A stretch of 64,000 nucleotides of DNA from Candidatus Nomurabacteria bacterium (GTDB lineage Bacteria; Patescibacteriota; Minisyncoccia; Phycocordibacterales; UBA9973). Of this stretch, positions 1 through 64,000 are shown one piece after another. A program made the translations under genes and the position numbers. How positions within the stretch are numbered: the stretch's first letter is position 1; the number at the start of each line of letters is the position of its first letter. The stretch spans positions 68,992 through 132,991 of the forward strand of contig CALRAL010000001.1 in the NCBI GenBank assembly GCA_943350875.1. The letters are read 5' to 3'. The notes beneath the pieces were generated by a model. That model had not been told where the DNA came from. It searched no databases and saw only the letters and a program-made list of their open reading frames with translations.

Positions 1-2266
1 CATTGGAGGTTTGGCGCTTCATGAAGGTAAAATTGCTGAGATGAAAACAGGTGAAGGAAAGACGAATGTTGCTACTTCGCCACTTTATTTAAATGCATTG
101 ACTGGACTCGGTACACACCTTATCACTGTAAATGATTATCTTGCACGTCGTGATGCGGTGCTGATGGGGCAAGTATACAATTTTCTCGGACTTTCTATCG
201 GTGTCATAAATTCGCAAAATGTTTCTTATTTGTACGATCCATCTCATAAAGAAGAAGACAAAGAGAGAGATACAGTGGGAGAATTCAAAATTGTCTACGA
301 TTTTTTGAAACCGTGTAGCAGAAGAGAGGCATATGGCGCGGATATTACTTATGGCACGAATCATGAATATGGTTTTGATTATTTGCGAGATAACTTAGCT
401 AATTCAAAGAATGATCTAGTACAGAGGGGGCATTATTTCGCTATAGTAGATGAAGTGGACTCTATTTTAATAGATGAAGCTCGTACTCCACTTATTATTT
501 CTTCTCAAGCAGGAGATTCTGAGGATTTTTATATTAAATTTTACCAAATTGCTAAACAATTGAAACGAGATGTTGATTATGAAGTAGATGAAAAATTAAA
601 AGCCATAACTCTGACAGATATAGGTATTACCAAAGCTGAAGGTTTACTCGGGGTGGACAATATTTATACGGAAAAAGGCATAAAATACGTGCATCATTTG
701 GAGACCGCGGTGAAAGCTCAGGCTATTTTCGAACGGGACAAGGATTATGTGGTTAAAGAAGGCGAAGTCATAATTGTGGACCCTTTTACAGGGCGACTTC
801 AGCCGGGACGACGTTGGTCTGAAGGAATACATCAGGCCATTGAAGCAAAAGAAGGAGTGAAGATAGAGAAAGAAACCCGCTCTTCTGGATCTATTACTTT
901 TCAGAATTATTTTAGATTTTATAAAAAACTCTCTGGTATGACGGGCACGGCAGAAACCTCTGCAGAAGAATTTTTAAAAGTGTATGGGCTAGATGTGATA
1001 GTGGTCCCTACGAATCGCCCTGTGATCCGTGTTGATCACAATGATCTTATTTTTCAGACAGAAAAAGGTAAATTCCAAGCCATTGCTAAAAAAGTAAAAG
1101 AATTAAATTCTAGAGGTCAACCAGTTTTGATCGGTACTATCTCAATTGAGAAAAATGAATTTCTCTCTATGTATTTAAAGCAAGAAGGTGTACAGCATAT
1201 TATTTTGAATGCTAAAAATCATGAAAAAGAAGGTGAGATAATTGCTCAAGCAGGCAAGAAAGGAGCTGTGACTATCGCTACAAACATGGCAGGGCGTGGA
1301 ATCGATATCAAACTCGGAGGGAATCCTATAGTTGAAGAAGAATATCAAGCGGTGAAAAATGCAGGTGGGCTTTTTGTCCTCGGCACTGAACGTCATGAAG
1401 CTCGCAGAATAGACAATCAGCTCCGAGGGCGTTCTGGCAGACAAGGGGATCCAGGAGCGACACAGTTCTATGTGTCTCTTGAAGATGATTTGATGCGAGT
1501 GTTTGGTTCAGACAAAATGAAGACAATGATGGGCAGATTTGGTATTCCGGAGGATATGCCTATCGAGAACAGGTTTATTGGGAAGTCTCTTGAAAGTGCC
1601 CAAGCAAAGATTGAGGGATTTAACTTTGATGCCCGCAAGCATACTCTTGAGTATGATGATGTGATGAATCATCAGAGAAAAGTCACTTATGAAAGACGTC
1701 AAAAAATGATGTTGGGAGAAAAAGAAGTCATAGAGAATCTTCTAAATGAAATTTCACTTGGCAACGAGGAGTCAGAGAAAATTATTGCAGACAAGAAGGC
1801 AGAATTAGGAGAAAGTGCATTTTATGACACTGTACGTAGGATTGCTCTTTATACCAACGATACTTTGTGGATAGAACACTTGGAAGCTATGGATTATTTG
1901 CGTTCATCGGTAAATTTGCGAGCCTATGGACAACATGAGCCAATTGTGGAATATAAAAAAGAAGGTTTGAAAATGTTTAAAGAAATGGAAGAAGTATTCA
2001 AAGAACAAGTTTTTGCTCTCGTAAAAACTATCAATAAACCAGCCAAGATGGAAGATGAACCAGTTCCGAAAGAGATATTGATAACTAGTCATAATGAACC
2101 TGAAGAATTTAGTGACACTGGGAAAAAAGTGGGTCTGCCTGCGCAGGTAGGTCGTAATGACCCTTGTCCTTGCGGGGCAATTAATCCAGCCACGGGTGAA
2201 GTTTATAAGTATAAAAAATGTGGACTCATAGACGCTCCACAACATAGGAAATCTTTAGTTAACTAA
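1..2266 (+). CDS. secA: Preprotein translocase SecA, 5'-truncated by the window edge. The reading frame is already open at position 2. It has a C-terminal CPCG...C zinc-binding tail.
   Basis: Translation carries SecA motor motifs (ALHEGKIAEMKTGEGKT; TNMAGRGIDIKLGG) and the C-terminal CPCGAIN...KCG SecA zinc finger. Confidence 0.95.
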   Translation, partial: IGGLALHEGKIAEMKTGEGKTNVATSPLYLNALTGLGTHLITVNDYLARRDAVLMGQVYNFLGLSIGVINSQNVSYLYDPSHKEEDKERDTVGEFKIVYDFLKPCSRREAYGADITYGTNHEYGFDYLRDNLANSKNDLVQRGHYFAIVDEVDSILIDEARTPLIISSQAGDSEDFYIKFYQIAKQLKRDVDYEVDEKLKAITLTDIGITKAEGLLGVDNIYTEKGIKYVHHLETAVKAQAIFERDKDYVVKEGEVIIVDPFTGRLQPGRRWSEGIHQAIEAKEGVKIEKETRSSGSITFQNYFRFYKKLSGMTGTAETSAEEFLKVYGLDVIVVPTNRPVIRVDHNDLIFQTEKGKFQAIAKKVKELNSRGQPVLIGTISIEKNEFLSMYLKQEGVQHIILNAKNHEKEGEIIAQAGKKGAVTIATNMAGRGIDIKLGGNPIVEEEYQAVKNAGGLFVLGTERHEARRIDNQLRGRSGRQGDPGATQFYVSLEDDLMRVFGSDKMKTMMGRFGIPEDMPIENRFIGKSLESAQAKIEGFNFDARKHTLEYDDVMNHQRKVTYERRQKMMLGEKEVIENLLNEISLGNEESEKIIADKKAELGESAFYDTVRRIALYTNDTLWIEHLEAMDYLRSSVNLRAYGQHEPIVEYKKEGLKMFKEMEEVFKEQVFALVKTINKPAKMEDEPVPKEILITSHNEPEEFSDTGKKVGLPAQVGRNDPCPCGAINPATGEVYKYKKCGLIDAPQHRKSLVN

Positions 2267-2267
2267 T

Positions 2268-2510
2268 ATGAAAAAATTAGAAATTGGAGCAGTATATAAG
2301 CATTATAAAGGGACAAAGGTAAAGGTTTTAGGTCAGGCACTTCATAGTGAGACTTCAGAACCGATGGTTATTTATGTTCATTTAGAAGATGGAGTCCTTT
2401 GGGCTAGGCCAACAAAGATTTTCTTGGAAGATGTCGTGCTTAATGGCAAGAAAATAGAAAGATTTAAAAAAATCAAGCAAAAGATTTTAATAAAGCCGAA
2501 GAAAAACTAA
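2268..2510 (+). CDS. DUF1653-like small protein
   Basis: 80 aa with YKHYKG...HSETSEPMVIYV...WARP, as I remember for DUF1653; assignment from memory. Confidence 0.5.
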   Translation: MKKLEIGAVYKHYKGTKVKVLGQALHSETSEPMVIYVHLEDGVLWARPTKIFLEDVVLNGKKIERFKKIKQKILIKPKKN

Positions 2511-2511
2511 T

Positions 2512-2897
2512 ATGGAAAATAACTTAAAAACAAAAACTAGAATTGCTGGGATAATTATTCAAAATAGGAAACTTTTACTTTTAAAGGGTAAAGGATATGA
2601 AGAACTTTGGACTCCAGGAGGAAAATTAGAGGATGGTGAAAGTGATGAAAAATGTTTAGAGAGAGTTTCATGAGGAAATCGGGGTTCAATTAGTTGAGTC
2701 AAAGTTTTTATCATCCAGAAAAAGAAATGATTGAACGAGTATATATTTGTAAAATAGAAGGAGAATTAAAACCAGCCATGGAGATTGAAAGTGTTATCTG
2801 GTTTACAAAAGAAGATTTTAAAAATCACACATTTCCAATGATTACTCATACAGAAAAAGAACTCATTCCAGATTTAATAAAAGAGGGAATTTGGTAA
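2512..2897 (+). pseudogene. NUDIX hydrolase split over three reading frames (two frameshifts)
   Basis: Frame 1 (ATG 2512) reads MENNLKTKTRIAGIIIQNRKLLLLKGKGYEELWTPGGKLEDGESDEKCLERVS* and stops at 2671-2673. The rest of the Nudix box (REFHEEIGVQLVESKF) continues in the +1 frame across a GAGAGAG tract at 2659-2665. The C-terminal part (2694-2897) is in the third frame after an A-run at ~2722-2731. Confidence 0.55.
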
Positions 2898-2940
2898 GTA
2901 TCTCTTATTGATTATTAATTAACTGATTTGTACTATAAAA

Positions 2941-2972
2941 CTATGCGGTCGTCTTGTTTTATAGTATAATAG
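2941..2972 (+). promoter_or_regulatory. Promoter-like element with conserved TGCGnTCGTCTT box and TAGTATAAT -10
   Basis: ctatgcggtcgtcttgttttatagtataatag immediately upstream of the 2977 start; a near copy lies at 3563-3594. Confidence 0.45.
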
Positions 2973-2976
2973 AATT

Positions 2977-3522
2977 ATGCATTCTAAAATAGATTTTAAA
3001 AAAATTATTTTAATGACACTAGCAACGGCTGGAATTTTAGCTATTGCAGTTCTTGCTCCGAATGTGCTTCAGGTGTTAAAACCATTCTTAAAAAATAAGA
3101 AAAAATACAACCTTAAATATTATTTGAGTCAAAAAACACAAAAACTTATAAAAGAAGGTTTAATTAAAATAGATATAGAAAACGGTAAGCAATATATTTC
3201 ATTAACCAAGATGGGTGAGAGAAAATTACTATATTACCAAATCACAGAAAAAAAGAAAAACGTGCAATGGGATGGTAAATGGAGAGCAGTTGTTTTCGAT
3301 GTGTGGGAAAATACAAGAAACAAAAGAAATACTTTACGGAACGAAATAAAAAATTTTGGTTTTATTCAACTCCAACGTAGTGTCTGGATTTATCCTTATG
3401 AATGTGCAAGTTTTATTGAGCTTCTTAAAATTGATCTGTCTTTCGGGAAAAACATAAGATATATGATAGTAGAAAAATTGGATTACGATGAAAATTTGAG
3501 AAAGTTTTTTAAACTAAAGTAG
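2977..3522 (+). CDS. PaaX-like winged-helix transcriptional regulator (paralog of 55334-55870)
   Basis: Shares WDGxWRxVxxDxxExxRxxRxxLRxxLKxxGFxxLQxSVWIxPY with the other copy; this resembles the PaaX C-terminal domain. Confidence 0.55.
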   Translation: MHSKIDFKKIILMTLATAGILAIAVLAPNVLQVLKPFLKNKKKYNLKYYLSQKTQKLIKEGLIKIDIENGKQYISLTKMGERKLLYYQITEKKKNVQWDGKWRAVVFDVWENTRNKRNTLRNEIKNFGFIQLQRSVWIYPYECASFIELLKIDLSFGKNIRYMIVEKLDYDENLRKFFKLK

Positions 3523-3562
3523 TTTATAAAATATAAAGCATATTACATGTGCTATAAAGTAA

Positions 3563-3594
3563 TGCGTTCGTCTTATTTTGTAGTATGTGTGGTT
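3563..3594 (+). promoter_or_regulatory. Second copy of the TGCGnTCGTCTT-TTTGTAGTAT promoter/operator motif
   Basis: aatgcgttcgtcttattttgtagtatgtgtgg, upstream of the 3625 CDS. Confidence 0.4.
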
Positions 3595-3624
3595 TTGTGG
3601 TAATATATAGAGTATAAAAATGAT

Positions 3625-4149
3625 ATGGAAAATGGGGATAAAAAAATTATTCTTTTTGTATGTAAGGGCAATATTCATCGTTCTGCTATAGCAGAACAAG
3701 TTTTCAAAAAAATTTTAAAGGAGAATCAATTGGATGACAAAATCGAAGTTATTTCGAGGGGCATTCAAGGTTCTGTTTATTCAAAACCAACATTATTTAA
3801 AAATATTACACAATACGATAAAGTATGGGAAACGGTAGAACCGTCATTGAAGGAATTTAATATTGATATTACTAAACATAAAGCGAAATCTATTACTAAA
3901 GAAATTGCAGATAAAGCTAGTATTATTATTACTTTTGATAAAGTGATTTTTTCAGATCATGAAGATGCACTTATTAGGCAATTTTCACACTTACAATCTA
4001 AAATACATTTTTTGTCAGAATTTGAAGGGTCAAAAGAAGAAATTTCAGACTGTGAAGGAATGAATTTGGAGCAACACAGAAAAATTACAAAAAAGATTTT
4101 TGATATTTTAAATCAACACTGGGAAAAAATAGTTGAATATGTTACTTAA
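3625..4149 (+). CDS. Low-molecular-weight protein tyrosine phosphatase / ArsC-like (LMWPc)
   Basis: N-terminal CX5R P-loop: ILFVCKGNIHRSAIAE. Confidence 0.75.
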   Translation: MENGDKKIILFVCKGNIHRSAIAEQVFKKILKENQLDDKIEVISRGIQGSVYSKPTLFKNITQYDKVWETVEPSLKEFNIDITKHKAKSITKEIADKASIIITFDKVIFSDHEDALIRQFSHLQSKIHFLSEFEGSKEEISDCEGMNLEQHRKITKKIFDILNQHWEKIVEYVT

Positions 4150-4158
4150 AAAACTTTT

Positions 4159-5445
4159 ATGAAACTAAAAGAAATAATTAAAAAATTAAAGATAAAGAGG
4201 AGAATGATTGCGAGATTGGCAGCGATGCATTTTTATGGCAATCCTTCTTTAAAATTAAAGATTGTTGGCGTGACGGGGACAAATGGTAAAACTACAACTG
4301 CTACACTTTTGTACAAGATAGCCACAGCTTTGGGCTATAGGGCAGGGCTTATTGGCACTGTTGAGAATATAATTGCGGGAGAAAAGATATTGTCAGATGA
4401 CAATGCTCCGCAGACCACTCCCGACCCAATTTTCTTAAATAAATTACTTTCAAAGATGGTTGAGAAAGGATGTGAATATGTCTTTATGGAAGTCTCAAGT
4501 CATGCTATGGATCAAAACAGGGTGGCAGGGATAAACTTTACTGGAGGGATTTTTACAAATCTAACTCATGATCATTTGGATTATCATAAAAGTCTAGAGA
4601 ATTACTTTTTAGCAAAAAAGAAATTCTTCCAGATGTTGCCAAGTAGTGCTTTTGCTTTATCAAATGTTGATGATGAACATGGAGAGATGATGTTAGAAGG
4701 AATAAAGGCAAAGAAATTCCTTTATGGATTTAAGAAGGATGCTGATTTTAAGGGGGAAATTTTGAAACTTGATTTTAATGGGTTGGAAATGAATTTTAAT
4801 GGGGAAGTAATAAAAACTAAACTATTGGGTAAATTTAATGCCTATAATTTACTTTCAGTCTGGAGTGCTTGTAAACTACTTGGTTTTGATATGCCTGCCC
4901 GCAATGCTTTCAGTATAGCTGATGCAGGTGGGGAAAAAGTAAATAAAATTTTAGAAAATATAGAACCTCCAAGAGGCCGCTTCGACCATTTTCTTTCAAA
5001 AAGTGGAGTATTGGTAATTGTGGATTATGCTCACACTCCAGATGCGTTAGAGAAAATACTTTTGACTATAAAAGATATAAAAACAGAAAATGGATTATTG
5101 ATTTCTCTATTTGGTTGCGGAGGGGACAGAGATCCATTAAAAAGGAGGATTATGGGTAAAATTGGAGCAAATTTATCAGATATCGCTATTTTTACATCTG
5201 ACAATCCTCGTAGCGAGAACCCAGAGGACATCATTGCCGAGATGAAAACTGATTTATCTATGAATGATTCTAGAAAAGTTAAAATAATTGTGGATAGGCA
5301 TGAAGCTATAAAAGAGGCAGTAAAGGTAGCAAAACCTGGAGATATTATATTATGTGCTGGCAAAGGTCATGAGACCTATCAAGAGATAAAAGGCGCGAAG
5401 TATCATTTTAACGATATGGAAGAATTTAAGAAAGCGTATAATTAA
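4159..5445 (+). CDS. murE: UDP-MurNAc-tripeptide synthetase MurE (compact). It carries an in-frame palindromic insert.
   Basis: GVTGTNGKTTT Mur ligase P-loop, DYAHTPDAL and DNPRSENP (MurE signature). Confidence 0.85.
   Translation: MKLKEIIKKLKIKRRMIARLAAMHFYGNPSLKLKIVGVTGTNGKTTTATLLYKIATALGYRAGLIGTVENIIAGEKILSDDNAPQTTPDPIFLNKLLSKMVEKGCEYVFMEVSSHAMDQNRVAGINFTGGIFTNLTHDHLDYHKSLENYFLAKKKFFQMLPSSAFALSNVDDEHGEMMLEGIKAKKFLYGFKKDADFKGEILKLDFNGLEMNFNGEVIKTKLLGKFNAYNLLSVWSACKLLGFDMPARNAFSIADAGGEKVNKILENIEPPRGRFDHFLSKSGVLVIVDYAHTPDALEKILLTIKDIKTENGLLISLFGCGGDRDPLKRRIMGKIGANLSDIAIFTSDNPRSENPEDIIAEMKTDLSMNDSRKVKIIVDRHEAIKEAVKVAKPGDIILCAGKGHETYQEIKGAKYHFNDMEEFKKAYN
4894..4934 (+). repeat. GC-rich imperfect-palindrome element, family A, in frame inside murE. 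It encodes PARNAFSIADAGGE.
   Basis: cctgcccgcaatgctttcagtatagctgatgcaggtgggg; near-identical copies at 8477, 52615 and 63471. Confidence 0.8.
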
Positions 5446-5448
5446 ACT

Positions 5449-7122
5449 ATGCAAACAGAAACCAGGCAATGCAAAAAATGCAATCGAAGTTTTGTTCTAG
5501 AGCAAGACGATTTTTCTTTTTACGAAAAGATGAAAGTTCCTGTACCGAATATCTGCCCAGACTGTCGTTTTAAAATGAGGGCCATTTTTAGAAATGAACG
5601 TACTTTATATAATAGGACCTGTAATTTATGCAATCGCTCTATTATTACAATGTATAATCCGAATTCTCCTTACACTGTCTATTGTAATGACTGTTGGATT
5701 TCTGATAAATGGGATCCATATTCTTACGCTATGGATTATGATTCATCTAAATCTTTTTTTGAACAATTAAAAGAACTTATTATAAAAGTTCCAAAATCTG
5801 CCACTTATAGTAGTATTTCTGTTGGGGTGAATATCAACAGTGAATATGCTAATTTTGCAGGAGGTAATAAAGATGGGTATTTGATTTTTAATTGTGGACC
5901 AAATAATGAAAACATAGCTTATTCCCGCGGTGTAATAAAAAGTCGAGATGTTTTTGATGTTTATTATGCAGATGAAATAGAAAATACTTATGAAGGAGTT
6001 AGTGTTCATAAAAGTAATGGAATAGCTTGGGGTCAAAATGTATCCGATTGTATAGATTCACGTTTTATTTTGAATTGTTCAGGATGTCAGAATTGTTTTG
6101 GTTGTGTAAACTTAAGGCATAAATCTTATCATTTTTTTAATGAACCTCTTGAAAGAAATGAATGGTTAAAACGTGTATCAGAAATTTCTGGTAGTTTTAA
6201 AAAGACAGAAGAAATGAAAAAAAAGTTTACAGAATTCTCTCTTAAATTTCCATATCGAAGTAGTAATAACCTAAAAGTCACTAATTGTGAGGGAGATTAT
6301 ATTTTTGAATCAAAGAATTGTTATAAATGTTTTGAACTTTCTTTTTGTGAAGACATACGACATTCTTTTTCAGTAAAACGTGGTAAAGATTGTACTGATA
6401 TGATAGGTCATTGTCGCAGTTCAGAACTTCTATATAATGGAGTTGGAGTTGGGGCTGGCTCAAGGAATGTTATATGTTCATGGTGGGTTGAAAGTTCCCA
6501 AGATGTTCAATATTCATTTGCCACTCGTCAAAGTAATGATTGTGTAGGATGTGATGGTATAAAAAATGGTTCTTTTGTAATTCTAAATAAAAAATATACC
6601 AAAGAAGAATATCAAAAAATAAAAAATAATATTACAAAGGAGTTAAAAGATAAAAATATCTACGGTGATTTTTTCCCTACTGAACTTTCTTTCTTTGCTT
6701 ACAATGAAACAATTGGGCAAGATAATATGCCTATGACTAAAGAAGAAACAATCAAACAAGGTTTTCGTTGGGAAGATAATATTCAAAAAACAAAAAGAAA
6801 AGAAACCTTAAAGCCAGAGGAAATTCCAGATAATATAAGAGATGTATCAGATAATATTTTAAATGAAGTATTAGTTTGCATTAAATGTTCTAGAAATTAT
6901 CGGTTAATTAAACGCGAACTTGAATTTTACAAAAAAATGCTTATTCCTATCCCTAGAGAATGTTGGAATTGCCGTTTTACAAATCGCATAATTCGACGCG
7001 GGTCTTATAAATTCTTTGATCGTAAATGTTCAAATTGTAATAAGGATATACATACTAATTTGACGGAAAAGGTGGCACCAATAGTATATTGCGAGAAATG
7101 TTATCAGCAGGAAGTGATATAA
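5449..7122 (+). CDS. Large Cys-rich protein with tandem zinc-ribbon pairs at both termini (paralog 1 of 3)
   Basis: N-terminus CKKC...FYEKMKVPVPNICPDCR...LYNRTCNLC...VYCNDCW. C-terminus CIKC...FYKKMLIPIPRECWNCR...CSNC...IVYCEKCYQQEV. Central Cys-rich pseudo-repeats (NCSGCQNCFGCVNL...). Paralogs at 53207 and 59745. Confidence 0.8.
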   Translation: MQTETRQCKKCNRSFVLEQDDFSFYEKMKVPVPNICPDCRFKMRAIFRNERTLYNRTCNLCNRSIITMYNPNSPYTVYCNDCWISDKWDPYSYAMDYDSSKSFFEQLKELIIKVPKSATYSSISVGVNINSEYANFAGGNKDGYLIFNCGPNNENIAYSRGVIKSRDVFDVYYADEIENTYEGVSVHKSNGIAWGQNVSDCIDSRFILNCSGCQNCFGCVNLRHKSYHFFNEPLERNEWLKRVSEISGSFKKTEEMKKKFTEFSLKFPYRSSNNLKVTNCEGDYIFESKNCYKCFELSFCEDIRHSFSVKRGKDCTDMIGHCRSSELLYNGVGVGAGSRNVICSWWVESSQDVQYSFATRQSNDCVGCDGIKNGSFVILNKKYTKEEYQKIKNNITKELKDKNIYGDFFPTELSFFAYNETIGQDNMPMTKEETIKQGFRWEDNIQKTKRKETLKPEEIPDNIRDVSDNILNEVLVCIKCSRNYRLIKRELEFYKKMLIPIPRECWNCRFTNRIIRRGSYKFFDRKCSNCNKDIHTNLTEKVAPIVYCEKCYQQEVI

Positions 7123-7123
7123 A

Positions 7124-8521
7124 ATGAAAAATTATAAAGAATTTTTTAAGAGTAAAAAGATAACAGTTATGGGGCTAGGGATTTTAGGACGGGGGCTTGG
7201 ATATACGAGATTCTTAGCAGAATGCGGGGCTGATTTAATTGTGACGGATTTAAAAACAAAAGAACAACTCAAAACTTCAGTACAAGTATTAAAAAAATAT
7301 AAAAATATTAAATTTGTACTTGGGGAGCATCGATTAGAGGATTTTAGAGGTAGAGATATGATTATCAAATCCGCAGGGGTACCTCTTGATTCTATTTATA
7401 TCGCTGAAGCTAAAAAAAATCGAATTCCGATTAAGATGGATGTTTCTTTGTTTGTAAAATGTGCACCGAAAGTGATGTTGATAGGAGCAACAGGCACAAG
7501 GGGGAAATCAATGACAACTGCACTTATTTACGAAATTCTCAAAAAGAATGAGAAATTCTTAAAAAGAAAAATCTATATTGGAGGCAATGTTAGAGGCATA
7601 GCTACTTTGCCCTTATTAAAAAAGGTAAAAAAGAATGATATTTTGGTTTGTGAATTAGATTCTTGGCAATTACAAGGGTTTGGCGATGCGAAAATTTCTC
7701 CGCACATTTCTGTATTTACCAGTTTTATGCCGGATCATATGAATTATTATAAAGGTAGTATGAAAGATTATTTCAACGATAAAGCTAATATTTTCAAATA
7801 CCAAAATGAAAATGATTTTTTAATTGTTCGTCCAGATGTTCAGAAATTAATTCCTAAAAATATAAAGTCAAAGTTAATCGTAGTAAGCAAAAAAGAAGTT
7901 GAAAACTGGAATTTCATAGTACCCGGAGAGCATCAGAAGGAGAATCTGGCTTGTACAGTGGAAATGGCTAAAATCCTTGGTATTCCAATGCAATCTATCA
8001 AAAAAGCGATGGAGAAATTCAAAGGTTTAGAAGGGCGCTTACAACTTTTAAAAATATACAAGGGTATAAAGATTTATAATGACAACAATGCAACTACCCC
8101 AGAAGCAACAGTTGCAGGTATAGAAGCATTAATAACCGCTAGGAAGGACCTAGCGGTAGACCTAGCGGTAAAAAATATTATTTTGATTTGTGGGGGGGCA
8201 GATAAAAATCTTGATTTAGATAATTTTGTAAAAGTTGTGAATAAACGTTGTAAGGCTGTAATAATGATTCCAGGGACAGGGACAGAGAAGCTTATGAGTG
8301 AAAAGTTGAAAGTAGAAAGTTATAAAGTTGAAAGTTTAGAAGAAGCAATTAAAAAATCGTTAGGCCTTGCCTCACGACAGGATACCGTTCTTTTCTCCCC
8401 AGCGTTTGCTTCTTTTGGAATGTTTAATAATGAATATGAAAGGAATGATTTGTTTGTAAAATTAGTGAAGAAATTGCCTGCCCGCAATGCTTACAGCATA
8501 GCTGTTGCAGGCGGGAAATAA
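7124..8521 (+). CDS. murD: UDP-N-acetylmuramoylalanine--D-glutamate ligase MurD
   Basis: N-terminal GLGILGRGLGYTRFLAECGA Rossmann region, GATGTRGKS P-loop, Mur ligase C-domain. The C-terminal tail LPARNAYSIAVAGGK is encoded by a family A repeat. Confidence 0.8.
   Translation: MKNYKEFFKSKKITVMGLGILGRGLGYTRFLAECGADLIVTDLKTKEQLKTSVQVLKKYKNIKFVLGEHRLEDFRGRDMIIKSAGVPLDSIYIAEAKKNRIPIKMDVSLFVKCAPKVMLIGATGTRGKSMTTALIYEILKKNEKFLKRKIYIGGNVRGIATLPLLKKVKKNDILVCELDSWQLQGFGDAKISPHISVFTSFMPDHMNYYKGSMKDYFNDKANIFKYQNENDFLIVRPDVQKLIPKNIKSKLIVVSKKEVENWNFIVPGEHQKENLACTVEMAKILGIPMQSIKKAMEKFKGLEGRLQLLKIYKGIKIYNDNNATTPEATVAGIEALITARKDLAVDLAVKNIILICGGADKNLDLDNFVKVVNKRCKAVIMIPGTGTEKLMSEKLKVESYKVESLEEAIKKSLGLASRQDTVLFSPAFASFGMFNNEYERNDLFVKLVKKLPARNAYSIAVAGGK
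8477..8516 (+). repeat. Family A GC-rich palindromic element forming the C-terminal tail of murD
   Basis: cctgcccgcaatgcttacagcatagctgttgcaggcggga. Confidence 0.8.
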
Positions 8522-9872
8522 AATGCAAAATCTAGATTTATCAAAAATTAAAAAAATATTTTTTGTGGGAATAGGGGGGATAGGTATCTCGGCTATTGCT
8601 AGAATGATGGTATTAGAAGGTAAAGAAGTCATAGGTTCTGATATTACAGAGAATGAAATGACAGATGAACTGAGGGAACTTGGAATAAAAATATTTTTAG
8701 GTCAGAAAATTGAATTGATTCCAAAGGATGCAGATTTGATTGTTTACTCGATAGCTATTCCTAGATATGATCCGAACTTTTTTGAAAAATTGAAGAATTT
8801 AGGTGTGTCAATGTTAACGTATCCACAAATGCTTGGATTGGTGACAAAGGACAAACACACTATTGCAGTATCTGGTACTCATGGGAAGACTACAGTGACA
8901 GCGATGATAGCTAAAATTTTGATTGATACTAGAAAAGATCCATCAGTGATAGTGGGGAGTCTTTTAAAAGATTCAAAATCTAATTTAATTGTCGGTAAGA
9001 GTGAATATTTTGTCGTGGAAGCTTGTGAATATGAGAGATCATTTTTAAATGTAAAACCAAAAATTGCAGTTATTACAAATATTGAGACAGATCATTTGGA
9101 TTATTATAAAGACCTAGCAGATATACAAAATGCTTTTAGTGAATTTATTTCACAGACAAAAGATATGGTTATTTATAATAGTAAAAATATAAACATCAGC
9201 CTACTAGTAGGCGAGTTTAAGGGTAAGCTAGTGGACTATTCAAAATATTTAAACAAAGTGCCAAAGTTATCTGTGCCAGGGGAGCATAACAGGATGAATG
9301 GGGCGGCGGCTTTGGCTGTGGCAGATGTTTTAGGCATAGATGAGGATGATGCCCAAAAATCCCTGGCTGGATTTTTGGGCACTTGGCGCCGTCTGGAGAA
9401 AAAAGGAGAAACAAAAGATGGGACCATTATTTATGACGACTATGCCCATCATCCAACAGAGATAAGGGCAAGTTTACAAGCTTTATGTGAGCTTTACCCT
9501 AAAAATAGTAAAAAGATCACAGTTATCTTTCAGCCACATCTCTACAGCAGGACAAAAGCTCTATTTGATGGTTTCTCAAAAGCTTTCAAAGAGGCAGATC
9601 TTGTTATCCTTTTGCCTATATACTTTGCCAGAGAAAAACTGGATGAAACGGTTTCTAGTGGCAAATTAGCTGAGGTAATATGTAAAAATGGAGACAAAGC
9701 CATAGCTTTTACTGATTTTGAACTAGCTACGGAATACCTAAGGAGTCAGGTTTGGGGTGGAAATGATATTTTTGTGACTATGGGGGCAGGGGAAGCGTAC
9801 AAAATTGCTGATTTATTATTCAAATACAAGCTAGACAAGACAATTTCTGAAACTGCGCCCTCGGGGACATAA
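8505..9872 (+). CDS. murC: UDP-N-acetylmuramate--L-alanine ligase MurC. The start is possibly ATG 8523.
   Basis: FFVGIGGIGISAIARMM...GSD, GTHGKTT, DYAHHPTEI. Confidence 0.85.
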   Translation: MQAGNKMQNLDLSKIKKIFFVGIGGIGISAIARMMVLEGKEVIGSDITENEMTDELRELGIKIFLGQKIELIPKDADLIVYSIAIPRYDPNFFEKLKNLGVSMLTYPQMLGLVTKDKHTIAVSGTHGKTTVTAMIAKILIDTRKDPSVIVGSLLKDSKSNLIVGKSEYFVVEACEYERSFLNVKPKIAVITNIETDHLDYYKDLADIQNAFSEFISQTKDMVIYNSKNINISLLVGEFKGKLVDYSKYLNKVPKLSVPGEHNRMNGAAALAVADVLGIDEDDAQKSLAGFLGTWRRLEKKGETKDGTIIYDDYAHHPTEIRASLQALCELYPKNSKKITVIFQPHLYSRTKALFDGFSKAFKEADLVILLPIYFAREKLDETVSSGKLAEVICKNGDKAIAFTDFELATEYLRSQVWGGNDIFVTMGAGEAYKIADLLFKYKLDKTISETAPSGT

Positions 9873-10039
9873 GGACAGGGGACCCACACGTTTCTTAAAA
9901 TTGTCTTGTCTAGCTTTTCTTACCAACACTCACTAAATTGCTCATATTTATACTATTTTTGTCAATGTTCATATCTTAGAATATCCTTATTTTACAAGCT
10001 ATTTTGTATTTGACAAGGGGTAAAAATGTTGTCTAACTA

Positions 10040-10068
10040 TTGACTTTTAAATCAGAATATGCTAGTAT
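10040..10068 (+). promoter_or_regulatory. Sigma-70-like promoter (TTGACT-17-TAGTAT)
   Basis: ttgacttttaaatcagaatatgctagtat in the 270-bp intergenic region after murC. Confidence 0.45.
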
Positions 10069-10145
10069 GTACTATGACCTTGTTATAGGCGTAAAATCCT
10101 AAAAACAAGGTCGTTTCAGTAAACACTGAAATAACAGTTACGAAG

Positions 10146-10805
10146 TTGGTGGAGCTAAACCACCATAATATGCAAAACAAAAAATTAATACGGTTTGTGG
10201 AATCTTTTATCCTTTTGCCGTTTATGAGTGTATCAATGCTTGTTTCGAGCTTGCCTCAAAATAACGTTGATATTACGAACTCACCACAAGTTGTATTGTC
10301 GCAAAAATTAAATACAAAAGCCTCAAATCTATTTGCTTTTAACCAAGCAGTAGATGAAAAGGCTAAAACCGAAGTTTTGAGGGCGGAAGCCATTGATGCT
10401 TATTTCAGGGCGAAAGAAATGCCACTTCTAGGGACAGGTATGAAGATGGTCCTTGAAGCTGAGAAGAACGATCTTGATTGGAGGCTCTTGCCGGCTGTCG
10501 CTATTCGTGAGTCTACGGGTGGTAAATTTGACTGTCAGAATGTTGATAACAACCCTTTTGGTTGGGGTTCTTGTAAGATTGGTTTTAAATCCCTCGATGA
10601 GGCTATTGAGACTGTTGCTCGTAACCTAGGTGGTAACAATCCAAGCACAGCTCGACGCTATGATAATAAAACTACCAAACAAATTCTTCGTGCGTATAAT
10701 CCGCCTTCTATCGTGCCTCGTTATGCCGAGCAAGTGATGTCTATTATGAAAGATATTGGAGACGCTGATTTAGGTGTTCCACAAGTTCCAAACATTTATA
10801 GCTAA
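10146..10805 (+). CDS. Secreted/membrane-anchored protein, possibly lytic-transglycosylase-like
   Basis: N-terminal hydrophobic segment; AVAIRESTGGK...NPFGWG weakly resembles an SLT domain. The call is weak. Confidence 0.35.
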   Translation: MVELNHHNMQNKKLIRFVESFILLPFMSVSMLVSSLPQNNVDITNSPQVVLSQKLNTKASNLFAFNQAVDEKAKTEVLRAEAIDAYFRAKEMPLLGTGMKMVLEAEKNDLDWRLLPAVAIRESTGGKFDCQNVDNNPFGWGSCKIGFKSLDEAIETVARNLGGNNPSTARRYDNKTTKQILRAYNPPSIVPRYAEQVMSIMKDIGDADLGVPQVPNIYS

Positions 10806-12008
10806 ATTGATAGGTGTGCCTTCTAGAGCGAAATAATGCAGATCAATGAAGGGTAGGGAATTACATTCTATGATACCCCATTTTTGGAGGTCTGGATCTT
10901 TGGTTGGATCTTCTATAATCAAATCAAATCCGGCTACTGGTACACTTACTATCCCGCCCGCTTTTTTAAAAATCTGATGCATTTTAGGATGTACTTCAGG
11001 CAACATTTCTTTTGTATATCCGCCGTACATCCGGCCTGTTTTCCCAGTCAGGTTTATAGTTTTATCTTTAGATAAAATACTTTCTAGTGTATAGCCCTCT
11101 CTTTTTATAAAATTAATTAATTCATCATTTATTGAGATGTCGGATAGTCTTTCATTATGATTTTTATTTTTCTCTTGTATTAGTTCCTTTATATTTTTTG
11201 TCCCATCTCCTGTGACTTTTGGTGGATCACCACGAAAGAACCCTACTAATTTATTTTCTATAACCGTTGCCCTATATACAGATCCATATAAATGTTCTTG
11301 GATGACCACAGAGTTTGTAATTAATCGAGCTGAATTAAATGCATACTCCAATTCCTCCTTGGTATTTATATTGGTGGTGGTATGTCTTTGCCTTGAACCT
11401 AGTTTTGGTTTTATGATTACTGGTTTTTCTAATTCTTTAAATGCTTTTAGTGTTTCTTTGAAATTTTTAGCTTCTCTGGTTTTTGGAGCTGGTATACCTT
11501 TGTCAGTTAATGCTTTCGCTAGGATTAATTTGTCATCAAGCCAGCCATATCCTTTTTGTGAAAACCATGGGGGAATGGGCAAGCTTTGAAAATAGAAAAA
11601 TTTATCATTTATTTTTGCTCGGTAATGATCGATACATTTCCCGAATACCTTTACTTGTTGCATCAATATTCCACGCCTTTGTGCTTCTTCCCAGATCATT
11701 TTTGATCTTCCAGTGGAAGCCTTTTCTATATCGTCGTTGTATTTTACTATGCCAATAATATGCAGAAAGTTATGTAAAATTTTTTCAATTGAGCTCGCGA
11801 TATTATTCCATTTATTATTTTTTAATATTTTAGAAAATACTTCGTCTATCTTACCCATAGTATCATCTAGAATACTGGAAACAAGTAAAAAACGGTGATT
11901 GACAACACTTGTCCCGCAGGCATCGCATATTTTTTTATTTGTTTCTGCCCTGTTCATTTTTTCTGAACTTAAAAACAAAAAACCAAAGAAATCATTTAGG
12001 TTTCCCAA
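10770..12008 (-). CDS. ATP-grasp domain protein (cyanophycin-synthetase/RimK-like)
   Basis: PVIIKPKLGSRQRHTT...YRATVIENKLVGFF...GFDLIIED...IIECNSLP, an ATP-grasp fold pattern; N-terminal CxxC. Confidence 0.55.
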   Translation of the reverse strand: MGNLNDFFGFLFLSSEKMNRAETNKKICDACGTSVVNHRFLLVSSILDDTMGKIDEVFSKILKNNKWNNIASSIEKILHNFLHIIGIVKYNDDIEKASTGRSKMIWEEAQRRGILMQQVKVFGKCIDHYRAKINDKFFYFQSLPIPPWFSQKGYGWLDDKLILAKALTDKGIPAPKTREAKNFKETLKAFKELEKPVIIKPKLGSRQRHTTTNINTKEELEYAFNSARLITNSVVIQEHLYGSVYRATVIENKLVGFFRGDPPKVTGDGTKNIKELIQEKNKNHNERLSDISINDELINFIKREGYTLESILSKDKTINLTGKTGRMYGGYTKEMLPEVHPKMHQIFKKAGGIVSVPVAGFDLIIEDPTKDPDLQKWGIIECNSLPFIDLHYFALEGTPINLAINVWNLWNT

Positions 12009-12115
12009 AATAACTTCCCTGGTTTTTGTCTAAGATTAATGTCCTCCAAGCATAGTATTTTTCTGCAAAAATAACATTAATAAACCGACGTGTACATTAT
12101 ATCACCCTCTATTTT

Positions 12116-13195
12116 TTATTCCAAGTATACTAGAGTCATTTTGTGTTCTTTTGGTTCAAACAAAGTTATTTGGAAGTTGTAATTCTTACCTAATTCGAGT
12201 TTTTCGCGAAGTTTAGCTTCAGAGCCAAAGGTGGAGTTATGCACTAGTCCAGCTACTCCTTCTTTAATAGAAACTAACGCTCCATGTTTGTTGTATTTTA
12301 TAACCACACCTTTGATTATTTCTCCTTTTTTTAATTTACCCTCGTATTCTTTCCATGGATTTTCTTTGAGTGCCTTGATGGAAAGAGAAACTTTGCCATC
12401 TTTTATCTCAATAACTTTTGCTTTTACCATCTCTCCAACTTTAAACATATTACGAGGATCATCCACGAGGCCCCAATCAAGTTCAGAGATGTGTACTAGG
12501 CCTTCTAATTTGTCTTCCAATTTTAAGAATATACCGAAGTCCACTATTCCTGCGACAGCGCATTCTAGTTCATCCCCGACGTTATATTTGCTCAAAATTT
12601 CCTTTTTCTGTTCCGGATTGTTGTCTTTTTCAGAAAAGATTAGTTTGCCTTCTTTTGGCAGGGTAGAAATAATCATCACGGGAATCTTCTGACCAACAAG
12701 CTTCTTTAATTCTTTTAATATTTTATCTTTATCTGAATCAAGTACCCGAGGATAGTGTTCAGCTTTGAGTTGAGAAGCAGGTAGGAAGCCTTGGATTCCT
12801 TGCCATTCTAAAATAAGTCCGCCTTTGTTGGCATCTTTTATTTCGAGCTCCATCACAGTCTTTGCTTTGATGGCTTTTTCCGCTTCGCTCCAGGTGAGGG
12901 CTTGTTTGGCTTCTTTTAGGGAAAGTTCTATGTAGCCGTTTTCGTTTTCCTTTTCTACAACCTTTGCTTTGATGATATCACCGAGACTTATTTTCTTGAT
13001 GATGTCTTTAGCGTTGATAAATTCTTTTCCGTAAATAATGCCGATACCGATAGGTGAAAGATCCACATACACTGAGGACTTTTTTACCATGATAACTGGA
13101 CCCTCAACTAATGAATCAACTTCTGGTCTGTTTACACTTCTATCCAAGACTGATTTTAATAACAAGTTCTCTACAATTATTTCTTCTTTTTCCAT
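12116..13195 (-). CDS. S1 RNA-binding repeat protein (ribosomal protein S1-like)
   Basis: Four repeated S1-like modules (GDIIKAKVVEKE..., GDELECAVAGIVDFGIFL..., GEMVKAKVIEIKDGKVSLS...). Confidence 0.7.
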   Translation of the reverse strand: MEKEEIIVENLLLKSVLDRSVNRPEVDSLVEGPVIMVKKSSVYVDLSPIGIGIIYGKEFINAKDIIKKISLGDIIKAKVVEKENENGYIELSLKEAKQALTWSEAEKAIKAKTVMELEIKDANKGGLILEWQGIQGFLPASQLKAEHYPRVLDSDKDKILKELKKLVGQKIPVMIISTLPKEGKLIFSEKDNNPEQKKEILSKYNVGDELECAVAGIVDFGIFLKLEDKLEGLVHISELDWGLVDDPRNMFKVGEMVKAKVIEIKDGKVSLSIKALKENPWKEYEGKLKKGEIIKGVVIKYNKHGALVSIKEGVAGLVHNSTFGSEAKLREKLELGKNYNFQITLFEPKEHKMTLVYLE

Positions 13196-13475
13196 AAATG
13201 ATTTTTAAACAAAAATTCCGCCAAAATGGCGGACTATAGGTCTGGGTGTTGCTTTGACTTACGTCTCCACAGTGTTATCCCAAATCCGCTGATAAATATA
13301 AACTTATTTTTATACTACTACATATTGGTAGAGATTGCAAGGGAATTTAGAGAAGGAAAAACCAAAGGCAGCGGTGAGGATTTAAACTCTTTACTTTTTA
13401 TGTAAATAAGGTATTATTAGAACAAACAAATAAACCTACATTTTGTAGGAGTCTGTTTTTTGAAAGGATAATATT

Positions 13476-13721
13476 ATGCAAGACAAAGAATTACATAGAT
13501 TGTTCAAGAATCAAATGGAAGAAAACCGCAAGAAAAAAGAAGGCACGTATGTCGAAAAAGTAGACACAAAAAAGATTACCCAAAACAATGGAAACAAAGA
13601 AGAGCAAAAAGAAATCGAAACACCTATCACGCATATAAGAAAAGCCATTGGATCTAATACTGTTGCTAATGCGCTCGGCATTGTTGATCCCGCAAATCCA
13701 TTTGGTATTGGTACTTGGTAA
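13476..13721 (+). CDS. Hypothetical small charged protein
   Basis: ORF only; Lys/Glu-rich. Confidence 0.3.
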   Translation: MQDKELHRLFKNQMEENRKKKEGTYVEKVDTKKITQNNGNKEEQKEIETPITHIRKAIGSNTVANALGIVDPANPFGIGTW

Positions 13722-13759
13722 GCCAAAAATAGAGTTTCTTGTAAAAGATCTCTATTTTT

Positions 13760-14425
13760 TTGTTCCTTTTTTCCAAAAAATTTGCTATACTATATACAAT
13801 GATAATCACATATTTTGGCAAACAATTTTTCAAGATTGGGCAAGGGGATATGACTATCGCTTTTAACCCTGTCAGTAAAGCTTCAAAAACAGGCGTGTCA
13901 ACCCATTTCGGGGCAGATATAGCCCTCGTGACCACAAACCATCCTGACTATAACGGCGTAGAACAGCTCTCGCATGGAGACAGAGAGCCTTTTTGTGTGA
14001 CGGGCCCAGGGGATTACGAGATTAAAGAAATTTTCATTAAAGGTTTGGCGTCTGGCGGGGTGATTGATGGTAAAAAATACATCAATACGATTTACTCGCT
14101 GGCTATCGACGGGATAAATATCGTTTTTCTAGGAGCCTTGTCTGATCCTGAATTTACCAAAGAAGCAGGCGAGGCCATAGATAGCGTAGATATACTTTTT
14201 GTGCCGGTGGGTGATAAGGGCTTACTGGACGCGAAATCTTCTGCTAAACTAGTATCATCTATCGAGCCAAAAATAATTATCCCGATGGATTATGATAGCG
14301 CATCTCTCAAAGCGTTCTTGAAAGAGATGGGGGAAGAAGGGGCCGAAGTAGTGGATAAATTAACATTGAAAAGGAAAGATTTAGAAGGTAAAGAAGGGGA
14401 AATAATAGTTTTATCAGCGATTTAA
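13760..14425 (+). CDS. Putative MBL-fold (UPF0173-like) metal-dependent hydrolase; the start is probably internal (~13850)
   Basis: DIALVTTNHPDYNG resembles a degenerate HxHxDH motif; the call is weak. Confidence 0.35.
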   Translation: MFLFSKKFAILYTMIITYFGKQFFKIGQGDMTIAFNPVSKASKTGVSTHFGADIALVTTNHPDYNGVEQLSHGDREPFCVTGPGDYEIKEIFIKGLASGGVIDGKKYINTIYSLAIDGINIVFLGALSDPEFTKEAGEAIDSVDILFVPVGDKGLLDAKSSAKLVSSIEPKIIIPMDYDSASLKAFLKEMGEEGAEVVDKLTLKRKDLEGKEGEIIVLSAI

Positions 14426-14429
14426 TTAT

Positions 14430-14678
14430 ATGAAAAAAGTAATTCATTATTTAAGGAAGCAACCAGAGCAAACAAGAAAGCATATTTTGCATATTTCGAT
14501 CGGGGCTATCACGGTCATTATGGTGGTGCTTTGGGGGTACAGTTTAGCTAAGAGCTTCAGTGGTCCGGAAGTAAAAGCAAAACTACAAAATGATCTGAAG
14601 CCATTTTCTGTATTAAAAGATAATATCACAAATGGTTATAATAATATTTCTGGATCAGTCAATCGATCAACCCAATAA
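14430..14678 (+). CDS. Small membrane protein
   Basis: One TM (ISIGAITVIMVVLWGY) after a basic N-terminus. Confidence 0.4.
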   Translation: MKKVIHYLRKQPEQTRKHILHISIGAITVIMVVLWGYSLAKSFSGPEVKAKLQNDLKPFSVLKDNITNGYNNISGSVNRSTQ

Positions 14679-14681
14679 TTT

Positions 14682-17141
14682 ATGGCAAAAAAGAATGAAG
14701 ACATAATAGAAAATGTGCCTACTGGAAGCATTATTCCTGTCGATGTGATTTCTGAAATGAAAGAGTCATATTTGGCGTATGCTATGTCCGTCATCACTTC
14801 TCGTGCCTTGCCAGATGTCAGAGACGGATTAAAGCCAGTGCATAGGAGAATTTTATTTTCTATGAATGAACTTGGACTCACTGCTTCAGCGCGTTTCAGA
14901 AAGTCTGCCTTGGTAGTCGGAGATGTGCTCGGAAAATACCATCCGCATGGCGATACGGCAGTGTACGACTCGATGGTGGGTATGGCGCAGGATTTCTCAT
15001 ATCGTTACCCACTCGTTTTGGGTCAAGGGAACTTTGGTTCTATAGATGGCGACAATGCAGCAGCGATGCGTTATACCGAAGCGAAAATGTCCAAAATTTC
15101 TTCTGAACTTTTGCGTGATTTAGAAAAAGAAACAATTGATTTTCGTCCAAACTATGATCAGACTCGCCGAGAGCCGATAGTTTTCCCTTCGGCTGTGCCT
15201 TCGCTTTTATTAAATGGCACACTTGGTATCGCTGTTGGCATGGCTACAAATATTCCCTCGCACAATCTAGCCGAGGTGATAGACGCTACCAATTATTTAA
15301 TTGAAAATAGTGATGCAACGACTGAAGACCTAATGCAATTCATTAAAGGTCCTGATTTCCCGACTGGAGGAGTGGCATATGGATATAAAGACATGCTTCA
15401 TGCGTATTCTACTGGCCGTGGAGGAGTGGTGTGTCGGGGGGAAGCGGAAATAGTGGAAGAAAAAAACAGTAGTTTCCAAATTATTATTACTTCGATTCCT
15501 TTTCGGGTAAACAAAGCGAATTTGATAATGTCTATCGCAGAATTGGTACAGGAAAAAAAGCTCGAAGGTATCAAAGGTCTGCGAGATGAATCCACAAAAG
15601 ATATTCGTATAGTTATCGACTTGAAAAACGGCGCTTTTCCTGAAAAAGTTTTAAACTATATTTATAAAAATACTCAACTTGAATCCAATTTTAATTTTAA
15701 TATCGTGGCCTTGGTGGATGGGGTGCCACAGACTCTTTCTTTAAAATCCATCCTTTCAGAATTTATTTCTCACCGCAAAGAAGTGGTCCGTCGTAGGTCA
15801 GAATATGATTTAAGAAAAGCAGAGGAACGTGAACATATTTTACTTGGGCTTAAGAAAGCGCTTGATAAGATTGATCGTGTTATCACTGTCATTCGTGCTT
15901 CCAAAGATGCACAATTGGCTAAAGCTAACTTAATGAAAGAATTTAAGTTTTCAGATTTGCAGGCATCTGCTATTTTAGAGATGAAGTTACAAAAGCTCGC
16001 AGGTCTCGAAAGGAAACAAGTGGAAAATGAACTTGAAGAAAGACAAAATTTTATCAAAGAAATAAAAGAACTTTTAGCTAGTCCTAAAAAGATGCTTGGA
16101 GTTATATCTGCTGAACTAAAAGAAATTAGAGAAAAGTACAAAGACGATAGAAGGACCAAGATAGTCAAAGGTGGAGTAAAAGAAATTTCTGACGAAGATT
16201 TAATTCCAGAAAAGGAAGCGATGCTCGTATTCACCGCCGGCGGATATGTGAAGCTCACTGATCCATCAGAATATCATGCGCAAAAGCGTGGTGGGGTGGG
16301 GGTAGTGGATCTAGAAACAAAAGAAGAGGATTTTGTAACGATGCTAGTAGCTGGATCTACGCATGATGATGTGCTTTTCTTTACGAATCTGGGTAAAGCG
16401 TACCAGATAAAAATGTTTGATATACCAGAGGGTAGGCGTGCTACAAAAGGAAAATCTATTATGAACTTTTTGTCTCTGGCCGGAGACGAAAAGGTGACTT
16501 CTATTTTGCCAATACCAAAAGAATTTAAGAAAGCTCCTGTGTCGCTGATGTTGGTGACTAAAAATGGTACAGCAAAAAAGATGTCCAGTGTTAGTTTTGA
16601 AGATGTACGTAGGAGCGGAATCATCGCTATAAAGCTCGATAAAGGAGATGAGCTCATTTCAGCCCTTTTGACCGACAAAGGTGATGAGGTCATGTTAGCG
16701 ACTGCAGGGGGGCAATCCATACGCTTTAAAGAGTCAGATATTAGGGAAATGGGTAGAACAGCTGGTGGAGTGAGGGGTATAAAACTGGCTAAAAGTGATG
16801 AAGTTATCAGTGTAGATGTTGTTCGAAAAGATAAAAAAGACGGATCATTCTTAACCATGAGTGCGAATGGATTTGGTAAGAAAACACCCTTAAAAGAGTA
16901 TAAAGTGCAGAAAAGAGGTGGTTCTGGAATCAAAACTGCCAAAGTGACCCCTAAAACAGGCAAATTAATCGTGGCCAAAGTGCTTACCGGCGAGGAAGAA
17001 GAATTGATTGCTATGTCTAAAAAGGGACAAGTCATCCGCACCGCTTTGAAAGAAATATCTTCTCTCGGCCGTCAAACTCAAGGTGTGACAGTCATGCGTC
17101 TCCGTGCTGGCGACGGCATAGCATCTATCGCCTGCGCGTAG
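14682..17141 (+). CDS. gyrA: DNA gyrase subunit A
   Basis: [26 protein letters not shown], catalytic Tyr region, and C-terminal beta-pinwheel repeats. Confidence 0.93.
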
Positions 17142-17147
17142 TATAAA

Positions 17148-17170
17148 ATGTCAAAGACCGTCTTTGACAT
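17148..17170. repeat. Left terminal hairpin palindrome of the IS200-like unit
   Basis: 11-bp arms with a 1-nt centre; the tnpA stop codon lies inside it. Confidence 0.8.
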
Positions 17171-17798
17171 CAAAAATTAGTGTTTCTTTTATGAAACTTT
17201 CTTGATCTCCAAAAGTCGATAATAATAGTTCTTTATTTATTATCGATAAATTTCTGTTATTAGCGAAATCATCATAACTATTCCACAAATGATCTGATGG
17301 ATGTTTTACAATTTTATCTTTTACTGGATTCATGTGTATATAAGTCGATGTCCACATTAATTGTGGATTATTTTCTATTAATACAGATTTGAATTTATCT
17401 TGGAATATGTGCCCAACTCGTTTGTATTTTTTATTTATATATTTTACATAACTTGTGCAAAGTTTTGAAATCAATTTTGAAACGGATATATCTCCAACTT
17501 GTTCAATAAGTAGATGAAAGTGATTAGGCATGAGACAGAAAGCATGCAGTTTAAAATTGTTTTTATTTGTTTCAGTAATCCTAATTCTAGAGTAGGGCAT
17601 TGAAGTTATTTTTTCTTTATTTAGTTCTTCTTCTGTAAATCCTAGACATAATCCAAGTCTAAAGAGAAAAGCTTTGTAATCTTGCTCGTCAAGAAATATT
17701 TTTTCCTTATTATTGCCTCTATTATAAACATGAAAAATATGTCCGGAGGCAAATTTTTTGTAATCTCTGTTATTTATAGATACAGTATAGCATGTCAA
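17151..17798 (-). CDS. IS200/IS605-family Y1 (HUH) transposase TnpA / REP-associated tyrosine transposase-like
   Basis: SGHIFHVYNRGNNKEKIF N-terminal motif, HUH motif LMPNHFHLL, and C-terminal catalytic-Tyr block YIHMNPVKDKIV...W.SY. Confidence 0.8.
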   Translation of the reverse strand: MTCYTVSINNRDYKKFASGHIFHVYNRGNNKEKIFLDEQDYKAFLFRLGLCLGFTEEELNKEKITSMPYSRIRITETNKNNFKLHAFCLMPNHFHLLIEQVGDISVSKLISKLCTSYVKYINKKYKRVGHIFQDKFKSVLIENNPQLMWTSTYIHMNPVKDKIVKHPSDHLWNSYDDFANNRNLSIINKELLLSTFGDQESFIKETLIFDVKDGL

Positions 17799-17814
17799 AG
17801 ACGGTCTTTGACAT
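17792..17814. repeat. Right terminal hairpin palindrome of the IS200-like unit
   Basis: Reverse complement of the left copy; it overlaps the tnpA start codon. Confidence 0.8.
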
Positions 17815-17822
17815 GAGGTTTG

Positions 17823-17865
17823 TTGATAACTTTTATGAGGAAATACTACTTTGTAGTATAATTAC
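17823..17865 (+). promoter_or_regulatory. Promoter (TTGATA ... TTTGTAGTATAAT) for the methyltransferase gene
   Basis: ttgataacttttatgaggaaatactactttgtagtataat; the TTGTAGTATAAT -10 type also recurs at 2957 and 3580. Confidence 0.45.
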
Positions 17866-17868
17866 TGC

Positions 17869-18393
17869 ATGTTTACCGAGCCAGTAAAAAATCTAAAAGC
17901 TTTTGGTCTGCGTGACGATATGGTCGTGGCGGATTTGGGAGCAGGGACTGGATTTTATACTATTCCGGCTGGGTTTATGGTGCCTCGAGGCAAAGTCTAT
18001 GCTGTCGAAATACAGAAAGATTATTTAGTGACTCTAAAGAATAAAGTGGTGGAGGCAAATTTACATAATGTGGAGATTTTTTGGGGCAATATTGAAAAAC
18101 TCGGGGGCACAAAAATAAGGGACAAAGTAGTAGATGCAGTCATCGCTTCTAACATACTTTTTCAAGTCGTAGATAAAGAAAAATTTATCGAAGAAATAAA
18201 TAGAATTTTAAAACCAGGTGGCAGAGTTCTACTTATAGATTGGTCTTCTTGGATATCTATAGTGAGTGCTGGTTCTAAAAAAAGTGTTTCAAAAGACGAA
18301 GCTAGAAAAATGTTTGAAGAAAAGGGTTTTATTTTTGAGCGAGAAATTAACACTGGGGCGCATCACTATGGTATAATATTTAGTAAGTTGTAA
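17869..18393 (+). CDS. Class I SAM-dependent methyltransferase
   Basis: Motif I VADLGAGTGFYT; ILKPGGRVLLID. Confidence 0.75.
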   Translation: MFTEPVKNLKAFGLRDDMVVADLGAGTGFYTIPAGFMVPRGKVYAVEIQKDYLVTLKNKVVEANLHNVEIFWGNIEKLGGTKIRDKVVDAVIASNILFQVVDKEKFIEEINRILKPGGRVLLIDWSSWISIVSAGSKKSVSKDEARKMFEEKGFIFEREINTGAHHYGIIFSKL

Positions 18394-18399
18394 AGTAAA

Positions 18400-19689
18400 A
18401 TGCGAGCAAATTTTCAAATAATCGTCGTTGTAGTCTTTGTTGCTTTAGCCGGTTTTGGCTTGATGGTTTTTTCTGGGCTGATAAAGATAGGTGGTGATAG
18501 TAAGACTAGCGCTTCAGGTACTGTGGTGTTGTGGGGAACTATCAAAAATGAAGCCATTGCACCGATACTGGAAACTTTTAATCAAGTGAATCAAACTTTC
18601 GTGGTGAAATACGTGCAGAAATATCCAGAGACTTTTGACCAAGATTTATTAGAAGCTTTGGCTTCAGGAGTGGGCCCGGATATGTTTTTCTTGCCGGATA
18701 ATCTAGTATTAAAATACTCCAACAAAATATACGCTATACCATATGCTAGCTATCCGCTTGCTTCTTTTAAGAATGTATTTGCCGGAGCAGGGGAGGTGTT
18801 TCTGACTTCCAAAGGTATCTTAGCCCTTCCTATGGCTATCGATCCGTTGGTGATGTATTACAACAGGAGCATGCTTGATGCCAACAACATCATTTATCCA
18901 CCTACGACTTGGAGTGATTTTGTGTCTTTAGTGCCGACTTTGACTAAAAAGGATGAGGGAAATAAAATCATAAAAAGTGGCGCTGCTTTAGGACAATTTA
19001 CTAATGTCACTCATGCCAAAGATATTATCTCTACTTTATTTATGCAAGGAGGGAATAGCATCGTAGCTGAAAAAAGTGGCGCTTTTTATTCTACTCTAGC
19101 AGATTCTCTCACTTCTAATTTAGGCTCTATTTTGAAATTCTATACTGACTTCACTGACCCGACGAAGAACGTGTATTCCTGGAACAGGTCTTTCCCTAGT
19201 TCCACTGATGCATTTTCATCTTCTGACTTGGCGTTTTACTTTGGGTTTGCAAGTGAGCTTTCATCTCTGATAAATAAGAATCCGAATCAAAATTTCTTAG
19301 CTTCGCCTTTCCCTCAGATCAAGAACGCATCCTTCAAATTAACTGGGGCCCATGTGCTGGGGCTAGTAATCTCTGCTTTTTCCAAGAATCCTAGTACTGC
19401 TCTCACAGCGGCAGGGCTCATGTCGAATGGAGATTTTGCTTCCAAACTTACTAATGCGCTCTTTGTGCCTCCAGCTAGGCGTGATTTACTTGGAGCCAAG
19501 CTTACAGATTCATTTTTCCCTGTTTTTTATAATTCTGCCTTGTATGCCAAGAGTTGGCTTGATCCATCACCAAAAGATTCAGATGATATATTCCGTAGTA
19601 TGATCGACAAAGTATTATCAAATAGCTTTTCGCCTGATGATGCTGTCAAAGATGCCAGTTCTAAGCTTGGGCTTTTATTAATTAAATAA
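18400..19689 (+). CDS. Membrane-anchored extracellular solute-binding-protein-like (family 1 SBP-like)
   Basis: N-terminal TM, then VVLWGTIKNE...ALASGVGPDMFFLPDN, the sort of pattern seen in MalE-type SBPs. Confidence 0.4.
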   Translation: MRANFQIIVVVVFVALAGFGLMVFSGLIKIGGDSKTSASGTVVLWGTIKNEAIAPILETFNQVNQTFVVKYVQKYPETFDQDLLEALASGVGPDMFFLPDNLVLKYSNKIYAIPYASYPLASFKNVFAGAGEVFLTSKGILALPMAIDPLVMYYNRSMLDANNIIYPPTTWSDFVSLVPTLTKKDEGNKIIKSGAALGQFTNVTHAKDIISTLFMQGGNSIVAEKSGAFYSTLADSLTSNLGSILKFYTDFTDPTKNVYSWNRSFPSSTDAFSSSDLAFYFGFASELSSLINKNPNQNFLASPFPQIKNASFKLTGAHVLGLVISAFSKNPSTALTAAGLMSNGDFASKLTNALFVPPARRDLLGAKLTDSFFPVFYNSALYAKSWLDPSPKDSDDIFRSMIDKVLSNSFSPDDAVKDASSKLGLLLIK

Positions 19690-19693
19690 AATT

Positions 19694-20704
19694 ATGCAAA
19701 AAAAACTGCCAAAATTATTTATTTTTGTTCTAATATTACAAACTATTTTTTTTACCAGGGTTTTTGCGATTCAAACTGAGAATCCTGCCACTCCAGCTTT
19801 GATTGTAAATACTTTTGGCTATTCGGTATTGGGCACGAATTCTTTTAGGCTCGAAGGTACTTATGATGGCAATGTAAATAAAAGAGAGCTCACATATTAT
19901 TTTGAATATGAGACACAAAAGCAAGGATTGCGTGGAGATGGTCTGCATACATACATAGAGAATTCAAAAACGATTCCCATAGTTCAACATCTTTGTTCTA
20001 TAAGTGTGATATGTGACAAGGGACATATTACAGATCATTTTGAGACCACTATCAATCTACTTGATGGCAAGACTTATCGTTTTAGAGCAGTAGCGTATTT
20101 TAATGGTCACGGAGCAGAGCAAAAGTTCTACGGGCAGTGGCTGATATTGACCACTAACCAAGCATTTTTCGGTGGCAATGGCGTCTTATTAACTCCTCCC
20201 TATACTGTAAACAGCAATAACACAGCTGTGCCTTTTACAGGTATAAATTCAACAAATAATAATCCTACTTATAATCCCCTAAATACTGGTCGTTTAAATC
20301 CTACGATTGAATTTAATCCATATCTAGGCGGTACAGGAAATACAAATTCAGATACACCAGTCAAAGGTAATGGTTTGGTGCATTGTGGCAAATCTAATGT
20401 CGACAGTGCGGGTAATCCTGTCACTGCAGATACAGCAGAATGTGGCTTTAATGACATATTTGTGCTCATCAATAACATCTTACATTTTATACTTTTTATC
20501 ATAGCTATACCCATCTCTGCTATTATGTTTGCTTATGCAGGATTTCTGTATCTGACCTCGGGCGGAGGAGAGCAAGTCAGCAAAGCCAAGGGGATATTTA
20601 GCGGGGTGGCGACAGGGCTTGCTATAGCGGCGGGAGCTTGGCTCATAATACATAGCATATTATTACTTTTAGGATATCAAGGTGAATGGTTTGGCTTACA
20701 GTAA
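19694..20704 (+). CDS. Secreted protein with a C-terminal VirB2/TrbC-like two-helix pilin-type domain
   Basis: Signal peptide. The C-terminus (IPISAIMFAYAGFLYLTSGGGEQVSKAKGIFSGVATGLAIAAGAWLII) has the same two-TM plus charged-loop plan as the four small genes downstream. Confidence 0.45.
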   Translation: MQKKLPKLFIFVLILQTIFFTRVFAIQTENPATPALIVNTFGYSVLGTNSFRLEGTYDGNVNKRELTYYFEYETQKQGLRGDGLHTYIENSKTIPIVQHLCSISVICDKGHITDHFETTINLLDGKTYRFRAVAYFNGHGAEQKFYGQWLILTTNQAFFGGNGVLLTPPYTVNSNNTAVPFTGINSTNNNPTYNPLNTGRLNPTIEFNPYLGGTGNTNSDTPVKGNGLVHCGKSNVDSAGNPVTADTAECGFNDIFVLINNILHFILFIIAIPISAIMFAYAGFLYLTSGGGEQVSKAKGIFSGVATGLAIAAGAWLIIHSILLLLGYQGEWFGLQ

Positions 20705-20782
20705 ACCCCACCTGGCCTCCCCTTGTCAGGGGAGGAAAAATAGGTAGTCCCCCTGACAAGGGGGATTTAGGGGGTTAGATTT
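20705..20782. repeat. GC-rich nested-hairpin element, family C, intergenic
   Basis: ctccccttgtcaggggag ... tccccctgacaaggggga ... ttagggggttag; a second copy at 36786-36858 is ~85% identical. Confidence 0.8.
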
Positions 20783-20816
20783 TGCTAAAAATTTTAGTTA
20801 GTATTATAATTAAAGT

Positions 20817-21179
20817 ATGAATTTTATCAAAAATCTTTTCAAAAGAATAAACATAATCGCCCTCATCCTTTTTTTGCCGCTTTTTTCTGTTTCTGCAGAA
20901 TGTGCTGATAAAACAAAAGTTTGTAATCCAATAGGAGCTACTGATATAAATGGATTGATCAAAGACATCTTGATCGGAGTGATAAAGATCAGCATCCCTG
21001 TCATAGCGCTGGCTGTCATATATTCTGGCTTTCTCTTTGTGTCTGCCAGAGGTAGTACGGAAACTTTAGATAAAGCGAAAAAGACTTTGCTTTATACCCT
21101 CATCGGCTCGGCTTTACTACTAGGATCTTGGGCCATAGCGCAACTTATATCTAACACAGTATTAGCGTTACAAATATGA
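20817..21179 (+). CDS. VirB2/TrbC-like pilin-type small membrane protein 1
   Basis: 120 aa: signal peptide, Cys pair, TM1, charged loop (SARGSTETLDKAKK), TM2. Confidence 0.45.
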   Translation: MNFIKNLFKRINIIALILFLPLFSVSAECADKTKVCNPIGATDINGLIKDILIGVIKISIPVIALAVIYSGFLFVSARGSTETLDKAKKTLLYTLIGSALLLGSWAIAQLISNTVLALQI

Positions 21180-21610
21180 AAAAACTAATAAAAACAAAAT
21201 ATCTAGGTTTGACTGCAGGGTTACTTTTAATAATGCCAAATGTTTCCTTTGCAGCTGGTTGCACTCTTCCAGATAATAGTCAGACGAAGATAGCTGATGT
21301 TTTAGATTATGGCACTTGCTTGATCAGTAGCTCTGTTATACCGCTCATTATGTCTTTGGCTACAGCTTCATTTATCTGGGGAGTGGTGCAATTTGTTATA
21401 AATGGCGCTGAGGATACAGAAAAGCGGGAAAAGGGTAAGATGTTTATGATCTGGGGAATATTAGCCTTGACGGTGATGGTGGGCGTGTGGGGGCTGGTGT
21501 CTATCGTAGGGCATACTTTTGGGATAACAAATGTGATCCCGCAAACTGTAAATAATAGTAATTCCGGAACACCTCCACATGTATTGTATGGAGGCGATAA
21601 TGGTGCATAG
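21176..21610 (+). CDS. VirB2/TrbC-like pilin-type small membrane protein 2
   Basis: 144 aa with the same plan; shared KxxMIWGIxxLTVMVGVWGLVSIVGHTFGI block. Confidence 0.45.
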   Translation: MKKLIKTKYLGLTAGLLLIMPNVSFAAGCTLPDNSQTKIADVLDYGTCLISSSVIPLIMSLATASFIWGVVQFVINGAEDTEKREKGKMFMIWGILALTVMVGVWGLVSIVGHTFGITNVIPQTVNNSNSGTPPHVLYGGDNGA

Positions 21611-21673
21611 ATAATTAACACTGTCTATACACTTGCTTTGTTATTTGTGATATAATAGATTATTATTATAAAT

Positions 21674-21706
21674 TTCCGCCAGAGGCGGATCAGCCTTTGG
21701 CTGAAT
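21674..21706 (+). repeat. Two-hairpin GC-rich motif, family D (CCGCC-AGA-GGCGG / CAGCC-TTT-GGCTG)
   Basis: ttccgccagaggcggatcagcctttggctgaa. The copy at 51961-51992 differs only in its loop nucleotides. Confidence 0.7.
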
Positions 21707-21755
21707 TATTAAAATAAAGAGCGTAGCGATTATATTTAAATAAATTTTTTATACT

Positions 21756-21788
21756 CACTTCGTTCGTTAAAAATCAATTATGAAAAAG
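21756..21788 (+). promoter_or_regulatory. Conserved leader/translation-initiation motif TTCGTTCGTTAAAAATCAATT-ATG
   Basis: cacttcgttcgttaaaaatcaattatgaaaaag. A near-identical 24/26 copy precedes typA at 33850-33880. Confidence 0.5.
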
Positions 21789-22175
21789 AAATTAATGTTT
21801 TTGTCGGGAGCTGGTCTAGCATTGGCTCCAATGCTTGCTTTTGCTCAAGCCAATCAGCCACAATGTGGTACACCAGGTTCAGATATAGGTTATATTATTT
21901 GTAAAATTGGTGCTTTACTAAATACAGTTATTCCTATATTGATAACTCTTGGAGTAATTTATTTCATTTGGGGAGTTATTAGCTATGTGGTAGCAGGAGA
22001 TGAAGAGGCTAAAACAGCTGGTAGAGATAAAATGATTTTTGGTATCATTGGTCTAGTAGTGATCATTGGTATGTGGGGCCTTGTAGGTATAGTTTCTAGA
22101 ACTTTTGGGATAGGTCAAGGTGGTGGTAATAATATTATCATTCCTTGTGTTCCTTATGAAGGTCATTCTTGTTAA
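21780..22175 (+). CDS. VirB2/TrbC-like pilin-type small membrane protein 3
   Basis: 131 aa; same SP / Cys / TM-loop-TM plan (DEEAKTAGRDKMIFGIIGLVVIIGMWGLVGIVSRTFGI). Confidence 0.45.
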   Translation: MKKKLMFLSGAGLALAPMLAFAQANQPQCGTPGSDIGYIICKIGALLNTVIPILITLGVIYFIWGVISYVVAGDEEAKTAGRDKMIFGIIGLVVIIGMWGLVGIVSRTFGIGQGGGNNIIIPCVPYEGHSC

Positions 22176-22193
22176 TTAATTCAATCATATAGG

Positions 22194-22538
22194 ATGAATT
22201 TATTCTCTACAAATATAGCTTATGCGAGCGTGGATTCTTTTGTGGCGAATGTTGATCGACTGATCATAAATCCACTTATCATCTTTCTCTTTGCTTTGGC
22301 TTTAGCTTTCTTCCTCTACGGAGTATTTGAATTTATCTTAAATCAAGACAATGACGAGAAGAAAACGCAAGGCAAAAGCCATATGATCTGGGGGATAATA
22401 GGACTGACTATCATGTTTGGAGTGTGGACTATTCTGAATATACTTTTAAGGACTTTTAATATAACAGACATAAATCCAAAGAAAGGAGAAGTAAAATTGA
22501 ATGATTATAGTCCAACTTTAAATGAACTAAAGAATTAA
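22194..22538 (+). CDS. VirB2/TrbC-like pilin-type small membrane protein 4 (no signal peptide)
   Basis: 114 aa; TM-loop-TM with KSHMIWGIIGLTIMFGVWTILNILLRTFNI. Confidence 0.4.
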   Translation: MNLFSTNIAYASVDSFVANVDRLIINPLIIFLFALALAFFLYGVFEFILNQDNDEKKTQGKSHMIWGIIGLTIMFGVWTILNILLRTFNITDINPKKGEVKLNDYSPTLNELKN

Positions 22539-22544
22539 AAAATA

Positions 22545-22577
22545 AAAACCCGAGTATCTCGGGTTTTTATTTTTTGT
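22545..22577. terminator. Bidirectional rho-independent terminator
   Basis: aaaaacccgagtatctcgggtttttatttttt between convergent genes. Confidence 0.85.
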
Positions 22578-22587
22578 AGTATTTATT

Positions 22588-23394
22588 TTAAGCGTGTTTG
22601 AGAGGCGTATGTTTATTTTCTTCTCTTACGAGTAATTTTCTAATTAGAATTACGAACAATAGGATCAAGATAAACAATAGTAACCATTGAATCAAACTCG
22701 AAGGCATAAAGCTATTTGTACCAAATATGGCGTTCGCAGCTAAGCTCCCAAAAGTGTTTGGGGTAGTTGTTTTAGCCACAGCCTTTGTTGTAGTTGTTTT
22801 TTTGACAGAAGCAGTATATACAGGCGGAGTCTTGGTGATACTTCCATTTGCTATAACATTATGGCTAACATTGAAATAAGCTGCATTTGACAAACCATTA
22901 CTCTGATACAAATTCCCATTATAAACTGTGATGAGGTAATCTCCCGAGACAGAAAAGTCGTTTGAATTTAATTGCATAAGTAGGGTAGCAGAGTTTATGT
23001 AAGTTGTCATACGGCTAGAGCTATTCCAACGAGCAACAGATGAAGCAGTGAAATTGTTCCCGTAGATTGTGACAGTTAGCCCAGTATTGCCTGAAGCCGT
23101 AGCATTGGGAGTGATAGAATATATCACTGGAGTAGGGATATTTTGATTGTTGTAATAGCCGTTATTATAATAACCGTTATTGTAGTTATAATTACTATTA
23201 TTATATCCATCACAAGGTTCATTAGTATCTCCGAAATAATAGTGCCAAGCACCATAAGTTTGACAAGCACTAGCCTTTGCAGGCATTAAGAATAACACGG
23301 CTAAAGCCAAAATAGCTGATAATATAAGGGTATTTATGACTATATTTCTTTTTGTTTTATTGTTTATTTTACTCATATAAGGATAGTATAGCAT
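22588..23394 (-). CDS. Asn/Tyr-rich cell-surface protein with a TIG/IPT-like domain and a C-terminal TM anchor
   Basis: N-terminal signal/TM, low-complexity NYNNGYYNNGYYNN, VIYSITPNATASG...TVYNGN, and a C-terminal hydrophobic anchor with basic tail. Confidence 0.5.
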   Translation of the reverse strand: MLYYPYMSKINNKTKRNIVINTLILSAILALAVLFLMPAKASACQTYGAWHYYFGDTNEPCDGYNNSNYNYNNGYYNNGYYNNQNIPTPVIYSITPNATASGNTGLTVTIYGNNFTASSVARWNSSSRMTTYINSATLLMQLNSNDFSVSGDYLITVYNGNLYQSNGLSNAAYFNVSHNVIANGSITKTPPVYTASVKKTTTTKAVAKTTTPNTFGSLAANAIFGTNSFMPSSLIQWLLLFILILLFVILIRKLLVREENKHTPLKHA

Positions 23395-23416
23395 AATCCA
23401 ATATAAAAGTCAAGTG

Positions 23417-23498
23417 TGCCGTGGGAGGGACTCGAACCCTCAAGTCTTGCGACACTAGTTCCTAAGACTAGCGCGTGTACCAGTTTCGCCACCACGGC
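23417..23498 (-). tRNA. tRNA-Leu (anticodon TAG), long variable arm, no encoded CCA
   Basis: Reverse complement GCCGTGGTGGCGAAACTGGTA...CTAGTCTTAGGAACTAG...GGTTCGAGTCCCTCCCACGGCA; acceptor GCCGTGG/CCACGGC. Confidence 0.8.
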
Positions 23499-23599
23499 AT
23501 ATTTTTTTTGTGGTCAGGAATAGTTTTTTACTAAAAACTTCCCCGACCAAGGCTCGTGCCGTCGCACTCCGCCTCGCAAAAAGTACTTATGTACTTTTG

Positions 23600-23672
23600 T
23601 GCGCCCTGAAGGGATCGAACCTTCGACCTTATCCTTAAGAGGGATCTGCTCTACCAGCTGAGCTAAGGGCGC
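23600..23672 (-). tRNA. tRNA-Lys (anticodon CTT)
   Basis: Reverse complement GCGCCCTTAGCTCAGCTGGTAGAGCAGATCCCTCTTAAGGATAAGGTCGAAGGTTCGATCCCTTCAGGGCGCA. Confidence 0.8.
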
Positions 23673-23740
23673 ATGCTATTCAATTTATCATAAAAATTAA
23701 AATTTTGAAAGTTTTATAAAAAATGTTAGATTATAGGTTA

Positions 23741-23815
23741 TGGCCTGGTAGCCAAGTAGTAAGGCATTCCTCTGCAAAAGGAATATACGTGGGTGCGATT
23801 CCCACCCAGGCCTCC
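23741..23815 (+). tRNA. tRNA-Cys (anticodon GCA), encoded CCA
   Basis: GGCCTGGTAGCCAAGTAGTAAGGCATTCCTCTGCAAAAGGAATATACGTGGGTGCGATTCCCACCCAGGCCTCCA. Confidence 0.8.
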
Positions 23816-23830
23816 AGGTAGTAAATAATT

Positions 23831-23912
23831 GCCCGGATGGCGGAACTGGTATACGCGCACGACTTAAAATCGTGTCTCGCAAGGGATGTGGGTTCGATTC
23901 CCACTCCGGGCA
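23831..23912 (+). tRNA. tRNA-Leu (anticodon TAA), long variable arm
   Basis: GCCCGGATGGCGGAACTGGTA...CACGACTTAAAATCGTG...GGTTCGATTCCCACTCCGGGCA. Confidence 0.8.
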
Positions 23913-23917
23913 CAAAT

Positions 23918-24241
23918 TTACTTTGTACGGAGCAATTCGTCAATCTTTTGGCGGTTCTTTTCTCCGAGGTCTATTTCTATATCTATGAACGGAATAACTT
24001 TTGTTCTCAAATTCTTTTTGATAAATTCCCGTAACTCCCCACGTTTCCTTTTAGCAAAGTCCAACATATCATGTTCTTTCTCTTCTGGAAACACTGTCAT
24101 AAACACCGTGGCACGTTTTAAGTCAGGAGAAGTGGTACAAGAGGTGACAGTGACGAGAGAAGTTTTATTGTTTTCTCTACCTAAGAATTGGGCCGACAGC
24201 TCTTTGATTAGATTTTCTGCTTTTTGTTGTCTCTGATTCAT
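23918..24241 (-). CDS. rbfA: Ribosome-binding factor A
   Basis: LVTVTSCTTSPDLKRATVFMTVF (RbfA KH-like core); located immediately downstream of infB. Confidence 0.8.
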   Translation of the reverse strand: MNQRQQKAENLIKELSAQFLGRENNKTSLVTVTSCTTSPDLKRATVFMTVFPEEKEHDMLDFAKRKRGELREFIKKNLRTKVIPFIDIEIDLGEKNRQKIDELLRTK

Positions 24242-24244
24242 TTT

Positions 24245-25771
24245 TTATTTTTGAATAATAGCAAAAGATTCTAATACGTCTCCTGGCACTATCTCTATCT
24301 TTGATTCAATCATCATGCCGAATTCTGTACCTTCCTCGACGGTGCTTGTTTTAGTTTTGCCTTTCTCCAAATTCACTATTTTAGCTCTACCTATTTCAAA
24401 TTCTCTACGCATTATTTTTACTGTTTCCATAACGCTGATTTTTCCTTCAGTGACCTTCCCCCCGACTATCTGTCTTTCTTTTGTTTTACTAAAAGCTTTC
24501 AAAACTTTTGCTCTACCTGTCACCTCAGTGCTTTCTATCCTTGGCCTTCTGCCTTCCATCTCGAGAGTGAGCCACTCAGTCATTTTATATATTATGTCAA
24601 AAAGAGAAATCGGGATGTTTCTTTTTTGAGCGAGTTCAGATGCATTTTTATCTACTTTTACATTAAATCCTATAACAATGATGTTTTCACTGGAAGAAAT
24701 ATTTTTTATATCTGTTTCAGATACTGGGCCTGTGCCTTTGCTTACTATTTTAAATTCTGCACTCTCACTTTTTATTTTTTCGATTTCTTTCTCAATTGCC
24801 TCTATGGACCCAAATGCATCAGCTTTTAGAATCACTGGGATTATCTTTTTATCACTCCCAGTTTCTTCTTTATTTTTCCCTAGACTAACCCTAGGGGATT
24901 TTGCTAGCTGGTTGTTTTTAAAATCCTCGATACATTTTAATGCTTCATCTTTTTTCAAAAAAGATTGAAATTCTCCACCTATCTTTGGCATTTTATCGAA
25001 TCCAACCAATCTGACAGGGGAGGAGAAACTAGATTCTTTTATTGTTTTACCGTGAAAGTCTTCCATTATGCGAGTTCCACATATTGCATCTTCTACTATC
25101 ACCGTCATTCCATTTTTTAAAGTACCATTCTTTATTATCAATGTCGCTTCTGTCCCGCGTTTTCTATCTAGATTTGTTTCTAATACAAAACCAGATGCAT
25201 TCTCATTCTCATCTCCTGTAAAATTCTCCATTTCAGCTAAAATTAAGATTAAAGATAGCAGATTGTCTATACCTACGCCTGTTTTAGAAGAGATCTCAGC
25301 AACAGGAGTTTTACCGCCATAATTCTCAAGATATATTTCATTCTCGGCGAGTTCCATTTTTGTTTTCTCAATATTGGACCCTGGTTTATCTATTTTATTT
25401 ATTGCTACTATGACCGGAGTTTTACTTCCAATTATTGTTTTCCATGCTTCAATAGTCTGGGGTTTTACTCCATCTTCGGCAGACACTACTAATATGGCGA
25501 TATCCGCAATCTTGGCTCCGCGTTCACGCATTTTAGAAAATGCTTCGTGGCCGGGTGTGTCTAGGAAAGTTATCTTGCTGTTCTTTCCGTGTTCGTCTTT
25601 ATGAATCACTTCATAAGCAGAAATACGCTGAGTGATACCTCCTACTTCTTTTTCGGTGATGTTTGTTTTTCTTATATAATCTAAAAGCGTCGATTTACCA
25701 TGATCCACATGGCCCATCACTACGACGACCGGAGGTCTCTCTATTATTTTTTCTTTTGTATTTGTTGTCAT
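24245..25771 (-). CDS. infB: Translation initiation factor IF-2 (compact, lacks the long N-terminal region)
   Basis: [33 protein letters not shown]-domain motifs plus beta-barrel domains. Confidence 0.93.
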
Positions 25772-25775
25772 TTTA

Positions 25776-26231
25776 TTAAACCTTAGCTTTTTCCAGGATG
25801 TCTTTTTCTTCTTTAGTCAATTCATATTCTGATTTACCGTTCTTTACAGGCTTAGCGAAAACACTCATTCTATCTCTAGAATACAAACTAGATATAACCA
25901 CTCCATCTCCTTCTTCATTTAACATTCCAATAGCAAAGCTCTGATTGCTACCTTGATCAGTGAATGGATTAAAACGAATAGTTTCAACACCTCTAATACT
26001 TTTCTTCAATTTTTGATTTACAACGGTGAGTTCTTTCTCAGTTTTTTCTTTTGCATTTTTTAATTTAGAAATATCTTCTTCGAGAGTTGAAATTGTGTCT
26101 TCTAAATCTTTTGCTTTCTTACCAAGAAAGAACTTTTTTAGGCGCTTTTCTGTTTTGACAATCCAAAGAGCTTCCACTAGAATGACAATTCCGGCTAAAA
26201 TCAAAAAAAGGCTTTCGAGCTTTATATTCAT
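25776..26231 (-). CDS. Membrane-anchored coiled-coil protein (hypothetical)
   Basis: N-terminal TM followed by heptad-like KELTVVNQKLKK region. Confidence 0.45.
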   Translation of the reverse strand: MNIKLESLFLILAGIVILVEALWIVKTEKRLKKFFLGKKAKDLEDTISTLEEDISKLKNAKEKTEKELTVVNQKLKKSIRGVETIRFNPFTDQGSNQSFAIGMLNEEGDGVVISSLYSRDRMSVFAKPVKNGKSEYELTKEEKDILEKAKV

Positions 26232-26255
26232 ATCATTTCAATATATACTATTTTT

Positions 26256-27449
26256 ATGGAAAAATCAAAGAAAATATACTTAGATTATGCCTCTGGAGTA
26301 TCTCCTAATCCGAGTTCTATACATACCTTGGGTGTTAGTTCAAAAAGCAAGTTAGAGAATGCGCGCAAAATTGTGGCCAATTCTTTAGAGGCTAGACCAT
26401 TGGAAATAATCTTTACCAGCGGAGGGACTGAAAGCAACAACTTGGCCATACAAGGAATTGTCGGGGAAAGGACAGACCTTAAGAATTCAAAAAGGTCTGT
26501 CCTTAAGGAGACAATTCCACATATCATAACTACAAACATAGAACATGCTTCTGTTTTAGAAACATTTAAGATGTTAGAAAAAAGAAAATTAGCTCAAATG
26601 ACGATAGTACCAGTCGAGCAAAATGGGATAGTAGATCCAAAAAAAATCAAAAAAGCTATCAAGAAAAATACCATTTTAATTTCTGTCATGTATGCGAACA
26701 ATGAAATAGGTACAATCCAGCCAATAAAAGAAATTGCAAAAGAAATCAGGCATTTTAAAAAAATGAACAGGCAAGACCTGTTAAATTTTCCATTTTTCCA
26801 TACTGATGCAGTGCAGGCTGTAAATTATTTAGATATAAATGTAGAAAAGCTAGGAGTGGATTTGTTATCTATCTCTGGTTCAAAAATAGAAGGAGCCGCG
26901 CCAAAGGACGGGCAAGCTGGTAGAGTAGGGGTGCTTTATAAAAGAAAAAATGTGCCACTTGCACCTATTTTCTATGGAGGAGATCAAGAAAGTGGGTTAC
27001 GTCCTGGAACAGAGCATTTATCAGAGATTATTAAATTTGTTCAAGCTTTTGAATTCTCACAAAAAATAAAAGAAAAAGAAAACAAAAGATTAACAAAATT
27101 GCGAGATTATTTTATTGAAAAATTATTAAGTTTAAATTTTAAAATTAAATTAAATGGTAATTTAGGAAAAAGATTGCCAAATAACATAAATATTACAATT
27201 CCAAATATACCAAGTGATTTGTTAGTGATAGAACTTTCAGCTAGGGGTGTTATGGCTAGCGCAAAAAGTGCTTGTAAGTCTGGTGATGGGAAAGGTTCTC
27301 ATGTTATAAAAGCTATTGATAATAGTATAAAAGAAACAGACGGTTCCCTAAGGTTTTCATTTGGTAGAGCTACAAGTAAAGCCGATATTGACTACACTCT
27401 AAGGACTTTATCTAAAATTTTGACTAAACTGAAAAGGTGGTATAATTAG
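26256..27449 (+). CDS. Class V aminotransferase / cysteine-desulfurase-like (IscS/NifS family), with insertion near the PLP-lysine loop
   Basis: IYLDYASG...FTSGGTESNNLAIQGI...LLSISGSKIEG. Confidence 0.6.
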   Translation: MEKSKKIYLDYASGVSPNPSSIHTLGVSSKSKLENARKIVANSLEARPLEIIFTSGGTESNNLAIQGIVGERTDLKNSKRSVLKETIPHIITTNIEHASVLETFKMLEKRKLAQMTIVPVEQNGIVDPKKIKKAIKKNTILISVMYANNEIGTIQPIKEIAKEIRHFKKMNRQDLLNFPFFHTDAVQAVNYLDINVEKLGVDLLSISGSKIEGAAPKDGQAGRVGVLYKRKNVPLAPIFYGGDQESGLRPGTEHLSEIIKFVQAFEFSQKIKEKENKRLTKLRDYFIEKLLSLNFKIKLNGNLGKRLPNNINITIPNIPSDLLVIELSARGVMASAKSACKSGDGKGSHVIKAIDNSIKETDGSLRFSFGRATSKADIDYTLRTLSKILTKLKRWYN

Positions 27450-27452
27450 ATT

Positions 27453-28232
27453 ATGGATGTAAAAGATTTAAATAAATCACAACTTATATTATTGGCTATA
27501 CTTTTGAGCTTTGTGGTGTCTATAGCTACAGGTATCACGACTGTCACTTTGATGGAGCGCGCTCCAACCTCTATCACTGTACCATTAAACAGGATTGTCA
27601 AACAAACAGTGGAGAAAATACAACAAGTTGAGGGAAAAACTATTACTCAGACTGTCGTGGTGAAAGAAGAAGACTTGGTTGTGGATGCTATTGCGAAAAA
27701 TCAATCAGCGATGTTTGCAATAACTAAAGAATCTGTGGATGCCGACGGTAAGACAATTGAGGTAAATGCTGGGCGGGGCTTTGTAGTTTCAGATGATGGT
27801 GTGGTTGTAGCTGATGCTCTTTTAGTACCAGGGAAGGAAGTATATTATGTGAAGAATGACAGTGGTAAATTTAAAGCGGATTTTGTTTCTCTTGATGACA
27901 AGAATGGATTTTCATTTTTGAAGATAGGTGTGCCGCTAGATGAGAAAAATAAAGTTACCTTTACGGTACCGGCTTTTGGAGATTTGAGTAAAATGAAAGC
28001 CGGACAAAAGATATTAGTTTTAGGGAGTACCATTTTTTCTTTTATATTTGAGGGTAATAAAGATCTTAAAATAAATACTACAAAATCAAATACTGGAGCT
28101 CTTGTTTTGAATTTAGATGGAGAAGCACTCGGCATAGCGTTGTCTAGCGATACTAATTCTTTTGTACCTATAAATGTTATTACTGATGCATTGAAACCAG
28201 CAAGTAAACCGGTGGAAACTCCAAAAGTTTAA
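27453..28232 (+). CDS. Membrane-anchored HtrA/trypsin-fold-like protein with degenerate catalytic triad
   Basis: GRGFVVSDDGVVVADALLV (no His), GFSFLKIG (Asp position), SNTGALVLNLDGEALGIAL (Ser to Thr). Confidence 0.4.
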   Translation: MDVKDLNKSQLILLAILLSFVVSIATGITTVTLMERAPTSITVPLNRIVKQTVEKIQQVEGKTITQTVVVKEEDLVVDAIAKNQSAMFAITKESVDADGKTIEVNAGRGFVVSDDGVVVADALLVPGKEVYYVKNDSGKFKADFVSLDDKNGFSFLKIGVPLDEKNKVTFTVPAFGDLSKMKAGQKILVLGSTIFSFIFEGNKDLKINTTKSNTGALVLNLDGEALGIALSSDTNSFVPINVITDALKPASKPVETPKV

Positions 28233-28250
28233 TAAACTTTCTAAAAATAT

Positions 28251-30941
28251 ATGCCACCGCTAAACAAATTCACAACTAAATCAAAGGATGCGATAAAAAA
28301 GGCCCATGAGCTTGCTATTGAGCGTGGGGTAAATCATGTTTCATCTGTGCATTTGCTTGCAGCGTTACTGCTACAAGATGAAAGTATGGTGAATTCAATA
28401 CTAGACAAGATGGAGATAGACACAATGCTTCTAACTGATTCTGTATTAGAAGATATCGAATTACCTGAGTCTAGAAGTACTTTGTCTCCAGCGTATCAGA
28501 TATATCTTAATCCTGACCTGGCACAAGTGATAGAGCATTCTGTAAAATTGGCTGAATATATGAAAGATGATTTTGTCTCTACTGAACATCTTTTTATCGC
28601 TATTTTAGAGATAGCCAGTGAAGCACGAGATTTACTTATTCGTTTTAAAATTAATAAAGATATTGTAATTAAAATCTTAGAAGAGCTTCGTAGCCAAAAT
28701 ATTACAGATGTTTCAGAACCAAAAAAGTTCAAACTTCTTTTGAAGTATACTCGTAATCTTACAAAACTGGCTCGAGAAGATAAATTAGATCCTGTGATTG
28801 GGCGTGATATTGAGATAATGCGTATAATGCAGATACTCTCTCGTCGTACTAAAAATAATCCTATTTTGATAGGGGAAGCGGGTACTGGGAAAACTGCAGT
28901 AGTAGAAGGTTTAGCTCTGCGTATTGCTAAAAATAATGTGCCTGAATCTTTAAAAGAAAAAGAGCTTGTTTCCCTAGATTTAGGTTCTCTAATTGCTGGT
29001 ACAAAATATCGCGGAGAATTTGAAGAAAGATTGAAAGGTATAATGAAAGAGATCGAAAGAGGAGATGGAAAAATTATTTTATTTATCGATGAGATACATA
29101 CAATAGTAGGAGCTGGTGGGGCGGAAGGCACTCTCGATGCTTCAAATATGTTAAAGCCTGCACTTTCCAGAGGAGAACTTCGTGCGATAGGGGCTACAAC
29201 TTTGCGAGAATATCAAAAACATATCGAGAAAGATCCTGCTCTTGCAAGACGTTTCCAGCCAGTTTATATTGATGAACCTAATATAGATGATGCTGTAGCT
29301 ATTCTTCGCGGATTAAAAGAAAAATACGAGCTTTTCCATGGAGTACGCATTACCGATGATGCGATAGTTTCTGCGGTAAATTTATCTGCTAGATATATTA
29401 CCAATAGGTTTTTGCCGGACAAGGCTGTGGACTTAATAGATGAAGCTTCTTCGTCTTTAAAAATAATGCTAGAGAATAAACCACAAGTTTTAGAAGAGGC
29501 ACATATAAAAATAATGCGTTTGGAGATCGAGAAAGAAGCTTTAAAAAAAGAAATTTCTGTGCCAGATGTAGATAAGGAAAAAGAGAAAGAAATAAAAAAT
29601 CGTATTAAAGACATAGAAAAAGAGATAGGAAATTTGCATGAGAAAACAAAAGAATTAGAACTCAAATGGCAAAATGAAAAGACTACTGTGGCTGAAATTA
29701 GAGTTATTAAAAAAGAGTTAGAAACTATGCGTCTAGAAGCAGAAAATGCTGAGATGCGGGCGGATTTGACTAAAGCAGCAGAAATTCGTTATGGAAAAAT
29801 CCCAGAATTTAAAAAAGAACTAGAAATAAAGCTTTTACGTTTAAAGAAATTGCAAAAATCACGAAGAATCTTAAAAGAAGAAATCACCGCTGAAGATATA
29901 GCCGAAGTGGTGGCTCGTTGGACTGGTATACCGCTCGTAAAAATGCTGGAAGAAGAGCGTGCAAAATTAGAAAGGATGGAGAAAGAATTAAATAAAAGAG
30001 TCATAGGTCAAGATGAGGCCGTGAAAAGAGTCGCAGATGTAATTCGTCGTTCTCGAGCTGGTATTTCTGATCCAAACAGGCCCATCGGTTCTTTTATATT
30101 TTTGGGTCCGACTGGAGTAGGTAAGACAGAGCTCACAAAAGCCTTGGGGCAGTTCATGTTTAACGACGATAAAGCAGTTATCAGGGTAGATATGTCTGAA
30201 TATATGGAAAGACATTCTGTGTCTAAATTAATTGGTTCTCCACCGGGGTATGTGGGATATGATGAAGCAGGACAATTAACTGAGCTTGTTCGACATAGAC
30301 CATATGCGGTAGTACTTTTTGACGAGATAGAAAAAGCGCACCCAGAAATTTTCAATATGCTTCTCCAAGTGATAGATGAAGGTAGATTGACTGATGGGAA
30401 GGGTAGAGTGGTGAACTTTAAAAATACTATCATTATTTTAACTTCAAATATTGGTTCGCAATTTATTGAAAAGATGGAATCTATCGGATTCTCTAATAGT
30501 TCTGAAAAAGAAGATTATAGTAATATGAAAGCAAAAGTTTTGGATTCCTTGAAAGATCATTTTAGTCCAGAATTCTTAAATCGTTTAGATGAAACCATTG
30601 TATTTGATATTTTGTCTCCGGAAGCAATAATGGAAATAGTAAAATTAAGAATAAAAGTAGTGGAAGACAGACTCATGGCTAAAGGTATTAATTTTGAGAT
30701 TTCAAATGATGCTATTTCTTATTTGGCAAAAGAAGGATATAACCCGCATTATGGTGCAAGGCCTTTGAACAGATTAATCCAGACTAAAATCTTGAATCCT
30801 GTGGCCTCATATATTATTTCAAATGATGTAAAAAAAGGTGATAAGATTTCCGTGTCTGTAAAAAATAACGAATTGATTATTGAAAAACAAAAATTGAAAA
30901 TCAAAAGCCCTATCCACATCCGCCAACATTCTGAGGTGTAA
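28251..30941 (+). CDS. clpB: AAA+ chaperone ClpB
   Basis: Two AAA modules ([15 protein letters not shown]; [14 protein letters not shown]), long middle coiled coil, Clp N-domain. Confidence 0.93.
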
Positions 30942-30992
30942 ATTTCTGTACAAAAGTGCAAAAAAGCTATTTTTGTGGTATTTTATGCTAAT

Positions 30993-31079
30993 GCGTCGGT
31001 GGCGGAGTGGTCAATCGCAACAGACTGTAAATCTGTCGCCCTATGGGCTACGAAGGTTCGAATCCTTCCCGGCGCACCA
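30993..31079 (+). tRNA. tRNA-Tyr (anticodon GTA), long variable arm, encoded CCA
   Basis: GCGTCGGTGGCGGAGTGGTCAATCGCAACAGACTGTAAATCTGTCGCCCTATGGGCTACGAAGGTTCGAATCCTTCCCGGCGCACCA. Confidence 0.8.
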
Positions 31080-31245
31080 AATGAACAGGAAGACTTTAAT
31101 TTGGATTGGGACATTGGTTGGATCTACTATCGGTGGATTTATTCCTGGGCTTTGGGGAGCTGGGGCTTTCTCTTTTTCCTCCATTATCTTTAGTTCTCTG
31201 GGTGCAATAGCGGGTATTTATGTTGGGTTTAAAATGGGTGATTGA
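31080..31245 (+). CDS. Small glycine-zipper membrane protein
   Basis: MNRKTLIWIGTLVGSTIGGFIPGLWGAGAFSF... from ATG 31080. The longer track ORF (30973-) overlaps tRNA-Tyr and is rejected. Confidence 0.4.
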
Positions 31246-32237
31246 ATGATATATTTAAAATGAAAAATTTATTTTTGTCTTTTATTTTTTTAGGTGTAGC
31301 TGTTTTTGCCTTATTATTTTTTACTTTTCAAAATTTAAATCAATTTGTTACCACTCAAGTAGCATCTATCATTGGTATTGATATCAATCAAGTTTTGGAT
31401 TGGTCTTCCCAAAGAGGTTTAAATAAGAATTTAACTATTGGTAATTCTGGTAGAGATGTGCGTTTATTGCAATATGCGATGAACAAAGTTTCGCCAAACT
31501 TTGGCAGTAAAAATATAACTGGTTCTTTTGATGCAAAAACTGCGAAAGCTGTTTCAGATTTTCAAAAAAGTAATAATTTGAACGTAAATGGCACTTTGGA
31601 TTCTAATACTAGAACTTTACTAAATGATCTTTATTTCAAAGAATTATGTCCAGATGGACGAGGTAATATATTTCCTGACGAAATGACTATTCATCTAAAT
31701 AAAAGTAAATCTTTGCCGGAGGATTATATACCTAGTGACCTCATAGATATTTCAGATTCTGTAAAAACTTTTAAAATTATCTGTTTAAAACAAGATGTTG
31801 CTCCATTTTTAAAAAAGATGTTTGATGATGCTGAAGATGAAGGTATAAACTTTGCTGTGACTTCTGGTTTTAGACGTCCTGAAGTTCAATCTTTGCTTTA
31901 CAAAGCATTATTATTTCTTAAAGGAGAAAAAGCAAAATACAGAGTGGCTGAACCTTTACATTCAGAGCATCAGCTGGGCACTACCATTGATTTAACAGAA
32001 AAATCAATCAATTATCTTGGCGCAGATAGTAAATTTGATGGTACTGTGGGAGATTTATGGCTTAAGCAAAATGCTTATAAATACGGTTTTGTTTTAAGCT
32101 ATCCAAGAGACAAAATGTTTATCACTGGCTATGATTATGAGCCTTGGCATTATCGATTTTTAGGACTTGAAATTACTAAGGAAATTTTTGATAGAGATAT
32201 AAGCGTTGAAGAGTATTTTGGTTCTAGCGAAAATTAG
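31242..32237 (+). CDS. Peptidoglycan-binding domain protein with VanY/M15-type D-Ala-D-Ala carboxypeptidase domain
   Basis: PG_binding_1-like (GNSGRDVRLLQYAMN...DFQKSNNLNVNGTLD) and M15 motifs (VTSGFRRPEVQ, SEHQLGTTIDL, EPWHYRF). Confidence 0.75.
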   Translation: MNDIFKMKNLFLSFIFLGVAVFALLFFTFQNLNQFVTTQVASIIGIDINQVLDWSSQRGLNKNLTIGNSGRDVRLLQYAMNKVSPNFGSKNITGSFDAKTAKAVSDFQKSNNLNVNGTLDSNTRTLLNDLYFKELCPDGRGNIFPDEMTIHLNKSKSLPEDYIPSDLIDISDSVKTFKIICLKQDVAPFLKKMFDDAEDEGINFAVTSGFRRPEVQSLLYKALLFLKGEKAKYRVAEPLHSEHQLGTTIDLTEKSINYLGADSKFDGTVGDLWLKQNAYKYGFVLSYPRDKMFITGYDYEPWHYRFLGLEITKEIFDRDISVEEYFGSSEN

Positions 32238-32316
32238 TTTCTTGCGATATATATATATATGATATACTTGAAGAGTCGAGTTTTTAGATTATAAATTAAG
32301 ATTTTATTTAATAATT

Positions 32317-32979
32317 ATGAAAAAAATAGCTTTGTTTACAGTTTTGTTTCTCGTTTTGGGTTTTGGAGTTTTTGCATTAAATACTAATGCTCAAATACCA
32401 ATTGGTGATCCTGTTGGTAATGGAGAAGAAACATCTTGTCCTATGCCATCAACTATTCAAAATCTAGAACTTATTACTATTACTTGCATGATGCGAAGGA
32501 TTTCTAATTTAGAAAGACATGTACAAAAACTTGACTACCGTGTTTCATTACTTGAAAGGGGTGTTAGTCCTAGTGGGACCAATAGGAACAAAGATATAAG
32601 TGAAAATAGTACAGATAAATCTTGGGATGATAATAATACAAAAACAATAAGTCTCCCAACAACAGAAACGAAACCAGTAGTAACTGGTTCTGGGATTATT
32701 TTAGATAAATCTGATATAAAATTAATCCAGAGATTTTTGAAAGAAGAAGGTTCGTTTGCTTATCCTGTAGCGACAGGGAATTTTGGTAGATTGACTAAAG
32801 AAGCTTTGAAGAAGTATCAGGAAAAAGAAGGCTTAGAAGCTACAGGTAAAATTGATGATGATACATTAGAGAAAATGAAAGCTCAGATTCCTACAATTGC
32901 TCCATCTATGACTTCAGCTTGGATGCAAGCGATTCCTATGCCAGCACTTCCAAATACTTCAACAGGCACGAATAGGTAA
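32317..32979 (+). CDS. Secreted protein with C-terminal peptidoglycan-binding-like domain
   Basis: Signal peptide; LIQRFLKEEGSFAYPVATGNFGRLTKEALKKYQEKEGLEATGKIDDDTL. Confidence 0.5.
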   Translation: MKKIALFTVLFLVLGFGVFALNTNAQIPIGDPVGNGEETSCPMPSTIQNLELITITCMMRRISNLERHVQKLDYRVSLLERGVSPSGTNRNKDISENSTDKSWDDNNTKTISLPTTETKPVVTGSGIILDKSDIKLIQRFLKEEGSFAYPVATGNFGRLTKEALKKYQEKEGLEATGKIDDDTLEKMKAQIPTIAPSMTSAWMQAIPMPALPNTSTGTNR

Positions 32980-33000
32980 ATAATCTTTTAAAGATTTTAA

Positions 33001-33030
33001 AAAAACGGAAGCAAAGCTTCCGTTTTTTTA
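33001..33030. terminator. Bidirectional rho-independent terminator
   Basis: aaaaacggaagcaaagcttccgttttttta between convergent genes. Confidence 0.85.
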
Positions 33031-33624
33031 GTTTTGATCCTTTATTTTTTCCAAAACTTTTGGAAGCTTTTTAAAGTCTTGCATGAGAGTTTCTCGCATG
33101 GAGCCGTTATAAAGTGCCGCAGCTGGGTGATATAAGGCAAAAAAATGATTACAAGAAATATTTACAAATTTCTTGATTAATAATTTCCCATGGATTTCTG
33201 AAATTCTTTCGGTTGGGAAAAAGTCATTCATAGAGTGTCTGCCAAGGAACACTATGAGTTTTGGATTTATTAAATTCAATTCTTCATGGAGCCACTCCCT
33301 GCAATCATCTTTTTCTTTTGGTTCAGGGTCTCTGTTGTTTGGCGGTCTGTATTTTACTATGTTTGTGATATAAACATCTTCTCTTTTCATTTTTATTTCC
33401 TCTAACATTTCATTTAGGAATTTACCGGCTGCTCCGACAAATGGGATACCTTGTTCGTCTTCATTTTTCCCCGGCGCTTCGCCTATAAAGACTATCTCTG
33501 CGTCAGGATTACCATTTCCAAAGACCGCTTGCGTAGCTGTTTTCTTTAGCTCACACTTGCATCTGTCTTTCCATTTTTTGTTTATTTCTGCAATAATTTT
33601 CTCTTTATTTGTCTTGTTATTCAT
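33028..33624 (-). CDS. Family 4 uracil-DNA glycosylase
   Basis: [26 protein letters not shown]; Cys residues for a 4Fe-4S cluster; HPAAAL. Confidence 0.8.
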
Positions 33625-33791
33625 AGTTTTTATTATACTACCAAATCATTTTTATATATTTATTGTACATTATTTGTATTTTATTATTTTATATGTTATT
33701 ATGTATTGAAGCCTTTGGGATTGATAGGGCTTTTTTGTTTAGAAAATTAATGAACAAAGTGAATGTAATTTTCTTGACCCCAGTTAAATAA

Positions 33792-33880
33792 CTTTTGCTA
33801 GAGCAAAAGTTGCCCGAAGGGCATTTAACAGGGTAAAGATTTTTATTCTCATTTCATTCGTTAAAAATCATTTATGAAAA
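33792..33880 (+). promoter_or_regulatory. typA leader: two small GC hairpins (AGAG loop) plus the TTCATTCGTTAAAAATCATTT-ATG motif
   Basis: cttttgctagagcaaaag, gcccgaagggc, then atttcattcgttaaaaatcatttatg. The architecture parallels 21674-21788. Confidence 0.45.
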
Positions 33881-35682
33881 TCAGAAATATAGCCATAATA
33901 GCTCACGTGGACCACGGTAAGACTACTCTTACGGATGGGTTGATGAAGCAGAATGGTGGTCTTCAGGACGAAGGGGTGACGATGGATTCAAACGCCATAG
34001 AAAAAGAGCGAGGTATTACTATTTACTCTAAAAATACTTCCATCACATATAAGGGTACAAAGATAAACATCGTGGATACTCCTGGACACGCAGATTTCGG
34101 TTCTGAAGTAGAACGTGTTTTACGCGCTATTGACTGTGTGCTTTTGCTTGTGGATGCTGTAGAAGGTCCTATGCCTCAGACAAGGTTTGTTTTAAAGAAG
34201 TCTCTAGAGCTTGGTTTAAAGCCAATAGTTGTTATAAATAAAATAGACAAAAAGGCAGCAGATCCACATAGAGTGCATGAAGAAATTTTGGATTTATTTT
34301 TTGAATTGGGGGCGACTGAAGAACAAGCGAATTTTGAAACTGTCTATGCGATAGGACGAGAGGGTATAGCTAAAAGGCATTTAGATGATGAATCGAAGGA
34401 TTTATCTCCTTTACTTGATGTTATTTTAGAAAAAGTGCCAGAAGCAGATGTGGATGAAGATAAGAAAATGTCTGCTCAGGTTTTTAATCTGGGTTATGAT
34501 AACTTTTTAGGCCGTATGGCAGTGATCCGTATTTATTCAGGTAAGATTTCTTCTGGTAGTACTGTATTTGTGAAGGGTGAACATGGTACAAGAAGCGGTA
34601 AAATAACTAAGTTATTTTCCTTTGAAGGAATTAATAGAAAGGAAGCACAATTTGCGACTTCAGGAGATATTGCATTGGTGGCAGGAATTCCAGACATATA
34701 CATAGGTGAGACTATTTGTGAGGATGAAAGTATAGAACAATTGCCACATATCGCTATTGATGAACCGACCCTCTCGCTTAATTTTTTAGTGAACGATTCT
34801 CCCTTTGCTGGCAAGGAAGGAAAATTTGTCACTTCCAGACAAATAAAAGAAAGATTAGAAAAAGAATTAGAAATAAATGTTGGGCTCAAAGTTGATTTCT
34901 CTCCAGATCAAGGAACAATAAAATCAGGACCCAGTTTCTTCAAAGTTTATGGACGAGGGGAACTTCACATTGCGATTCTTTTAGAAAATATGCGCCGAGA
35001 AGGATTCGAAATGCAAGTTTCTCAGCCGGAAGTAATCATCAAAGAAGAGAATGGGAATAAAACAGAACCATACGAAGAATTAGTGATAGATGTGCCGACA
35101 GAATCCTCAGGTAGTGTGATAGAAAAAATAAATAAAAGACGAGGGTTAATGAAAGATATGATGGAAAAAGATGGAATAGTCAGAATCACTTTTGACATAC
35201 CGACTCGCGGATTACTTGGCTATCGTGGAGAATTTATTATAGATACAAAAGGTGAAGGTATAATGTCTTCACGCGTGACTGGATTTAAAGAATATGTGGG
35301 CGAAATAAAAAAGAGAGAATATGGTTCAATGGTGTCTATGGTCTCTGGTAAAGCTGTTGCATTCTCTATTGCAAATTTACAGGAAAGGGGTCTAATGTAT
35401 ATAGAACACGGGGCAGAAGTATACGAAGGAATGGTAGTAGGGAATGTATTGAAAGGGGACGATATGTCAGTAAATCCTACCAAAGGTAAACAGCTTACAA
35501 ATATGCGGGCGTCCGGTACAGATGAAGCAATATTCTTAAAACCCCCATTTATATTGAGTATTGAGAGGGGATTAGAGGTAATGAATAATGATGAATATCT
35601 TGAAATCACCCCAAAATCGGTCCGATTAAGGAAAAAATATTTAACTGAGATAGACAGGATAAAAGCTACCAGAGTCAGTTAA
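33874..35682 (+). CDS. typA: Translational GTPase TypA/BipA
   Basis: [30 protein letters not shown]; EF-G-like domains. Confidence 0.92.
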
Positions 35683-35756
35683 TAACACATATCATTTGAC
35701 ATAAAATCAACAATATGTATAATTAGAAGGTAATATATTAAATTTTAAAAAACGTC

Positions 35757-36785
35757 ATGTCAACAATATCATTTAAACCAAAACAAGTAACTAAAAAAAT
35801 AACGTCTCATCTGCAGGATCGCTCACGCGATGTGATCATGAGCCGTTTTGGGCTTAATGCTGATTCAGAGAAAAAAACTCTCGAAGATATCGGTAAGAAA
35901 TACAGCATCACTAGAGAGCGTGTACGTCAGATAGAGGAAGCAGCTCTGAATTCTATAAAGAAGTCCGAAGCTTATAAGTTTGAACAAATTGCTTTTAATG
36001 AATTAAAGCAATTTATAAATTCTCTTGGTTCTATTATTGCTGAACATGAATTACTACCAAACATTTCAAAAGATAAAAATACTCAGAACCATGTTCATTT
36101 CCATTTAGTATTGGGGGACTCTTTCAAAAGACATCACGAAGATGAACATTTTCATACTCGTTGGAGTGTAGATGATGAAATGGCAGAAAAAGTGCATGAA
36201 TCATTGAAGAAACTTTATGCATCTTTGAAAGATGAAGACCTTGTTCCTGAAACTGAAATGATAAAGAAATTCTTTGATCAAATGAAAGATGTTTCTGAGC
36301 AGTTTAAAAATGAAGAGATAGCTCGAAGGTGGCTCTCTATGTCGAAGACTATCTCCAAGAATCCTCTTGGAGAATGGGGTAAGGCAAGCTCTCCAAATAT
36401 AAATACTCGTGGAGTTAAAGACTATGCTTTCTTGGTAATGAGGAAACACGGTTCACCTATGCATTTCCGAGAAGTAGCGGATGCCATTTCCAAAACTTTT
36501 GGTAAGAAAACTCATTATGCTACTTGCCATAACGAGCTCATAAAAGATCCTCGTTTTGTGTTGGTTGGTAGGGGGCTTTATGCATTAGCAGAATGGGGCT
36601 ATAAAACCGGTATCGCTCGTGAAGTCATCCGTGATATTTTAAAGCGCGAAGGACCGCTTTCCAAAGAAGATGTAATAGAAAAAGTGATGAAAGAAAGATA
36701 TTTCAAGAAGAACACTATTTTGGTAAACCTTGTAAATCCTAAATTCTTCAAAAAGAACAAAAACGGACTTTATACTACTATTTAA
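35757..36785 (+). CDS. Protein with N-terminal sigma-70 region-4-like HTH; the remainder is uncharacterised
   Basis: LEDIGKKYSITRERVRQIEEAALNSIK. Confidence 0.45.
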   Translation: MSTISFKPKQVTKKITSHLQDRSRDVIMSRFGLNADSEKKTLEDIGKKYSITRERVRQIEEAALNSIKKSEAYKFEQIAFNELKQFINSLGSIIAEHELLPNISKDKNTQNHVHFHLVLGDSFKRHHEDEHFHTRWSVDDEMAEKVHESLKKLYASLKDEDLVPETEMIKKFFDQMKDVSEQFKNEEIARRWLSMSKTISKNPLGEWGKASSPNINTRGVKDYAFLVMRKHGSPMHFREVADAISKTFGKKTHYATCHNELIKDPRFVLVGRGLYALAEWGYKTGIAREVIRDILKREGPLSKEDVIEKVMKERYFKKNTILVNLVNPKFFKKNKNGLYTTI

Positions 36786-36858
36786 TAACCCCTCCAAACC
36801 TCCCCTTGTCAGGGGAGACAAAAAAGTCCCCCTGATAAGGGGGATTAGGGGGTTGGAG
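36786..36858. repeat. GC-rich nested-hairpin element, family C, second copy
   Basis: cctccccttgtcaggggag...gtccccctgataaggggga...ttagggggttggag. Confidence 0.8.
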
Positions 36859-36887
36859 TTTTGTATTTTTTGTATTAAAATGTAAGT

Positions 36888-38249
36888 ATGGGTAAAATTG
36901 TGGAGCATATTGAGAATGCTATAAAAGACTATTGGTTGTGGCTTTTTATCATTTTTCCTCTTGGATATTTTGTTTACCAATATAATCTAGAAAAAGATGT
37001 TTTATCTGTATTGGGAGTTTTCTTATTAGGATATATTACTTGGAAGCTTTGGGTGCATTATGTACAACAGAGTTTTATTGCTGGGATTGATTGGGTTTTA
37101 CTCGAAGTTGTGCCTCCGAGGGATGTTTTGCGTTCTCCAAAGGCTATGGAGCTATTTATAACAAATGCCCTTTACCACTGGAGTAACAAAGGAGGGTTGG
37201 AAGAATATTGGCAAGGAGCAGTATGGTTTTGGTTTTCTCTTGAAATAGCTTCTATTGAAGGGCAGGTGCATTTTTATATTCGCACTCCGACAAGATTACG
37301 AAGTTTGATTGAAACTCAAATGTATGCGCAATATCCACAAGCGCAAGTGAAAGTAGCAGAGGATTATACACTTGCTGTGGATGAGATAAGCCCAAAGAGT
37401 GCTTGGATGGGTTGGGGGTGTGAATTTGTATTAGAAAAACATGAGGCTTATCCCATCAAGACGTATGTTGATTATGGACTTGATAAAGATCCAAAAGAAG
37501 AAGTAAAAGTTGATCCTATTTCTCCGGTGATAGAATTTTTCGGTTCTATTAGTAAAGGAGAGCAAGCATGGTTACAGATTATTATTACACCTTCCAAAAA
37601 AGAATATCATACTCATGGGACTATGTTTGGGCATCATGATTGGGTGAAAGAAGCGCAAAATAAATTAGAAAAAATTTTATTACCTTATTCATCTACTCGT
37701 GAATGGGCAGATCAGAAAGGGAGATTTGGAACAGAAGTTCGTGTGCCAGGACCACTTGATGGAGTTGTAAAAGCTATTAGTTCAAAAATTTCTAAAATAG
37801 GTTTTGATACTGGGATTAGAGTATATTATGTCGCCAAAAAAGAAACTTGGAGTATGAACAACAGGCGTAATATCCGTCTGATTTTTAGACAGTATGCTAA
37901 TCCGCAACTAAATAGTCTTTCTCGTACCAATAGTACTCAAGGAGATGCATACAGTGGATGGTTCCCAGCTTCTCCAAAGACAGTGATGCGTTTGGCAGAT
38001 AGGATGCTCACAGAATACAAAGAACGAGCATTTTTCCATCATCCATTAAGGCAACAACTTTTTAATAAAAATAGAGTCAAATGGCCTTTTTCTGCTTTGT
38101 TTCTAGCTTATTTTCACCCACATACATTTGTATTGAATGTAGAAGAATTAGCGACGTTATGGCATTTCCCTGGCCAGATCTTGAAAGTTCCTACATTAGA
38201 ACGTATCGAATCAAAAGAAGCTTCTCCTCCTACGAATTTGCCAACATAG
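36888..38249 (+). CDS. Hypothetical membrane protein (two N-terminal TM helices)
   Basis: ORF with coding-like composition; no family recognised. Confidence 0.45.
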   Translation: MGKIVEHIENAIKDYWLWLFIIFPLGYFVYQYNLEKDVLSVLGVFLLGYITWKLWVHYVQQSFIAGIDWVLLEVVPPRDVLRSPKAMELFITNALYHWSNKGGLEEYWQGAVWFWFSLEIASIEGQVHFYIRTPTRLRSLIETQMYAQYPQAQVKVAEDYTLAVDEISPKSAWMGWGCEFVLEKHEAYPIKTYVDYGLDKDPKEEVKVDPISPVIEFFGSISKGEQAWLQIIITPSKKEYHTHGTMFGHHDWVKEAQNKLEKILLPYSSTREWADQKGRFGTEVRVPGPLDGVVKAISSKISKIGFDTGIRVYYVAKKETWSMNNRRNIRLIFRQYANPQLNSLSRTNSTQGDAYSGWFPASPKTVMRLADRMLTEYKERAFFHHPLRQQLFNKNRVKWPFSALFLAYFHPHTFVLNVEELATLWHFPGQILKVPTLERIESKEASPPTNLPT

Positions 38250-38252
38250 TTT

Positions 38253-39146
38253 ATGGAAGGATTTTTCTCATCTAAAAACAGTTTCTTGTATATACTTGGT
38301 ATTTTGTTTTTCTTGTTGATTTTTAACTCTTTATTTTTTAATGCTCCAAGATATTTCCCAATAGGGGATATTGTAAATATACAAGAAGGTTCAAGTCTCC
38401 ACCGTATTTCTAAATATCTAAAAGACGAGAAGATAATTGGTTCTAGAATGGCTTTTGAAGCTTTTGTGATTATGTTTGGGGGGGAGAAACATATAGTTCT
38501 AGGAGACTATTTATTTGAAAAGAAAATGCCTGTTTTTGATATAGCTTCGCGTCTTACACATGGATATCACAACTTAGCACCAGTCAAAGTGACTATCCCT
38601 GAGGGTTCAAATAACAAAGAAATAGCTGATATTTTTGGCACTAAATTGTTAAAATTCAATAAAATTAAATTTTTGACTGAGATAAAAGATAAAGAGGGCT
38701 ATCTTTTTCCCGATACTTACTTTTTTTCTACTACAGACACAGAAAAAGAAGTTATAAAAGTTATGAAGGATAATTTTAATAAAAAAGTTCCTCTTGTTTT
38801 TTCTACAATAAACATTAGTGATGTAAAGAAAAAAGATATCATAATAATGGCCTCGATAATAGAACGTGAAGCGGAAGGCGATAATGACAGAGCTATAATT
38901 TCTGGAATTCTTTGGAAAAGATTTAAAAAAGGGATGTTGTTACAAGTAGATGCTGTACCCGAGACATATAAAACAAAAGGATTACCAAAAAATCCTATAT
39001 CTAACCCTGGGCTCGAAGCCATAGAAGCGTCTATTCATCCAAAAGTCTCATCTTATTTTTTCTACTTACATGATAAAGCTGGTGTAGCTCATTATGCTGT
39101 CACTTTTAATGAACATGTTTCAAATAAATTAAAATACTTAAAATGA
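38253..39146 (+). CDS. mltG: Endolytic murein transglycosylase MltG (YceG-like)
   Basis: N-terminal TM; LLQVDAVPETYKTKGLPKNPISNPGLEAIEASIHP. Confidence 0.75.
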   Translation: MEGFFSSKNSFLYILGILFFLLIFNSLFFNAPRYFPIGDIVNIQEGSSLHRISKYLKDEKIIGSRMAFEAFVIMFGGEKHIVLGDYLFEKKMPVFDIASRLTHGYHNLAPVKVTIPEGSNNKEIADIFGTKLLKFNKIKFLTEIKDKEGYLFPDTYFFSTTDTEKEVIKVMKDNFNKKVPLVFSTINISDVKKKDIIIMASIIEREAEGDNDRAIISGILWKRFKKGMLLQVDAVPETYKTKGLPKNPISNPGLEAIEASIHPKVSSYFFYLHDKAGVAHYAVTFNEHVSNKLKYLK

Positions 39147-40342
39147 AAATAAAAAAAACTGTTTTTGTGGGGATGTCAGGGGGAGTAGATAGTGCTGTGT
39201 CAGCAACTTTACTTAAAGAACAAGGGTATGATGTAGTGGGTGTTTTCATCCGTACTTGGCATCCAGAATTTTTAAAATGCAATGAAGAAGAGGAGAGGCT
39301 AGATGCTATGCGTGTGGCAGCATTTTTAGATATTCCTTTTTTGACTTTTGATTTTGAGAAAGTGTACAAGAAAGAAGTGGCTGATTATATGATTTCTGAA
39401 TATAAGGCTGGTAGGACTCCGAATCCAGATGTGATGTGCAACAAAGAAGTGAAATTCGGCGCATTTCTCAAAAAAGTTGTTTCGATGGGTGCGGATTATG
39501 TGGCGACTGGGCATTATGCACAAACCAATAAATACACAGGGTTCCCCTGTGTTACACAGGGGAACCCTGTGTATTTAAACCTCGGGAAGCTCAAAATAGA
39601 AAGGGAAAACTTTGGTTTGTTAAAAGGAAATGATGTTACAAAAGATCAGAGTTATTTTCTTTGGATTTTAAAACAAGAACAATTAAAAAAGATTTTGTTT
39701 CCAGTTGGACATTTAAAGAAAACAGAAGTTCGTAAATTAGCCAAGAAATTAAATTTACCTGTGGCAGAGAAAAAGGATAGTCAAGGGATTTGTTTTTTGG
39801 GAGCTATTGATTTGAAAGAATTTTTAAAACATTACATAAAAGAAAAAAAAGGTGAGGTATCTAATACAGAAGGTGAGAAGATTGGATTTCATGACGGGGT
39901 AGTTTTTAATACTTTAGGAGAAAGACATGGTTTTACTATTACCAAGAAAAGTCCTAATGATGGGCCTTATTATGTAGTAGGTAAAGACTTAAAGAAGAAT
40001 ATTTTATACGTGAGTCAAGACAAAAACCATCTTGCAAAGAGTACGGATATTTTTTTACTAAAAAATTCCTCGTGCTCACGCCAGTCGCTCTCGCAAGTCT
40101 CTTTGCAAGATGGTTTTTGTCTTTGTTTAAGAGGCACTAATTGGATTTCAAAGATCCCAGAATTAAATAAAGATTACACTGCACAGATTCGTTATCATGG
40201 TAGTTTCTTACCTTGTAGAATAAAAGTTCTAAAAGGCGACAAAGCTGAGATTCACTTTAAAGAAAATGTGTTAGTTGCCCCTGGTCAGTCTTGTGTAGTT
40301 TATGATAAAGATGTTGTTCTTGGGGGAGGAATAGTTGTATAA
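39143..40342 (+). CDS. mnmA: tRNA 2-thiouridylase MnmA (contains an in-frame palindromic insert)
   Basis: VFVGMSGGVDSAVSA PP-loop, GHYAQ, KDQSYFL. Confidence 0.88.
   Translation: MKIKKTVFVGMSGGVDSAVSATLLKEQGYDVVGVFIRTWHPEFLKCNEEEERLDAMRVAAFLDIPFLTFDFEKVYKKEVADYMISEYKAGRTPNPDVMCNKEVKFGAFLKKVVSMGADYVATGHYAQTNKYTGFPCVTQGNPVYLNLGKLKIERENFGLLKGNDVTKDQSYFLWILKQEQLKKILFPVGHLKKTEVRKLAKKLNLPVAEKKDSQGICFLGAIDLKEFLKHYIKEKKGEVSNTEGEKIGFHDGVVFNTLGERHGFTITKKSPNDGPYYVVGKDLKKNILYVSQDKNHLAKSTDIFLLKNSSCSRQSLSQVSLQDGFCLCLRGTNWISKIPELNKDYTAQIRYHGSFLPCRIKVLKGDKAEIHFKENVLVAPGQSCVVYDKDVVLGGGIVV
39533..39575 (+). repeat. 43-nt near-perfect palindrome, family B, in frame inside mnmA. It encodes YTGFPCVTQGNPVY.
   Basis: ATACACAGGGTTCCCCTGTGT-T-ACACAGGGGAACCCTGTGTAT. 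Confidence 0.85.
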
Positions 40343-40823
40343 TATGCCCATGTCTACATTTTTTATTGAAAATAGTGAGCTTATTACTAGGTTAGCAGTA
40401 GCATTATTACTTGGTGCATTAATAGGGGCTGAAAGGCTTTTTGTGCACAAAGAAGCGGGAATGAAAACCCATGCATTAGTGTCACTTGGGGCGGCTGTTT
40501 TTGTTATCATCTCTGAACAAATGGCACAGAAATACATTGGTCTAGTCGGCTTTAATCCTACGATGATGGCCTCACAGGTGATAGTGGGTATTGGTTTTAT
40601 TGGTGCAGGAGTGATAATTTTCCGAGAGCAAGAGTCGAGACTTATGGGGCTCACTACTGCCTCAGGGCTTTGGGTAGCAGCTGGTATAGGTATGGCTTCA
40701 GGACTTGGATTTTTTAATTTGGCTGTAATCACTACTGTTTTGGTGTTGATTATTTTAGTAGCGATGAATTTATTGGAAAAGCCTATTAGGAAAATTTCTG
40801 AAAATGGAGATAAAAAATATTAA
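40335..40823 (+). CDS. MgtC/SapB-family membrane protein
   Basis: LAVALLLGALIGAERLFVHKEAGMKTHALVSLGAAVFVIIS. Confidence 0.7.
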   Translation: MYNMPMSTFFIENSELITRLAVALLLGALIGAERLFVHKEAGMKTHALVSLGAAVFVIISEQMAQKYIGLVGFNPTMMASQVIVGIGFIGAGVIIFREQESRLMGLTTASGLWVAAGIGMASGLGFFNLAVITTVLVLIILVAMNLLEKPIRKISENGDKKY

Positions 40824-40831
40824 TTCTTTTT

Positions 40832-42478
40832 ATGAAGTCAGATGAAGTCAGATCAAGATTCTTAAAATTCTTTGAAGGAAGAGGACATAAAATAATCCCT
40901 TCATCTTCACTTATCCCAGCAGGTGATCCGTCTGTGCTTTTTACTACTGCTGGGATGCAACAATTCAAACCATATTATACTGCGGGAGATAATGCGGAAA
41001 GGGATTTTGGTTCTAGAAATGTAGTCACAGTGCAGAAATGCATTCGTACTGGGGATATAGATGAAGTAGGGGATTCTACGCACCTGACATTTTTTGAAAT
41101 GCTGGGCAACTTTTCTTTTGGTGGTTATGGCAGACGTGAGGCTATAACTTATGCTTATGATTTTATAACGAAAGAATTGGGATTAAGTATTTCTTATGTG
41201 ACTATTTATAAAGGTGAGGGAATAGTTCCAAAAGACGAAGAATCAAAAAAGATCTGGAGTGAACTCGATAATAATTTGGAAATAAGAGAGGATGGCAGTG
41301 ATGTGTTTTGGGGTCCGACAGGGGACAGTGGTCCTTGTGGACCGACGACAGAGATATATTGCAAGAATGCTCTAGGTAAAGATGTAGAGATTTGGAACAT
41401 TGTTTTTAATGAATATTTTTGTGATGGTTCTCGTGAAAAATTAGATAAAGGAGAAGCAACACTTAAAAAACTTTCTATTTTGGGTATTGATACTGGGATG
41501 GGCTTGGAACGCTTGCTTGCTACTGTTCAAAACAAGAAAAATGTTTATGAGACTGATCTTTTTAACAACGAAGAAACTAGAGAAGAGCGAATAGTTGCTG
41601 ATCATGTGAAAGCTTCTCTATTTATGATTTCGGATGGAGCTAGGCCTTCAAATACCGGGGCGGGATATGTTTTGAGGAGGTTGATTAGACGAGCAGTTAA
41701 ATTTTCTAAAAATCCTTTAATTCAAGAAATTGAGAAAATAAAAGGTATATATAACAGTATTTATATTTTAGATGATAAAGGAGAAATTGAAAAAGAAGAG
41801 AAAAAATTCAGGGAAACTTTAGAGAATGGTATAAAAGAATTTGAGAAGGGGATTGATCCATTTATTTTGGCTACTACTTATGGTTTTCCCATAGAGCTCA
41901 CTTTAGAGTTAGCAAAAGAGAAGGGGATAAAAATAGATGTAGAAGATTTTAATAAAAAAATGGCAGAACATCAGAAACTCTCTCAGACTTCTTCAGCTGG
42001 GATGTTTAAAGGGGGACTCGCAAATCATAACGAGAAGACTGTTAAGCTACACACCGCGCATCATTTGTTGTTAGCAGGGCTCCAGAATGTAGTTGATAAA
42101 AATATAAAACAACGTGGAAGTAATATTACAGAAGAACGTTTGCGTATTGACTTCCTTTGTGATCATAAGTTAACAGATGAAGAAAAGAAAAAAGTTGAAG
42201 ACTGGGTAAATGATAAAATTCACCAAGGCCTAAATGTAGTGCATAAAGAAATGCCTTTAACTGAAGCAGAGAAGTTAGGGGCAGAAATGGAATTTGGAGC
42301 AAAATATCCTGAAACAGTTTCTGTTTATTTTATTGAAGACGGAAGTGGCAATGCTATATCAAAAGAATTTTGCGGTGGACCGCACGTGAAGAATACAGCG
42401 GAGCTAGGAGAATTTAAAATTCAAAAAGAAGAAGCAGTAGCACAAGGTATTAGACGCATAAAAGCTGTACTGCTCTGA
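40832..42478 (+). CDS. alaS: Alanyl-tRNA synthetase, compact form (catalytic plus editing domains, no C-Ala extension)
   Basis: FTTAGMQQFKPYY, HLTFFEMLGNFSFGGY, GMGLERL; editing motifs HTAHHLLLAGL and CGGPHV. Confidence 0.85.
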   Translation: MKSDEVRSRFLKFFEGRGHKIIPSSSLIPAGDPSVLFTTAGMQQFKPYYTAGDNAERDFGSRNVVTVQKCIRTGDIDEVGDSTHLTFFEMLGNFSFGGYGRREAITYAYDFITKELGLSISYVTIYKGEGIVPKDEESKKIWSELDNNLEIREDGSDVFWGPTGDSGPCGPTTEIYCKNALGKDVEIWNIVFNEYFCDGSREKLDKGEATLKKLSILGIDTGMGLERLLATVQNKKNVYETDLFNNEETREERIVADHVKASLFMISDGARPSNTGAGYVLRRLIRRAVKFSKNPLIQEIEKIKGIYNSIYILDDKGEIEKEEKKFRETLENGIKEFEKGIDPFILATTYGFPIELTLELAKEKGIKIDVEDFNKKMAEHQKLSQTSSAGMFKGGLANHNEKTVKLHTAHHLLLAGLQNVVDKNIKQRGSNITEERLRIDFLCDHKLTDEEKKKVEDWVNDKIHQGLNVVHKEMPLTEAEKLGAEMEFGAKYPETVSVYFIEDGSGNAISKEFCGGPHVKNTAELGEFKIQKEEAVAQGIRRIKAVLL

Positions 42479-42505
42479 TGTGTTTATGCTATAATAAATT
42501 ACAAT

Positions 42506-42847
42506 ATGCCTAAGTTTATTTATATTATTTTTGTAGTTATTTCAGCTACAGCTGTGGCTGTTGGCGATGTCCTTCTAAAAAAAGCTTCCAACTACACTAA
42601 TTTTTACATTTTTTTAAAAAGTCCATGGGTAATAATTGCAATTTTACTTTATATTCTTAGTACACTTATTTTTTCTTATCTTTTCTTTATAGGTACAAAA
42701 TTAGTGGATGTAGGAATAGTTCAAATCATTCTTTATGCGATTATAGTTGTTGGTTCTGGTGTCTTATTTTTCAATGAAACATTATCTTTAGTGAAAATTA
42801 TTGGTATTTTATTAGGGATCACTGGTGTTATTTTAATAAATTTATAA
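42506..42847 (+). CDS. Small four-TM membrane protein (SMR/EamA-like)
   Basis: 113 aa, four hydrophobic helices. Confidence 0.45.
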   Translation: MPKFIYIIFVVISATAVAVGDVLLKKASNYTNFYIFLKSPWVIIAILLYILSTLIFSYLFFIGTKLVDVGIVQIILYAIIVVGSGVLFFNETLSLVKIIGILLGITGVILINL

Positions 42848-42885
42848 TTTGCCTTCTTTTTTACTTAATAATATAATATATCGAT

Positions 42886-43269
42886 ATGAATGAAACAAAA
42901 CCACATTTAGGATACAAAGGAAATTATGGTCTAGAATTAATAATGGATCTTAAGGGGTGTGATCTTTCTGATTTAAGTCGAGAGAAACTAAAGCGTTTTT
43001 TTGTGGAATTATGTGACCTTATTAAAATGGTAAGGCATGGAGACCCTTTTTATTGGGAAGACACATCTGATATCCCTCATTTACAAGGCATCTCTGGTTT
43101 CCAGTTTATTGAAACAAGCAATGTCGTTTGTCATCCTCTTCCTATACTAAAAGCTGTGTACCTTAATATATTTTCCTGTAAAGAATTTGACACTGACGAA
43201 GCATTAAAATTTTGTAAAGACTTTTGGGGTGCAACTTCAGAGAATCATACTGTTATTACTCGTGTGTAG
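42886..43269 (+). CDS. S-adenosylmethionine decarboxylase-like (SpeH/AdoMetDC family)
   Basis: LIMDLKGCD...ISGFQFIETSNVVCHPLP...VYLNIFSCKEF parallels the ESH(I)SIHTWPE / DIFTCG pattern. Confidence 0.5.
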   Translation: MNETKPHLGYKGNYGLELIMDLKGCDLSDLSREKLKRFFVELCDLIKMVRHGDPFYWEDTSDIPHLQGISGFQFIETSNVVCHPLPILKAVYLNIFSCKEFDTDEALKFCKDFWGATSENHTVITRV

Positions 43270-43279
43270 GTAAATATTT

Positions 43280-44107
43280 ATGAAATTAGAAAAATCATCA
43301 AAAACAATCATTACACTGTATGCAATTATATGTGCATTTTGGATTTTTCTCTTTATTGTAAGTAAATATGCTCTTATAGATAGCCAGTTGTTGGAGACCA
43401 TACAACACTTTACTCAAATACCGCTAGTAATTTTACCATTAGTTGGTGGTATTATAGGTCTTAAAAACTCTCTTCTCTGGAGTGGTGTTAAAAGCGTTGT
43501 TGGACGCAGTTCTATGGCTTTGAGCCTTGGATTGATTGCATGGGCTGGAGGAATGATTATTTGGAATTACTATCTTTTCTTTACTAACAACGAAGTTCCT
43601 TATCCATCATTGGCAGATATTGTGTTCATCTTAAGTTGGCCACTTTGGACCTATGGTATTTGGAAACTATCTGAAGCTATTGGTGTTAAGTTCGCTTTTC
43701 GTAAAATAAGCAATATATTTTTTGTAGTACCGTCACTTATTATTTTTATTTCTGTTTATCTTTTAATGTATGTTGCTCGTAGTGGAATTACTTATGAAAA
43801 TCCATTTAAATTATTTTTTGATTTATTCTACCCCCTAGGAGACATTGTCATATTGACAGTTACAGCATCAGTTTATTTGCTTCTAAGGAAATTTTTAGGT
43901 GGTATATATAAGGTTCCAGTGTTGATACTATTTTTTGGATTTCTATTAAACTACTTTTCAGACTTCTTGTTCTCGTACACAACCACTCAGGGTACGTATT
44001 TCAATGGTCATATTGTGGACTTTTTGTTTACCACAACAATGTTTGTTTTATCATTAGGTTTATCAATGTTAAGTCCAAGTATTCTAGATTCTAGGATAGA
44101 AGACTAA
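43280..44107 (+). CDS. Polytopic membrane protein (hypothetical)
   Basis: At least seven hydrophobic helices. Confidence 0.5.
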   Translation: MKLEKSSKTIITLYAIICAFWIFLFIVSKYALIDSQLLETIQHFTQIPLVILPLVGGIIGLKNSLLWSGVKSVVGRSSMALSLGLIAWAGGMIIWNYYLFFTNNEVPYPSLADIVFILSWPLWTYGIWKLSEAIGVKFAFRKISNIFFVVPSLIIFISVYLLMYVARSGITYENPFKLFFDLFYPLGDIVILTVTASVYLLLRKFLGGIYKVPVLILFFGFLLNYFSDFLFSYTTTQGTYFNGHIVDFLFTTTMFVLSLGLSMLSPSILDSRIED

Positions 44108-44118
44108 ATATAAATTTT

Positions 44119-44406
44119 ATGGATACAACAATTAAATTGCCACAAATAGCTTTGAGAATAATCCAAGCACAAGCAATGATTATAGGAGTTTCAGCTTGGA
44201 AAGAAGCTGGCAGAGTAAGTGGACTTGTTGTTGATGAGGCACACACTTCAGTTTCTTTTAATGGAGACGCAAAAGACATTTTAAACAAACTGGTTCTTAG
44301 ATATGAGCAAGTTTTTGGCAAGCTTTCTGATGAAGTGTGTAAAGAAGCTGCGAGAGATTTAATTTCAGAATTACCAGCTGAAGAAATACCTTCAAGTCTT
44401 AAATAA
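44119..44406 (+). CDS. Hypothetical protein
   Basis: ORF only. Confidence 0.35.
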   Translation: MDTTIKLPQIALRIIQAQAMIIGVSAWKEAGRVSGLVVDEAHTSVSFNGDAKDILNKLVLRYEQVFGKLSDEVCKEAARDLISELPAEEIPSSLK

Positions 44407-44409
44407 TAC

Positions 44410-45810
44410 ATGCCTGATACAGACATCAAAAATACAGAGGCACAAACTCTCTATAATCAAGAAATATATAAATATGGACGAGAGCTTGCTTCTGTCAACA
44501 AGACACTTACTCTTTTACGAGAGTTGTACAAAATAACTCTGCTTTCACTTGATCCTGTTGCGGTAGCGACACAAGTTTCAATATTAATGCGCGATAGCCT
44601 ACATCTTGAAATGGTGGGACTTTTTCTTTTTACTCACAAAGAAGACACATTTTTGCCGCTTGCTTTCGCAAAATCTGATCGTTTAATTTCAGTTTTACGT
44701 AAACTTGATTTTTTGTTTAGTGATATAACAATTACAGGGGTTACAAAACGTTCTTTTTTCAACAGTCTTTTTGAAGGAGAGTTTGTGGTCACAAGAAATA
44801 TTTCTGATATTTGGGGCGGGCTTGTAAATGATAATGATTTAAAAACTATTACAGAATCAGCCAATTTAAAAACAACTATATTATATCCATTACTTACAGA
44901 AGAAAAAATTATTGGTGTGATCCTTTTGAACTATAATTCGTCTTATGATCAGATTTCCGCATCTGAAAAGGATTCTTTAAAATCCTTTTCAGATGCTATA
45001 GCTGTTTCACTTGATAAGTCATATATGTACAAAGAGCTTACGATGGCCAATAAAAATCTGATGGCTGTCAACAAAGAAATGGAATTAGCCAATAAACAAT
45101 TAAAAACAGTTGACGAAACAAAATCTAGTATTTTGTCTTTCGCTCAACATTATTTACAGAATCCAATAGAAAATATTGTTATGGCATCTTCTATGCTTGC
45201 TGATGGATCATTTGGAGATAAAATTGAAGATATAAAAAAGGCTTCGGTACGAATGTTTGAATCTGCCAGGCATTTATCTCTGACAGTAAAAATGTGGTTG
45301 AAAGCCCTTGATTTCGAAGAAAATAGAGTCGAATACAAAATAGCAGATTTAGATTTATATAACCTAATATCTCAAATAGTAAAAGATTGGACTTTAATTG
45401 CGAATGATAGAGGTATTGCTTTTTCCTTTGAGACTGATAATCATCCACCATATACTATCAAAGCAGATCAAACATGGATACATGATGTAATAATAAACTT
45501 AATAGATAATGCTTTTAAAATGACTGAAAAAGGATTTATTAAGTTAAAATTAGAGAAAATTGGTATTGAAAAAGTAAGGTTTTCAATTACTGATTCAGGA
45601 GTGGGTATCGATATGGAAACATTATCAAAACTATTCCAGAAATTTGAACGTGGACATGAGGGTTGGCGAAACAATGTTGAAGGCACAGGATTAGGATTAT
45701 ATATTTCTAAGAAGATTGTGGAAGAAGGCCATCATGGCAAAATCTGGGCAGAATCTGAGGGGCATGGCAAAGGAGCCACTTTTTATGTTGAGCTTCCAAT
45801 TGTGTTATAA
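44410..45810 (+). CDS. Cytoplasmic GAF-domain sensor histidine kinase; no response regulator adjacent
   Basis: HATPase_c: GTGLGLYISKKIVEEGHHGKIWAESEGHGKGATFYVELP. Confidence 0.8.
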   Translation: MPDTDIKNTEAQTLYNQEIYKYGRELASVNKTLTLLRELYKITLLSLDPVAVATQVSILMRDSLHLEMVGLFLFTHKEDTFLPLAFAKSDRLISVLRKLDFLFSDITITGVTKRSFFNSLFEGEFVVTRNISDIWGGLVNDNDLKTITESANLKTTILYPLLTEEKIIGVILLNYNSSYDQISASEKDSLKSFSDAIAVSLDKSYMYKELTMANKNLMAVNKEMELANKQLKTVDETKSSILSFAQHYLQNPIENIVMASSMLADGSFGDKIEDIKKASVRMFESARHLSLTVKMWLKALDFEENRVEYKIADLDLYNLISQIVKDWTLIANDRGIAFSFETDNHPPYTIKADQTWIHDVIINLIDNAFKMTEKGFIKLKLEKIGIEKVRFSITDSGVGIDMETLSKLFQKFERGHEGWRNNVEGTGLGLYISKKIVEEGHHGKIWAESEGHGKGATFYVELPIVL

Positions 45811-45817
45811 TTAAGTT

Positions 45818-46990
45818 ATGAATTTTTTTGGAAAGTCTAAAGAAAAAGATAAATTAATGGCTGTTTTTGACATAGGGTCTTTTTCTGTTGGTGGTGCTCT
45901 TTTTTATAAGACAAAATCTGGTGTACCAAGGATAGTTTTTTCAGTTCGTGAATTTATAAATCTTGAGAAGGAATTTATCCCTGATAATTTTTTTAATCTT
46001 ACTCTAAAATCGCTCAGCATTGTAGCTAGCAAATTGCACAAATCCGGGTTAGGAGCTCCAGACAAGTTCTTTTGTGTGCTTTCTTCACCTTGGTATGAGT
46101 CTGAAATTAGAACCATAAATCTAAAGAAAAATGTTCCTTTTGTTTTCAATATGAAATTAGCTAACAGTATGATAGAAAAAGGAATAACTTTATTTAAGGA
46201 AGAGTGTGCCAAAAAGAATGAAAAAGAAAACAGCAATATGATTCCAATAGAGCTAAAGAGTATGAAAACGACGCTCAATGGCTACACAGTCTCTAATTTA
46301 TTTGATCAAAAGGCAAAAGAAGTTGAAATGAGTGTTTTCGTTTCCTTAAGTCATGAGCAAATTTTAAAAAGGATAGAAGACACCCTAAAGAAACACTTTC
46401 TCTTTGAGAATCTAAAGTTTTCTTCTTTCACAATGGCTTCTTTTACTGTAGCACGTGACATGTTTATGAGTCATGAGGACTTTTTCTTGATTAATTTAGG
46501 AGGAGAGATAACTGACATTTCAATGGTTAAAAAAGATATTTTAAAAGAATCCATTTCTTTCCCTGTTGGTCATAATTTTATTATTCGTGGTGTCGCAAAG
46601 ACTTTGAATTGTAGTTTAAGCGAAGCAGAATCACTTATATCACTTTACAAAGAAGGACATATGGCGGAGTCTGCTTTAAAGGAATTTGATCCTGTTATAG
46701 ATAAATTTAAAAAAGAATGGTTGCAACATTTTCAGAATTCTCTAGCAAATATTTCAAATGATATATCTATACCAGCAACCATTTTCATAACGGCAGATTT
46801 GAATTTTTCAGAATTTTTCTGTCAAATTATAAAATCAGAAGAATTTAGTCAGCACACAATGACTGAATCAGAATTCAAGGTTGTGTTTTTAGGCACTCAA
46901 GCTCTTCATGGCATAGCCATAGAAGAAAATATTGCTCGTGATCCATTTATTACCATAGAATCTGTTTACATTAATCGTTTTCTCAACTAA
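45818..46990 (+). CDS. Actin-fold ATPase-like protein (PilM/FtsA-like), tentative
   Basis: MAVFDIGSFSVGGALF (phosphate-1-like) and INLGGEITDISMV (phosphate-2-like). Confidence 0.4.
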   Translation: MNFFGKSKEKDKLMAVFDIGSFSVGGALFYKTKSGVPRIVFSVREFINLEKEFIPDNFFNLTLKSLSIVASKLHKSGLGAPDKFFCVLSSPWYESEIRTINLKKNVPFVFNMKLANSMIEKGITLFKEECAKKNEKENSNMIPIELKSMKTTLNGYTVSNLFDQKAKEVEMSVFVSLSHEQILKRIEDTLKKHFLFENLKFSSFTMASFTVARDMFMSHEDFFLINLGGEITDISMVKKDILKESISFPVGHNFIIRGVAKTLNCSLSEAESLISLYKEGHMAESALKEFDPVIDKFKKEWLQHFQNSLANISNDISIPATIFITADLNFSEFFCQIIKSEEFSQHTMTESEFKVVFLGTQALHGIAIEENIARDPFITIESVYINRFLN

Positions 46991-47001
46991 AATATAAAGA
47001 G

Positions 47002-48246
47002 ATGTCAAAAAACTTACTTCAAGACGTTATAAAAATAAAAAGAATTACTAGAAAACCAATCAAAGAAGAAGAGATTGAAGAAATTAAAGTGGCTTACAAA
47101 GAACCCAAAAAGGGTGGCTTTAAATATAGACTTTGGATTTTAGCTTTTATTTCAACTGGAGTTTTACTTTTTGCGCTTTCTTTTTTATTTTCTCAAGCAA
47201 AAATAATTATAAACCCCAAAATACAAAATCTGCCCCTAAATCAGAATATTTCTGCTGTTAAGGATTCTACTGCTGATAATTTGTCTTTTGACTTGGTTGC
47301 AATCTCTGGAGATGAATCTAAAAATATAGAAGGTAGCAAAGAAAAAAATGTATCAGAAAAGGCAAAAGGCACCATACTTTTCTACAATGCTTTTAGTTAT
47401 ACTCCGCAAGTATTGGCTGTAGATAGCAGGATTGAAGGTTCTAATGGCAAAATTTACAAAATCGCAAAAAAAATAAGCATCCCTGGCATGACAAAAGGAG
47501 GCACTCCTGGGAAGTTCGAAGTGGGTGTGTATGCATCTCTTGCAGGTGAATCTTACAATAGCGCTCCACTTGATTTCAAAGTTTTAGGTTTTAAAGGTAC
47601 TGCAAAATATAGTAAAATCTATGCCAGATCAGAAAGCAGTATAACAGGCGGGATCAAAGGTGTTTTCCATCAGGTCTCTGATACTGACAAAATATTCGCG
47701 GTGAATGATTTGAAAAATATTTTAAAAGCAAAACTTCTGAAAAAAGTCACAGAGCAGATACCCGAAGGCTTCATTCTCTTTAAGGATGCAGTTTTTCTGG
47801 ATATAAACAATGATGATGTTAAATCTTTTTCTAAAGATACTTTGATCCCTGTATCTGTGAAAGGGACTTTGTATGGCTTTCTTTTTGATGAAAAAAAGCT
47901 TACAAAGAATATAGCTCAAGCGATTGTAGATAAATATGACGGGAGCGATGTATATGTACAAAATATAAAAGATCTAAAGTTTTCTCTTCTAGATCAAGAA
48001 AGTACTTCATTTAAAGATGTAAAGAATATAGATTTTAATTTATCGGGTACTCCTAAGATAGTTTGGAAAATAGATGAAAATAAGTTTATAAATGATATAT
48101 TAGGTAAGAGTAAAAAAGATTTTGATACGATACTCTCTTCTTATGTGAGTATAGACTCTGCGTCCTTATCTATTAGCCCTTTTTGGAAGAATTATTTTCC
48201 CGAAAAAGCACAAAGTATAAAAGTGACCATAAATTACCCACAATAA
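47002..48246 (+). CDS. Bitopic membrane protein (hypothetical)
   Basis: Cytoplasmic N-terminus, single TM, large extracytoplasmic domain. Confidence 0.45.
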   Translation: MSKNLLQDVIKIKRITRKPIKEEEIEEIKVAYKEPKKGGFKYRLWILAFISTGVLLFALSFLFSQAKIIINPKIQNLPLNQNISAVKDSTADNLSFDLVAISGDESKNIEGSKEKNVSEKAKGTILFYNAFSYTPQVLAVDSRIEGSNGKIYKIAKKISIPGMTKGGTPGKFEVGVYASLAGESYNSAPLDFKVLGFKGTAKYSKIYARSESSITGGIKGVFHQVSDTDKIFAVNDLKNILKAKLLKKVTEQIPEGFILFKDAVFLDINNDDVKSFSKDTLIPVSVKGTLYGFLFDEKKLTKNIAQAIVDKYDGSDVYVQNIKDLKFSLLDQESTSFKDVKNIDFNLSGTPKIVWKIDENKFINDILGKSKKDFDTILSSYVSIDSASLSISPFWKNYFPEKAQSIKVTINYPQ

Positions 48247-48307
48247 CTTTAAAATAGAAGGTGTATTTGACACCGATCTTTAATTTTGTTATATTTAATC
48301 TGTATAA

Positions 48308-48529
48308 ATGATAGATAAAAAGGAAGATAAAAATTTGGTAGTTAAAGGGCAGATCACTGAAGCTCTGCCTAGCACTTTGTTTAGGGTGAAGATAGACGAC
48401 GGAGATGAGATTTTAGCTTATCTCTCAGGTAAAATGAGAATGCATAGAATCAAAGTTTTGATAGGTGATACTGTCGAGGTAGTGCTTGACCAATATGGTG
48501 GAAAAGGGAGAATTTCTAAAAGGTTGTAA
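48308..48529 (+). CDS. infA: Translation initiation factor IF-1
   Basis: S1-like OB fold. Confidence 0.9.
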   Translation: MIDKKEDKNLVVKGQITEALPSTLFRVKIDDGDEILAYLSGKMRMHRIKVLIGDTVEVVLDQYGGKGRISKRL

Positions 48530-48631
48530 TTTTTTATAAAATAGTGTATTATGATTATTAAGTTTTAAAAGGAATTATATTATTATGAAATAAGGGTATT
48601 TATCCTTGTTTTTGTTTGTTTTTGCGAATTT

Positions 48632-48742
48632 ATGAAGATAAAGGCAACAGTTAAGAAAATTTGTGATAATTGTAAAATGGTAAAACGCAAAAGACATTTG
48701 CATGTTGTTTGCTCTAACCCAAAGCACAAACAGAAACAATAA
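48632..48742 (+). CDS. rpmJ: 50S ribosomal protein L36
   Basis: [36 protein letters not shown]; below the ORF-track length cutoff, found by reading. Confidence 0.85.
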
Positions 48743-48745
48743 TTT

Positions 48746-49126
48746 ATGAGAATTCTAGGAATTACAGTACCAAATGAAAAGAGATTAGAAATAGGACTCA
48801 CTTGTCTATATGGTATTGGTATTTCTTCTGCTAGGAGGATTTTGAAACAAGTTGGAATGGACAATGGTAAAAAGGCTAAAGACCTGACCCCAGATGAGGA
48901 GAACAAAATCAGAGCTATTATTGAAAGTATGAAAATAGAAGGTAATTTAAAAAGAGAAGTTTCTGCCAATATTAAAAGATTGAAAGATATAAAGACATAC
49001 AGAGGTACAAGACATATGAAGAGATTACCTTCACGTGGTCAGAGAACAAAAACGAACTCTCGCACAGTGAGGGGTAATGTCAGAAATACAATGGCATCTG
49101 GTAAGAGAAAAGAGAGTAAGACATAA
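48746..49126 (+). CDS. rpsM: 30S ribosomal protein S13
   Basis: MRILGITVPNEKRLEIGLTCLYGIG. Confidence 0.93.
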   Translation: MRILGITVPNEKRLEIGLTCLYGIGISSARRILKQVGMDNGKKAKDLTPDEENKIRAIIESMKIEGNLKREVSANIKRLKDIKTYRGTRHMKRLPSRGQRTKTNSRTVRGNVRNTMASGKRKESKT

Positions 49127-49137
49127 AAATAATTAAA

Positions 49138-49575
49138 ATGCCAAAAGCAAAAATTACAAATGAAAAAAAGGAAGTAGTTGAGGGAGAAAAGGATGTAAAA
49201 GCAACTACTACAAAAACACCAAAGAAAAAAGTGACTGCTGGTATTTTGTATATTGATGCAACCTTTAATAACACTAAAGTTCTTTTTGCGGACAAACTAG
49301 GTAATACATTATTTTGGTCTAGTGCTGGGTCTTTAGGATTCAAAGGTGCTAAAAAGGGTACACCATTTGCCGCTTCAAAAGTGGGAGATGTTATTGGAGA
49401 TAAAGCAGCCTCACTCGGGGTAAAAGAATCAGATGTTGTTGTTTGTGGTGTTGGTTCTGGCCGTGAGCCAGCAATTCGTGCATTTATGGCATATGGTATA
49501 GATATAACTTCAATCAAGGATTCTACCCCAGTACCTCACAATGGTCCAAAACCAAAGAAACCAAGGAGAGTATAA
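49138..49575 (+). CDS. rpsK: 30S ribosomal protein S11
   Basis: GILYIDATFNNTKVLFADKLGNTLFWSSAGSLGFKGAKKGTPFAA. Confidence 0.93.
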   Translation: MPKAKITNEKKEVVEGEKDVKATTTKTPKKKVTAGILYIDATFNNTKVLFADKLGNTLFWSSAGSLGFKGAKKGTPFAASKVGDVIGDKAASLGVKESDVVVCGVGSGREPAIRAFMAYGIDITSIKDSTPVPHNGPKPKKPRRV

Positions 49576-49587
49576 TTTTAAAAATAT

Positions 49588-50193
49588 ATGTTAACAAAAC
49601 CAAAATTTAAAATTTGTAGGAGATTGGGCCCTGGAGTATATGATAAATGTCAAACTCCAAAGTTTTCTGCTACTTCAGGTAAAAACGCAGGCCCTGGAGC
49701 TAGCCGCCCAAAAGCATTGTCTGAATACGGAACCCAACTTATTGAGAAACAAAAGATTCGTTTTTCTTATGGTATTACTGAACGTCAACTTTCAAATTAT
49801 GTTAAAAAAGCTTCTATTGTCAAAGGTGCTGGTACAGCAGAGAGGTTTTATGAAGAGTTAGAGTCTCGTCTTGATAATGTTGTTTACCGTATGGGTCTCG
49901 CCCCAAGTCGACGTGCATCTCGTCAGATGGTTTCTCATGGACATTTTATAGTGAACGACCATAAAATAACAGTGCCTTCTTATGAAGTAAAAGTTGGTGA
50001 TATTGTAAAAATACGTGAAGGTTCAAAGATAAAGAAAATATTTGCAGGTTTGGCAGAGCGATTAAAAGATTATAATTCTCCAGCTTTTGTTTCGTTTGAT
50101 GTGACAAAAATGGAAGGTAAAATTTTAGATAAACCAAAGAACATAGAAACTTTCCTTGATTTAAATTTAGTGCTTGAATTTTATAGTCGTTAA
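49588..50193 (+). CDS. rpsD: 30S ribosomal protein S4
   Basis: RLDNVVYRMGLAPSRRASRQMVSHGHFIVN. Confidence 0.93.
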   Translation: MLTKPKFKICRRLGPGVYDKCQTPKFSATSGKNAGPGASRPKALSEYGTQLIEKQKIRFSYGITERQLSNYVKKASIVKGAGTAERFYEELESRLDNVVYRMGLAPSRRASRQMVSHGHFIVNDHKITVPSYEVKVGDIVKIREGSKIKKIFAGLAERLKDYNSPAFVSFDVTKMEGKILDKPKNIETFLDLNLVLEFYSR

Positions 50194-50239
50194 TTTTTGA
50201 AATTTTTATTATTAAAGTTTTATTTTTATAAAAAAACAT

Positions 50240-51214
50240 ATGCTTGAATATAAAATAATTATGCCTTCAAAGCCTCGTATTGTTAGCGAAGAAGGTAATA
50301 AAGGAGTATTTGAGATAGACGGGCTATATCCTGGTTATGGACATACGTTAGGAAATAGTTTAAGGAGGATAATCCTTTCTTCTTTGCCTGGTGCCAGCAT
50401 TACCTCTGTAAAGATAGATGGTGTGTCTCATGAATTTCAGACTATGGACGGTATAAAAGAAGATGTCATAACTGTCATCTTAAATCTTAAGAGGGCTCGT
50501 TTTAAAATGATCTCAGATGAACCTCAGACTTTGACACTCTCTGTAAAAGGTCCAAAAGAAGTTTTAGCTTCTGACATCAAAACAGGTGGGCAAGTAGAGA
50601 TATTGAATCCCGAGACATACATAGCTGAAGTCACAGGTAAGGTCAATTTAAATATTGAGTTAAAAATCGAAAAGGGTTTGGGTTTTGTTCCAAAAGAAAT
50701 TATGCAGAAAGAAAAAGTTGATATTGGGACTATTGCCGTCGATGCTATATTTACACCCATTCGTCGTGTGTCTTATGAAGTAGAAAATATGCGTGTTGGT
50801 GATAATACTAACCACAATCGCCTTCGTATATCTATTGAAACCGATGGCACAATGACTGCTAAAGATGCGCTTTCTCAATCTATTGTTATAATGATAAATC
50901 AATTGAAAGCCATTGTTGATTTTAAGGAACCAGAAGAAGTAAAGATTGAAAAGAAGTCCACAAAAGGTGGAGAGAAAGAGACAGAAGAAGATAAAAAAGG
51001 AGAAGATTTTACAGATGTACTAAAGACTCGTACTGACAGTTTAGATCTCTCTACTAGAACTTTAAATGCTCTTACAGCTGCAAATATTCGTACTTTAGGA
51101 GGTTTGGCTCGCAAGAGGAGAGAGGATTTGCTTGAAATAGAAGGCATTGGAGAAAAGGGTATTACAGAGATTAAAAAAGTTTTGAGTAAATCAGGTTTAA
51201 ATTTGAAAGAATAA
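50240..51214 (+). CDS. rpoA: DNA-directed RNA polymerase alpha subunit (start possibly ATG 50258)
   Basis: GHTLGNSLRRILLSSLPGA; C-terminal domain with LDLSTRTLNAL. Confidence 0.92.
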   Translation: MLEYKIIMPSKPRIVSEEGNKGVFEIDGLYPGYGHTLGNSLRRIILSSLPGASITSVKIDGVSHEFQTMDGIKEDVITVILNLKRARFKMISDEPQTLTLSVKGPKEVLASDIKTGGQVEILNPETYIAEVTGKVNLNIELKIEKGLGFVPKEIMQKEKVDIGTIAVDAIFTPIRRVSYEVENMRVGDNTNHNRLRISIETDGTMTAKDALSQSIVIMINQLKAIVDFKEPEEVKIEKKSTKGGEKETEEDKKGEDFTDVLKTRTDSLDLSTRTLNALTAANIRTLGGLARKRREDLLEIEGIGEKGITEIKKVLSKSGLNLKE

Positions 51215-51218
51215 TTAT

Positions 51219-51572
51219 ATGAGACATCATAATTCCAAAAGAAAATTCGGTAGAGTAAAGAATCTTAGAAATGCATTGGTGAATTCACTGGCACTCAATT
51301 TGATAGTGCGTGAAAAGATAAAGACTACATTACCAAAAGCTAAAGAACTTCGTCCTTTTATTGAGAAGTTAGTGACTTATGCAAAGAAGAACACTTTAGC
51401 TAGTCGTAGAGTTTTGATTTCTAAACTTTCAAATAGAGACAAAGAAACGAAAAAGCTTATGGAAGTCATAACTCCAAAATACATGGATAAAAAGGGTGGC
51501 TATACGAGGATATTAAAATTGGGTGCTAGGAAATCAGATGGCGCAGAGATGGCAGTTATAGAATTTGTATAA
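51219..51572 (+). CDS. rplQ: 50S ribosomal protein L17
   Basis: MRHHNSKRKFGR... Confidence 0.92.
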   Translation: MRHHNSKRKFGRVKNLRNALVNSLALNLIVREKIKTTLPKAKELRPFIEKLVTYAKKNTLASRRVLISKLSNRDKETKKLMEVITPKYMDKKGGYTRILKLGARKSDGAEMAVIEFV

Positions 51573-51599
51573 TTTTTAAAAATAATTTAGTATAACAGA

Positions 51600-51956
51600 A
51601 TGAAAACAATTGAACCCAAAATAATAGACGCAAAAGGAAAAACTCTCGGTAGGGTGGCTAGTGCTACAGCTGTGTCTTTGATGGGTAAGGACAAGGCTTC
51701 ATATGAGCGTCACACTTATACTTTTTCTCCAGTTAAAGTTTTAAATGTTTCAAAGATAAGCATCACACCAAAGAAGCTAGGAAGTATTTATCACACCAGA
51801 TATTCAGGTATTCCAGGCGGACTACGTGTGACCAAAGGTGCCGAGACAGCTCTCAAAAAAGGATTAAAAGAATTGTTAAGACTTTCAGTTTACAATATGC
51901 TTCCAGGAAATAAATTACGAAGAGAGATGATGAAACACTTAATAATAAATGATTAA
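51600..51956 (+). CDS. rplM: 50S ribosomal protein L13
   Basis: L13-family pattern; positioned immediately upstream of rpsI. Confidence 0.8.
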   Translation: MKTIEPKIIDAKGKTLGRVASATAVSLMGKDKASYERHTYTFSPVKVLNVSKISITPKKLGSIYHTRYSGIPGGLRVTKGAETALKKGLKELLRLSVYNMLPGNKLRREMMKHLIIND

Positions 51957-51960
51957 AATT

Positions 51961-51992
51961 TTCCGCCCAAGGCGGATCAGCCTAGGGCTGAA
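51961..51992 (+). repeat. Two-hairpin GC-rich motif, family D, second copy (CCGCC-CAA-GGCGG / CAGCC-TAG-GGCTG)
   Basis: ttccgcccaaggcggatcagcctagggctgaa between rplM and rpsI. Confidence 0.7.
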
Positions 51993-52014
51993 AAAATAGA
52001 AGATTAAAAATACT

Positions 52015-52443
52015 ATGGATAAAGAAAAAAAGACTATAAAAGAAAAATATGTTGAGGCAATAGGTAGAAGGAAAACTTCAACTGCTCGGGTGCGACTTTT
52101 TGAATCTACGAAGGCAAATTTCGTTGTTAATGGCATAGATGCGAAAGAGTATTTCAAGACCGAAGAAGAGAAACGTCTTATCCAAGATCCTATCATAAAG
52201 GGTCTGCCCACTAGTAAAGCAGGACTCAAGTGGAGTGTAGAAGTAAAGATCTCTGGTGGGGGGATTCACTCCCAAGCAGAAGCTGTCAGACACGGACTTT
52301 CTAGGGCTTTTGTATTATATGATGCAGAACTTCGTGGAAGTATGAAATCATTAGGCTATCTAAAACGTGACCCAAGATCAAAAGAACGAAGGAAATTCGG
52401 TCTCAAGAAAGCTCGCAAAGCGCCTAAATGGAGCAAACGCTAA
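52015..52443 (+). CDS. rpsI: 30S ribosomal protein S9
   Basis: GGGIHSQAEAVRHGLSRA ... KRDPRSKERRKFGLKKARKAPKWSKR. Confidence 0.93.
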   Translation: MDKEKKTIKEKYVEAIGRRKTSTARVRLFESTKANFVVNGIDAKEYFKTEEEKRLIQDPIIKGLPTSKAGLKWSVEVKISGGGIHSQAEAVRHGLSRAFVLYDAELRGSMKSLGYLKRDPRSKERRKFGLKKARKAPKWSKR

Positions 52444-52456
52444 TTGATTAGCGTTT
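52435..52456. terminator. Perfect 22-nt palindrome overlapping the rpsI stop (terminator or operator-like hairpin)
   Basis: AAACGCTAATTGATTAGCGTTT followed by gttgcggttt. Confidence 0.45.
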
Positions 52457-52599
52457 GTTGCGGTTTCGTGCAAGAGAAAATTTCCGGTGCGAACGTTTTT
52501 TTAACGTGAGCTGGGAATAGCGGGGGATGTGGTCTGACCACATAATCAACCTTTGCAAGTCTATTTTAGAAATTTTTTGTTTTATGTTATATTACTCAT

Positions 52600-53238
52600 A
52601 TGCAACAAGATGAACCTGCCCGCAATGCTTTCAGCACAGCTGATGCAGGCGGGGAAATTAAAAAAGAGGAACAATTACCCGAAGAAAGCCCAGATTCCGA
52701 GGTTGTAGAGTTTGAATTCAATGAAGACGGGGAAGAGGATCTGAAAAAGACTTTAAAGAAGCTTCGGGCTGATTTGAAGGCTTGTAAAGCTGAAAAGGCA
52801 GAGTATTTGACCGGCTGGCAGAAAGAGCGAGCTGATTTTGTTAATTATAAAAAAGAGGAAGACGACAGGAAAACCATGTTTTCAGAATCAGTACGAGAGC
52901 GAATGCTCACTCGCTTTTTAAATGTGATGGATAGCTTCAATATGGCATTCCAAAACAAAGAAGCTTGGGAAAAAGTAGATGAGAACTGGCGTAAAGGTGT
53001 AGAATATATTCACAGCCAGTTCAACACTGTTTTTGAAGAATATGGAGTAAAAGAGATAGGTGAAGTGGGGGAGAGTTTTGATCCAAATATTCACCAGCCG
53101 GTAGAAATGATAAAAACCGACCAGAAAGATTCTGATCACAAAGTGGCTGTAGTTATCCAGAAAGGGTATAAACTTGGCGAGCGTGTTATCCGTCCGGCGA
53201 GAGTGAATGTTTATGAATATCATGAACAAAGAGAATAA
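52600..53238 (+). CDS. grpE: Nucleotide exchange factor GrpE (the N-terminus is built from a family A repeat)
   Basis: GrpE coiled-coil plus C-terminal beta domain; N-terminus MQQDEPARNAFSTADAGGEI. Confidence 0.85.
   Translation: MQQDEPARNAFSTADAGGEIKKEEQLPEESPDSEVVEFEFNEDGEEDLKKTLKKLRADLKACKAEKAEYLTGWQKERADFVNYKKEEDDRKTMFSESVRERMLTRFLNVMDSFNMAFQNKEAWEKVDENWRKGVEYIHSQFNTVFEEYGVKEIGEVGESFDPNIHQPVEMIKTDQKDSDHKVAVVIQKGYKLGERVIRPARVNVYEYHEQRE
52615..52653 (+). repeat. Family A GC-rich palindromic element at the grpE 5' end
   Basis: cctgcccgcaatgctttcagcacagctgatgcaggcgggg. Confidence 0.8.
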
Positions 53239-54922
53239 AACTTGTCAAAACTGTAAAAAAGATTTCACAATAGAACCTGATGATTTTTCATTTTATGAAA
53301 AAATAAAAGTCCCTCCACCGACTTTTTGTCCAGAATGTAGATTTCAACGTAGGTATGCTTGGAGAAATGAAATTACACTCTATCGAAGACCATGTGATTT
53401 GTGTGGAAAAAGTTCTGTTACAATTTACTCTCCAAAAAAATCTTATAAAGTATATTGTCCTAATTGTTGGTGGGGGGATGGATGGGATGCGAAGGAATCT
53501 TTTCAAGATTTTGACTTTTCACGTCCGTTTTTTGAACAATTTCAAGAACTTCAATTTAAAATTCCAAGAATAGCTCTTTTAACCAAAAATAGTGTTAATT
53601 CAGAATACACTAATCATTCAGGGGATAATAAAAATTGTTATATGTGTGTTTCTACTTTTTATTCTGAAAATATAATGTACTCAAATAATATTTGGGAAAA
53701 AGGGCAGGATTTATGTGATTGTACAATGGTGATAAAAAATGGAGTTTTGTCTTACGAATGTATAGATTCTTCTGATATTTATAATTGTCAGTTTTGTATA
53801 CTTTTAAAAAATTGTACTGATTGTTTTTATTGCTATGACTTGCATAATTGTCAAAATTGTTTTTTATCTTTTAATTTAAGAAACAAAAATTATATGATTT
53901 TAAATCAACAATATTCTAAAGAAGAATATTTTAAGAAAATTAAAAATTTTAATCTAAATTCCAATAATTCAAGACAAAATCTTTATAAGCAATTTTTAGA
54001 TTTAATGAAAAATAAAGCATTGCATAAATTTGCTATTATTGAGAAATCGGTAAATTCTTTTGGAAATATGCTTTATAATTCAAAAAACGCTAATCAGGTT
54101 TTTGACTCAGACCATGTAGAAGATACCAAATACGGCATAATACTACCTGGTGTCCAAAATTCGATGGATGTTTGCCATGTTGGTTTTAATTGTGAACTTA
54201 CCTATGAAAGTCATGCTATTGTAAGATCATCTCGTGTTTTATTTTCTCATTTATCCTATGATAATAATGATATTCAGTATTGTGATTCGTGTCATTATAG
54301 TGATAATTTGTTTGGTTGTTGTGGAATAAAGAAAGGAAGTTATATGATTTTTAATAAAAAATATTCCAAAGAAGAATATCTAAAGTTAAAAGAAAAAATA
54401 ATTGAACACATGAAAAGAACAGGAGAGTATGGAAATTTCTTTCCACCCAAACTTTCACCATTTGGCTACAATGAAAGCCAAGCTCAAGTTTATTTACCAA
54501 TGGCAAAAGAAAAAGCTTTATCTTTTGGTTTTAATTGGGAAGATGATATGCCCGGAACCCACGGAAAAGAAACTACGGATTCAAAAAATATATCGGATAA
54601 TATTTTTGAAGTTTTAGATTCCATAACTAATGAAATATTAAAATGTGAAGATTGTGGTAAAAATTACAATATAATTCTAGCAGAATTACAATTTTATAAA
54701 AATGAAAATATTCCTATTCCACATTTTTGTTACAAATGTCGTTATAAAAAAAGAATAGCATTAAGATTACCAAGAAAACTTTGGCACAGGTCTTGTATGT
54801 GTGATAAAATTGGTCATTTTCATGGAGATGATAAATGCAATGTAGAATTTGAGACGAGTTATGCTCCAGAAAGGCCAGAAATAGTGTATTGTGAAAAATG
54901 TTATCAGCAAGAGATTTATTAA
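53207..54922 (+). CDS. Large Cys-rich protein with tandem zinc-ribbon pairs at both termini (paralog 2 of 3); the start probably lies at ATG 53213-53219 and overlaps the grpE stop
   Basis: CQNCKKDFTIEPDDFSFYEKIKVPPPTFCPECRFQRR...LYRRPCDLC...VYCPNCWWGDGWD. C-terminus CEDC...FYKNENIPIPHFCYKCR...YAPERPEIVYCEKCYQQEIY. Confidence 0.8.
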   Translation: MFMNIMNKENKTCQNCKKDFTIEPDDFSFYEKIKVPPPTFCPECRFQRRYAWRNEITLYRRPCDLCGKSSVTIYSPKKSYKVYCPNCWWGDGWDAKESFQDFDFSRPFFEQFQELQFKIPRIALLTKNSVNSEYTNHSGDNKNCYMCVSTFYSENIMYSNNIWEKGQDLCDCTMVIKNGVLSYECIDSSDIYNCQFCILLKNCTDCFYCYDLHNCQNCFLSFNLRNKNYMILNQQYSKEEYFKKIKNFNLNSNNSRQNLYKQFLDLMKNKALHKFAIIEKSVNSFGNMLYNSKNANQVFDSDHVEDTKYGIILPGVQNSMDVCHVGFNCELTYESHAIVRSSRVLFSHLSYDNNDIQYCDSCHYSDNLFGCCGIKKGSYMIFNKKYSKEEYLKLKEKIIEHMKRTGEYGNFFPPKLSPFGYNESQAQVYLPMAKEKALSFGFNWEDDMPGTHGKETTDSKNISDNIFEVLDSITNEILKCEDCGKNYNIILAELQFYKNENIPIPHFCYKCRYKKRIALRLPRKLWHRSCMCDKIGHFHGDDKCNVEFETSYAPERPEIVYCEKCYQQEIY

Positions 54923-55020
54923 CAACCTTGCAGAAGCAAGGCTTCTGCACAATGTTTACCACTTTTCTGAATAAGTGGTATAATAAATTTAAAGGTCGGG
55001 GTTAGTTCTACTCTAATTTT

Positions 55021-55326
55021 ATGGTATTTGTTTATACTACTTGTGTTGATAAAAACGAAGCAGAGACTCTAGGCAAGCTCATCATAGATAAAAAGTTGGG
55101 TGCGTGTGTTGATTATTGGCCAATTAACTCTATGTATAATTGGAAGGGGGCTTTGAGGCATTTGTCCCAAGTGATGCTTTCAATAGCTACTTTTGAGAAT
55201 CATTTGGAAGATGTAAATGATCTTATTTCCAAGCATCATAGTTATTCTGTGCCAATGATCGCTGGAGTGGATGTTCGCAGAATCAATCGCGCTTATCGGG
55301 AATGGATGATGGCTGAAGTTGTCTAG
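55021..55326 (+). CDS. cutA: Divalent-cation tolerance protein CutA
   Basis: MVFVYTTCVDKNEAETLGKLIIDKKLGACV... Confidence 0.7.
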   Translation: MVFVYTTCVDKNEAETLGKLIIDKKLGACVDYWPINSMYNWKGALRHLSQVMLSIATFENHLEDVNDLISKHHSYSVPMIAGVDVRRINRAYREWMMAEVV

Positions 55327-55333
55327 ATTATTT

Positions 55334-55870
55334 TTAATTTTTTATCGCTTCTAAAAAAGCGAGTCTAGTTTCTTCGTCTAATTTATCTGTAACTATTATC
55401 ATAAGTTCTGTAGTGAACCCCAAATCTTTTTTAATATTTATAAATAGATTTTCGTAAGGGTAAGGGGAGATCCAAGCAGAATTCTTTAAACATACAAAGC
55501 CAGCTTTTTTTAATAAATAACGAAGTGATTCACGTTCACTTTTTCTACTCTCTGGAATATCCAAAAGTATAATTCTCCAGAATCCGTCCCAGACAGTGTT
55601 CACTAGAGTAGTGTCATCTTCTAATTTCAAAGTATTTATTTTCTTTTTTCCTAGAGTTGTGAGGCGGGCATAGTTATTTTGCCCGGAATATGAGTTTTCC
55701 ACAAGTCCTGCCTCCCGGAGACTTTTTAAGGAGCGGGTAATAGCGTATCTAGCCCCCTCCTTGTTGAGGAGGGGGTTGGGGGTGGTGATTAGTTTTTCTT
55801 GCAATTCTGGCACAGAAACAGCTGTCTTTTCACCTAGTATTTTCAATATCTTTTTGGAATAGTTGCTCAT
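55334..55870 (-). CDS. PaaX-like winged-helix regulator (paralog of 2977-3522) carrying an in-frame GC hairpin insert
   Basis: WDGFWRIILLDIPESRKSERESLRYLLKKAGFVCLKNSAWISPYPY. Confidence 0.55.
   Translation of the reverse strand: MSNYSKKILKILGEKTAVSVPELQEKLITTPNPLLNKEGARYAITRSLKSLREAGLVENSYSGQNNYARLTTLGKKKINTLKLEDDTTLVNTVWDGFWRIILLDIPESRKSERESLRYLLKKAGFVCLKNSAWISPYPYENLFINIKKDLGFTTELMIIVTDKLDEETRLAFLEAIKN
55751..55786. repeat. Family C-like GC-rich hairpin inside the regulator CDS. It encodes TTPNPLLNKEG.
   Basis: CCCCCTCC-TTGTTGA-GGAGGGGG perfect hairpin followed by ttgggggtggtg. Confidence 0.7.
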
Positions 55871-55882
55871 TTGATTTGCTTG

Positions 55883-55937
55883 ACCCTATCGCTCGCGAGC
55901 GATAGGGTTGACATACTTACATCCTATCATATATACT
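55883..55937 (+). promoter_or_regulatory. dnaK promoter with a perfect 26-bp palindrome overlapping the -35 box
   Basis: ACCCTATCGCTCGCGAGCGATAGGGT then TTGACA-17-TATATA. Confidence 0.5.
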
Positions 55938-56042
55938 CTATTTGACAAGTATTTCGTGTTCGCGAAAAACTTGCAAAAGATTATAAGTAAGTATATACTA
56001 TGTAAAATTTAACAAAATTATAAGTTTAATAATTAAAAACAT

Positions 56043-57932
56043 ATGAAAATAATAGGTATAGATTTGGGTACAACAAATTCAGCTGTCGCTATCATAGAAG
56101 GAGGACAGCCAAAGATTATTGAGAATATAGAAGGGAACCGCACGACTCCTTCGGTTGTGGCTATCGCGAAAAATGGGGATAGATTAGTAGGGCTCCTTGC
56201 AAAAAGGCAAGCTGTGACGAATCCAGAAAATACTGTATATGGTATCAAGCGTTTTATGGGTCATAATTTTGATGATCCCGAAGTACAGAAAGATTTAAAG
56301 AATGCATCTTTCAAAGTTCAAAAATCAACTAATGGCGGAGTGGAAGTAAAAATAGGAGATAAGTGGATGCGTCCAGAAGAAATATCTGCGATGATTTTAG
56401 CGAAAATAAAAGCGGACGTAGAAGTTAAGACGGGAGAGAAGATCACTGAAGCAGTCATCACTGTGCCAGCGTATTTCAATGATGCTCAGAGAAAGGCTAC
56501 AAAAGACGCAGGACAAATAGCAGGACTCGATGTGAAGCGTATTATCAATGAGCCGACGGCTGCAGCACTTGCTTATGGTTTTAATAAAAAGAAAAATGAA
56601 AAGATAGTGGTGTATGACTTTGGAGGAGGCACATTTGACGTATCCGTGCTTGAAATAGGGGATGATGTTATAGAAGTAAAGTCCACAGATGGGGACAGTC
56701 ACCTCGGAGGTCGTGATATCGATCACAAGATCATAAATTGGATTGCGGAAGAATTCAAAAAGACTTCAGGAGTAGATGTACGTGGAGATAAACTTGCTCT
56801 TCAACGTCTTGATGAATCTGCAGAAAAAGCAAAAATAGAGCTTTCTACTGCCGTGGAAACTGAAATAAATATTCCATTTATTACTTCCACTCCACAAGGT
56901 CCTCAACACTTACTTTTGAAAATGACTCGAGCTCAACTTGAATCTCTTACTGATGAATATGTTTCTCGTTCCATAGAGATAACAAAGCGCGCGATGAGTG
57001 CTTCCGGTTTTAAAATGGAAGAAATGAATGAAATAATCATGGTTGGAGGTCAGACTAGAATGCCAAAGATCGTAGAAGAAGTGAAAAAGCTTTTTGGCAA
57101 GACTCCAAACCTTTCTATCAATCCCGATGAAGTCGTAGCTCTCGGTGCTGCGGTGCAAGCGGGAGTATTACAAGGAGATGTGCGCGACGTGCTTCTTCTT
57201 GATGTCATACCTCTTTCACTGGGGATAGAGACATTAGGAGGAGTGGCGACAAAGTTAGTTGAAAGAAATACAACTATTCCTTCTTCAAAATCCCAAGTAT
57301 TCTCAACTGCGGCTGACAATCAAACTTTGGTAGAAATACATATCGTCCAAGGTGAACGTCCTATGGCGTCTGACAACAAATCTCTCGGTAGATTTATTTT
57401 GGATGGAGTGCCACCTGCTCCTCGCGGTATTCCGCAAGTGGAAGTTTCTTTTGATGTGGATGCAAATGGTATCTTGAATGTGACTGCAAAGGATAAAGCT
57501 TCTGGTAAGACTCAATCTATTAAAATAGAGGCAAGTTCAGGATTAAAAGATGAGGATATTAAAAAGATGCAAGCAGATGCAGAAATACATGCTGAAGAAG
57601 ATAAAAAGAAAAGAGAAAATGTCGATATAAAAAACACTGCGGAGATGATCATGTACACAGCAGAAAAAGCTTTGAAAGATAATGATGCAAAAATTCCGGA
57701 AGATTTGAAGAAGACTGTAAATGATAAAATAACTGCTCTACGTGGTTTAAAAGATGGTTCAGACATAGAGGCTATTAAAAAGGCCACCGAAGAATTGTCT
57801 TCTGAAATGTCAAAAATCGGTGAAGCTATGGCAAAAGCTGGTGCTACTCCAGATGAAGGACCAGCTACTCCTCCTGAAGAACAACCAACTGAAGTCCGTG
57901 ATGCTGATTCCAAAGAAGAAGACAAGAAATAA
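56043..57932 (+). CDS. dnaK: Molecular chaperone DnaK (Hsp70)
   Basis: [36 protein letters not shown]... Confidence 0.95.
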
Positions 57933-57963
57933 AATATTAAAATATGATAAAATGTAAAGTAAT

Positions 57964-59721
57964 ATGTATCAAGAAATATTACCTTACATTTTAATTCTAG
58001 GATCTCTGCCACTTTTTTATAAAGTATTAAAAGTTGTTTTACAAGGTAAATTTGGTGTTGACCTCATAGCCATAGTCGCCATTCTTGCATCTATTTGGGC
58101 AGGGCAATATTTTGCAGGAGTGGTTATTTTACTTATGCTCTCAGGGGGAGAAGCGTTAGAGGACTATGCAGAAAAAAGGGCAAAGAGAGAATTGACTCAA
58201 CTTTTAAATAAGGCACCAAATGTTGCACACATAAAAGACGGGAATGATAAATTAAGAAATGTAAAAGTTGAAGAAGTAAAAATTGGAGATATTTTAATTA
58301 TAAAGCCCGGAGAAGTAGTACCAGTAGATGGAGTAGTGACTAGTGGCATATCTGATTTAAATGAAGCAGTGATCACAGGGGAGAGTTTACCCGTGGAGAA
58401 AAAAGCTGGGTCATTGATTTTTAGCGGTTCGGTAAATGGAGAACATATTTTAGAAATTAGGACGATAAAAAATAGTGCTGACAGTAAATATCAAATAATT
58501 GTAAAATTGGTAAAAGAAGCACAAGAATCCAAATCCCCGGTGGTCAGGTTGGCTGATCGTTATGCTGTATTTTTTAATATTGCCACTTTTACATTAGCAA
58601 TTTTGACTTGGTTTTTATTTAAAGATCCTATTCGTGTTCTAGCCGTACTCGTTGTGGCTTCTCCTTGTCCTCTTATTCTAGCGACACCGATAGCGATGAT
58701 TTCAGGTATCAGTAAAGGAGCCAGTCGTGGAATAGTTATAAAAAATGGAAGCGCGTTAGAGAAATTAGGAGGAGTTAAAGGTTTAATATTTGATAAAACG
58801 GGTACACTAACACTTGGTATCCCAGAAGTTTCAAATATTATTTCTACTTCAGAATTAAAAGAAAATGAGATACTAAATATTTCTGCTTCAATGAATCAGC
58901 TTTCCTTACATATATTTGCTAGATCATTAGTAGAATATGCTCAAAGCAAATCCCTTGATTTGGATTATCCAGAAGGTTTTAAAGAAATCATTGGTGAAGG
59001 TGTGGAGGCTAAAATAAAAGATCGTCAATATTTTTTGGGTAAATTAAGTTTTATTTCTGAGCAGGGAATTAATTTTAAAGGTGATATAAAAGATAAATTT
59101 GAAACTTTTGAAGACGAAGGTAAAACAGCAATATATTTGAGTGACACAAAGAACTTGCTGGGCTATATAATCTTTTCAGATATTATAAGGCCAGAAACAA
59201 AGGCGATGTTTGCTTCATTAAAAGATCATGATGTATCTAGGTTAGTGATGTTGACTGGAGATAAAGAAATAGTAGCAAAAAATATTGCCCAAAGTTTGGG
59301 AATCAAAGAATATTATTCTGAACTATTACCTGAACAAAAAGTGGAATGGATAAAAAAGAATCAAGAAAGTTATGGGCCGATGGCGATGATTGGAGATGGA
59401 GTAAATGATGCTCCTGCGTTAGCTACTTCCAGTGTGGGTATAGCCATGGCGAGTCATGGTGCGACTGTGGCGTCAGAGACGGGGGATGTAGTTATCTTAG
59501 TGAATAACATAGAACGTGTACATGATGCATTGCATATTGCCCAAAGTGCTGTGCATCTTGCAAAACAAGGTATTTTTATTGGCATGGGCATCAGTATTGG
59601 TCTCATGATTTTTTCACTTTTTGGATATATTACCCCAATATTTGGGGCAATATTACAAGAGATTTTGGATGTGGGAATTATCTTAAATGCTCTCCGCCTT
59701 AATTTTGAAAAGATAAAATAA
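57964..59721 (+). CDS. Compact P-type cation-transporting ATPase (no N-terminal metal-binding domain)
   Basis: TGES actuator-like TGESLPV, phosphorylation site FDKTGTLT, hinge GDGVNDAPAL. Confidence 0.85.
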   Translation: MYQEILPYILILGSLPLFYKVLKVVLQGKFGVDLIAIVAILASIWAGQYFAGVVILLMLSGGEALEDYAEKRAKRELTQLLNKAPNVAHIKDGNDKLRNVKVEEVKIGDILIIKPGEVVPVDGVVTSGISDLNEAVITGESLPVEKKAGSLIFSGSVNGEHILEIRTIKNSADSKYQIIVKLVKEAQESKSPVVRLADRYAVFFNIATFTLAILTWFLFKDPIRVLAVLVVASPCPLILATPIAMISGISKGASRGIVIKNGSALEKLGGVKGLIFDKTGTLTLGIPEVSNIISTSELKENEILNISASMNQLSLHIFARSLVEYAQSKSLDLDYPEGFKEIIGEGVEAKIKDRQYFLGKLSFISEQGINFKGDIKDKFETFEDEGKTAIYLSDTKNLLGYIIFSDIIRPETKAMFASLKDHDVSRLVMLTGDKEIVAKNIAQSLGIKEYYSELLPEQKVEWIKKNQESYGPMAMIGDGVNDAPALATSSVGIAMASHGATVASETGDVVILVNNIERVHDALHIAQSAVHLAKQGIFIGMGISIGLMIFSLFGYITPIFGAILQEILDVGIILNALRLNFEKIK

Positions 59722-59744
59722 GGTAATTTTGTTATAATAAACTT

Positions 59745-61469
59745 ATGCAATCTGAGCCTAGAGTTTGTCAAAATTGTAAAAAAGAATTCACAATCGAATC
59801 AGACGATTTTGGATTTTATGAGAAAATAAAAGTTCCTCCACCGACTTTTTGTCCAAATTGTAGAGCTCAACGTCGAAATGCTTGGAGGAATACTTTTACT
59901 TTATATTCTCGAAAATGTGATTTGTGTGCAAAATCAGTCATTTCTCTTTATGCTCCAGATTCTGAAATAATAGTTTATTGTAATAAATGTTGGTGGAGTG
60001 ATAAGTGGGATCCAAAATCTTATGCTCAAGATTATGACTTTTCTAAACCATTTTTTGCGCAATTTATAGATTTTGTTAAAAAAGTTCCACACATTTCAGT
60101 AGTCAATGATAACGGGATTGCTAGTTTGAACTGTGAATATACCCATGATTGGTGGTTTTCAAAGAACTGCTATATGGCATTTTCTGGCTGGTATGTGGAG
60201 AATGTTATGTATAGTTATTTTATAACTGCTGGTAGAAATATTATGGATACTATGATCAATATGGCTGAATCAGAATACTTATATGAATGTATAAATTGTT
60301 CGCATGGTTATAATGTTAAATATTCACAATATGCTGGAGCTTGTATTGATTCTCAATTTCTTTATGATTGTCGAGACTGCTCAAATTGTTTTATGTCTTT
60401 TGGACTTAGAAATAAAAAATATTTTTTTAAAAATCAGCAATATACGAAAGGAGAGTATGAAAAAATATTAAATAGTTATAAACTTGAAACTTTTTCTGGT
60501 GTAAAAAAAGCGCAAGAAGAATTTGATAAACTCATTTTAAATTATCCTCGTAGGTATGCTTGGCATAAACAAAATAAAGATTGTTCTGGTGATGTGATTT
60601 CTTATAGCAAAAATACTAAAAACTGTTTCATTGCTAAAAGATGTGAGAATTGTAGATATTCAGAATATCCCACTAAGGACAAGGATTGTTATGATATAAC
60701 GATGACTGGTGAAACATCTGAATGTTATGAAGGAGTTGTTGTGGATCATTCGCAGTTAAACTTTTTTGGAATTTTCTCTGTTAAAAGTCAGGATATAAGA
60801 TATACGCAACATTGTCACTTTTCAAAACATCTTTTTGGTTGTGTTGCGCTTCGTAGTAATAGTTATTGTATTTTCAATAAGCAATATACAAAAGAAGAAT
60901 ATGATACTTTAGTAAGAAAAATTATTGAGCAAATGAATGAAATGCCTTATGTGGATAAAAATGGTTGTGAATATCGTTATGGGGAATTTTATCCAATTGA
61001 ACTTTCTTTGTTTGGATATAATGAAACTCTTGCATGTGAACAGATTCTACTTTCAAAGGAAGAAGCTCTAAATAAAGGTTATAAGTGGCAAGACAATTTA
61101 CAACGAACAACTAAGAAAGAGACATTATTACCACAAAATATTCCAGATTCAATTAAAGATATTAGTGATAATGTCATACAAGAAATACTTAGTTGTGTTG
61201 AATGTAAAAGGAATTATAAAATTGTTCAAAATGAATTAATTTTTTATAAAAAAATGCAGATTTCTATTCCAAGGAAATGTTTTTATTGTCGTCATGCAAA
61301 TAGAATAAAACACACAAATCCTTTTAAACTTTGGCATCGATCTTGCATGTGCGACAAAACAAATCATGGGCATGAAGGAAATTGTCTAAACGAATTTGAA
61401 ACAAGCTATGCTCCAGAAAGACCTGAGATAGTTTATTGTGAAAAATGTTATCAGCAAGAGATTTATTAG
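59745..61469 (+). CDS. Large Cys-rich protein with tandem zinc-ribbon pairs at both termini (paralog 3 of 3)
   Basis: CQNCKKEFTIESDDFGFYEKIKVPPPTFCPNCRAQRR...LYSRKCDLC...VYCNKCWWSDKWDP. C-terminus CVECKRNYKIVQNELIFYKKMQISIPRKCFYCR...YAPERPEIVYCEKCYQQEIY. Confidence 0.8.
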   Translation: MQSEPRVCQNCKKEFTIESDDFGFYEKIKVPPPTFCPNCRAQRRNAWRNTFTLYSRKCDLCAKSVISLYAPDSEIIVYCNKCWWSDKWDPKSYAQDYDFSKPFFAQFIDFVKKVPHISVVNDNGIASLNCEYTHDWWFSKNCYMAFSGWYVENVMYSYFITAGRNIMDTMINMAESEYLYECINCSHGYNVKYSQYAGACIDSQFLYDCRDCSNCFMSFGLRNKKYFFKNQQYTKGEYEKILNSYKLETFSGVKKAQEEFDKLILNYPRRYAWHKQNKDCSGDVISYSKNTKNCFIAKRCENCRYSEYPTKDKDCYDITMTGETSECYEGVVVDHSQLNFFGIFSVKSQDIRYTQHCHFSKHLFGCVALRSNSYCIFNKQYTKEEYDTLVRKIIEQMNEMPYVDKNGCEYRYGEFYPIELSLFGYNETLACEQILLSKEEALNKGYKWQDNLQRTTKKETLLPQNIPDSIKDISDNVIQEILSCVECKRNYKIVQNELIFYKKMQISIPRKCFYCRHANRIKHTNPFKLWHRSCMCDKTNHGHEGNCLNEFETSYAPERPEIVYCEKCYQQEIY

Positions 61470-61520
61470 CATTTGGTTAGTTTATTAGCAAAATATTGGA
61501 TTTTATTGTAAAATATAGCT

Positions 61521-63581
61521 ATGGAACTTCCAGAATTACCCCCAAATAAAGACCTTACATATATTGGCCAAACGACTTTTAGGGATAAAAATACACTTTT
61601 TGGTATAAAGCGTAAAGACAGGCGTCAGCATGTGTATATCTTGGGTAAGTCAGGTACCGGTAAATCGGCGCTGATGTTTAATATGATTATCCAAAATATC
61701 CAGAATGGCGATGGTGTTTGTATGGTGGATCCGCACGGGGAGAATGTCGAAGCTATTTTATCTGCTATTCCTCCACACAGAATGAAAGATGTAGTTTATT
61801 TTAATCCAGCGGACACTGATTTTCATATTGGTTTCAATGTGCTCGAACTCATTGATCCAAAATATAAACATTTAGTGGCGTCAGGACTGATGGGAATATT
61901 TACCAAGATTTGGGCCAATGCATGGAGTGCTCGAATGGAATACATTTTAAATAATACTATCTTGGCACTACTAGATACTCCAGGGTCCACGCTTCTAGGT
62001 ATCCCTCGTATGTTAGTGGATAAAGATTATCGTCAGAAAATAATTTCAAATTTAAAAGACCCTGTTATTAAAGCTTTTTGGGTGCATGAATATGAAGCAT
62101 GGCAGGAGAAATTCAGGAATGAAGCTATCGCACCGATTCAAAATAAAGTCGGACAATTCCTTTCTACTTCTATCATCAGAAATATTGTCGGGCAAGCAAA
62201 AAGCACGATAGATATTTTTAATATTATGAATGAAGGGAAGATTTTCTTGGTAAACGTTTCTAAAGGACGTATCGGGGAGGACAATTCTTCTCTCTTAGGA
62301 GGAATGATTATTACTAAGATTCAGCTAGCTGCTATGGAGCGCGTGCGTATTTCAGAAGAGAATAGGAAAGATTTTTATCTATATGTCGATGAATTTCAAA
62401 ACTTTGTGACTGAAGCTTTTGCTGGGATTTTGTCTGAAGCTAGAAAATACAGGTTGAATTTAACTGTAGCGCATCAATACACGGCGCAACTGGTGGTGGA
62501 TAAAAACTCAAGTGTCAGGGATGCTATTTTCGGTAACGTGGGTACAATGATTGTTTTTAGAGTGGGTGCAGATGATGCTAAATTTTTAGAAAAAGAGTTT
62601 GAGCCGGAATTTATTCCTCAAGACATAGTGAACTTGCCAAATTTCCGTATTTATTTAAAGTTGATGATAGATGGTACTACTTCTAGACCATTTTCTGCCA
62701 AGACTTTGCCTCCAATGGTGAAATCTGGTAATAAACAAGTAGAAGACGAAGTGATCAGATCTTCTAGGAATTTATATTGCAAGCCAAAGGAAGTGGTAGA
62801 GAGAGAAATAAATAATTGGAGTGGCATGTCCTTGGGTAATGAAAATGATCCAGGTAGTATGGAAAAATTCGAAGCAGTTTGTTCTATTTGCAAGAAAAAC
62901 ACAACAGTTCCATTTAAACCAGAGCCAGGTAGACCTGTGTATTGTAGAGACTGTATAGCAAAGATGAAATCAGGAGAATTACAACCAGTAAAGGGTTCAA
63001 TGAATCAGATAAAATATGATGAATCAAAATTCTTCAAACCCTTGGCAGATTTAGGAATCGAATTTGAAAATAAAGAAGTGCAAAATAATTTGCAACCACA
63101 AAAACCTCAGAAAACCGGTATATTTTCTTCTATTAAAAAAGTTTTTCAAAAGCCATCTTTACACCCCCATAGTTCTTTTAAAGAAAAAACAGCTATTTTG
63201 GCTCAAACTAATCAGATAAAAGCTTCGCCCGTAGGTCTACAGCCGAGGGAAATTCCAAAAGAAAATCTAACTTTGAAAGAAATTTTAAATAAAACTTTAG
63301 CTGAAAAAGAGAAAGTTGTTCCAACTCCTATTTCTTTGAGTGAATTAAAACCCAAAATAGAACCAATAATACCAAATCATACTTCGAACGATCGCTCTGC
63401 GAGCCCAGAAGAGATGGATAAATTAAAAAATCTTATTTCTACTACAAAAGTAGAGGAAGTAAAGAAAGAACCTGCCCGCAATGCTTCGCAAAGCGATGCA
63501 GGCGGGGAAATCAAAGAAGAATCTCAAAAACAGTTGGTTAAAGAAGTGCCAGAAGATGTCTTAAAAAAGATTTTAGAGTAA
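61521..63581 (+). CDS. FtsK/HerA/TraD(VirD4)-superfamily P-loop ATPase (soluble) with C-terminal zinc ribbon
   Basis: Walker A ILGKSGTGKSALMFNMI, Walker B FYLYVDEFQNF, then ARKYRLNLTVAHQY. C-terminal CSICKK...PEPGRPVYCRDC. Family A repeat-encoded segment EPARNASQSDAGGEI near the C-terminus. Confidence 0.65.
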   Translation: MELPELPPNKDLTYIGQTTFRDKNTLFGIKRKDRRQHVYILGKSGTGKSALMFNMIIQNIQNGDGVCMVDPHGENVEAILSAIPPHRMKDVVYFNPADTDFHIGFNVLELIDPKYKHLVASGLMGIFTKIWANAWSARMEYILNNTILALLDTPGSTLLGIPRMLVDKDYRQKIISNLKDPVIKAFWVHEYEAWQEKFRNEAIAPIQNKVGQFLSTSIIRNIVGQAKSTIDIFNIMNEGKIFLVNVSKGRIGEDNSSLLGGMIITKIQLAAMERVRISEENRKDFYLYVDEFQNFVTEAFAGILSEARKYRLNLTVAHQYTAQLVVDKNSSVRDAIFGNVGTMIVFRVGADDAKFLEKEFEPEFIPQDIVNLPNFRIYLKLMIDGTTSRPFSAKTLPPMVKSGNKQVEDEVIRSSRNLYCKPKEVVEREINNWSGMSLGNENDPGSMEKFEAVCSICKKNTTVPFKPEPGRPVYCRDCIAKMKSGELQPVKGSMNQIKYDESKFFKPLADLGIEFENKEVQNNLQPQKPQKTGIFSSIKKVFQKPSLHPHSSFKEKTAILAQTNQIKASPVGLQPREIPKENLTLKEILNKTLAEKEKVVPTPISLSELKPKIEPIIPNHTSNDRSASPEEMDKLKNLISTTKVEEVKKEPARNASQSDAGGEIKEESQKQLVKEVPEDVLKKILE
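63471..63506 (+). repeat. Family A GC-rich palindromic element (shortened variant) inside the ATPase C-terminal region
   Basis: cctgcccgcaatgcttcgcaaagcgatgcaggcggg. Confidence 0.75.
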
Positions 63582-63584
63582 CCC

Positions 63585-63614
63585 ATACGGAGGGGTTGCC
63601 TCCGTATTTAAATT
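63585..63614 (+). terminator. Rho-independent terminator
   Basis: ATACGGAGG-ggttg-CCTCCGTAT followed by ttaaatt. Confidence 0.7.
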
Positions 63615-63750
63615 ATGGAATTAAAAATAAAAAAACTTAATAAAATAACAAAAATCAATGAAATCTCAAAAAGTTTTGATTTTTTAAATAATGAGCCAGA
63701 GATTTATTCAAATAAAGATATAAAAGTTAGATATATTCAAAGTAAAAAAT

Positions 63751-64000
63751 ATGACCAATAAGTCTTCAAATTCAAATTTACACAAAGCAAACAAGGCAAA
63801 GAAAGATGAGTTTTATACTCAACTTATTGATATTGAAAAAGAGCTAAAACATTACAAGGAACAATTTAGAGGTAAGGTTGTGTATTGTAATTGTGACGAT
63901 CCTTTTGAAAGTAATTTTTTCAAATATTTTGCCTCAAATTTTAATGCCTTAAAATTGAAAAGGCTTATCGCCACAAGTTACAAACCATCACCGATTGCCA
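63751..64000 (+). CDS. Putative adenine-specific DNA methyltransferase, N-terminal fragment (runs off the window)
   Basis: KKDEFYTQLIDIEKELKHY...VVYCNCDDPFESNFFKYF resembles EcoRI-methylase-like N-termini as I remember them; from memory only. Confidence 0.4.
   Translation, partial: MTNKSSNSNLHKANKAKKDEFYTQLIDIEKELKHYKEQFRGKVVYCNCDDPFESNFFKYFASNFNALKLKRLIATSYKPSPIA

Follow-up and report, generated by a model that had tools for sequence, protein, structure and literature searches.

Two inverted GC-rich repeats in a Nomurabacteria genome belong to a BoxC/PIT/TMECO-class family with a candidate DUF559 nuclease partner

What are the two GC-rich elements that stand directly behind stop codons in a genome of low GC content, and how did they come to be there? 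We address this question in a window of 64,000 nucleotides from Candidatus Nomurabacteria bacterium (contig CALRAL010000001.1, positions 68,992 to 132,991), which has a GC content of 35%. The original prediction placed two copies of a nested-hairpin element, here called Family C, at 20705-20782 and 36786-36858, each immediately after a stop codon. Reading of the sequence finds both GC-rich copies directly after the stop codons as described; their boundaries had to be redrawn, as the element proper extends from 20704 to 20776 and from 36787 to 36854. The copies and their neighbours are the following.

19694..20704, plus strand: gene 5' of copy 1, encoding 336 aa that end in a T4SS-pilin-like domain (ORF list, Pfam PF18895)
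20704-20776, no strand assigned: copy 1, an inverted doublet of two different arms (sequence read and covariance model)
20704-20735: left arm of copy 1, AA-CCCCACC-TGG-CCTCCCC-TTGTCA-GGGGAGG
20736-20747: spacer of copy 1
20748-20776: right arm of copy 1, TCCCCC-TGACAA-GGGGGA-TTTA-GGGGG-TT
20782-20810: promoter-like site TTGCTA-17-TATAAT, abutting the right end of copy 1
20817..21179, plus strand: gene 3' of copy 1, a TrbC/VirB2-like pilin
35757..36785, plus strand: gene 5' of copy 2, Sigma70_r4 plus HARE-HTH, 342 aa
36787-36854, no strand assigned: copy 2, an inverted doublet (sequence read and covariance model)
36787-36818: left arm of copy 2, AA-CCCCTCC-AAA-CCTCCCC-TTGTCA-GGGGAGA
36819-36826: spacer of copy 2
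36827-36854: right arm of copy 2, TCCCCC-TGATAA-GGGGGA-TTA-GGGGG-TT
36888..38249, plus strand: gene 3' of copy 2, DUF8128 family

The first A of copy 1 is also the last base of the upstream gene's stop codon, the arm of copy 2 begins 1 nt past the stop codon, and both copies end 30-40 nt ahead of the next start codon. Including the flanks they align at 82% column identity, slightly below the ~85% first given, and the trailing (A/G)GA(G/T)TTTTG, which had been counted as an outer part of the element, belongs to the flank and is not conserved across Family C. The 14-mer CCCCTTGTCAGGGG or its reverse complement matches the window four times with at most 2 mismatches, once in each arm; shuffled windows contain 0.07 matches on average, and none of 100 shuffles reaches 4. 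A covariance model built from 86 Family C copies (model R1) gives copy 1 a score of 72 bits on the minus strand and 71 on the plus strand (E about 1e-24), and copy 2 scores of 65 and 60 bits on the two strands (E about 1e-22); nothing else in the window rises above noise with this model. When the whole window is scanned at the Rfam gathering thresholds only 5 tRNAs are returned, and an E-value scan of the element against Rfam gives only sub-threshold, miRNA-like chance matches. Four tRNA genes (Leu, Lys, Cys, Leu) lie on both strands at 23416-23913 and a separate tRNA-Tyr at 30993-31079. The cumulative GC skew of the window runs upward over most of its length, with two short reversals. T4SS pilins and paralogous PaaX_M regulators are encoded in the window, and orthologues of its proteins bear the labels Nomurabacteria, Paceibacterota or Patescibacteria, from which a CPR origin follows.

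The arms of Family C obey a simple grammar. Each is about 32 nt long and reads AA-P-(3 nt)-reverse(P)-TTGTCA-complement(P), where P is a C-run of 6-8 nt with one T (observed: CCCCTCC, CCCCCTC, CCCCCCT, CCCCCTT, CCCCTCT, CCCCCT and CCCCTCCC); written as a single strand, a Family C arm is CCTCCCCTGACAAGGGGAGGCTGGGAGGGGTT. In 169 of the 187 arms in standard register among the matches listed, the third block mirrors the stem exactly (shuffles: mean 68, maximum 89), a relation that is carried by a handful of arm types that are mutual copies and that therefore represents a small number of independent covariation events. With all registers taken together, 222 of 252 arms among the matches listed fit the rule; five distinct block sequences are fully consistent with it, and the 6- and 8-nt registers give more. 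Watson-Crick pairing cannot produce a mirror repeat. One strand of the arm could instead form a GC hairpin with the third block lying in its groove, and the predicted triads on the G-rich strand would be G·G-C and A/T·A-T. A T·A-T triad is permitted in the purine motif, and neutral pH disfavours pyrimidine triplexes rich in C+·G-C. Three of the four window arms follow the mirror rule exactly, the right arm of copy 1 doing so with the blocks CCCCCT / TCCCCC / GGGGGA. The fourth, the left arm of copy 1, is a T·A-T variant: its third block is CCCCACC, with A for T, which is GGTGGGG on the G-rich strand and would thus place a T·A-T triad there. The original prediction had recognised the hairpins and overlooked this mirror, triplex-type third block.

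Structure is conserved among the copies at the level of the single arm. Local arm hairpins are 96-97% paired, with compensatory CG<->UA changes, whereas the hairpin that would join arm to arm shows worse covariation than all 500 shuffles and the outer stem is merely 77% paired. Among the matches listed, 91 doublets are heterotypic versus 6 homotypic. Given that local pairing is strong, arm-arm covariation poor and pairing of arms heterotypic, the unit is the arm, and the Family C element (~70 nt) is an inverted heterotypic doublet of such arms. The nested hairpin with an outer stem that was originally drawn is thus replaced by two independent arms; a long single hairpin or a three-way junction as the functional fold was rejected on the same arm-arm covariation and outer stem. 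Spacers adopt the composition of the host, and the arms remain unchanged across hosts.

This architecture recalls the BoxC/PIT/TMECO repeats, which Hoyne et al. reportedly treated in 2000 as repeats of E. coli and other Proteobacteria. Known since the 1990s, these sequences give triplexes in vitro and are markers of unstable loci; they are described as an "intrastrand triplex motif" of the form CCCTCNCCC-N3-6-GGGNGAGGG-N3-GGGNGAGGG (Holder et al. 2015, PMC4666352, following Hoyne and Maher), and 3610 copies were counted in 262 proteobacterial genomes (PMC4666352). According to the same study TMECO forms a stable purine-motif triplex in vitro, footprinting in vivo saw no protection, the repeats have neither strand bias nor promoter or terminator activity, all five inverted pairs of E. 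coli join a type A to a type B, and no transposase or integrase lies nearby, with "no activity that provides mobility" (PMC4666352). Like them, Family C has a C-rich stem, a loop of 3-6 nt, a G-rich stem, a 3-nt loop and a second G-rich block; its second loop can likewise be 3 nt, TTA or CCG occurring in both; and its third block takes A or T opposite an A-T pair. Both kinds of repeat occur in many highly conserved copies and in heterotypic inverted pairs, without strand bias and without a transposase nearby. Family C differs from the TMECO consensus in its 7-nt blocks, such as CCTCCCC, and in its TTGTCA/TGACAA loops. It also reaches well outside the Proteobacteria, including CPR genomes of 35% GC, and often lies in frame within genes, whereas TMECO was reported to be always intergenic (PMC4666352). 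The DUF559 partner that we propose below is unreported for BoxC. By its sequence, then, Family C is of the same class as BoxC/PIT/TMECO and a different family.

Copies are found far beyond this window. An exact-pattern scan with one genome per species detects at least 119 loci with the whole ~70-nt architecture in several phyla, the taxon labels being MAG-derived and open to mis-binning for some. Within the Nitrosomonadales the hosts comprise Gallionella, Sideroxydans, Sulfuricella and further members, with many loci in each MAG; within the Desulfuromonadales, Geobacter and others, among them the isolate Geomobilimonas luticola; elsewhere, Nitrospina, Nitrospirales, Zixibacteria, Thiothrix and one Rickettsiales MAG; and, within the CPR, Nomurabacteria, Minisyncoccia, Saccharibacteria and Peribacteria. 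Scanning of 2.9 million viral contigs returned 7 stretches in 6 contigs, with no DUF559 gene in those stretches, and carriage by phages was set aside. Intergenic copies among the matches listed occur in every gene orientation with no strand bias. About 48 of about 130 copies listed overlap long ORFs, and at least 27 are read through in frame within them. The proposal that coding copies are tolerated insertions is borne out by these, 13 of which (12 ORFs) lie in host genes verified by Pfam: AcrB, MetH (in an interdomain linker), Mfd (two MAGs), SucA, MetRS, DNA methylases and MutL (in the linker, four MAGs). The peptides resemble NPSQPPLVRGG...SPPDKGGLRGV; such insertions can survive in frame since the element is open in most of its reading frames and yields peptides rich in Pro, Gly and Ser. 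No paper containing the core sequence string was found in the literature. The "multicopy sequences" of Geobacter are other families: the in-gene family of G. metallireducens consists of GGACCGG repeats and that of G. bemidjiensis of GGGGACTGGC...GCCTGTCCCC.

Have these copies moved? Copy 2 lies in a conserved gene order (BipA, HARE-HTH, DUF8128, YceG) that is shared with three related genomes, and at the orthologous loci (L129, L130 and L131) it is absent, the flanking genes and the downstream GTATTAAAATRTAAG..ATG being kept and the proteins 84-87% identical to that of the window. Nearly all of 120 listed HARE-HTH homologues are 342 aa long, with few of 340 or 343; this uniformity indicates that the insertion of copy 2 left the protein unaltered. 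In all four genomes GTATTAAAAT(A/G)TAAG precedes the DUF8128 ATG by a few nt (36868-36890 in the window), and it may be a -10-like box near the start codon, giving a leaderless or very short-leader transcript. An unusual arm variant recurs in another Nomurabacteria MAG at a non-orthologous site; the copy at L060, considered as an orthologue of copy 1, showed no orthology. Direct repeats of 2 to 5 nt at the flanks occur at chance level (3, 2, 1 and 0 of 112), no conserved target motif was found at the flanks, and the AAC..GTT length modulo 3 yields no clean class when coding copies are compared with the others. Family C copies are thus dispersed without target duplication, and they persist where they are harmless, just past stops or in frame in linkers and loops. 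The description of the elements as REP-like holds for Family C insofar as its copies are numerous, have spread widely and include one that orthologous sites lack.

Similar tolerance is known from the Rickettsia palindromic elements (RPE), which like Family C occur both intergenically and in frame in unrelated housekeeping genes as tolerated peptides. Compared by description, RPE are about 100-150 bp long, AT-richer and limited to Rickettsia, and have no triplex grammar or associated nuclease described, whereas the hosts of Family C, apart from the one Rickettsiales MAG, are mostly not Rickettsia.

A question remains, which enzyme could move such a repeat? DUF559 proteins form a large family with a solved structure, for which we know of no activity, substrate or role in mobility. 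Solitary arms lead to a small DUF559 gene between arms at four unrelated loci (L060, L106, L103 and L013); it encodes a Vsr-like PD-(D/E)xK nuclease, and its assignment to DUF559 is supported by Pfam (2.6e-33) and by PDB 3hrl (1.3e-27). The candidate partner has its home in the Vsr/DUF559/DUF2726 clade of PD-(D/E)xK enzymes (Pfam DUF559; PDB 3hrl), the members of which include a nicking mismatch endonuclease and an EDxHD-type intron homing endonuclease (PMC3424549). In 80 metagenomic DUF559 loci picked by protein pattern only, Family C cores occur at 13, always within 200 nt of the gene; they stand beside 11 of the 14 closest homologues versus 2 of the 66 others (Fisher p = 2.5e-9). Hairpins of the form CCCC-N4-8-GGGG number 2.5 per kb at DUF559 gene ends versus 0.098 per kb elsewhere, a 25-fold difference. 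Arms flank DUF559 in 6 of 6 CPR loci; each of the four CPR homologues that were chosen by similarity alone has them on both sides, with arms 5' of the gene and a doublet that overlaps its stop codon. Every nuclease subfamily has loop sequences of its own: distant DUF559 subfamilies keep the grammar with loops such as TTAAGAA, TTAATAA, TTGATAAA, TTGGCAA and others, and their outer C-run length tracks stem length. In E. coli K-12 MG1655 a strict TMECO lies 167 nt from the 3' end of ycjD, annotated as DUF559, a proximity expected by chance at about 0.002 (23 TMECO in 4.64 Mb). Viewed from the repeats, a DUF559 gene lies within 8 kb of 5 of the at least 119 element loci. The 779 flanking ORFs contain no transposase cluster, Y1_Tnp is absent from the top families of the 150 nearest small flanking ORFs, and no other candidate enzyme or transposase family is enriched near the repeats. 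In titles and abstracts of the literature mentioning DUF559 we found no link to repeats.

Several DUF559 loci have features of their own. At L218, L220 and L060 the TAA stop of the DUF559 gene doubles as the 3-nt spacer in the arm next to it (TAC AAC CCC TCC TAA, then CCTCCCC...), and at proteobacterial loci the DUF559 ORF continues in frame through the upstream doublet. Six tandem 66-nt repeats, each with one triplex-type arm (CCCCCTTAAGAAGGGGGG-CTA-GGGGGG-ATC), lie directly upstream of the DUF559 gene at L155 (948-1300). In the E. coli K-12 locus (L216, NC_000913.3; 5762-5828 and 5322-5470) a perfect palindrome with a 16-bp stem, CACCTCATTCTGACAA...TTGTCAGAATGAGGTG, is situated between sapF and ycjD and has TGACAA/TTGTCA words as in Family C loops, and a partial duplicate of the ycjD 3' end is found between ycjD and BoxC. 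On a Saccharibacteria contig (L106, 4880-5230) about 330 nt of GC-rich, ORF-free and apparently structured sequence, which could be an RNA gene, lies 3' of dnaE between a solitary arm and a doublet.

We propose that the two window elements are probably non-autonomous copies of a small mobile repeat of the BoxC/PIT/TMECO class, whose spread is linked to DUF559. The Family C element would be the cognate substrate of a small, Vsr-like PD-(D/E)xK endonuclease of the DUF559 family, the gene of which is itself placed between such arms. The nuclease would recognise the arm in its folded state, the loop determining specificity, and nick or cut it there; copying, homing or gene conversion could then carry arms into new sites, by a logic like that of REPINs and RAYT with another class of enzyme. 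Since DUF559 genes are absent from the 64-kb window, the enzyme would have to act on its two copies in trans, unless they are relics. The sole common loop variant, present in about a third of doublets, changes TTGTCA to TTATCA, equivalent to TGACAA to TGATAA, and amounts to C replaced by T at a single place in the loop (position 3 or 4); with a partner related to Vsr, which acts on T:G mismatches, it could be meaningful, or it could be mere deamination. The repeat-DUF559 link is drawn from gene neighbourhood only, and from it we infer recognition, nicking and copying. More tentatively, DUF559 and G/C-rich intrastrand-triplex repeats may form a widespread partnership, from ycjD/BoxC in E. coli to the CPR, in which the nuclease reads a hairpin plus third strand and drives its spread, including in-frame insertion into essential genes; this could well be so, and we stop short of calling it probable.

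Adjacency could equally reflect a nuclease gene homing into repeats, or repeats accumulating beside the gene. The main rival is accordingly that DUF559 is a selfish homing-type gene that merely lands in the repeats, or that the gene is merely a hot spot where repeats collect; in both cases the repeats would spread otherwise, through host recombination, replication template switching or some transposase. That the arms lie outside the gene in varying configurations ([L][L R]-gene-[L R], [L R]-gene, [R]-gene-[L]) fits this well, as do the nesting of the repeats in other repeats and at the centre of TIR-MITEs and the presence of a group I intron homing endonuclease in the Vsr/DUF559 clade (PMC3424549). 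The co-variation of loop sequence with nuclease subfamily speaks against mere landing and argues for specific recognition either way, and no other enzyme is enriched near the repeats that could spread them; we regard this rival as unlikely. The repeats might instead be of the REPIN type, with a Y1/HUH transposase (RAYT or IS200/IS605 TnpA) mobilising them in single-stranded form and the mirror block serving as guide or cleavage-site partner. REP/REPIN sequences share with Family C the short GC hairpin units, the inverted doublet as mobile form and the lack of target duplication, and REPIN-RAYT systems likewise combine non-coding copies with a small nuclease gene flanked by repeats, each subfamily having its own. 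The third block is moreover the parallel complement of a stem strand, which resembles the pairing of guide and cleavage site in IS608. Unlike REPs, Family C has no conserved GTAG or CGTC tag (the 86-copy alignment ends in AA/AAC, with GTAG in few variants), and about a third of its copies lie within ORFs, outside the extragenic sites to which REPs are limited. Its flanked gene encodes a PD-(D/E)xK Vsr-like DUF559 protein, not a Y1 transposase, a family missing among the flanking ORFs as noted above, and its sequence is common to several phyla, whereas REPIN-RAYT is described as lineage-specific and vertically inherited. A Y1/HUH mechanism is thus very unlikely.

A structure selected by the host and not mobile, whether a terminator, an mRNA 3' stabiliser or a nucleoid-protein site, would account for the start of both window copies at or 1 nt past a stop codon and for their very stable folds (-42 to -44 kcal/mol, z-scores -3 to -4.4). 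The terminator function originally proposed finds no footing here: on the coding strand neither window copy has a terminator-like site, no T-run adjoins a stem, the loci show no preferred orientation with respect to transcription, and many copies sit within genes. Copy 2 is missing from orthologous loci at which the expression signals are conserved, no Rfam family matches, and PIT/BoxC itself showed neither promoter nor terminator activity (PMC4666352), all of which makes host selection highly improbable. Hardly credible is the remaining reading, in which the element would be a conventional TIR-MITE belonging to an IS family or else the attC site of an integron. It draws on the Gallionellaceae, where the core, as in Sideroxydans, is at the centre of TIR-bearing repeats with TAA/TTA flanks, and on the ends AAC...GTT, which resemble attC R boxes (copy 1 ends in GTTAGAT). 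The core element, however, shows no target duplication, and the same core is found in two unrelated TIR-MITEs, which indicates nesting. As for attC, where only AAC...GTT is shared, copies are solitary, without arrays or an integrase family nearby, and the neighbours of the window copies are housekeeping genes, none of them cassette-like.

The longer repeats themselves deserve description. At ten Gallionellaceae loci (L003, L004, L016, L019, L021, L045, L079, L090, L112 and L115) a Family C doublet occupies the exact centre of a longer repeat, and likewise at Sideroxydans-like loci L074, L104 and L107. Two unrelated longer repeats are involved, one with ends ACCCAGATTGTCCATTAGG...CCTAATGGACAATCTGGGT and TAA/TTA flanks, the other with ends TATTGATCCGGCCA..., which suggests insertion into palindrome centres or capture by TIR-MITEs.

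The kind of repeat described here is already known, being of the BoxC/PIT class with REPIN- and RPE-like behaviour. New, as it appears, are Family C itself and its cross-phylum reach into CPR genomes, its frequent in-frame insertion into core genes, and the neighbourhood link with DUF559, which is strong and replicated and extends to E. coli BoxC. That link may explain the spread of both Family C and the E. coli BoxC repeats; if true, DUF559 gains a function and the 30-year-old BoxC/PIT repeats gain a mechanism of mobility. Given that it recurs across metagenomes, CPR genomes and E. coli ycjD, both questions are directly testable. A single non-coding element of ~70 nt keeps the same sequence in genomes of 35% to 60% GC from several phyla and writes Pro/Gly-rich peptides into essential proteins, which is relevant to MAG annotation, to alignments of CPR protein families and to selfish DNA in small genomes.

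A third hairpin of the window, at 55753-55775 inside a PaaX-like regulator gene, had been grouped with the two copies as a related element. It is real and in frame on the minus strand, and its continuation into TT-GGGGGTGG, which completes the unit, had been missed.

55334..55870, minus strand: PaaX_M-domain regulator gene (Pfam) that hosts the unit
55753..55787, minus strand: single triplex-motif unit of a sister family, in frame, encoding TTPNPLLNKEG
55753-55760, read on the plus strand: CCCCCTCC
55761-55767, read on the plus strand: loop TTGTTGA
55768-55775, read on the plus strand: GGAGGGGG, followed by TT
55778-55785, read on the plus strand: GGGGGTGG

The sequence of this unit is unique in the window, and with the doublet covariance model the site scores 11 bits (E 0.16), which indicates that the hairpin is not a copy of the doublet family. 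It forms a complete triplex unit of the purine type and belongs to a sister family with a different loop. Orthologues establish a genuine in-frame insertion or deletion: the site is a length-hypervariable loop after a "PEL" motif, the closest orthologue (P0003, 85-90% identity) lacks about 10 residues there, and in P0005, P0004 and P0113 a 37-nt segment, AATCACCACCCCCAACCCCCTCCTCAACAAGGAGGGG, is nearly invariant in DNA while the flanking codons have diverged. The paralogue at 2977, from which the segment was thought to be missing, is 27% identical and has no length difference at this place. Some orthologues, P0004 (at L134), P0008 and P0030, carry a second in-frame GC hairpin beside the first, CTCCTCCTTTTCAAGGAGGAG..., with the peptide SSPPFQGGVPEGRGG, which a short insert in the MetRS of L033 (ISPLTGGEE) resembles; as the second hairpin is a different one, the site would be a hot spot for different hairpin families. 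Upstream of the same regulator, 13 nt from its start codon and within the divergent stretch that separates it from the gene at 56043, lies a perfect 26-bp palindrome, ACCCTATCGCTCGCGAGCGATAGGGT (55883-55908), which is likely an operator of the PaaX-like protein.

Follow-up and report, generated by a model that had tools for sequence, protein, structure and literature searches.

Repetitive hairpin-forming elements have been described from mitochondrial genomes, where they include the double-hairpin elements of Allomyces and the GC clusters of yeast (e.g., GC42) (PMC2800124, PMC4478555). Such organellar elements combine conserved stems with variable loops, are present in some relatives and absent from others, and occur inside rRNA and protein genes; no flanking duplications have been reported for the Allomyces elements (PMC2800124, PMC4478555). 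The REP and REPIN elements, in turn, are mobilized by the RAYT (TnpA_REP) transposases (PMC3116915, PMC6006769). A hairpin pair that resembles both types was found in a 64,000-nucleotide stretch of DNA from Candidatus Nomurabacteria (contig CALRAL010000001.1), the whole of which is referred to here as the window and which is AT-rich (GC content, 0.32 to 0.38). This hairpin pair, referred to as M, has a 30-nt core that consists of TCCGCC-N3-GGCGGA followed by TCAGCC-N3-GGCTGA, and a pattern scan of the 64-kb window detects 2 copies, at the very places where the first-pass annotation of this DNA had noticed recurring double hairpins:

Positions 21675-21704, + strand: M copy 1, TCCGCC-AGA-GGCGGA/TCAGCC-TTT-GGCTGA, detected with the pattern and with the covariance model (53.7 bits); predicted fold of two hairpins or one long hairpin, with a z score of about -4.4 to -4.8.
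Positions 51962-51991, + strand: M copy 2, with the loops CAA and TAG, detected with the pattern and with the covariance model.

As had also been noticed, these two copies have the same stems but share neither loop (AGA/TTT versus CAA/TAG). Dinucleotide-preserving shuffles of the window yielded 0 matches to the M pattern, i.e., none are expected by chance, and a covariance model built from the entire family recognizes these 2 as the only full copies in the window. Copy 1 is located between two genes in a run of T4SS-pilin-like genes, 64 nt past the stop codon of the upstream one (21176-21610) and 75 nt before the downstream one (21780-22175), and copy 2 is located 5 nt past the rplM stop codon and 23 nt before the ATG of rpsI. 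With a probability of about 0.8, both hairpin pairs represent a very small DNA element, 30 nt in length, that is non-autonomous and apparently mobile ("selfish"); this reading is based on the comparative sequence analysis described below. On this reading, both window copies are passengers in spacers, and any effect of M on gene expression, for example, as a 3' stabilizer of the rplM mRNA, would be secondary.

M is built from a pair of neighboring GC-rich hairpins, each with a 6-bp stem and a 3-nt loop. Only one base pair (C-G in one hairpin, A-T in the other) distinguishes the two, so that the reverse complement of M has the same architecture with the hairpins swapped, and the orientation of a copy is set only by this C/A difference. 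The whole 30-mer is also near-palindromic around GGATCA (with a central GATC); its RNA can fold into either two short hairpins or one long hairpin, and the fold computed with DNA parameters has its minimum at two hairpins. The predicted RNA fold has an energy of -18 to -19.5 kcal/mol, with a z score of about -4 to -4.8. Two of the three reading frames on each strand of M are open, and its length corresponds to 10 codons.

The suggestion, first made from the two window copies, that the structure of this unit is under selection is upheld by more distant copies. The 19 distinct variant copies used as the covariation sample, which lie outside the selection imposed by the search pattern, contain 24 compensatory double changes, 4 G-T pairs, and 11 mismatches, and their inner GCC/GGC pairs are near-invariant. 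The compensatory double changes indicate that pairing within each short hairpin is under selection, and at the orthologous rplM-rpsI site (see below) the stems are kept while the loops vary. Across the M family, the loop consensus is N-R-A for loop 1 and T-N-N for loop 2. The outer loop positions (position 1 of loop 1 and position 3 of loop 2) covary as Watson-Crick pairs in 64 cases versus 46 expected, a count that was reached in 0 of 2000 shuffles; part of this covariation may come from the shared descent of a C..A/T..G subfamily, and the middle loop positions display no pairing covariation. A closing stem formed by the flanks, which would make M a three-way junction, was considered and rejected, with no general covariation at -1/+1 or -2/+2. 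Inverted-repeat flanks with a stem of at least 5 bp are found at 12.4% of the M copies versus 4.2%, a roughly 3-fold enrichment.

The family is very large and dispersed. A scan of one genome per species (596 Gb) with exact stems and free loops detected M at 120 loci or more, spanning at least 13 phylum-level groups as counted by record titles; the sequence uniformity of the family is partly the product of this exact-stem collection pattern. By arithmetic, chance alone would provide about 0.04 matches to 24 fixed bases in 596 Gb. Among the matches listed, M loci come from Patescibacteria/CPR (49 loci), Gammaproteobacteria/Pseudomonadota (14 loci), Omnitrophota (11 loci), Ignavibacteria (10 loci), Bacteroidota and Planctomycetota (5 loci each), Deltaproteobacteria/Thermodesulfobacteriota and Binatia (4 loci each), Bdellovibrionota and Verrucomicrobiota/PVC (3 loci each), Stahlbacteria (2 loci), and Elusimicrobia and Dehalococcoidia (1 locus each), and 8 loci are unclassified. 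A further 11 M-containing stretches belong to viral contigs. The first-pass annotation had made the fate of its proposed leader depend on whether additional instances exist; very many do, and they point to a repeat class and not to a leader. The genome matches listed are all from metagenome-assembled genomes (MAGs) or single-cell assemblies, and several of them lie near contig ends, so that M may break assemblies. Among the same matches, M is found on several contigs per MAG, and the GC content of the M loci ranges from 0.31 to 0.62. The open reading frames (ORFs) beside M, where inspected, are housekeeping-like. Given this GC spread and the ordinary neighboring ORFs, mis-binning cannot account for the breadth of M.

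The flanks of M are unrelated between loci except for a consensus of ..A.ATT(T/C)^ before the element and ^(A/G)(A/G)(A/C) after it, which amounts to an insertion preference for a 5' TT and a 3' AA (TT^AA). M occurs in both orientations relative to the neighboring genes, with a modest sense excess between co-directional genes (19 versus 9 copies) and a weak strand bias as judged by GC skew (66 versus 44, p = 0.045). All-against-all clustering of 1,265 ORFs from 131 M loci revealed no recurrent neighboring gene or transposase-like family, and in these 131 loci no RAYT-like gene or TnpA was seen and no reverse transcriptase or recombinase was recurrent near M. The ORFs located between paired M copies (in the loci L096, L021, and L059) were considered as parts of an autonomous parent element and rejected, as they are housekeeping-like. 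The literature searched contained no sequence or description of such a bacterial element, an absence that applies to that literature only.

Signs of mobility come from comparison with relatives. The window organism is related to Nomurabacteria/Paceibacteria, the names that its TypA homologs also bear. Locus L018, which aligns with the window over kilobases at about 77% nucleotide identity, carries M about 150 nt upstream of rpsA with both flanks alignable to the window, and the window has no M there. Locus L083, which aligns at 70 to 72% identity, carries a reverse-complemented M at the very end of a gene for an MBL-fold protein, where it provides a new stop codon; the corresponding place in the window (14418-14430) is devoid of M, and the pilin spacer of L083 is devoid of M where the window has copy 1. 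In a set of 80 metagenomic loci with S9 relatives, the rplM-rpsI spacer contains M in the window and in L134, L154, and L155, and is free of M in L132, whose S9 scores best among these relatives (76% identity), as well as in 8 or more further relatives.

Exact 30-nt insertions of M, in either orientation, are also found in tRNA-derived sequences. The insertion points are located in the D-loop (..TAGTT^CAAC.. and ..TAGCT^CAGT..), the T-loop (..GGTTC^GA..), and the anticodon loop, and there is no target-site duplication directly at the junctions of these insertions. In silico removal of M recovered a complete tRNA-Ser in L022, according to ARAGORN; elsewhere, the same procedure regained no further tRNA, and the other tRNA-like hosts are partial copies. 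Protein-coding genes can also host M in frame: the M-bearing DnaG shows a gap of exactly 10 residues relative to the solved structure 2au3, at PPKADQPQAE, PyrK contains the same kind of insertion relative to 1ep3, and a PilM-like protein and others are further hosts. In this way, normally essential proteins, DnaG among them, become longer by 10 residues (PPKADQPxAE or QPxADPPxAE). A tblastn search of the window with the DnaG, PilM-like, PyrK, and ligase-like proteins that carry M found no homologs there.

Partially duplicated tRNA genes and gene ends are also associated with M. The "empty site" was rebuilt from 10 nt on either side of M and sought within 300 nt with at most 4 mismatches; such a copy is present near 11.7% of 137 M instances versus 0.3% of 603 controls. 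A partial self-copy is found alongside 11 of the 15 tRNAs that have M within 250 nt, as compared with 4 of the 43 tRNAs without a nearby M. In these tandem target copies beside M, the intact copy is always the one contiguous with the gene. The same arrangement surrounds copy 2 in the window, as judged against the rplM end in relatives, which reads ..TTAAAAATAGAAGATTAA:

Positions 51936-51961, + strand: the present rplM 3' end, cacTTAATAATAAATGATTAA (stop codon 51954-51956), plus aatTT; the upstream tandem target copy, recognized by comparison with relatives.
Positions 51992-52007, + strand: AAAAATAGAAGATTAA, the displaced ancestral rplM 3' end (..KIED-stop in relatives), now non-coding, which adjoins M on its 3' side and exactly matches the genuine end of rplM in L147 and L150.

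Comparison of the rplM end in relatives with the window arrangement thus indicates that M went into a second copy of the gene end. Judging by this alignment, the insertion point of copy 2 is the TT^AA within an additional copy of the terminal 20 nt or so of rplM. The tandem target copy may be made by the insertion process itself, may result from later hairpin-induced slippage, or may be a rare rescue made visible by selection. Translational read-through or bypass of M in rplM was also considered and rejected, since the frame across M varies, with L134 and L155 having one extra A.

Sequence conservation at this site is uneven. Over the terminal 150-nt part of rplM, identity among the window, L134, L154, and L155 ranges from 71 to 78%, and third codon positions are 50 to 66% identical. 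The M stems, compared pairwise at the rplM-rpsI site, are identical at 24 of 24 positions among the window, L134, and L154 and at 22 of 24 positions with L155; the 16 nt that follow M are the same (16/16) in all four M-bearing loci, and the loops are identical at 2 to 5 of their 6 positions. The conserved stems and 16-mer could reflect host-level selection, gene conversion, or the recent transfer of a block of roughly 57 nt, and the pattern fits any of these better than it fits a decaying passenger.

Two further features had been grouped with the double hairpins. The lone first hairpin listed by the first-pass annotation does exist, albeit at 13217-13233 and not at 13224-13241, and it is not a member of the family:

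Positions 13217-13233, - strand: 7-bp hairpin TCCGCCA-AAA-TGGCGGA, followed by ATTTTTGTTT, 21 nt upstream of the rpsA ATG (13195).

The M covariance model gives this hairpin only 14.5 bits. Its ortholog in L018, TCCGCT-ATAA-AGCGGA, is found at the same position and carries a compensatory change. The rpsA-upstream hairpin is a different, positionally conserved element and not M. In the terminator scan, it is followed by a T-run on the rpsA strand, which is an intrinsic-terminator feature, and in its sequence it looks like a terminator. The same role was rejected for M, which has no U-tract and has A-rich sequence behind it on the + strand; at M, the terminator scan flagged nothing beyond a weak - strand match for copy 1. 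Rfam 15, which includes ribosomal-protein leaders and attenuators, assigned none of the three loci to a known class, as both gathering and permissive searches produced nothing there (the best matches have E values of at least 0.077 and bit scores far under their gathering scores), and only tRNAs passed the gathering scores in the window.

The other feature is a start-codon context of the TTCGTTCGTTAAAAATCA type with a near-identical copy before typA. Both are real, and TTCGTTCGTTAAAAATCAATT-ATG (21759-21782) and TTCATTCGTTAAAAATCATTT-ATG (33853-33876) are the only two copies in the window; the regions upstream of the pilin-like gene and of typA resemble each other along 34 nt, 4 of which are mismatched (21745-21779 versus 33840-33873):

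Positions 21745-21782, + strand: start context of the pilin-like gene, TTTTTATACTCACTTCGTTCGTTAAAAATCAATT-ATG, with TAAAAA at -12..-7; delineated in the window-wide start-context analysis.
Positions 33840-33876, + strand: second copy of that context, before typA, 30/34 identical, within about 125 nt that are absent from relatives.

In ..GTTAAAAATCA(A/T)TT-ATG, TAAAAA fills exactly positions -12..-7, the place of a -10-like box seen throughout the window. Among the 53 ATG-start genes of the window, 11 have a TAnnnT hexamer (at least 5/6 matches to TATAAT) that ends exactly 6 nt before the ATG, versus 0.57 expected from all other ATGs. T is found at -12 in 30 of the 53 genes, A at -11 in 33, and T at -1 in 39, and G or C never occurs at -7, which results in the box pattern T-12 A-11 ... 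W-7. Most genes indeed lack a Shine-Dalgarno (SD) sequence, as had been remarked earlier: an SD-like 4-mer is present at -20..-4 in 1 of the 53 genes versus about 5 expected. TTAAAAATCAWTT-ATG is one instance of this window-wide SD-less start context and is unrelated to M. The box-to-ATG geometry suggests leaderless transcripts that would start at the A of the ATG; the context may instead be an AU-rich, SD-independent ribosome-loading signal. Leaderless mRNAs occur in Actinobacteria and other groups, and the literature searched contained no usable statement on leaderless transcription in CPR. With its SD-less starts and their -10-like box, the window offers a clean example that bears on the initiation of transcription and of translation in streamlined CPR bacteria. 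The longer pilin/typA upstream similarity is specific to this genome; the extended motif is not found before typA in four relatives with 88 to 89% identical TypA, in which the sequence before the ATG is unrelated. The window has about 125 extra nt between the conserved TATGTTATTAT...GGGCTTTTTTG module (33692-33745) and the typA ATG. The two small hairpins that had been seen before typA are present there (33791-33810 and 33812-33822), and neither matches the M covariance model.

Several other explanations of M have to be weighed against the mobile-element reading. The original proposal, that the hairpins and TTCGTTCGTTAAAAATCA-ATG form one recurring structured 5' leader, SD-independent enhancer, or attenuator, now appears very improbable. 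In its favor, the gene that begins 75 nt past copy 1 has a start context that is found again at typA, and Shine-Dalgarno motifs are nearly absent from the window. Against it, that motif is missing downstream of copy 2, M is missing upstream of typA, and the typA motif is missing in relatives with 88 to 89% identical TypA. The presence of M is independent of its neighbors, and M would lie outside the transcript, on its upstream side, should the -10-like box indeed mark where transcription starts. The proposed single leader comes apart into an independently dispersed M and a separate, window-wide start context. A more serious contender is that M is, or became, a REP-like RNA or DNA structure useful to the host, such as a 3'-end stabilizer, an RNase site, or an insulator. 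We regard this as unlikely to be the main explanation; however, it is compatible with a mobile origin and stays a live, non-exclusive rival, mainly because of the rplM-rpsI conservation, where the stems and the 16-mer are perfectly kept and the loops vary while synonymous sites are near saturation. The sense excess between co-directional genes (19 versus 9), the stable predicted fold, and the placement of copy 2 directly 3' of the rplM stop codon are in its favor as well. A host function is harder to reconcile with copies in both orientations and in coding sequences, tRNA fragments, and phage contigs, with neighbors that are unrelated genes, and with close relatives, such as L132, that have no M at the same site; lacking a U-tract, M could not act as an intrinsic terminator.

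Alternatively, M could be a double-stranded DNA site for a dimeric protein, with a 12-6-12 layout (TCCGCCnnAGGC / GGATCA / GCCTnnGGCTGA) like the tyrosine-recombinase cores of dif, lox, and FRT. This is suggested by the near two-fold symmetry with its central GATC, the covariation of the outer loop positions (64 versus 46 expected; 0/2000 shuffles), and the symmetric TT^AA flank preference. It is nevertheless improbable: a protein that reads double-stranded DNA needs no intra-strand pairing, whereas the compensatory changes fall inside each short hairpin; the middle loop positions are unpaired, the C/A asymmetry would be a mismatch in a long palindrome, and no recombinase gene is recurrent nearby (131 loci). 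Little probability is also given to spread through an RNA intermediate and reverse transcription, as proposed for the mitochondrial double-hairpin elements, an analogy drawn in PMC2800124 and PMC4478555. Such a route would agree with the lack of target-site duplications directly flanking M, with the G-T pairs tolerated in the variants, and with the frequent location of M in transcribed spacers, but no reverse transcriptase is recurrent near the copies (131 loci), M lies in both orientations relative to transcription, and neither poly-A nor any other hallmark of retro-insertion is seen. An assembly, binning, or contamination artifact would be consistent with listed matches that come exclusively from MAGs and single cells, several of them near contig ends. 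Its probability is negligible in view of the independent projects involved (including contigs of 0.8 to 2.8 Mb), the locus GC content of 0.31 to 0.62 with housekeeping-like local genes, and the setting of M within alignable orthologous sequence.

If M is a mobile element, as we favor, its propagation would depend on hairpins formed in single-stranded nucleic acid. It would probably be moved in trans, either by a structure-specific single-strand DNA enzyme of the HUH/Y1 type, as in REP/RAYT and IS200/IS605, or by replication template switching. M inserts as an exact 30-nt unit without a directly flanking duplication, preferring T-T^A-A-like sites, and is tolerated in intergenic DNA, redundant tRNA fragments, and, in frame, proteins (+10 residues). 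Copy 2 went into the rplM 3' end, and the gene is now closed by a tandem copy of that end. Some fixed copies may have been co-opted by the host. More tentatively, and at somewhat less than even odds, M might represent an undescribed class of ultra-small elements that has near-same stems in at least 13 phylum-level groups, largely of uncultured bacteria, and in certain phages of these bacteria, uses widely shared or horizontally traveling machinery, and typically leaves an uninterrupted tandem target copy next to the interrupted target, with some copies adopted by the host.

It is a puzzle how a 30-nt sequence without coding capacity has kept its stems unchanged in organisms as distant as Patescibacteria, Omnitrophota, Planctomycetota, Ignavibacteria, and Gammaproteobacteria. 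Either one mobilizing activity serves uncultured bacteria and phages that live together, being common to them or passed between them, or M is propagated by some general process of replication or repair. In annotations of the window, the labels leader and riboswitch-like element should be avoided for the hairpins.

Several known systems share features with M. Like REP sequences, M is a palindromic unit in the 20- to 40-nt range that is dispersed mostly in the spacers of genes, non-autonomous, and multi-copy (2 copies in 64 kb); REP hairpins are recognized by a single-strand-specific enzyme, and a secondary action on mRNA is possible. However, REP sequences have a GTAG-type head, whereas M begins with TCCGCC after an ..ATTT^ flank and has no GTAG; REP sequences are strictly extragenic, whereas M occurs in coding sequences (DnaG, PyrK, and PilM-like) and tRNA-derived DNA; and REP sequences are specific to a species or genus and flanked by a RAYT gene, whereas M crosses phyla and no RAYT-like gene was seen near it in 131 loci. 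The Rickettsia palindromic elements (RPEs; Ogata et al., 2000; mentioned in PMC1779305) are reportedly about 100 to 150 bp long and restricted to Rickettsia; M stands apart by its 30 nt and its very broad taxonomic range. The cyanobacterial SDR4-6 repeats (Elhai et al., 2008) are reportedly mobile repeats of 21 to 27 nt in hairpin contexts without a known transposase; their sequences differ from M, and they are not known outside Nostocales-type cyanobacteria. The palindrome-associated elements derived from IS200/IS605 have subterminal hairpins with guide sequences, longer ends, and strand-specific insertion 3' of a tetra- or pentanucleotide. M resembles them in its hairpin dependence, the lack of a target-site duplication, and its location next to a short preferred sequence but is flush with its hairpins and quasi-symmetric, and its strand bias is weak (66 versus 44, p = 0.045). 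MITEs are usually longer than 50 bp and have terminal inverted repeats, and, unlike them, M has no target-site duplication at its junctions. M fails the defining features of REP/RAYT elements, RPEs, and SDRs, as it has no GTAG head, is neither extragenic nor lineage-restricted, and is shorter than RPEs.

By analogy of structure and behavior, the closest counterparts of M are the organellar GC clusters and double-hairpin elements, the latter reportedly described in Allomyces by Paquin, Laforest, and Lang in 2000. Like these, M is a GC-rich double hairpin in AT-rich DNA that keeps its stems, varies its loops, is present or absent between relatives, and resides also inside genes; it encodes no protein and, as in the fungal double-hairpin elements, has no flanking duplications, in contrast to the putative AG target duplications of the yeast GC clusters. 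The organellar elements are lineage-specific, whereas M, with a length fixed at 30 nt, has the same stem sequences throughout at least 13 phylum-level groups and resides on bacterial chromosomes as well as on phage contigs.

Many of the 53 ATG-start genes in the window carry a -10-like box (T-12 A-11 ... W-7) that ends 6 nt before the start codon, and this box is present even at genes that begin 3 nt past the preceding stop codon, such as the one at 27453. Shine-Dalgarno motifs are nearly missing from the same gene set. Taken together, these features of the sequence suggest that leaderless or internally promoted transcripts are widespread in the window.

Upstream of typA, the relatives share a conserved module that consists, in this order, of TATGTTATTAT.., a hairpin, and GGGCTTTTTTG, with the typA ATG located 5-25 nt further downstream. 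In the window (33692-33873), ∼125 extra nt separate this module from the typA ATG. The extra segment contains two small hairpins and a 34-nt stretch that is repeated 5' of the pilin-like gene at 21780. Five consecutive ORFs at 19694-22538 encode proteins with T4SS-pilin/TrbC-like domains (most of the Pfam matches are at or slightly under the cut-offs), and copy 1 of the 30-nt double-hairpin element M is located within this array.

Several other hairpins and conserved stretches were found in the window and are listed below.

Additional structured or conserved segments of the window
13234-13330 (- strand), non-coding stretch 5' of rpsA, conserved between the window and its relative L018, terminating in a terminator-like hairpin (13217-13233, - strand)
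20706-20778 and 36789-36858, two-hairpin repeat family longer than M, with the pattern AACCCC..CCTCCCCT-TGTC-AGGGGAG(G)..TCCCCCT-GA(C/T)A-AGGGGGA..GGGGGTT
22537-22575 and 32998-33030, long AT-flanked hairpins with A-runs on one side and T-runs on the other
39529-39577, inverted repeat of 23 bp without mismatches, its arms separated by a 3-nt loop, TAAATACACAGGGTTCCCCTGTG-TTA-CACAGGGGAACCCTGTGTATTTA

The stretch upstream of rpsA, in which the window and L018 have such motifs in common as GGATTTGGG(A/G)TAAC and CCTA(A/T)A, matched nothing in Rfam; it may encode a small RNA or serve as the leader of rpsA. Both copies of the longer two-hairpin family lie in spacers directly 5' of genes, and their outer inverted repeats might form the closing stem of a three-way junction. 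Similar CCCCT/AGGGG-rich hairpins are found in L018, and the flanks of M in two other loci (L048 and L113) are rich in CCCTCC. The two long AT-flanked hairpins, each flanked by convergent genes, look like bidirectional terminators. The 23-bp inverted repeat, both arms of which are themselves small palindromes, is located within a long ORF (39143-40342). In three relatives, another conserved hairpin, CCTGTCCCGTA..TACGGGACA, lies ∼30-65 nt past the rplM stop codon, in an rplM-rpsI spacer of ∼100 nt; two of these relatives have M (L154 and L155) and one lacks it (L133).

Outside the window, in Ignavibacteria and phage contigs (L023, L041, L073, L121, L125, L127, and L129/L130), M is surrounded by (G/A)AAAGT(A) words that are repeated in short arrays; the Nomurabacteria relative L083 has a comparable array without M between pilin genes (7030-7075). 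At other loci, different short words are repeated on either side of M, such as ACTTTAGGCACTT in L019 and L029 and TTAGAATTT in L010, L072, and L076. In L038 (3560-4400) and L085 (5700-6320), an intact tRNA is adjoined by arrays of partial tRNA copies, each of which has a loop interrupted by either M itself or a compensated M variant (CCAGCC/GGCTGG or CTCGCC/GGCGAG); one tRNA fragment in L038 holds a different insertion of ∼66 nt.

Follow-up and report, generated by a model that had tools for sequence, protein, structure and literature searches.

An in-frame palindrome in mnmA of a Nomurabacteria genome is a probable REPIN-like doublet of a hairpin that brackets RAYT-like transposase genes in Patescibacteria

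We analysed a 64,000-nucleotide stretch of a Candidatus Nomurabacteria genome (contig CALRAL010000001.1, positions 68,992 to 132,991; hereafter the window), in which the tRNA 2-thiouridine synthase gene mnmA carries a palindrome within its reading frame (Table 1). The mnmA ORF has the domains PF03054, PF20259 and PF20258 and matches solved MnmA structures at E = 1.8e-85. Outside its inserts the protein is fully conserved, giving an in-frame palindrome in a still-functional ORF as is required of the RPEs of Rickettsia. The first-pass annotation of this DNA had described a 43-nt near-perfect palindrome with 21-nt arms; the place and the single-nucleotide centre are correct, but the arm length is an underestimate, since an inverted-repeat search gives arms of 24 nt each (39529-39552 and 39554-39577) that are 100% complementary. 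Together with the inverted repeat at 40017-40123, this is the joint longest short-range inverted repeat of the window. Each arm is also a hairpin by itself, such that the palindrome consists of two inverted copies of a 19-nt unit with a 1-nt spacer and can fold as one hairpin of 23-24 bp, the inverted REP pair by which a REPIN is recognized. The two units lie 20 nt apart and are therefore read in two different frames. The palindrome had been placed in frame between the GHYAQ and KDQSYFL blocks of MnmA, and indeed the ORF stays open there, with YTGFPCVTQGNPVY as residues 131-144. It had also been called GC-rich, and each unit has 11 G+C of 19 nt (58%) versus 33% in the surrounding 2 kb. The predicted DNA fold reaches -26.9 kcal/mol (z = -11.2; 0 of 200 shuffles match) and the predicted RNA fold in context -50 kcal/mol (z = -6.9).

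Table 1. Features of the window discussed in the text (position 1 is its first letter).
Feature	Position	Strand	Remarks
REPtron-like unit of a different family	17148..17814	-	RAYT-like Y1 transposase ORF 17151-17798(-); PF01797 at 45 bits versus cut-off 23; tblastn
mnmA (tRNA 2-thiouridine synthase)	39143..40342	+	399 aa; frame open through the insert
Left outer arm of composite insert, ACAAACCAA	39520..39528	.	pairs with 39612-39620; outer stem in MFE and centroid folds
REPIN-like doublet, whole perfect palindrome	39529..39577	.	24-nt arms, including the TAAAT/ATTTA flanks usual in the family; centre 39553
REP-type hairpin unit 1, ACACAGGG-TTC-CCCTGTGT	39534..39552	.	read as (Y)TGFPCV in the mnmA frame; identical 19-mer in many Patescibacteria loci
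REP-type hairpin unit 2 (inverted copy), ACACAGGG-GAA-CCCTGTGT	39554..39572	.	read as TQGNPV(Y); same 19-mer flanks RAYT-like genes in L013, L027, L082 and L005
Remnant (right half) of an older and larger palindromic element	39580..39611	+	core CCTCGGGAAGCTCAAAAT, then AGAAAGGGAAAAC
Right outer arm of composite insert, TTGGTTTGT	39612..39620	.	outer stem in MFE and centroid folds
Second in-frame palindromic insert in mnmA, unrelated to the doublet	40017..40123	.	perfect 25-nt arms 40017-40041 / 40099-40123; 57-nt G+C-rich spacer

Within the window, the 17-mer CACAGGGGAACCCTGTG is matched with up to 3 mismatches at the mnmA locus only (4 strand-wise matches versus 0.04 expected; 0 of 100 shuffles equal this). 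The repeat forms a family separate from the window's other palindromes, as had been supposed: it has no local alignment of score 22 or higher to the murC-end, IscS, site-2 or 20719 elements. A half-site proposed to follow murC, GACAGGGGACCCACACG, is not related, being outside 3 mismatches of the 17-mer and having neither self-complementarity nor a hairpin; it lies at 9874-9890 rather than at the 9875-9891 given for it.

Comparison with orthologs indicates that the palindrome is inserted material. The peptides that it encodes occur in 1 of the 120 closest MnmA proteins, the query itself (orthologs at 64-79% identity). The first-pass annotation had named the presence of the same segment in MnmA of distant taxa as evidence against an insertion; the segment is missing from all of the 120 closest orthologs and from solved MnmA structures, so this objection does not arise. 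The insertion event is deduced from orthologs at 79% identity or less, because an empty-site allele of this very strain was not found (a metagenome scan with the adjacent core gave the copies of other genomes). The mnmA gene of locus L090 has an empty site, GHYAQIKNNNLLKG, relative to which the query carries about 26 extra residues. Thus the insertion in frame stands, and the free-standing 43-nt or 14-aa segment first described does not: the insert is a composite of the outer arms ACAAACCAA and TTGGTTTGT, the doublet, and, from 39580 onward, the right half (CCTCGGGAAGCTCAAAAT...) of an older element. We identified no target-site duplication or defined target at the doublet. The insert had been expected to fall in a loop, and the solved MnmA structures have a short turn at this position; HMMER alignments to 9hlv and 2hma break at the insert (query 128 to 157 versus chain 134 to 142). 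An AF2 model has pLDDT below 50 over residues 125-178, flanked by strands at 127-131 and 156-160, and with a mean pLDDT of 61.7 this low-confidence model is used solely to show that neither insert region is modelled with confidence. The second palindromic insert of the gene is common to most MnmA orthologs.

The doublet is not the only palindrome to have reached this site, which in most relatives already holds other palindromic inserts. The mnmA inserts of L088 and L089 contain the core CCTCGGGAAGCTCAAAAT without change, and it is also the conserved core of a dispersed element found in more than 50 low-GC metagenome contigs. Among the window palindromes and these two inserts, the sole local alignment that reaches score 22 is between the doublet site and the L088/L089 inserts. 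Five loci with the larger element had no match in Rfam.

We find that the 19-nt unit belongs to a family, a point that the first-pass annotation had missed: it is a REP-type hairpin dispersed over Patescibacteria that brackets RAYT-like transposase genes. We scanned 185,579 species genomes, with one genome per species, for the exact pattern ACACAGGGNNNCCCTGTGT. The scan returned 87 loci, a total that is near our estimate for chance (596 Gb / 4^16, or about 139); 45 of the 87 are in named Patescibacteria, 3 further bins are similar, and there are often several copies per genome. In the CPR loci, the loops are TTC/GAA, TAA/TTA or TAG/CTA in 50 of 57 copies and the 57 share the flanks AAAWT...AWTTT, whereas the non-CPR matches have 32 different loops among 39 and lack the flank pattern. 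The CPR loci, 348 kb in all, contain 57 perfect copies (9 of them extra) and about 10 copies with one mismatch, versus at most two occurrences of every other 8-bp stem, and several contigs of a single MAG carry copies. As in mnmA, hairpins of the family are found in frame in genes for ribosomal protein L3, MiaA, TrmD, MurD-like ligases, a class I aaRS and a Pif1 helicase, and similar doublets occur at L012, L045 and L065. There is no second ACACAGGG copy in 74 kb of the 235-kb contig of this genome, including 9.6 kb beyond the window. The pattern has 0 matches in IMG/VR, which leaves carriage by phage unsupported. With a permissive threshold, the only Rfam matches in 39000-40400 were those of generic hairpins to miRNA models, and they scored far under the cut-offs.

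The genomic context of the hairpin points to a candidate enzyme for its dispersal. At seven loci (L018, L027, L082, L081, L005, L013 and L028), in genomes rich in the hairpin, a single gene for a Y1/HUH transposase of about 225 aa has a copy on either side: the first precedes the start codon by 20-35 nt, and the second is located at the stop codon or beyond it. These transposases match PF01797 (Y1_Tnp) at 34-40 bits versus a cut-off of 23, and among NCBIfam models they score highest with NF047646, REP-associated tyrosine transposase (E = 4e-11), at 43 bits, below the equivalog cut-off of 80. H83/H85 and Y143-I-H-x-N147 are invariant in 27 sequences. A profile of the family finds E. coli TnpA-REP (4ER8) as the best solved structure, weakly (E = 0.035), with ISDra2 TnpA close behind (E = 0.086); the 4ER8 alignment covers the HUH motif and the YIxxNP tyrosine and the ISDra2 alignment the HUH region only. 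A phmmer search of the PDB with a single transposase gave nothing relevant. JGI names some of the homologs 'REP element-mobilizing transposase RayT'. The transposases are 64-79% identical between Saccharibacteria and Nomurabacteria, and in two genomes a bracketed transposase and an in-frame hairpin occur together: JBBUIR01 has a transposase (L018) and a doublet in TrmD (L045), and CAYGDR01 a transposase (L005) and a hairpin copy in MiaA (L085). Diverged homologs are associated with diverged hairpins at L126, L160/L167, L032 and at 17148-17814 of the window itself. In this last unit, hairpins of the form ATGTCAAAGAC-S-GTCTTTGACAT lie at 17148-17170 and 17792-17814, and the encoded protein shares 35% identity with the transposases bracketed by ACACAGGG hairpins. 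No cognate transposase (of the about 70% type) is present in 74 kb of this genome, where the sole RAYT-like gene is this 35% paralog with another hairpin.

A hairpin on both sides of a RAYT-like gene is the REP/RAYT, or "REPtron", arrangement, which makes the mnmA palindrome a probable REPIN-like REP doublet. We consider it likely that the palindrome is a head-to-head pair of the 19-nt REP-type hairpin T-ACACAGGG-(TTC/GAA)-CCCTGTGT-A, dispersed in Patescibacteria, that landed in frame in mnmA. We infer that a RAYT mobilized the doublet: most likely, a RAYT-type HUH/Y1 enzyme of, for example, the L013/L018 type would recognize the hairpin ACACAGGGTTCCCCTGTGT in single-stranded DNA and then move or copy it, in line with what has been proposed for REP/REPIN-RAYT systems. 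Either two insertions or the inverted duplication of a single hairpin would give the doublet. In mnmA of this Nomurabacteria-like genome it came to lie where two beta-strands are joined by a turn, a short one in the solved structures, and there it replaced the left half of the older palindromic element of about 95 nt. The composite insert, presumably translated as part of the approximately 26 extra residues that include YTGFPCVTQGNPVY, would persist because the frame is kept, there is no stop codon, and the segment is permissive and at the surface. The doublet is probably a neutral passenger, with no role in MnmA chemistry.

The resemblance to the REP/REPIN-RAYT systems of Proteobacteria, as defined in PMC3337134 and PMC6006769, includes a short G+C-rich hairpin dispersed in the genome, one HUH/Y1 transposase gene with the same hairpin on both sides, doublets of inverted units that fold as one long hairpin, and different hairpins with different transposase lineages. 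There are also differences. The classical REP tag is a GTAG or CGTC guide tetranucleotide at the foot of the hairpin (PMC6006769, PMC3733652); the CPR hairpin has neither at its stem foot, its flanks are A/T-rich (AAAWT ... AWTTT), and its unit measures just 19-21 nt, of which 3 form the loop. The hosts are Patescibacteria, and the proteins score below the NCBIfam RAYT cut-off. Unlike extragenic REPs, many of the CPR copies are intragenic: the mnmA copy is one, as are those in the L3, MiaA, TrmD, MurD-like, aaRS and Pif1 genes. Intragenic in-frame repeats have been documented for GTAG/CGTC REPs and for Rickettsia RPEs, with more than half of them dimers that encode 20-30 aa (Di Nocera et al. 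2013, PMC3733652). The CPR hairpins share with these the conserved functional genes that receive in-frame palindromes, the frequent dimers adding 20-30 residues, the reduced genomes of host-dependent bacteria, and tRNA and translation genes among the targets. They differ from RPEs in phylum, probably in sequence family, and in size, with 49 nt for the doublet versus 100-150 nt for RPE-1, and from both groups in that a candidate transposase is identified here via flanking hairpin copies. Finally, PATEs, the IS200/IS605 derivatives moved by TnpA-Y1, depend on the same PF01797 superfamily acting on hairpins in single-stranded DNA; the CPR unit is unlike them a bare hairpin, with no IS-like left and right ends and no tnpB.

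Template switching during local replication (snap-back) could also produce the palindrome, with no transposase, if a resident hairpin were copied in inverted form or a quasi-palindrome 'corrected' to a perfect one. Templated quasi-palindrome mutations create or perfect inverted repeats and could explain both the inverted duplication and the perfect arms: the reverse complement of S-L-S' is S-L'-S', exactly the TTC/GAA pair seen. Two further observations are of this kind. The perfect 25-nt arm of the second mnmA insert is the reverse complement of upstream sequence, and its orthologs diverge yet keep the arms complementary; in addition, the arms of the larger CPR element covary in Watson-Crick fashion only, with almost no G.U intermediates. 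However, template switching covers no more than the step of doubling. At least 45 Patescibacteria loci have the identical 19-nt unit, and this unit brackets RAYT-like genes, which is beyond chance local synthesis; as an account of the whole palindrome we find template switching unlikely.

Somewhat less probable again is that the palindrome is a selected cis-acting element of mnmA, that is an RNA or DNA signal such as a protein-binding site, an attenuator, an antisense terminator, or a site of RNase III cleavage or processing. High stability is predicted for the mRNA hairpin, the antisense strand shows a terminator-like pattern, and many intergenic members of the family have A-run/T-run flanks like those of bidirectional terminators or lie after tRNA genes. 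At orthologous in-frame sites, moreover, the hairpin is 95-100% conserved versus 61-73% identity in the flanks. Against this, none of the 120 closest orthologs has the doublet, so it is no conserved part of mnmA regulation; no Rfam family matches; and hairpins of the family turn up in each of the three frames, on either strand and in genes unrelated to one another. An intrinsic (rho-independent) terminator of the sense strand is rejected: the + strand has no T-run and no terminator-like call, and the terminator-like pattern is met on the antisense strand only.

The two remaining explanations have very little probability. If ACACAGGG were a motif like a DNA uptake sequence, enriched via biased uptake and recombination in naturally competent bacteria, hairpins would arise by chance pairing; enrichment in a single phylum would suit this, and in Neisseria such sequences are frequently inverted pairs that act as terminators. 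But single 8-mers are not enriched, and we reject this reading: after masking of hairpins, 14 single ACACAGGG/CCCTGTGT words are left in 348 kb, about 9 of them degenerate hairpins or repeat fragments, the window has none, and the repeated unit is a hairpin tied to a transposase gene. A fold-back chimera of assembly or amplification, for which a perfect palindrome with a 1-nt centre is a typical junction form, is the least credible of all given that the palindrome is in frame with no duplicated host sequence, that a separate assembly record (ENA ERZ27280321, a 52.6-kb contig) is 100% identical over 21.2 kb including the palindrome, and that dozens of independent genomes have this unit and doublets like this one.

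A REPIN-like doublet in mnmA is of a known kind, with intragenic REPs and Rickettsia RPEs as precedents, and its member in CPR/Patescibacteria appears to be new. Among the papers listed in our literature searches, we found no report linking REP, RAYT or REPIN to this group, and nothing relevant on palindromic, in-frame or Rickettsia-type repeats or hairpins in it. Work on REP/REPIN-RAYT systems has dealt almost exclusively with Proteobacteria, and work on in-frame palindromic repeats mostly with Rickettsia; here, ultra-small host-dependent CPR bacteria own such families, with an identifiable candidate transposase and with ribosomal protein, tRNA-modification, aminoacyl-tRNA synthetase and cell-wall genes as hosts of the hairpins. 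Hairpin inserts would simply explain some of the variation in length among CPR orthologs, at least in MnmA, and the non-homologous segments that they leave within CPR proteins call for caution by annotators and structure predictors. RAYT function also becomes testable in a new phylum, one that now has genetically tractable members (PMC10633639). More tentatively, and at somewhat less than even chances, CPR genomes may harbor undescribed hairpin elements that routinely settle in frame in essential genes, comprising tag-less REP families with RAYT-like transposases and the element of about 95 nt with its invariant core and copy-specific arms. Because the covariation of these arms is Watson-Crick only, with hardly any G.U, they may be made or kept complementary by a templated process at the DNA level, and the mnmA site would record one element overwriting another. 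If true, such elements would steadily supply otherwise minimal proteomes with new peptide segments at the protein surface.

The first-pass annotation reported a near-perfect palindrome in mnmA, with 21-nt arms around a one-nucleotide centre. The palindrome and its centre, a single T at 39553, are present as described, but the arms (39529-39552 and 39554-39577) are 24 nt each and 100% complementary. This structure is far beyond chance: folded as single-stranded DNA it reaches -26.9 kcal/mol (z = -11.2), and a search of the 64 kb for its 17-mer core that tolerated 3 mismatches matched only the mnmA locus (0.04 expected). Both arms are themselves small hairpins, so that the palindrome consists of one 19-nt unit in two inverted copies, spaced 20 nt apart and read in two frames. 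A stretch of 21.2 kb that includes the palindrome is identical in a contig from another assembly record.

The source organism belongs to the Patescibacteria (CPR) and is Nomurabacteria-like; its closest MnmA proteins are 64-79% identical. In an alignment of 31 orthologues, MnmA has two hypervariable sites. The palindrome encodes residues 131-144 (YTGFPCVTQGNPVY) at the first of these (site 1), between GHYA and L.KG.D.SKDQSYFL. Site 1 is empty in some orthologous proteins (for example P0005, GHYAQIKNNNLLKG) and holds unrelated segments of 20-60 aa in most. HMMER alignments to solved structures break there (query 128 to 157 versus chain 134 to 142) and again at query 296 to 340, and in an AF2 model of low overall quality both segments are unconfident stretches between beta-strands. 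The hairpin-encoded peptides occur in none of the 120 closest MnmA orthologues, which bears out the earlier proposal that the segment is absent from them; no empty-site allele of the source strain was found. The palindromic insert at the second site encodes ...KSTDIFLLKNSSCSRQSLSQVSLQDGFCLCL and is common to most orthologues, with a variant, SSRLAPSRSVAS, in others and no insert in P0069 and P0112. Its arms diverge between orthologues yet remain complementary.

At the DNA level, two other loci (L088 and L089) have at site 1 a palindromic element of ~90 nt with the conserved core ...GGGACCCTCGGGAAGCTCAAAAT... and lineage-specific, self-complementary outer arms. The window keeps only the right half and the outer arms of such an older element, while the place of the left half is taken by the ACACAGGG doublet and its TAAAT/ATTTA flanks. 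Judged from these sequences, the mnmA palindrome is part of a composite insertion. The proposal of an inserted segment thus stands but its size of ~14 aa does not, because the doublet and the retained parts together give ~26 residues more than the empty site.

An exact scan for ACACAGGGNNNCCCTGTGT across one genome per species returned 87 loci, close to the number that we estimate chance would give in 596 Gb. Yet 45 of them belong to named Patescibacteria (Saccharibacteria, Nomura-, Zambryski-, Lloyd- and Adlerbacteria, and Paceibacterota), and three further low-GC bins resemble these loci. The loops are TTC/GAA, TAA/TTA or TAG/CTA in 50 of 57 CPR copies, and their flanking sequence fits AAAWT...AWTTT, the first flank position being 82% paired. 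Among the 39 hits outside CPR, by contrast, 32 different loops occur and the flanks show no pattern. The 348 kb of CPR loci hold another 9 perfect copies and ~10 with one mismatch, against at most 2 occurrences of any other 8-bp stem. The CPR copies constitute a real family. Doublets like that of mnmA are also found in L012, L045 and L065. In-frame copies are common in the family: ten ORFs carry the hairpin mid-ORF, flanked on either side by more than 100 open codons, with all three frames represented. At the sites shared in L3 and MiaA the hairpin is 95-100% identical, compared with 61-73% for the 150-nt flanks.

Coordinates and loci of the elements, their host genes and the associated transposases (window positions unless an L-number, a locus of another genome or metagenome contig, is given)
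Feature	Position or locus	Strand	Details
mnmA ORF	39143-40342	+	399 aa; MnmA by Pfam and solved MnmA structures, E = 1.8e-85
Hairpin unit 1	39534-39552		ACACAGGG-TTC-CCCTGTGT
Hairpin unit 2	39554-39572		ACACAGGG-GAA-CCCTGTGT
Older element, retained right half	39580 onward		
Older element, outer arms	39520-39528 / 39612-39620		ACAAACCAA / TTGGTTTGT; still pair in predicted fold
Site 2 insert, in frame in mnmA	40017-40123		perfect 25-nt arms (AAGACAAAAACCATCTTGCAAAGAG and complement), 57-nt G+C-rich spacer
~95-nt element, examples	L095:10305-10435, L098:8401-8531, L134:6256-6386; window 39580-39620		from L094-L209
Ribosomal protein L3	L001:794-812, L075:4778-4796		hairpin, same site in both
MiaA	L024:2600-2618, L085:7572-7590		hairpin, same site in both
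TrmD	L045		doublet
MurD-like ligases	L012, L065		doublets
Class I aminoacyl-tRNA synthetase	L054		hairpin mid-ORF
Pif1-like helicase	L053		hairpin mid-ORF
Transketolase	L003		hairpin mid-ORF
Window Y1 transposase ORF	17151-17798	-	35% identical; PF01797, 45 bits
Hairpins around it	17148-17170, 17792-17814		ATGTCAAAGAC-S-GTCTTTGACAT
More distant homologue	L126		bracketed by ATACAGAGG-TTTAA-CCTATGTAT
More distant homologues	L160/L167		bracketed by ACGGAAGC...
More distant homologue	L032		bracketed by another hairpin
MAG JBBUIR01	L018		transposase; dispersed copy L045
MAG CAYGDR01	L005		transposase; dispersed copies L085, L035, L073, L079
MAG PFRK01	L082		transposase; dispersed copy L052
Perfect in-frame hairpin	8135-8169		9-bp stems; MurD-like ORF 7124-8521
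Perfect in-frame hairpin	9350-9381		13-bp stem; MurC-like ORF
Perfect in-frame hairpin	44959-44996		16-bp stem (GCATCTGAAAAGGATT/AATCCTTTTCAGATGC); HATPase_c protein

The hairpin family is also linked to a transposase. One ORF lies between two hairpins ~710 bp apart in L018, L013 and L082. It is a Y1 transposase (PF01797, above cut-off) that NCBIfam matches best to its model of REP-associated tyrosine transposases (E = 4e-11, under the equivalog cut-off). Hairpin-adjoining homologues found by tblastn are 64-79% identical in L018, L027, L082, L081, L005 and L013 and 42% identical in L028, and all seven loci have one hairpin 20-35 nt upstream of the start and another at the stop or just beyond it. 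Among 27 aligned family members there is no variation in the HUH histidines or the Y-I-H-x-N-P tyrosine motif, and the best solved structure for the family profile, a weak match that spans both motifs, is E. coli TnpA-REP (4ER8); some homologues carry the JGI name RayT. A transposase bracketed in this way, the REPtron arrangement, is the defining feature of REP/RAYT systems, in which an inverted REP doublet is termed a REPIN (PMC3337134). MAGs with the transposase also carry dispersed hairpin copies, in-frame ones included, and the RAYT-like proteins of Saccharibacteria share 64-79% identity with those of Nomurabacteria/Parcubacteria. Neither a cognate transposase nor a second hairpin copy was found in 74 kb of the source genome. 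The window's own REPtron-like unit (17148-17814), which is of another family, directly follows a large ORF (14682-17141, gyrA-like by sequence), and its hairpin has no other copies in the window or among the loci examined. In L018, L027, L081, L082 and L126 a tatD-like gene (MxPKYIDIHSH...) lies directly downstream of the RAYT-like gene and its two hairpins, and L083 has a C-terminal transposase remnant with one hairpin only.

Next to the doublet lies the 18-mer CCTCGGGAAGCTCAAAAT, which forms the core of a far more abundant element of ~95 nt in low-GC, CPR-like metagenome contigs. A scan with this 18-mer gave more than 120 matches at the least, with ~55 clear copies among the matches listed; 28 of these 55 are mid-ORF, in either orientation. 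The core (CTTCC-AATTTT-TCGTCCCTGCGCCCTTCCCCTGAGTACAGGGGTGGGAC-CCTCGGGAAGCTC-AAAAT-TGAAAG) is nearly invariant, and the outer arms are copy-specific with Watson-Crick pairing within each copy. The element has no Rfam match. Paired cells make up 94.9% of the arms versus at most 65.6% with partner columns slid, and double-change cells number 190 versus 55 in shuffles (none of 500 shuffles came up to the real count). Given this strong covariation and the near absence of G.U intermediates, the arms point to a templated origin or maintenance at the DNA level.

The window holds other palindromes and repeats. A perfect inverted repeat of 19 bp (AAGCTAGACAAGACAATTT and complement; 9828-9916) surrounds a 51-nt G+C-rich spacer that contains both the half-site suggested by the first-pass annotation and the stop codon of a MurC-like ORF (8505-9872), so that the protein's C-terminus runs into the element. 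An imperfect palindrome with 27-nt arms (26454-26518) encodes GIVGERTDLKNSKRSVLKETIP in frame in a class V aminotransferase (IscS/NifS-like) ORF, 26256-27449. Two G+C-rich palindromes are intergenic: 20719-20763, with the hairpins CCCCT-TGTC-AGGGG and CCCCT-GACA-AGGGG (flipped loops), shares the design of the mnmA doublet, two hairpins forming one palindrome, and 55883-55908 is a perfect 26-nt palindrome, ACCCTATCGCTCGCGAGCGATAGGGT. Lastly, a 77-nt direct repeat (54845-54921 and 61392-61468; 91% identical, ~6.5 kb apart) has one copy at the 3' end of each of two ORFs (566 and 574 aa) that lack a Pfam match, and its region runs on into TraG/TrwB-like, EcoRI-methylase, HNH and PemK genes.

Among other explanations, template switching can explain the inverted doubling, as the reverse complement of S-L-S' is S-L'-S', but it cannot explain why different genomes have an identical unit. 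A regulatory hairpin under selection in mnmA is disfavoured by its absence from all 120 closest orthologues, the lack of a T-run on the sense strand and the lack of an Rfam match. Unpaired 8-mers show no enrichment, which excludes a word of the DNA-uptake-sequence type, and an assembly artefact is excluded by the hairpin family itself and the second assembly record.

Intragenic in-frame REPs, more than half of them dimers and encoding 20-30 residues, are documented for GTAG/CGTC REPs and Rickettsia RPEs (PMC3733652), and the kind is therefore already known. Our limited literature search found no paper on REP, RAYT, REPIN or RPE-like in-frame palindromes in Patescibacteria. The best-supported reading is that the mnmA palindrome is a REPIN-like doublet of a 19-nt CPR REP family, persisting in mnmA because it keeps the reading frame and occupies a permissive turn. 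The main points against this reading are that the 74 kb of the source genome yielded neither a cognate transposase nor a second copy, that the GTAG/CGTC tag typical of classical REPs is absent from the CPR family, and that no allele of the source strain with an empty site turned up. We infer that a RAYT-like transposase would mobilise the doublet in single-stranded form, and that the doublet would be translated and neutral.

Follow-up and report, generated by a model that had tools for sequence, protein, structure and literature searches.

The gene for a Cys-rich protein (here p2) begins inside the 3' end of grpE in a Candidatus Nomurabacteria genome and is followed a short distance downstream by dnaK. 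This arrangement raises the question of what the gene encodes, how it is expressed, and whether its location ties it to the heat-shock response. We analysed the locus within a stretch of 64,000 nucleotides (the window; contig CALRAL010000001.1 of assembly GCA_943350875.1), together with homologous loci from other genomes. The features discussed are listed in Table 1.

Table 1. Features of the p2 locus (positions within the 64,000-nucleotide window).
Feature	Position	Strand	Remarks
p1, first paralog (557 aa)	5449..7122	+	inside Mur-ligase cluster; TATAAT box 6 nt before ATG
grpE promoter-like site, TTTAGA-17-TATATT	52565..52593	+	-10 box ends 6 nt before grpE ATG
grpE (212 aa)	52600..53238	+	Pfam GrpE, E 4.5e-38
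Dual-coding overlap, grpE 3' end and p2 5' end	53207..53238	+	same geometry in 13 other loci
p2, Cys-rich family member (566 aa)	53222..54922	+	571 aa if started at 53207
N-terminal double zinc-ribbon module (zf_Tbcl-like + zf_Tbcl_2-like)	53222..53491	+	
Beta-solenoid A	53534..53917	+	ends in N-L-R-N-K-x-Y...Y-S-K-E-E-Y motif
Beta-solenoid B	54017..54355	+	internal duplicate of A
C-terminal double zinc-ribbon module	54614..54919	+	homologous to N-terminal module, hhalign probability 99.4
Hairpin TGCAGAAGC-aag-GCTTCTGCA (likely end of grpE-p2 unit)	54929..54949	+	just past p2 stop; without T-run
cutA (CutA1)	55021..55326	+	Pfam; recurrent neighbour of the family and a short T4CP-like ATPase in other lineages
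PaaX_M-like wHTH regulator	55334..55870	-	Pfam; divergent from dnaK in all related loci
dnaK promoter TTGACA-18-TATACT and inverted repeat ACAAGTATTTCG-N5-CGAAAAACTTG (55945-55973)	55908..55973	+	
dnaK	56043..57932	+	HSP70
P-type ATPase	57964..59721	+	SPC and DKTGT motifs; resembles heavy-metal P1B type
p3, third paralog (574 aa)	59745..61469	+	own TATAAT box 6 nt before ATG
Long soluble VirD4/TraG/HerA-like ATPase	61521..63581	+	zf_Tbcl_2 finger, low-complexity tail

The junction of grpE and p2

An open reading frame spans positions 53207..54922 on the forward strand, and the TAA stop of grpE lies at 53236-53238, bearing out the first-pass annotation, which had described the second of three Cys-rich copies as overlapping the grpE stop. 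In-frame ATG codons at 53207, 53213 and 53222 give overlaps of 32, 26 and 17 nt, respectively. The annotation had favoured the ATG at 53213, which is in frame and possible, but the ATG at 53222 appears to be the better-fitting candidate, because it places seven residues ahead of the first Cys, the number also found in p1, p3 and non-overlapping orthologues, and because the public gene call (566 aa; P0001 and L166) starts there too. Shine-Dalgarno strength is uninformative for this choice, since the genome has essentially no such sequences (median duplex energy of 0 across 41 genes).

At the junction, the first Cys codon begins 4 nt past the grpE stop and the start codon or codons lie within the grpE tail. 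The same geometry was found in 13 other loci (including L001, L009, L013, L014, L015, L017, L018, L019, L027, L044, L078 and L102); the overlap is therefore no chance feature of the source genome. The junction is kept across paralog types, as the copy that follows grpE is either of the p2 type or of a type only ~30% identical.

The part of grpE encoding the N-terminal tail contains a 40-nt in-frame repeat (52615-52658). The peptide shared by the GrpE and ATPase tails was considered as a DnaK-binding motif, an idea that we dropped because it corresponds to this 40-nt element, which is repeated and inserted in many unrelated genes.

Expression of p2

A -10 box lies 6 nt before the ATG of grpE, p1, p3 and 14 other genes in the window. 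Boxes 5-8 nt upstream precede 18 of 56 gene starts, including that of the long T4CP-like gene, compared with 4.9% of all ATGs. The position of the grpE box implies a leaderless grpE-p2 transcript. A promoter-box scan of the gene starts in the window found no -10 box of p2's own at that ATG spacing, and inspection of the sequence revealed no promoter or terminator between grpE and p2. As expected for operon partners, p2 is on the same strand as grpE, starts inside it, and keeps this arrangement in relatives. The hairpin just past the p2 stop is the likely end of the unit.

Given the lack of a -10 box and the conserved junction, the most likely route of p2 expression is termination-reinitiation on the grpE transcript. 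A leaderless grpE mRNA would carry p2, and ribosomes ending at the grpE stop would re-initiate 14-29 nt upstream on p2, so that the protein would be made together with GrpE. The translational coupling suggested previously is thus supported by the conserved dual-coding junction, the missing -10 box and the near-absence of Shine-Dalgarno usage. A weak internal promoter inside grpE is conceivable as an alternative source of p2. The pair resembles known coupled overlapping genes in sharing a strand, in having a start just upstream of the preceding stop and in lacking a promoter between the genes. However, such pairs usually overlap by 1 or 4 nt rather than 17-32 nt, and here coupling, as deduced from the sequence, would operate in a genome without Shine-Dalgarno sequences.

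A large family of Cys-rich proteins in the Patescibacteria

The p2 gene is a real gene of a very large uncharacterised Patescibacteria family. Searches returned more than 6401 matches; clustering at 50% identity gives 5060 representatives (2192 with E <= 1e-30), almost all 540-600 aa in length. It is unnamed and was found in Patescibacteria only, in Parcubacteria-type lineages. No Pfam-named, PDB, defence-system or phage relative was found, and literature searches uncovered nothing specific to the family. The lack of PADLOC and PHROGs matches for p1, p2 and p3 led us to reject a defence-system or phage origin.

Pairwise identities confirm that the window holds three paralogs: p2 is 45% identical to p3, with which it shares its last 24 amino acids exactly, and 37% identical to p1. 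Genomes carry several to ten or more copies, and orthologues are ~60% identical across candidate phyla. Median identity is 42% among copies within a locus and 66% to another genome, and for 96% of copies the most similar copy is found elsewhere. On these identities the paralogs are ancient and anciently diverged. They predate the genomes under comparison, and for this reason we reject an origin of the arrays by recent gene conversion or amplification within a lineage.

The p2 protein is pseudo-symmetric, with zf_Tbcl-like and zf_Tbcl_2-like ribbons followed by solenoid A, solenoid B, and a second set of zf_Tbcl-like and zf_Tbcl_2/LIM-like ribbons; the internal duplications have hhalign probabilities above 99%. 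The AF2 model has a pLDDT of 84 and a pTM of 0.86, with only moderate values in the solenoid regions (pLDDT 64-75). In most family members, the four terminal CxxC...CxxC units match the treble-clef/zinc-ribbon models zf_Tbcl (PF13451) and zf_Tbcl_2 (PF23477). Scores for p2 (13.6 and 14.6 bits) are under the Pfam gathering thresholds of 24 and 27, and p1 and p3 reach 16.6 and 17.5 bits against these models. Among 70 homologues, 50 and 48 match zf_Tbcl and zf_Tbcl_2, respectively (E <= 0.1; best E 1.7e-6 and 2e-9), and these were the sole recurring domains in Pfam scans. Both are small domains without assigned function, and they cover less than one third of the protein.

No signal peptide or transmembrane segment was detected in p1, p2 or p3: the zinc ribbon starts at residue 8 and the maximum 19-residue hydropathy is 0.73-0.95. 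We predict a cytoplasmic protein that binds zinc. This differs from known beta-solenoid proteins, which lack zinc ribbons and are either secreted or enzymes. We found no sequence relationship to the solenoids of curlin CsgA, insect and plant antifreeze/ice-binding proteins or left-handed beta-helix acyltransferases, no Pfam Hexapep or AFP match, no structural match in Foldseek and no strong structural match otherwise (Z below 6).

The composition of p2 (35 Cys and 14 His) might suggest that such proteins buffer or store zinc in concert with CutA1 and a P1B-type ATPase, particularly as cutA is immediately downstream of p2, CutA1 recurs beside arrays, and the gene between dnaK and p3 encodes a P-type ATPase with an SPC motif. 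We consider this role very improbable. The cysteines that are invariant in the 70 homologues include Cys 8, 11, 36, 39, 58, 61, 79 and 82 of the N-terminal module, and the invariant positions form four structural zinc ribbons, whereas those of the central CxxC run, for which Fe-S cluster binding had been considered, are only partly conserved. The P-type ATPase occurs in this position only in the source genome among the loci compared, and CutA1 adjoins a minority (7/68) of the loci anchored on a short T4CP-like gene. To our knowledge, the function of CutA1 itself is unclear, which also counts against a zinc-handling role.

Family arrays in the chaperone locus

Pfam matches confirmed that p2 is followed by cutA, a PaaX-like regulator and dnaK, with the third paralog within 5 kb as well. 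In Nomurabacteria-like genomes, the grpE-dnaK spacer is filled by a variable tandem array of co-directional paralogs that begins with p2. A family copy directly follows grpE in 17 of the 18 genome loci that hold grpE, and zero to five copies lie between grpE and paaX/dnaK (none in L120 and L072). A second array and two soluble VirD4/TraG-like ATPases fill the dnaK-dnaJ spacer of these genomes. The source genome has two further copies just before dnaJ, in the order T4CP-long ... T4CP-short - family copy - family copy - dnaJ; in related loci, dnaJ comes after the short T4CP-like gene.

The proposed linkage to chaperone genes therefore holds within one clade, but it does not extend to four other named lineages: the closest p2 homologues are away from grpE in Brennerbacteria, Ryanbacteria, Liptonbacteria and Staskawiczbacteria. 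Copies that abut grpE make up just 16 of 186. Moreover, the loci are phylogenetically non-independent, so that synteny conserved within the clade could reflect inertia. Nesting in the chaperone locus may, tentatively, be a clade-specific arrangement that co-expresses the paralogs with the DnaK system, and we do not read it as a sign of a role in heat shock.

Alternatively, an expanding tandem family may simply have hitch-hiked, neutrally, by landing where a compact genome tolerates insertions, in the spacers of its highly expressed operons, with the overlap a frozen accident retained only as coding sequence for the GrpE tail. Single copies do occur in unrelated housekeeping contexts (the mur cluster, scpB, prfA and an ABC transporter), copy number in the grpE-dnaK spacer is as variable as described above, copies after grpE are decayed or truncated in L007 and L041, and the surrounding synteny rpoA-rplQ-rplM-rpsI-grpE is as conserved as the family copy after grpE. 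However, we regard neutral hitch-hiking as improbable: the ancient paralogs are kept full-length as orthogroups, adjacency to a T4CP-like ATPase outlasts many rearrangements across lineages, and p2 has lost or never had the promoter box present in p1 and p3.

Relationship to the heat-shock response

The stress-linked expression hinted at in the first-pass annotation is not supported, as we found no operator common to p2 and dnaK. The dnaK inverted repeat (ACAAGTATTTCG-N5-CGAAAnACTTG) is conserved in paaX-dnaK spacers of related loci, and in the window it is a single site, with none near grpE or p2; nor was a CIRCE-like element seen upstream of grpE. In many relatives grpE follows rpsI by only 8-27 nt. 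The distribution of the family, with four lineages lacking the linkage and few copies abutting grpE, points the same way.

The Cys-rich proteins could still be stress-induced clients or co-factors of DnaK, GrpE and DnaJ, which would account for both the coupling to grpE and the nesting in the chaperone locus. The conserved overlap, the presence across the whole clade of two separate arrays in one grpE...dnaK...dnaJ locus, and the occurrence of at least four copies between grpE and dnaJ in the source genome are consistent with this, as are two lineages further removed (L091 and L128) in which the module is no more than ~6 kb from dnaK or dnaJ. We give this reading only a small chance of being correct, given the missing repeat at grpE-p2, the near-absence of a spacer between rpsI and grpE in many relatives, the location of ClpB elsewhere in the window, unlinked, and the distance from chaperone genes of the closest homologues in the four lineages named above and of the majority of copies.

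A role as a DnaJ-like co-chaperone was rejected. Like the zinc-finger domain of DnaJ (Hsp40), which belongs to the hrcA-grpE-dnaK-dnaJ operon, p2 is Cys-rich, predicted to bind zinc, and located in a grpE-dnaK-dnaJ locus. However, p1, p2 and p3 have no match to PF00226 or PF00684, and thus no J domain, and contain no HPD motif and no CxxCxGxG repeat; relatives keep a genuine DnaJ with a normal zinc finger.

T4CP-like ATPases as recurring neighbours

Across distant lineages, the recurring neighbour of the family is a T4CP-like ATPase, sometimes with CutA1, and not the chaperones. When metagenome loci were anchored on the short T4CP-like gene, 68 could be assessed: 47 have an adjacent family copy and 21 do not. 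Outside any dnaK or dnaJ context, an adjacent copy is present in 32 of 49 such loci, in many different arrangements, and each of the 123 copies is read in the same direction as the ATPase gene. CutA1, the T4CP-like gene and an array occur together in Brennerbacteria and one other lineage.

These ATPases resemble the type IV coupling proteins VirD4, TraG and TrwB in their nucleotide-binding domain, with matches to TrwB_AAD_bind, T4SS-DNA_transf and TraG-D_C, and in a Walker A motif. Despite these matches, they do not qualify as canonical coupling proteins: they have no hydrophobic N-terminal membrane anchor (maximum Kyte-Doolittle score over 19 residues <= 1.13), and no virB4 or relaxase was found among the called neighbours in the loci read. 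The zf_Tbcl_2 finger of the long ATPase scores above the Pfam threshold; its matches to mad8/HerA (PADLOC) and phrog_5156 involve the ATPase domain only. A 2025 survey of 2,918 Patescibacteria genomes counted 5,713 VirD4-like genes, of which just 148 lie near virB4; it noted that the genes for nearly all of these coupling proteins are remote from type IV secretion genes and suggested that the proteins were possibly exapted for another role (PMC12102498).

Taken together, we think it probable that p2 is a real gene coupled to grpE and belonging to arrays that occupy the chaperone locus in one clade, with T4CP-like motors as possible partners. The paralogs might be non-redundant partners of an orphan T4CP-like motor, acting as adaptors, substrates or hetero-oligomer subunits. 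We speculate further, and with little confidence, that the zinc-ribbon/beta-solenoid paralogs and orphan soluble VirD4/TraG-like ATPases form a new ATP-driven cytoplasmic machine, which in one clade is wired into the grpE-dnaK-dnaJ operon. If so, in that clade the machine would be made alongside the Hsp70 system, with which it might also be folded or loaded.

Implications

The ultra-small Patescibacteria account for a large part of bacterial diversity, and many of the genes that they conserve are without known function. In the Parcubacteria-type lineages sampled, the p2 family ranks among the more prominent of the unexplained ones. Its conserved dual-coding junction of 17-32 nt, in a genome with leaderless mRNAs and no Shine-Dalgarno sequences, offers a clean case for studies of re-initiation. 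The neighbourhood data name candidate partners for the orphan VirD4-like ATPases of the Patescibacteria, and point to a clade in which the ATPase module may be co-expressed with Hsp70 components.

Gene neighbourhood and the grpE–p2 junction

The window is AT-rich (~35% GC) and gene-dense, with transcription nearly all on the + strand. The first-pass annotation placed the Cys-rich ORF p2 across the grpE stop codon in a chaperone neighbourhood, and our ORF calls, Pfam matches and paralog identities confirm this arrangement (Table). Over their full length, p2 and p3 share 45% identity, and p2 and p1 share 37%. The P-type ATPase resembles the P1B-4 type, and its insertion between dnaK and p3 was seen only in this genome.

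Table. Features of the window discussed in the text
Feature	Position	Strand	Remarks
PaaX_M-like regulator, second	2977–3522	+	E 1.5e-18; small; adjoins low-molecular-weight phosphatase and the mur cluster holding p1
Palindrome CCTGCCCGCAATGCTTTCAGCATAGCTGATGCAGGCGGGG	4894–4937, 8477–8516, 52615–52658, ~63470		
p1	5449–7122		Third paralog; flanked by Mur-ligase genes
IS200-like Y1 transposase	17151–17798	-	Pfam Y1_Tnp, E 1.3e-11
336-aa ORF	19694–20704	+	Sub-threshold T4SS_pilin match (PF18895, E 4e-5, 24 bits vs cutoff 26.6); adjoins solute-binding protein gene
rpoA, rplQ, rplM, rpsI			Upstream of grpE, in this order
grpE	52600–53238		Pfam GrpE, E 4.5e-38
p2	53207–54922	+	Flagged ORF, after grpE
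Hairpin	54929–54949		3' of p2 stop
cutA	55021–55326		After p2
PaaX_M-like regulator	55334–55870	-	
paaX–dnaK spacer	55883–55973		Perfect 26-bp palindrome (55883–55908) abutting -35 box; TTGACA-18-TATACT promoter; conserved inverted repeat
dnaK	56043–57932		
P-type ATPase	57964–59721	+	SPC and DKTGT motifs; no N-terminal metal-binding domain
p3	59745–61469		Second Cys-rich ORF
T4CP-long	61521–63581		VirD4/TraG/HerA-like ATPase with zf_Tbcl_2 finger
Gene starts, examples of TATAAT-like box/leaderless pattern	2977, 5449, 17869, 27453, 45818, 52600, 59745, 61521		

The grpE stop codon is TAA (53236–53238), and ATG codons in the p2 frame at 53207, 53213 and 53222 give overlaps of 32, 26 and 17 nt. 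The start of p2 thus lies inside the end of grpE, as first proposed. The earlier choice of 53213 is possible, but we favour 53222 as the candidate start, because it reproduces the seven residues that precede the first Cys in non-overlapping family members (including p1, p3 and orthologues in loci L007, L011 and L016) and because it is used by the public gene call (P0001, 566 aa; likewise in L166, the window's own genome). Shine-Dalgarno signals did not help in this choice, as predicted anti-SD duplex energies have a median of 0 across 41 gene starts. A TATAAT-like box ending 5–8 nt before the ATG (mostly exactly 6) was found at 18 of 56 gene starts, versus 4.9% of all ATG trinucleotides. Together with the scant Shine-Dalgarno signal, these boxes suggest that leaderless mRNAs are widespread. 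The box is present at grpE (TATATT-N6-ATG), p1, p3 and T4CP-long, and is absent at all three candidate p2 ATGs. One hairpin spans the rpsI stop and another follows p2. The simplest reading is that grpE and p2 would form one bicistronic, leaderless transcript, on which p2 would be translated by termination-reinitiation.

Conservation of the junction in relatives

A scan at one genome per species yielded 79 loci encoding p2 relatives, all from Nomurabacteria, Paceibacterota or Minisyncoccia-type MAGs, although some labels are evidently wrong. The titles of L079 (Burkholderiales) and several ‘Saccharibacteria’ loci (e.g. L009, L011, L013) conflict with their gene content, which has the Nomurabacteria-type rpoA...grpE...dnaK order and 70–88% identity to the window; mislabelling or misbinning of these MAG contigs is the probable cause. 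grpE is present in 18 of the 79 loci and is immediately followed by a family copy in 17. The exact geometry of the window, with at least one ATG within the GrpE tail (…RVNVYEY…) and the first Cys codon starting 4 nt past the grpE stop, recurs in 12 grpE-bearing genome loci and one metagenome locus (L102). It is the same whether the copy is p2-like (55–79% identical) or of a divergent type (~30% identical; L001, L014, L017, L027, L044). Directly 3' of grpE, L007 (5055–5780) carries a truncated mini-copy of ~240 aa in which the N-terminal ribbon is fused to a C-terminal part, and L041 (6748–6800) retains a short C-terminal piece of a copy, indicating that the array turns over at this site while the junction persists. 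Junction anatomy and conservation both support the translational coupling of p2 to grpE that was originally suggested; from them we infer co-transcription and re-initiation.

Linkage to the chaperone genes

The typical order in this clade is rpsI - grpE - [F]n - paaX(-) - dnaK - T4CP-long - [F]n - T4CP-short - dnaJ, where F denotes a family copy. Between grpE and the divergent paaX–dnaK pair there are 0 to 5 copies (none in L072 and L120). Downstream of dnaK come T4CP-long, further copies and T4CP-short, a ~425–525 aa paralog of the TraG-like ATPase, followed by dnaJ, which was found by J-domain search. Beyond the window end, T4CP-long is followed by a small restriction/toxin islet, T4CP-short, two more family copies and dnaJ, so that this genome has at least four copies between grpE and dnaJ. 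The islet (L166 12231–15439) encodes a split EcoRI-type methylase, a GmrSD/HNH nuclease and a PemK toxin. DnaJ itself (L166 20782–21438) is short in this genome, at 218 aa, and the CxxCxGxG zinc-finger domain present in relatives is missing from it.

The association with chaperone genes, which the first-pass annotation allowed might be coincidental, is conserved within the clade; the linkage is real and confined to that one clade. In Brennerbacteria (L080), Ryanbacteria (L081), Liptonbacteria (L082) and Staskawiczbacteria (L083), no chaperone gene was found within 8–10 kb of the nearest homologues of p2. Across genome loci, 16 of 186 copies abut grpE and 127 of 186 abut another family copy; others follow scpB or prfA or are embedded in the mur cluster. 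A genuine proteostasis role is one rival explanation, and neutral hitch-hiking of copies in permissive operon spacers is another.

In all related loci the promoter in the paaX–dnaK spacer is strongly conserved, and so is an inverted repeat there, ACAAGTATTTCG-N5-CGAAAnACTTG, which in the window reads ACAAGTATTTCG-N5-CGAAAAACTTG. The repeat is a putative operator, perhaps bound by the divergent PaaX-like regulator, which would then be a heat-shock repressor replacing HrcA/CIRCE. The window contains a single such repeat, located 5' of dnaK, and none near grpE; grpE–p2 is therefore not tied by sequence to the dnaK operator. The rpsI–grpE gap is merely 8–27 nt in many relatives, which suggests that grpE is expressed with the ribosomal-protein operon. 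These observations neither support nor refute the earlier hint of stress-linked p2 expression.

A GC-rich, imperfect palindrome of ~40 nt, CCTGCCCGCAATGCTTTCAGCATAGCTGATGCAGGCGGGG, forms an RNA hairpin of ~-20 kcal/mol and is found in the window and in L011, L012, L014, L019, L027, L073, L117, L120, L122 and L146. Its reading frame is constant (P-A-R-N-A-F-S-I-A-D-A-G-G at every site), and it sits in tolerant parts of unrelated genes (Mur ligase, murD end, GrpE N-tail, T4CP tails, rpoA linker, rpsI N-terminus), similar to Rickettsia palindromic elements or REP sequences. The Y1 transposase could be a putative RAYT-type enzyme that mobilises it.

Protein family and architecture

p2 has over 6401 matches among database proteins; every named one is a Patescibacteria protein, annotated as hypothetical or “zinc-ribbon domain-containing”. 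A profile search of 1.84 billion cluster representatives recovered 5060 relatives (2192 at E <= 1e-30), almost all of 540–600 aa and matching end to end. p2 had no above-threshold match in Pfam or NCBIfam, none in PADLOC or PHROGs and no useful one in a PDB sequence-profile search; a literature search found no paper describing the family. Among 70 homologues scanned with Pfam, only zf_Tbcl (50/70) and zf_Tbcl_2 (48/70) recur.

The AlphaFold2 model, built from an alignment of 70 sequences (pLDDT 84, pTM 0.86), predicts two N-terminal zinc ribbons, two successive units of beta-solenoid plus helix, a linker with an invariant YGEFFP…FGYNET motif, and two C-terminal zinc ribbons. Profile-profile comparisons of the N- and C-terminal modules (probability 99.4) and of the two solenoids (99.5) confirm two internal duplications. 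The invariant Cys residues belong to the four ribbons; central Cys residues are variable. We found no signal peptide, transmembrane segment, J domain or CxxCxGxG motif in p2. The protein is thus predicted to be cytoplasmic and zinc-binding, and its architecture is without a characterised relative. Zinc handling is a further rival explanation of its role. The last 70 nt of p2 (54853–54922) and p3 (61400–61469) are identical at 62 positions, including a 35-nt identical run, and the two proteins share their final 24 aa. Two other copies in this genome retain the C-terminal motif YAPERPEIVYCEKCYQQE(I/V)Y as well. Either strong constraint or gene conversion may explain the p2/p3 identity.

Arrays and the T4CP-like ATPases

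Copies are co-directional in 226 of 229 cases in genome loci and in 123 of 123 in metagenome loci, and they lie close together (median gap 36 nt); 28 of 110 consecutive pairs overlap or abut. Median identity is 42% between paralogs at the same locus and 66% to the closest counterpart in another genome, and 96% of copies resemble a copy elsewhere more than any in their own array. These values rule out recent amplification and indicate anciently diverged paralogs kept as orthogroups, which suggests non-redundant roles, such as different specificities or hetero-oligomer subunits.

T4CP-short is unusually conserved across candidate phyla, with 74–80% identity between Brennerbacteria, another lineage and Nomurabacteria-type genomes (L080 4151–5593, L085 4756–6240, L013 16386–17660, L166 15582–17162). 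A DUF8128 protein precedes it, or is fused to it, in some lineages (L080, L083). A metagenome scan anchored on T4CP-short gave 80 loci (anchor 48–83% identical to the query), of which 68 were assessable; in 47 of these a family copy is adjacent or separated only by cutA. The same holds for 32 of 49 loci with neither dnaK nor dnaJ in view. The arrangements vary: copies lie 5' or 3' of the ATPase gene or flank it, with cutA or T4CP-long intervening. Adjacency that persists through such reshuffling usually signals functional linkage. CutA1, a T4CP-like gene and a family array also occur together in L080 and L085.

The ATPases match TrwB_AAD_bind, T4SS-DNA_transf, TraG-D_C and DUF87 and contain a Walker A motif; no transmembrane segment was found in them. 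In 2,918 Patescibacteria genomes, a 2025 survey reported 5,713 VirD4-like genes, of which only 148 are near virB4, and its authors raised possible exaptation of these proteins (PMC12102498). The family described here is the obvious candidate partner for such orphan VirD4-like genes. Partnership with orphan soluble T4CP-like ATPases, sometimes together with CutA1, is the best-supported lead to its function.
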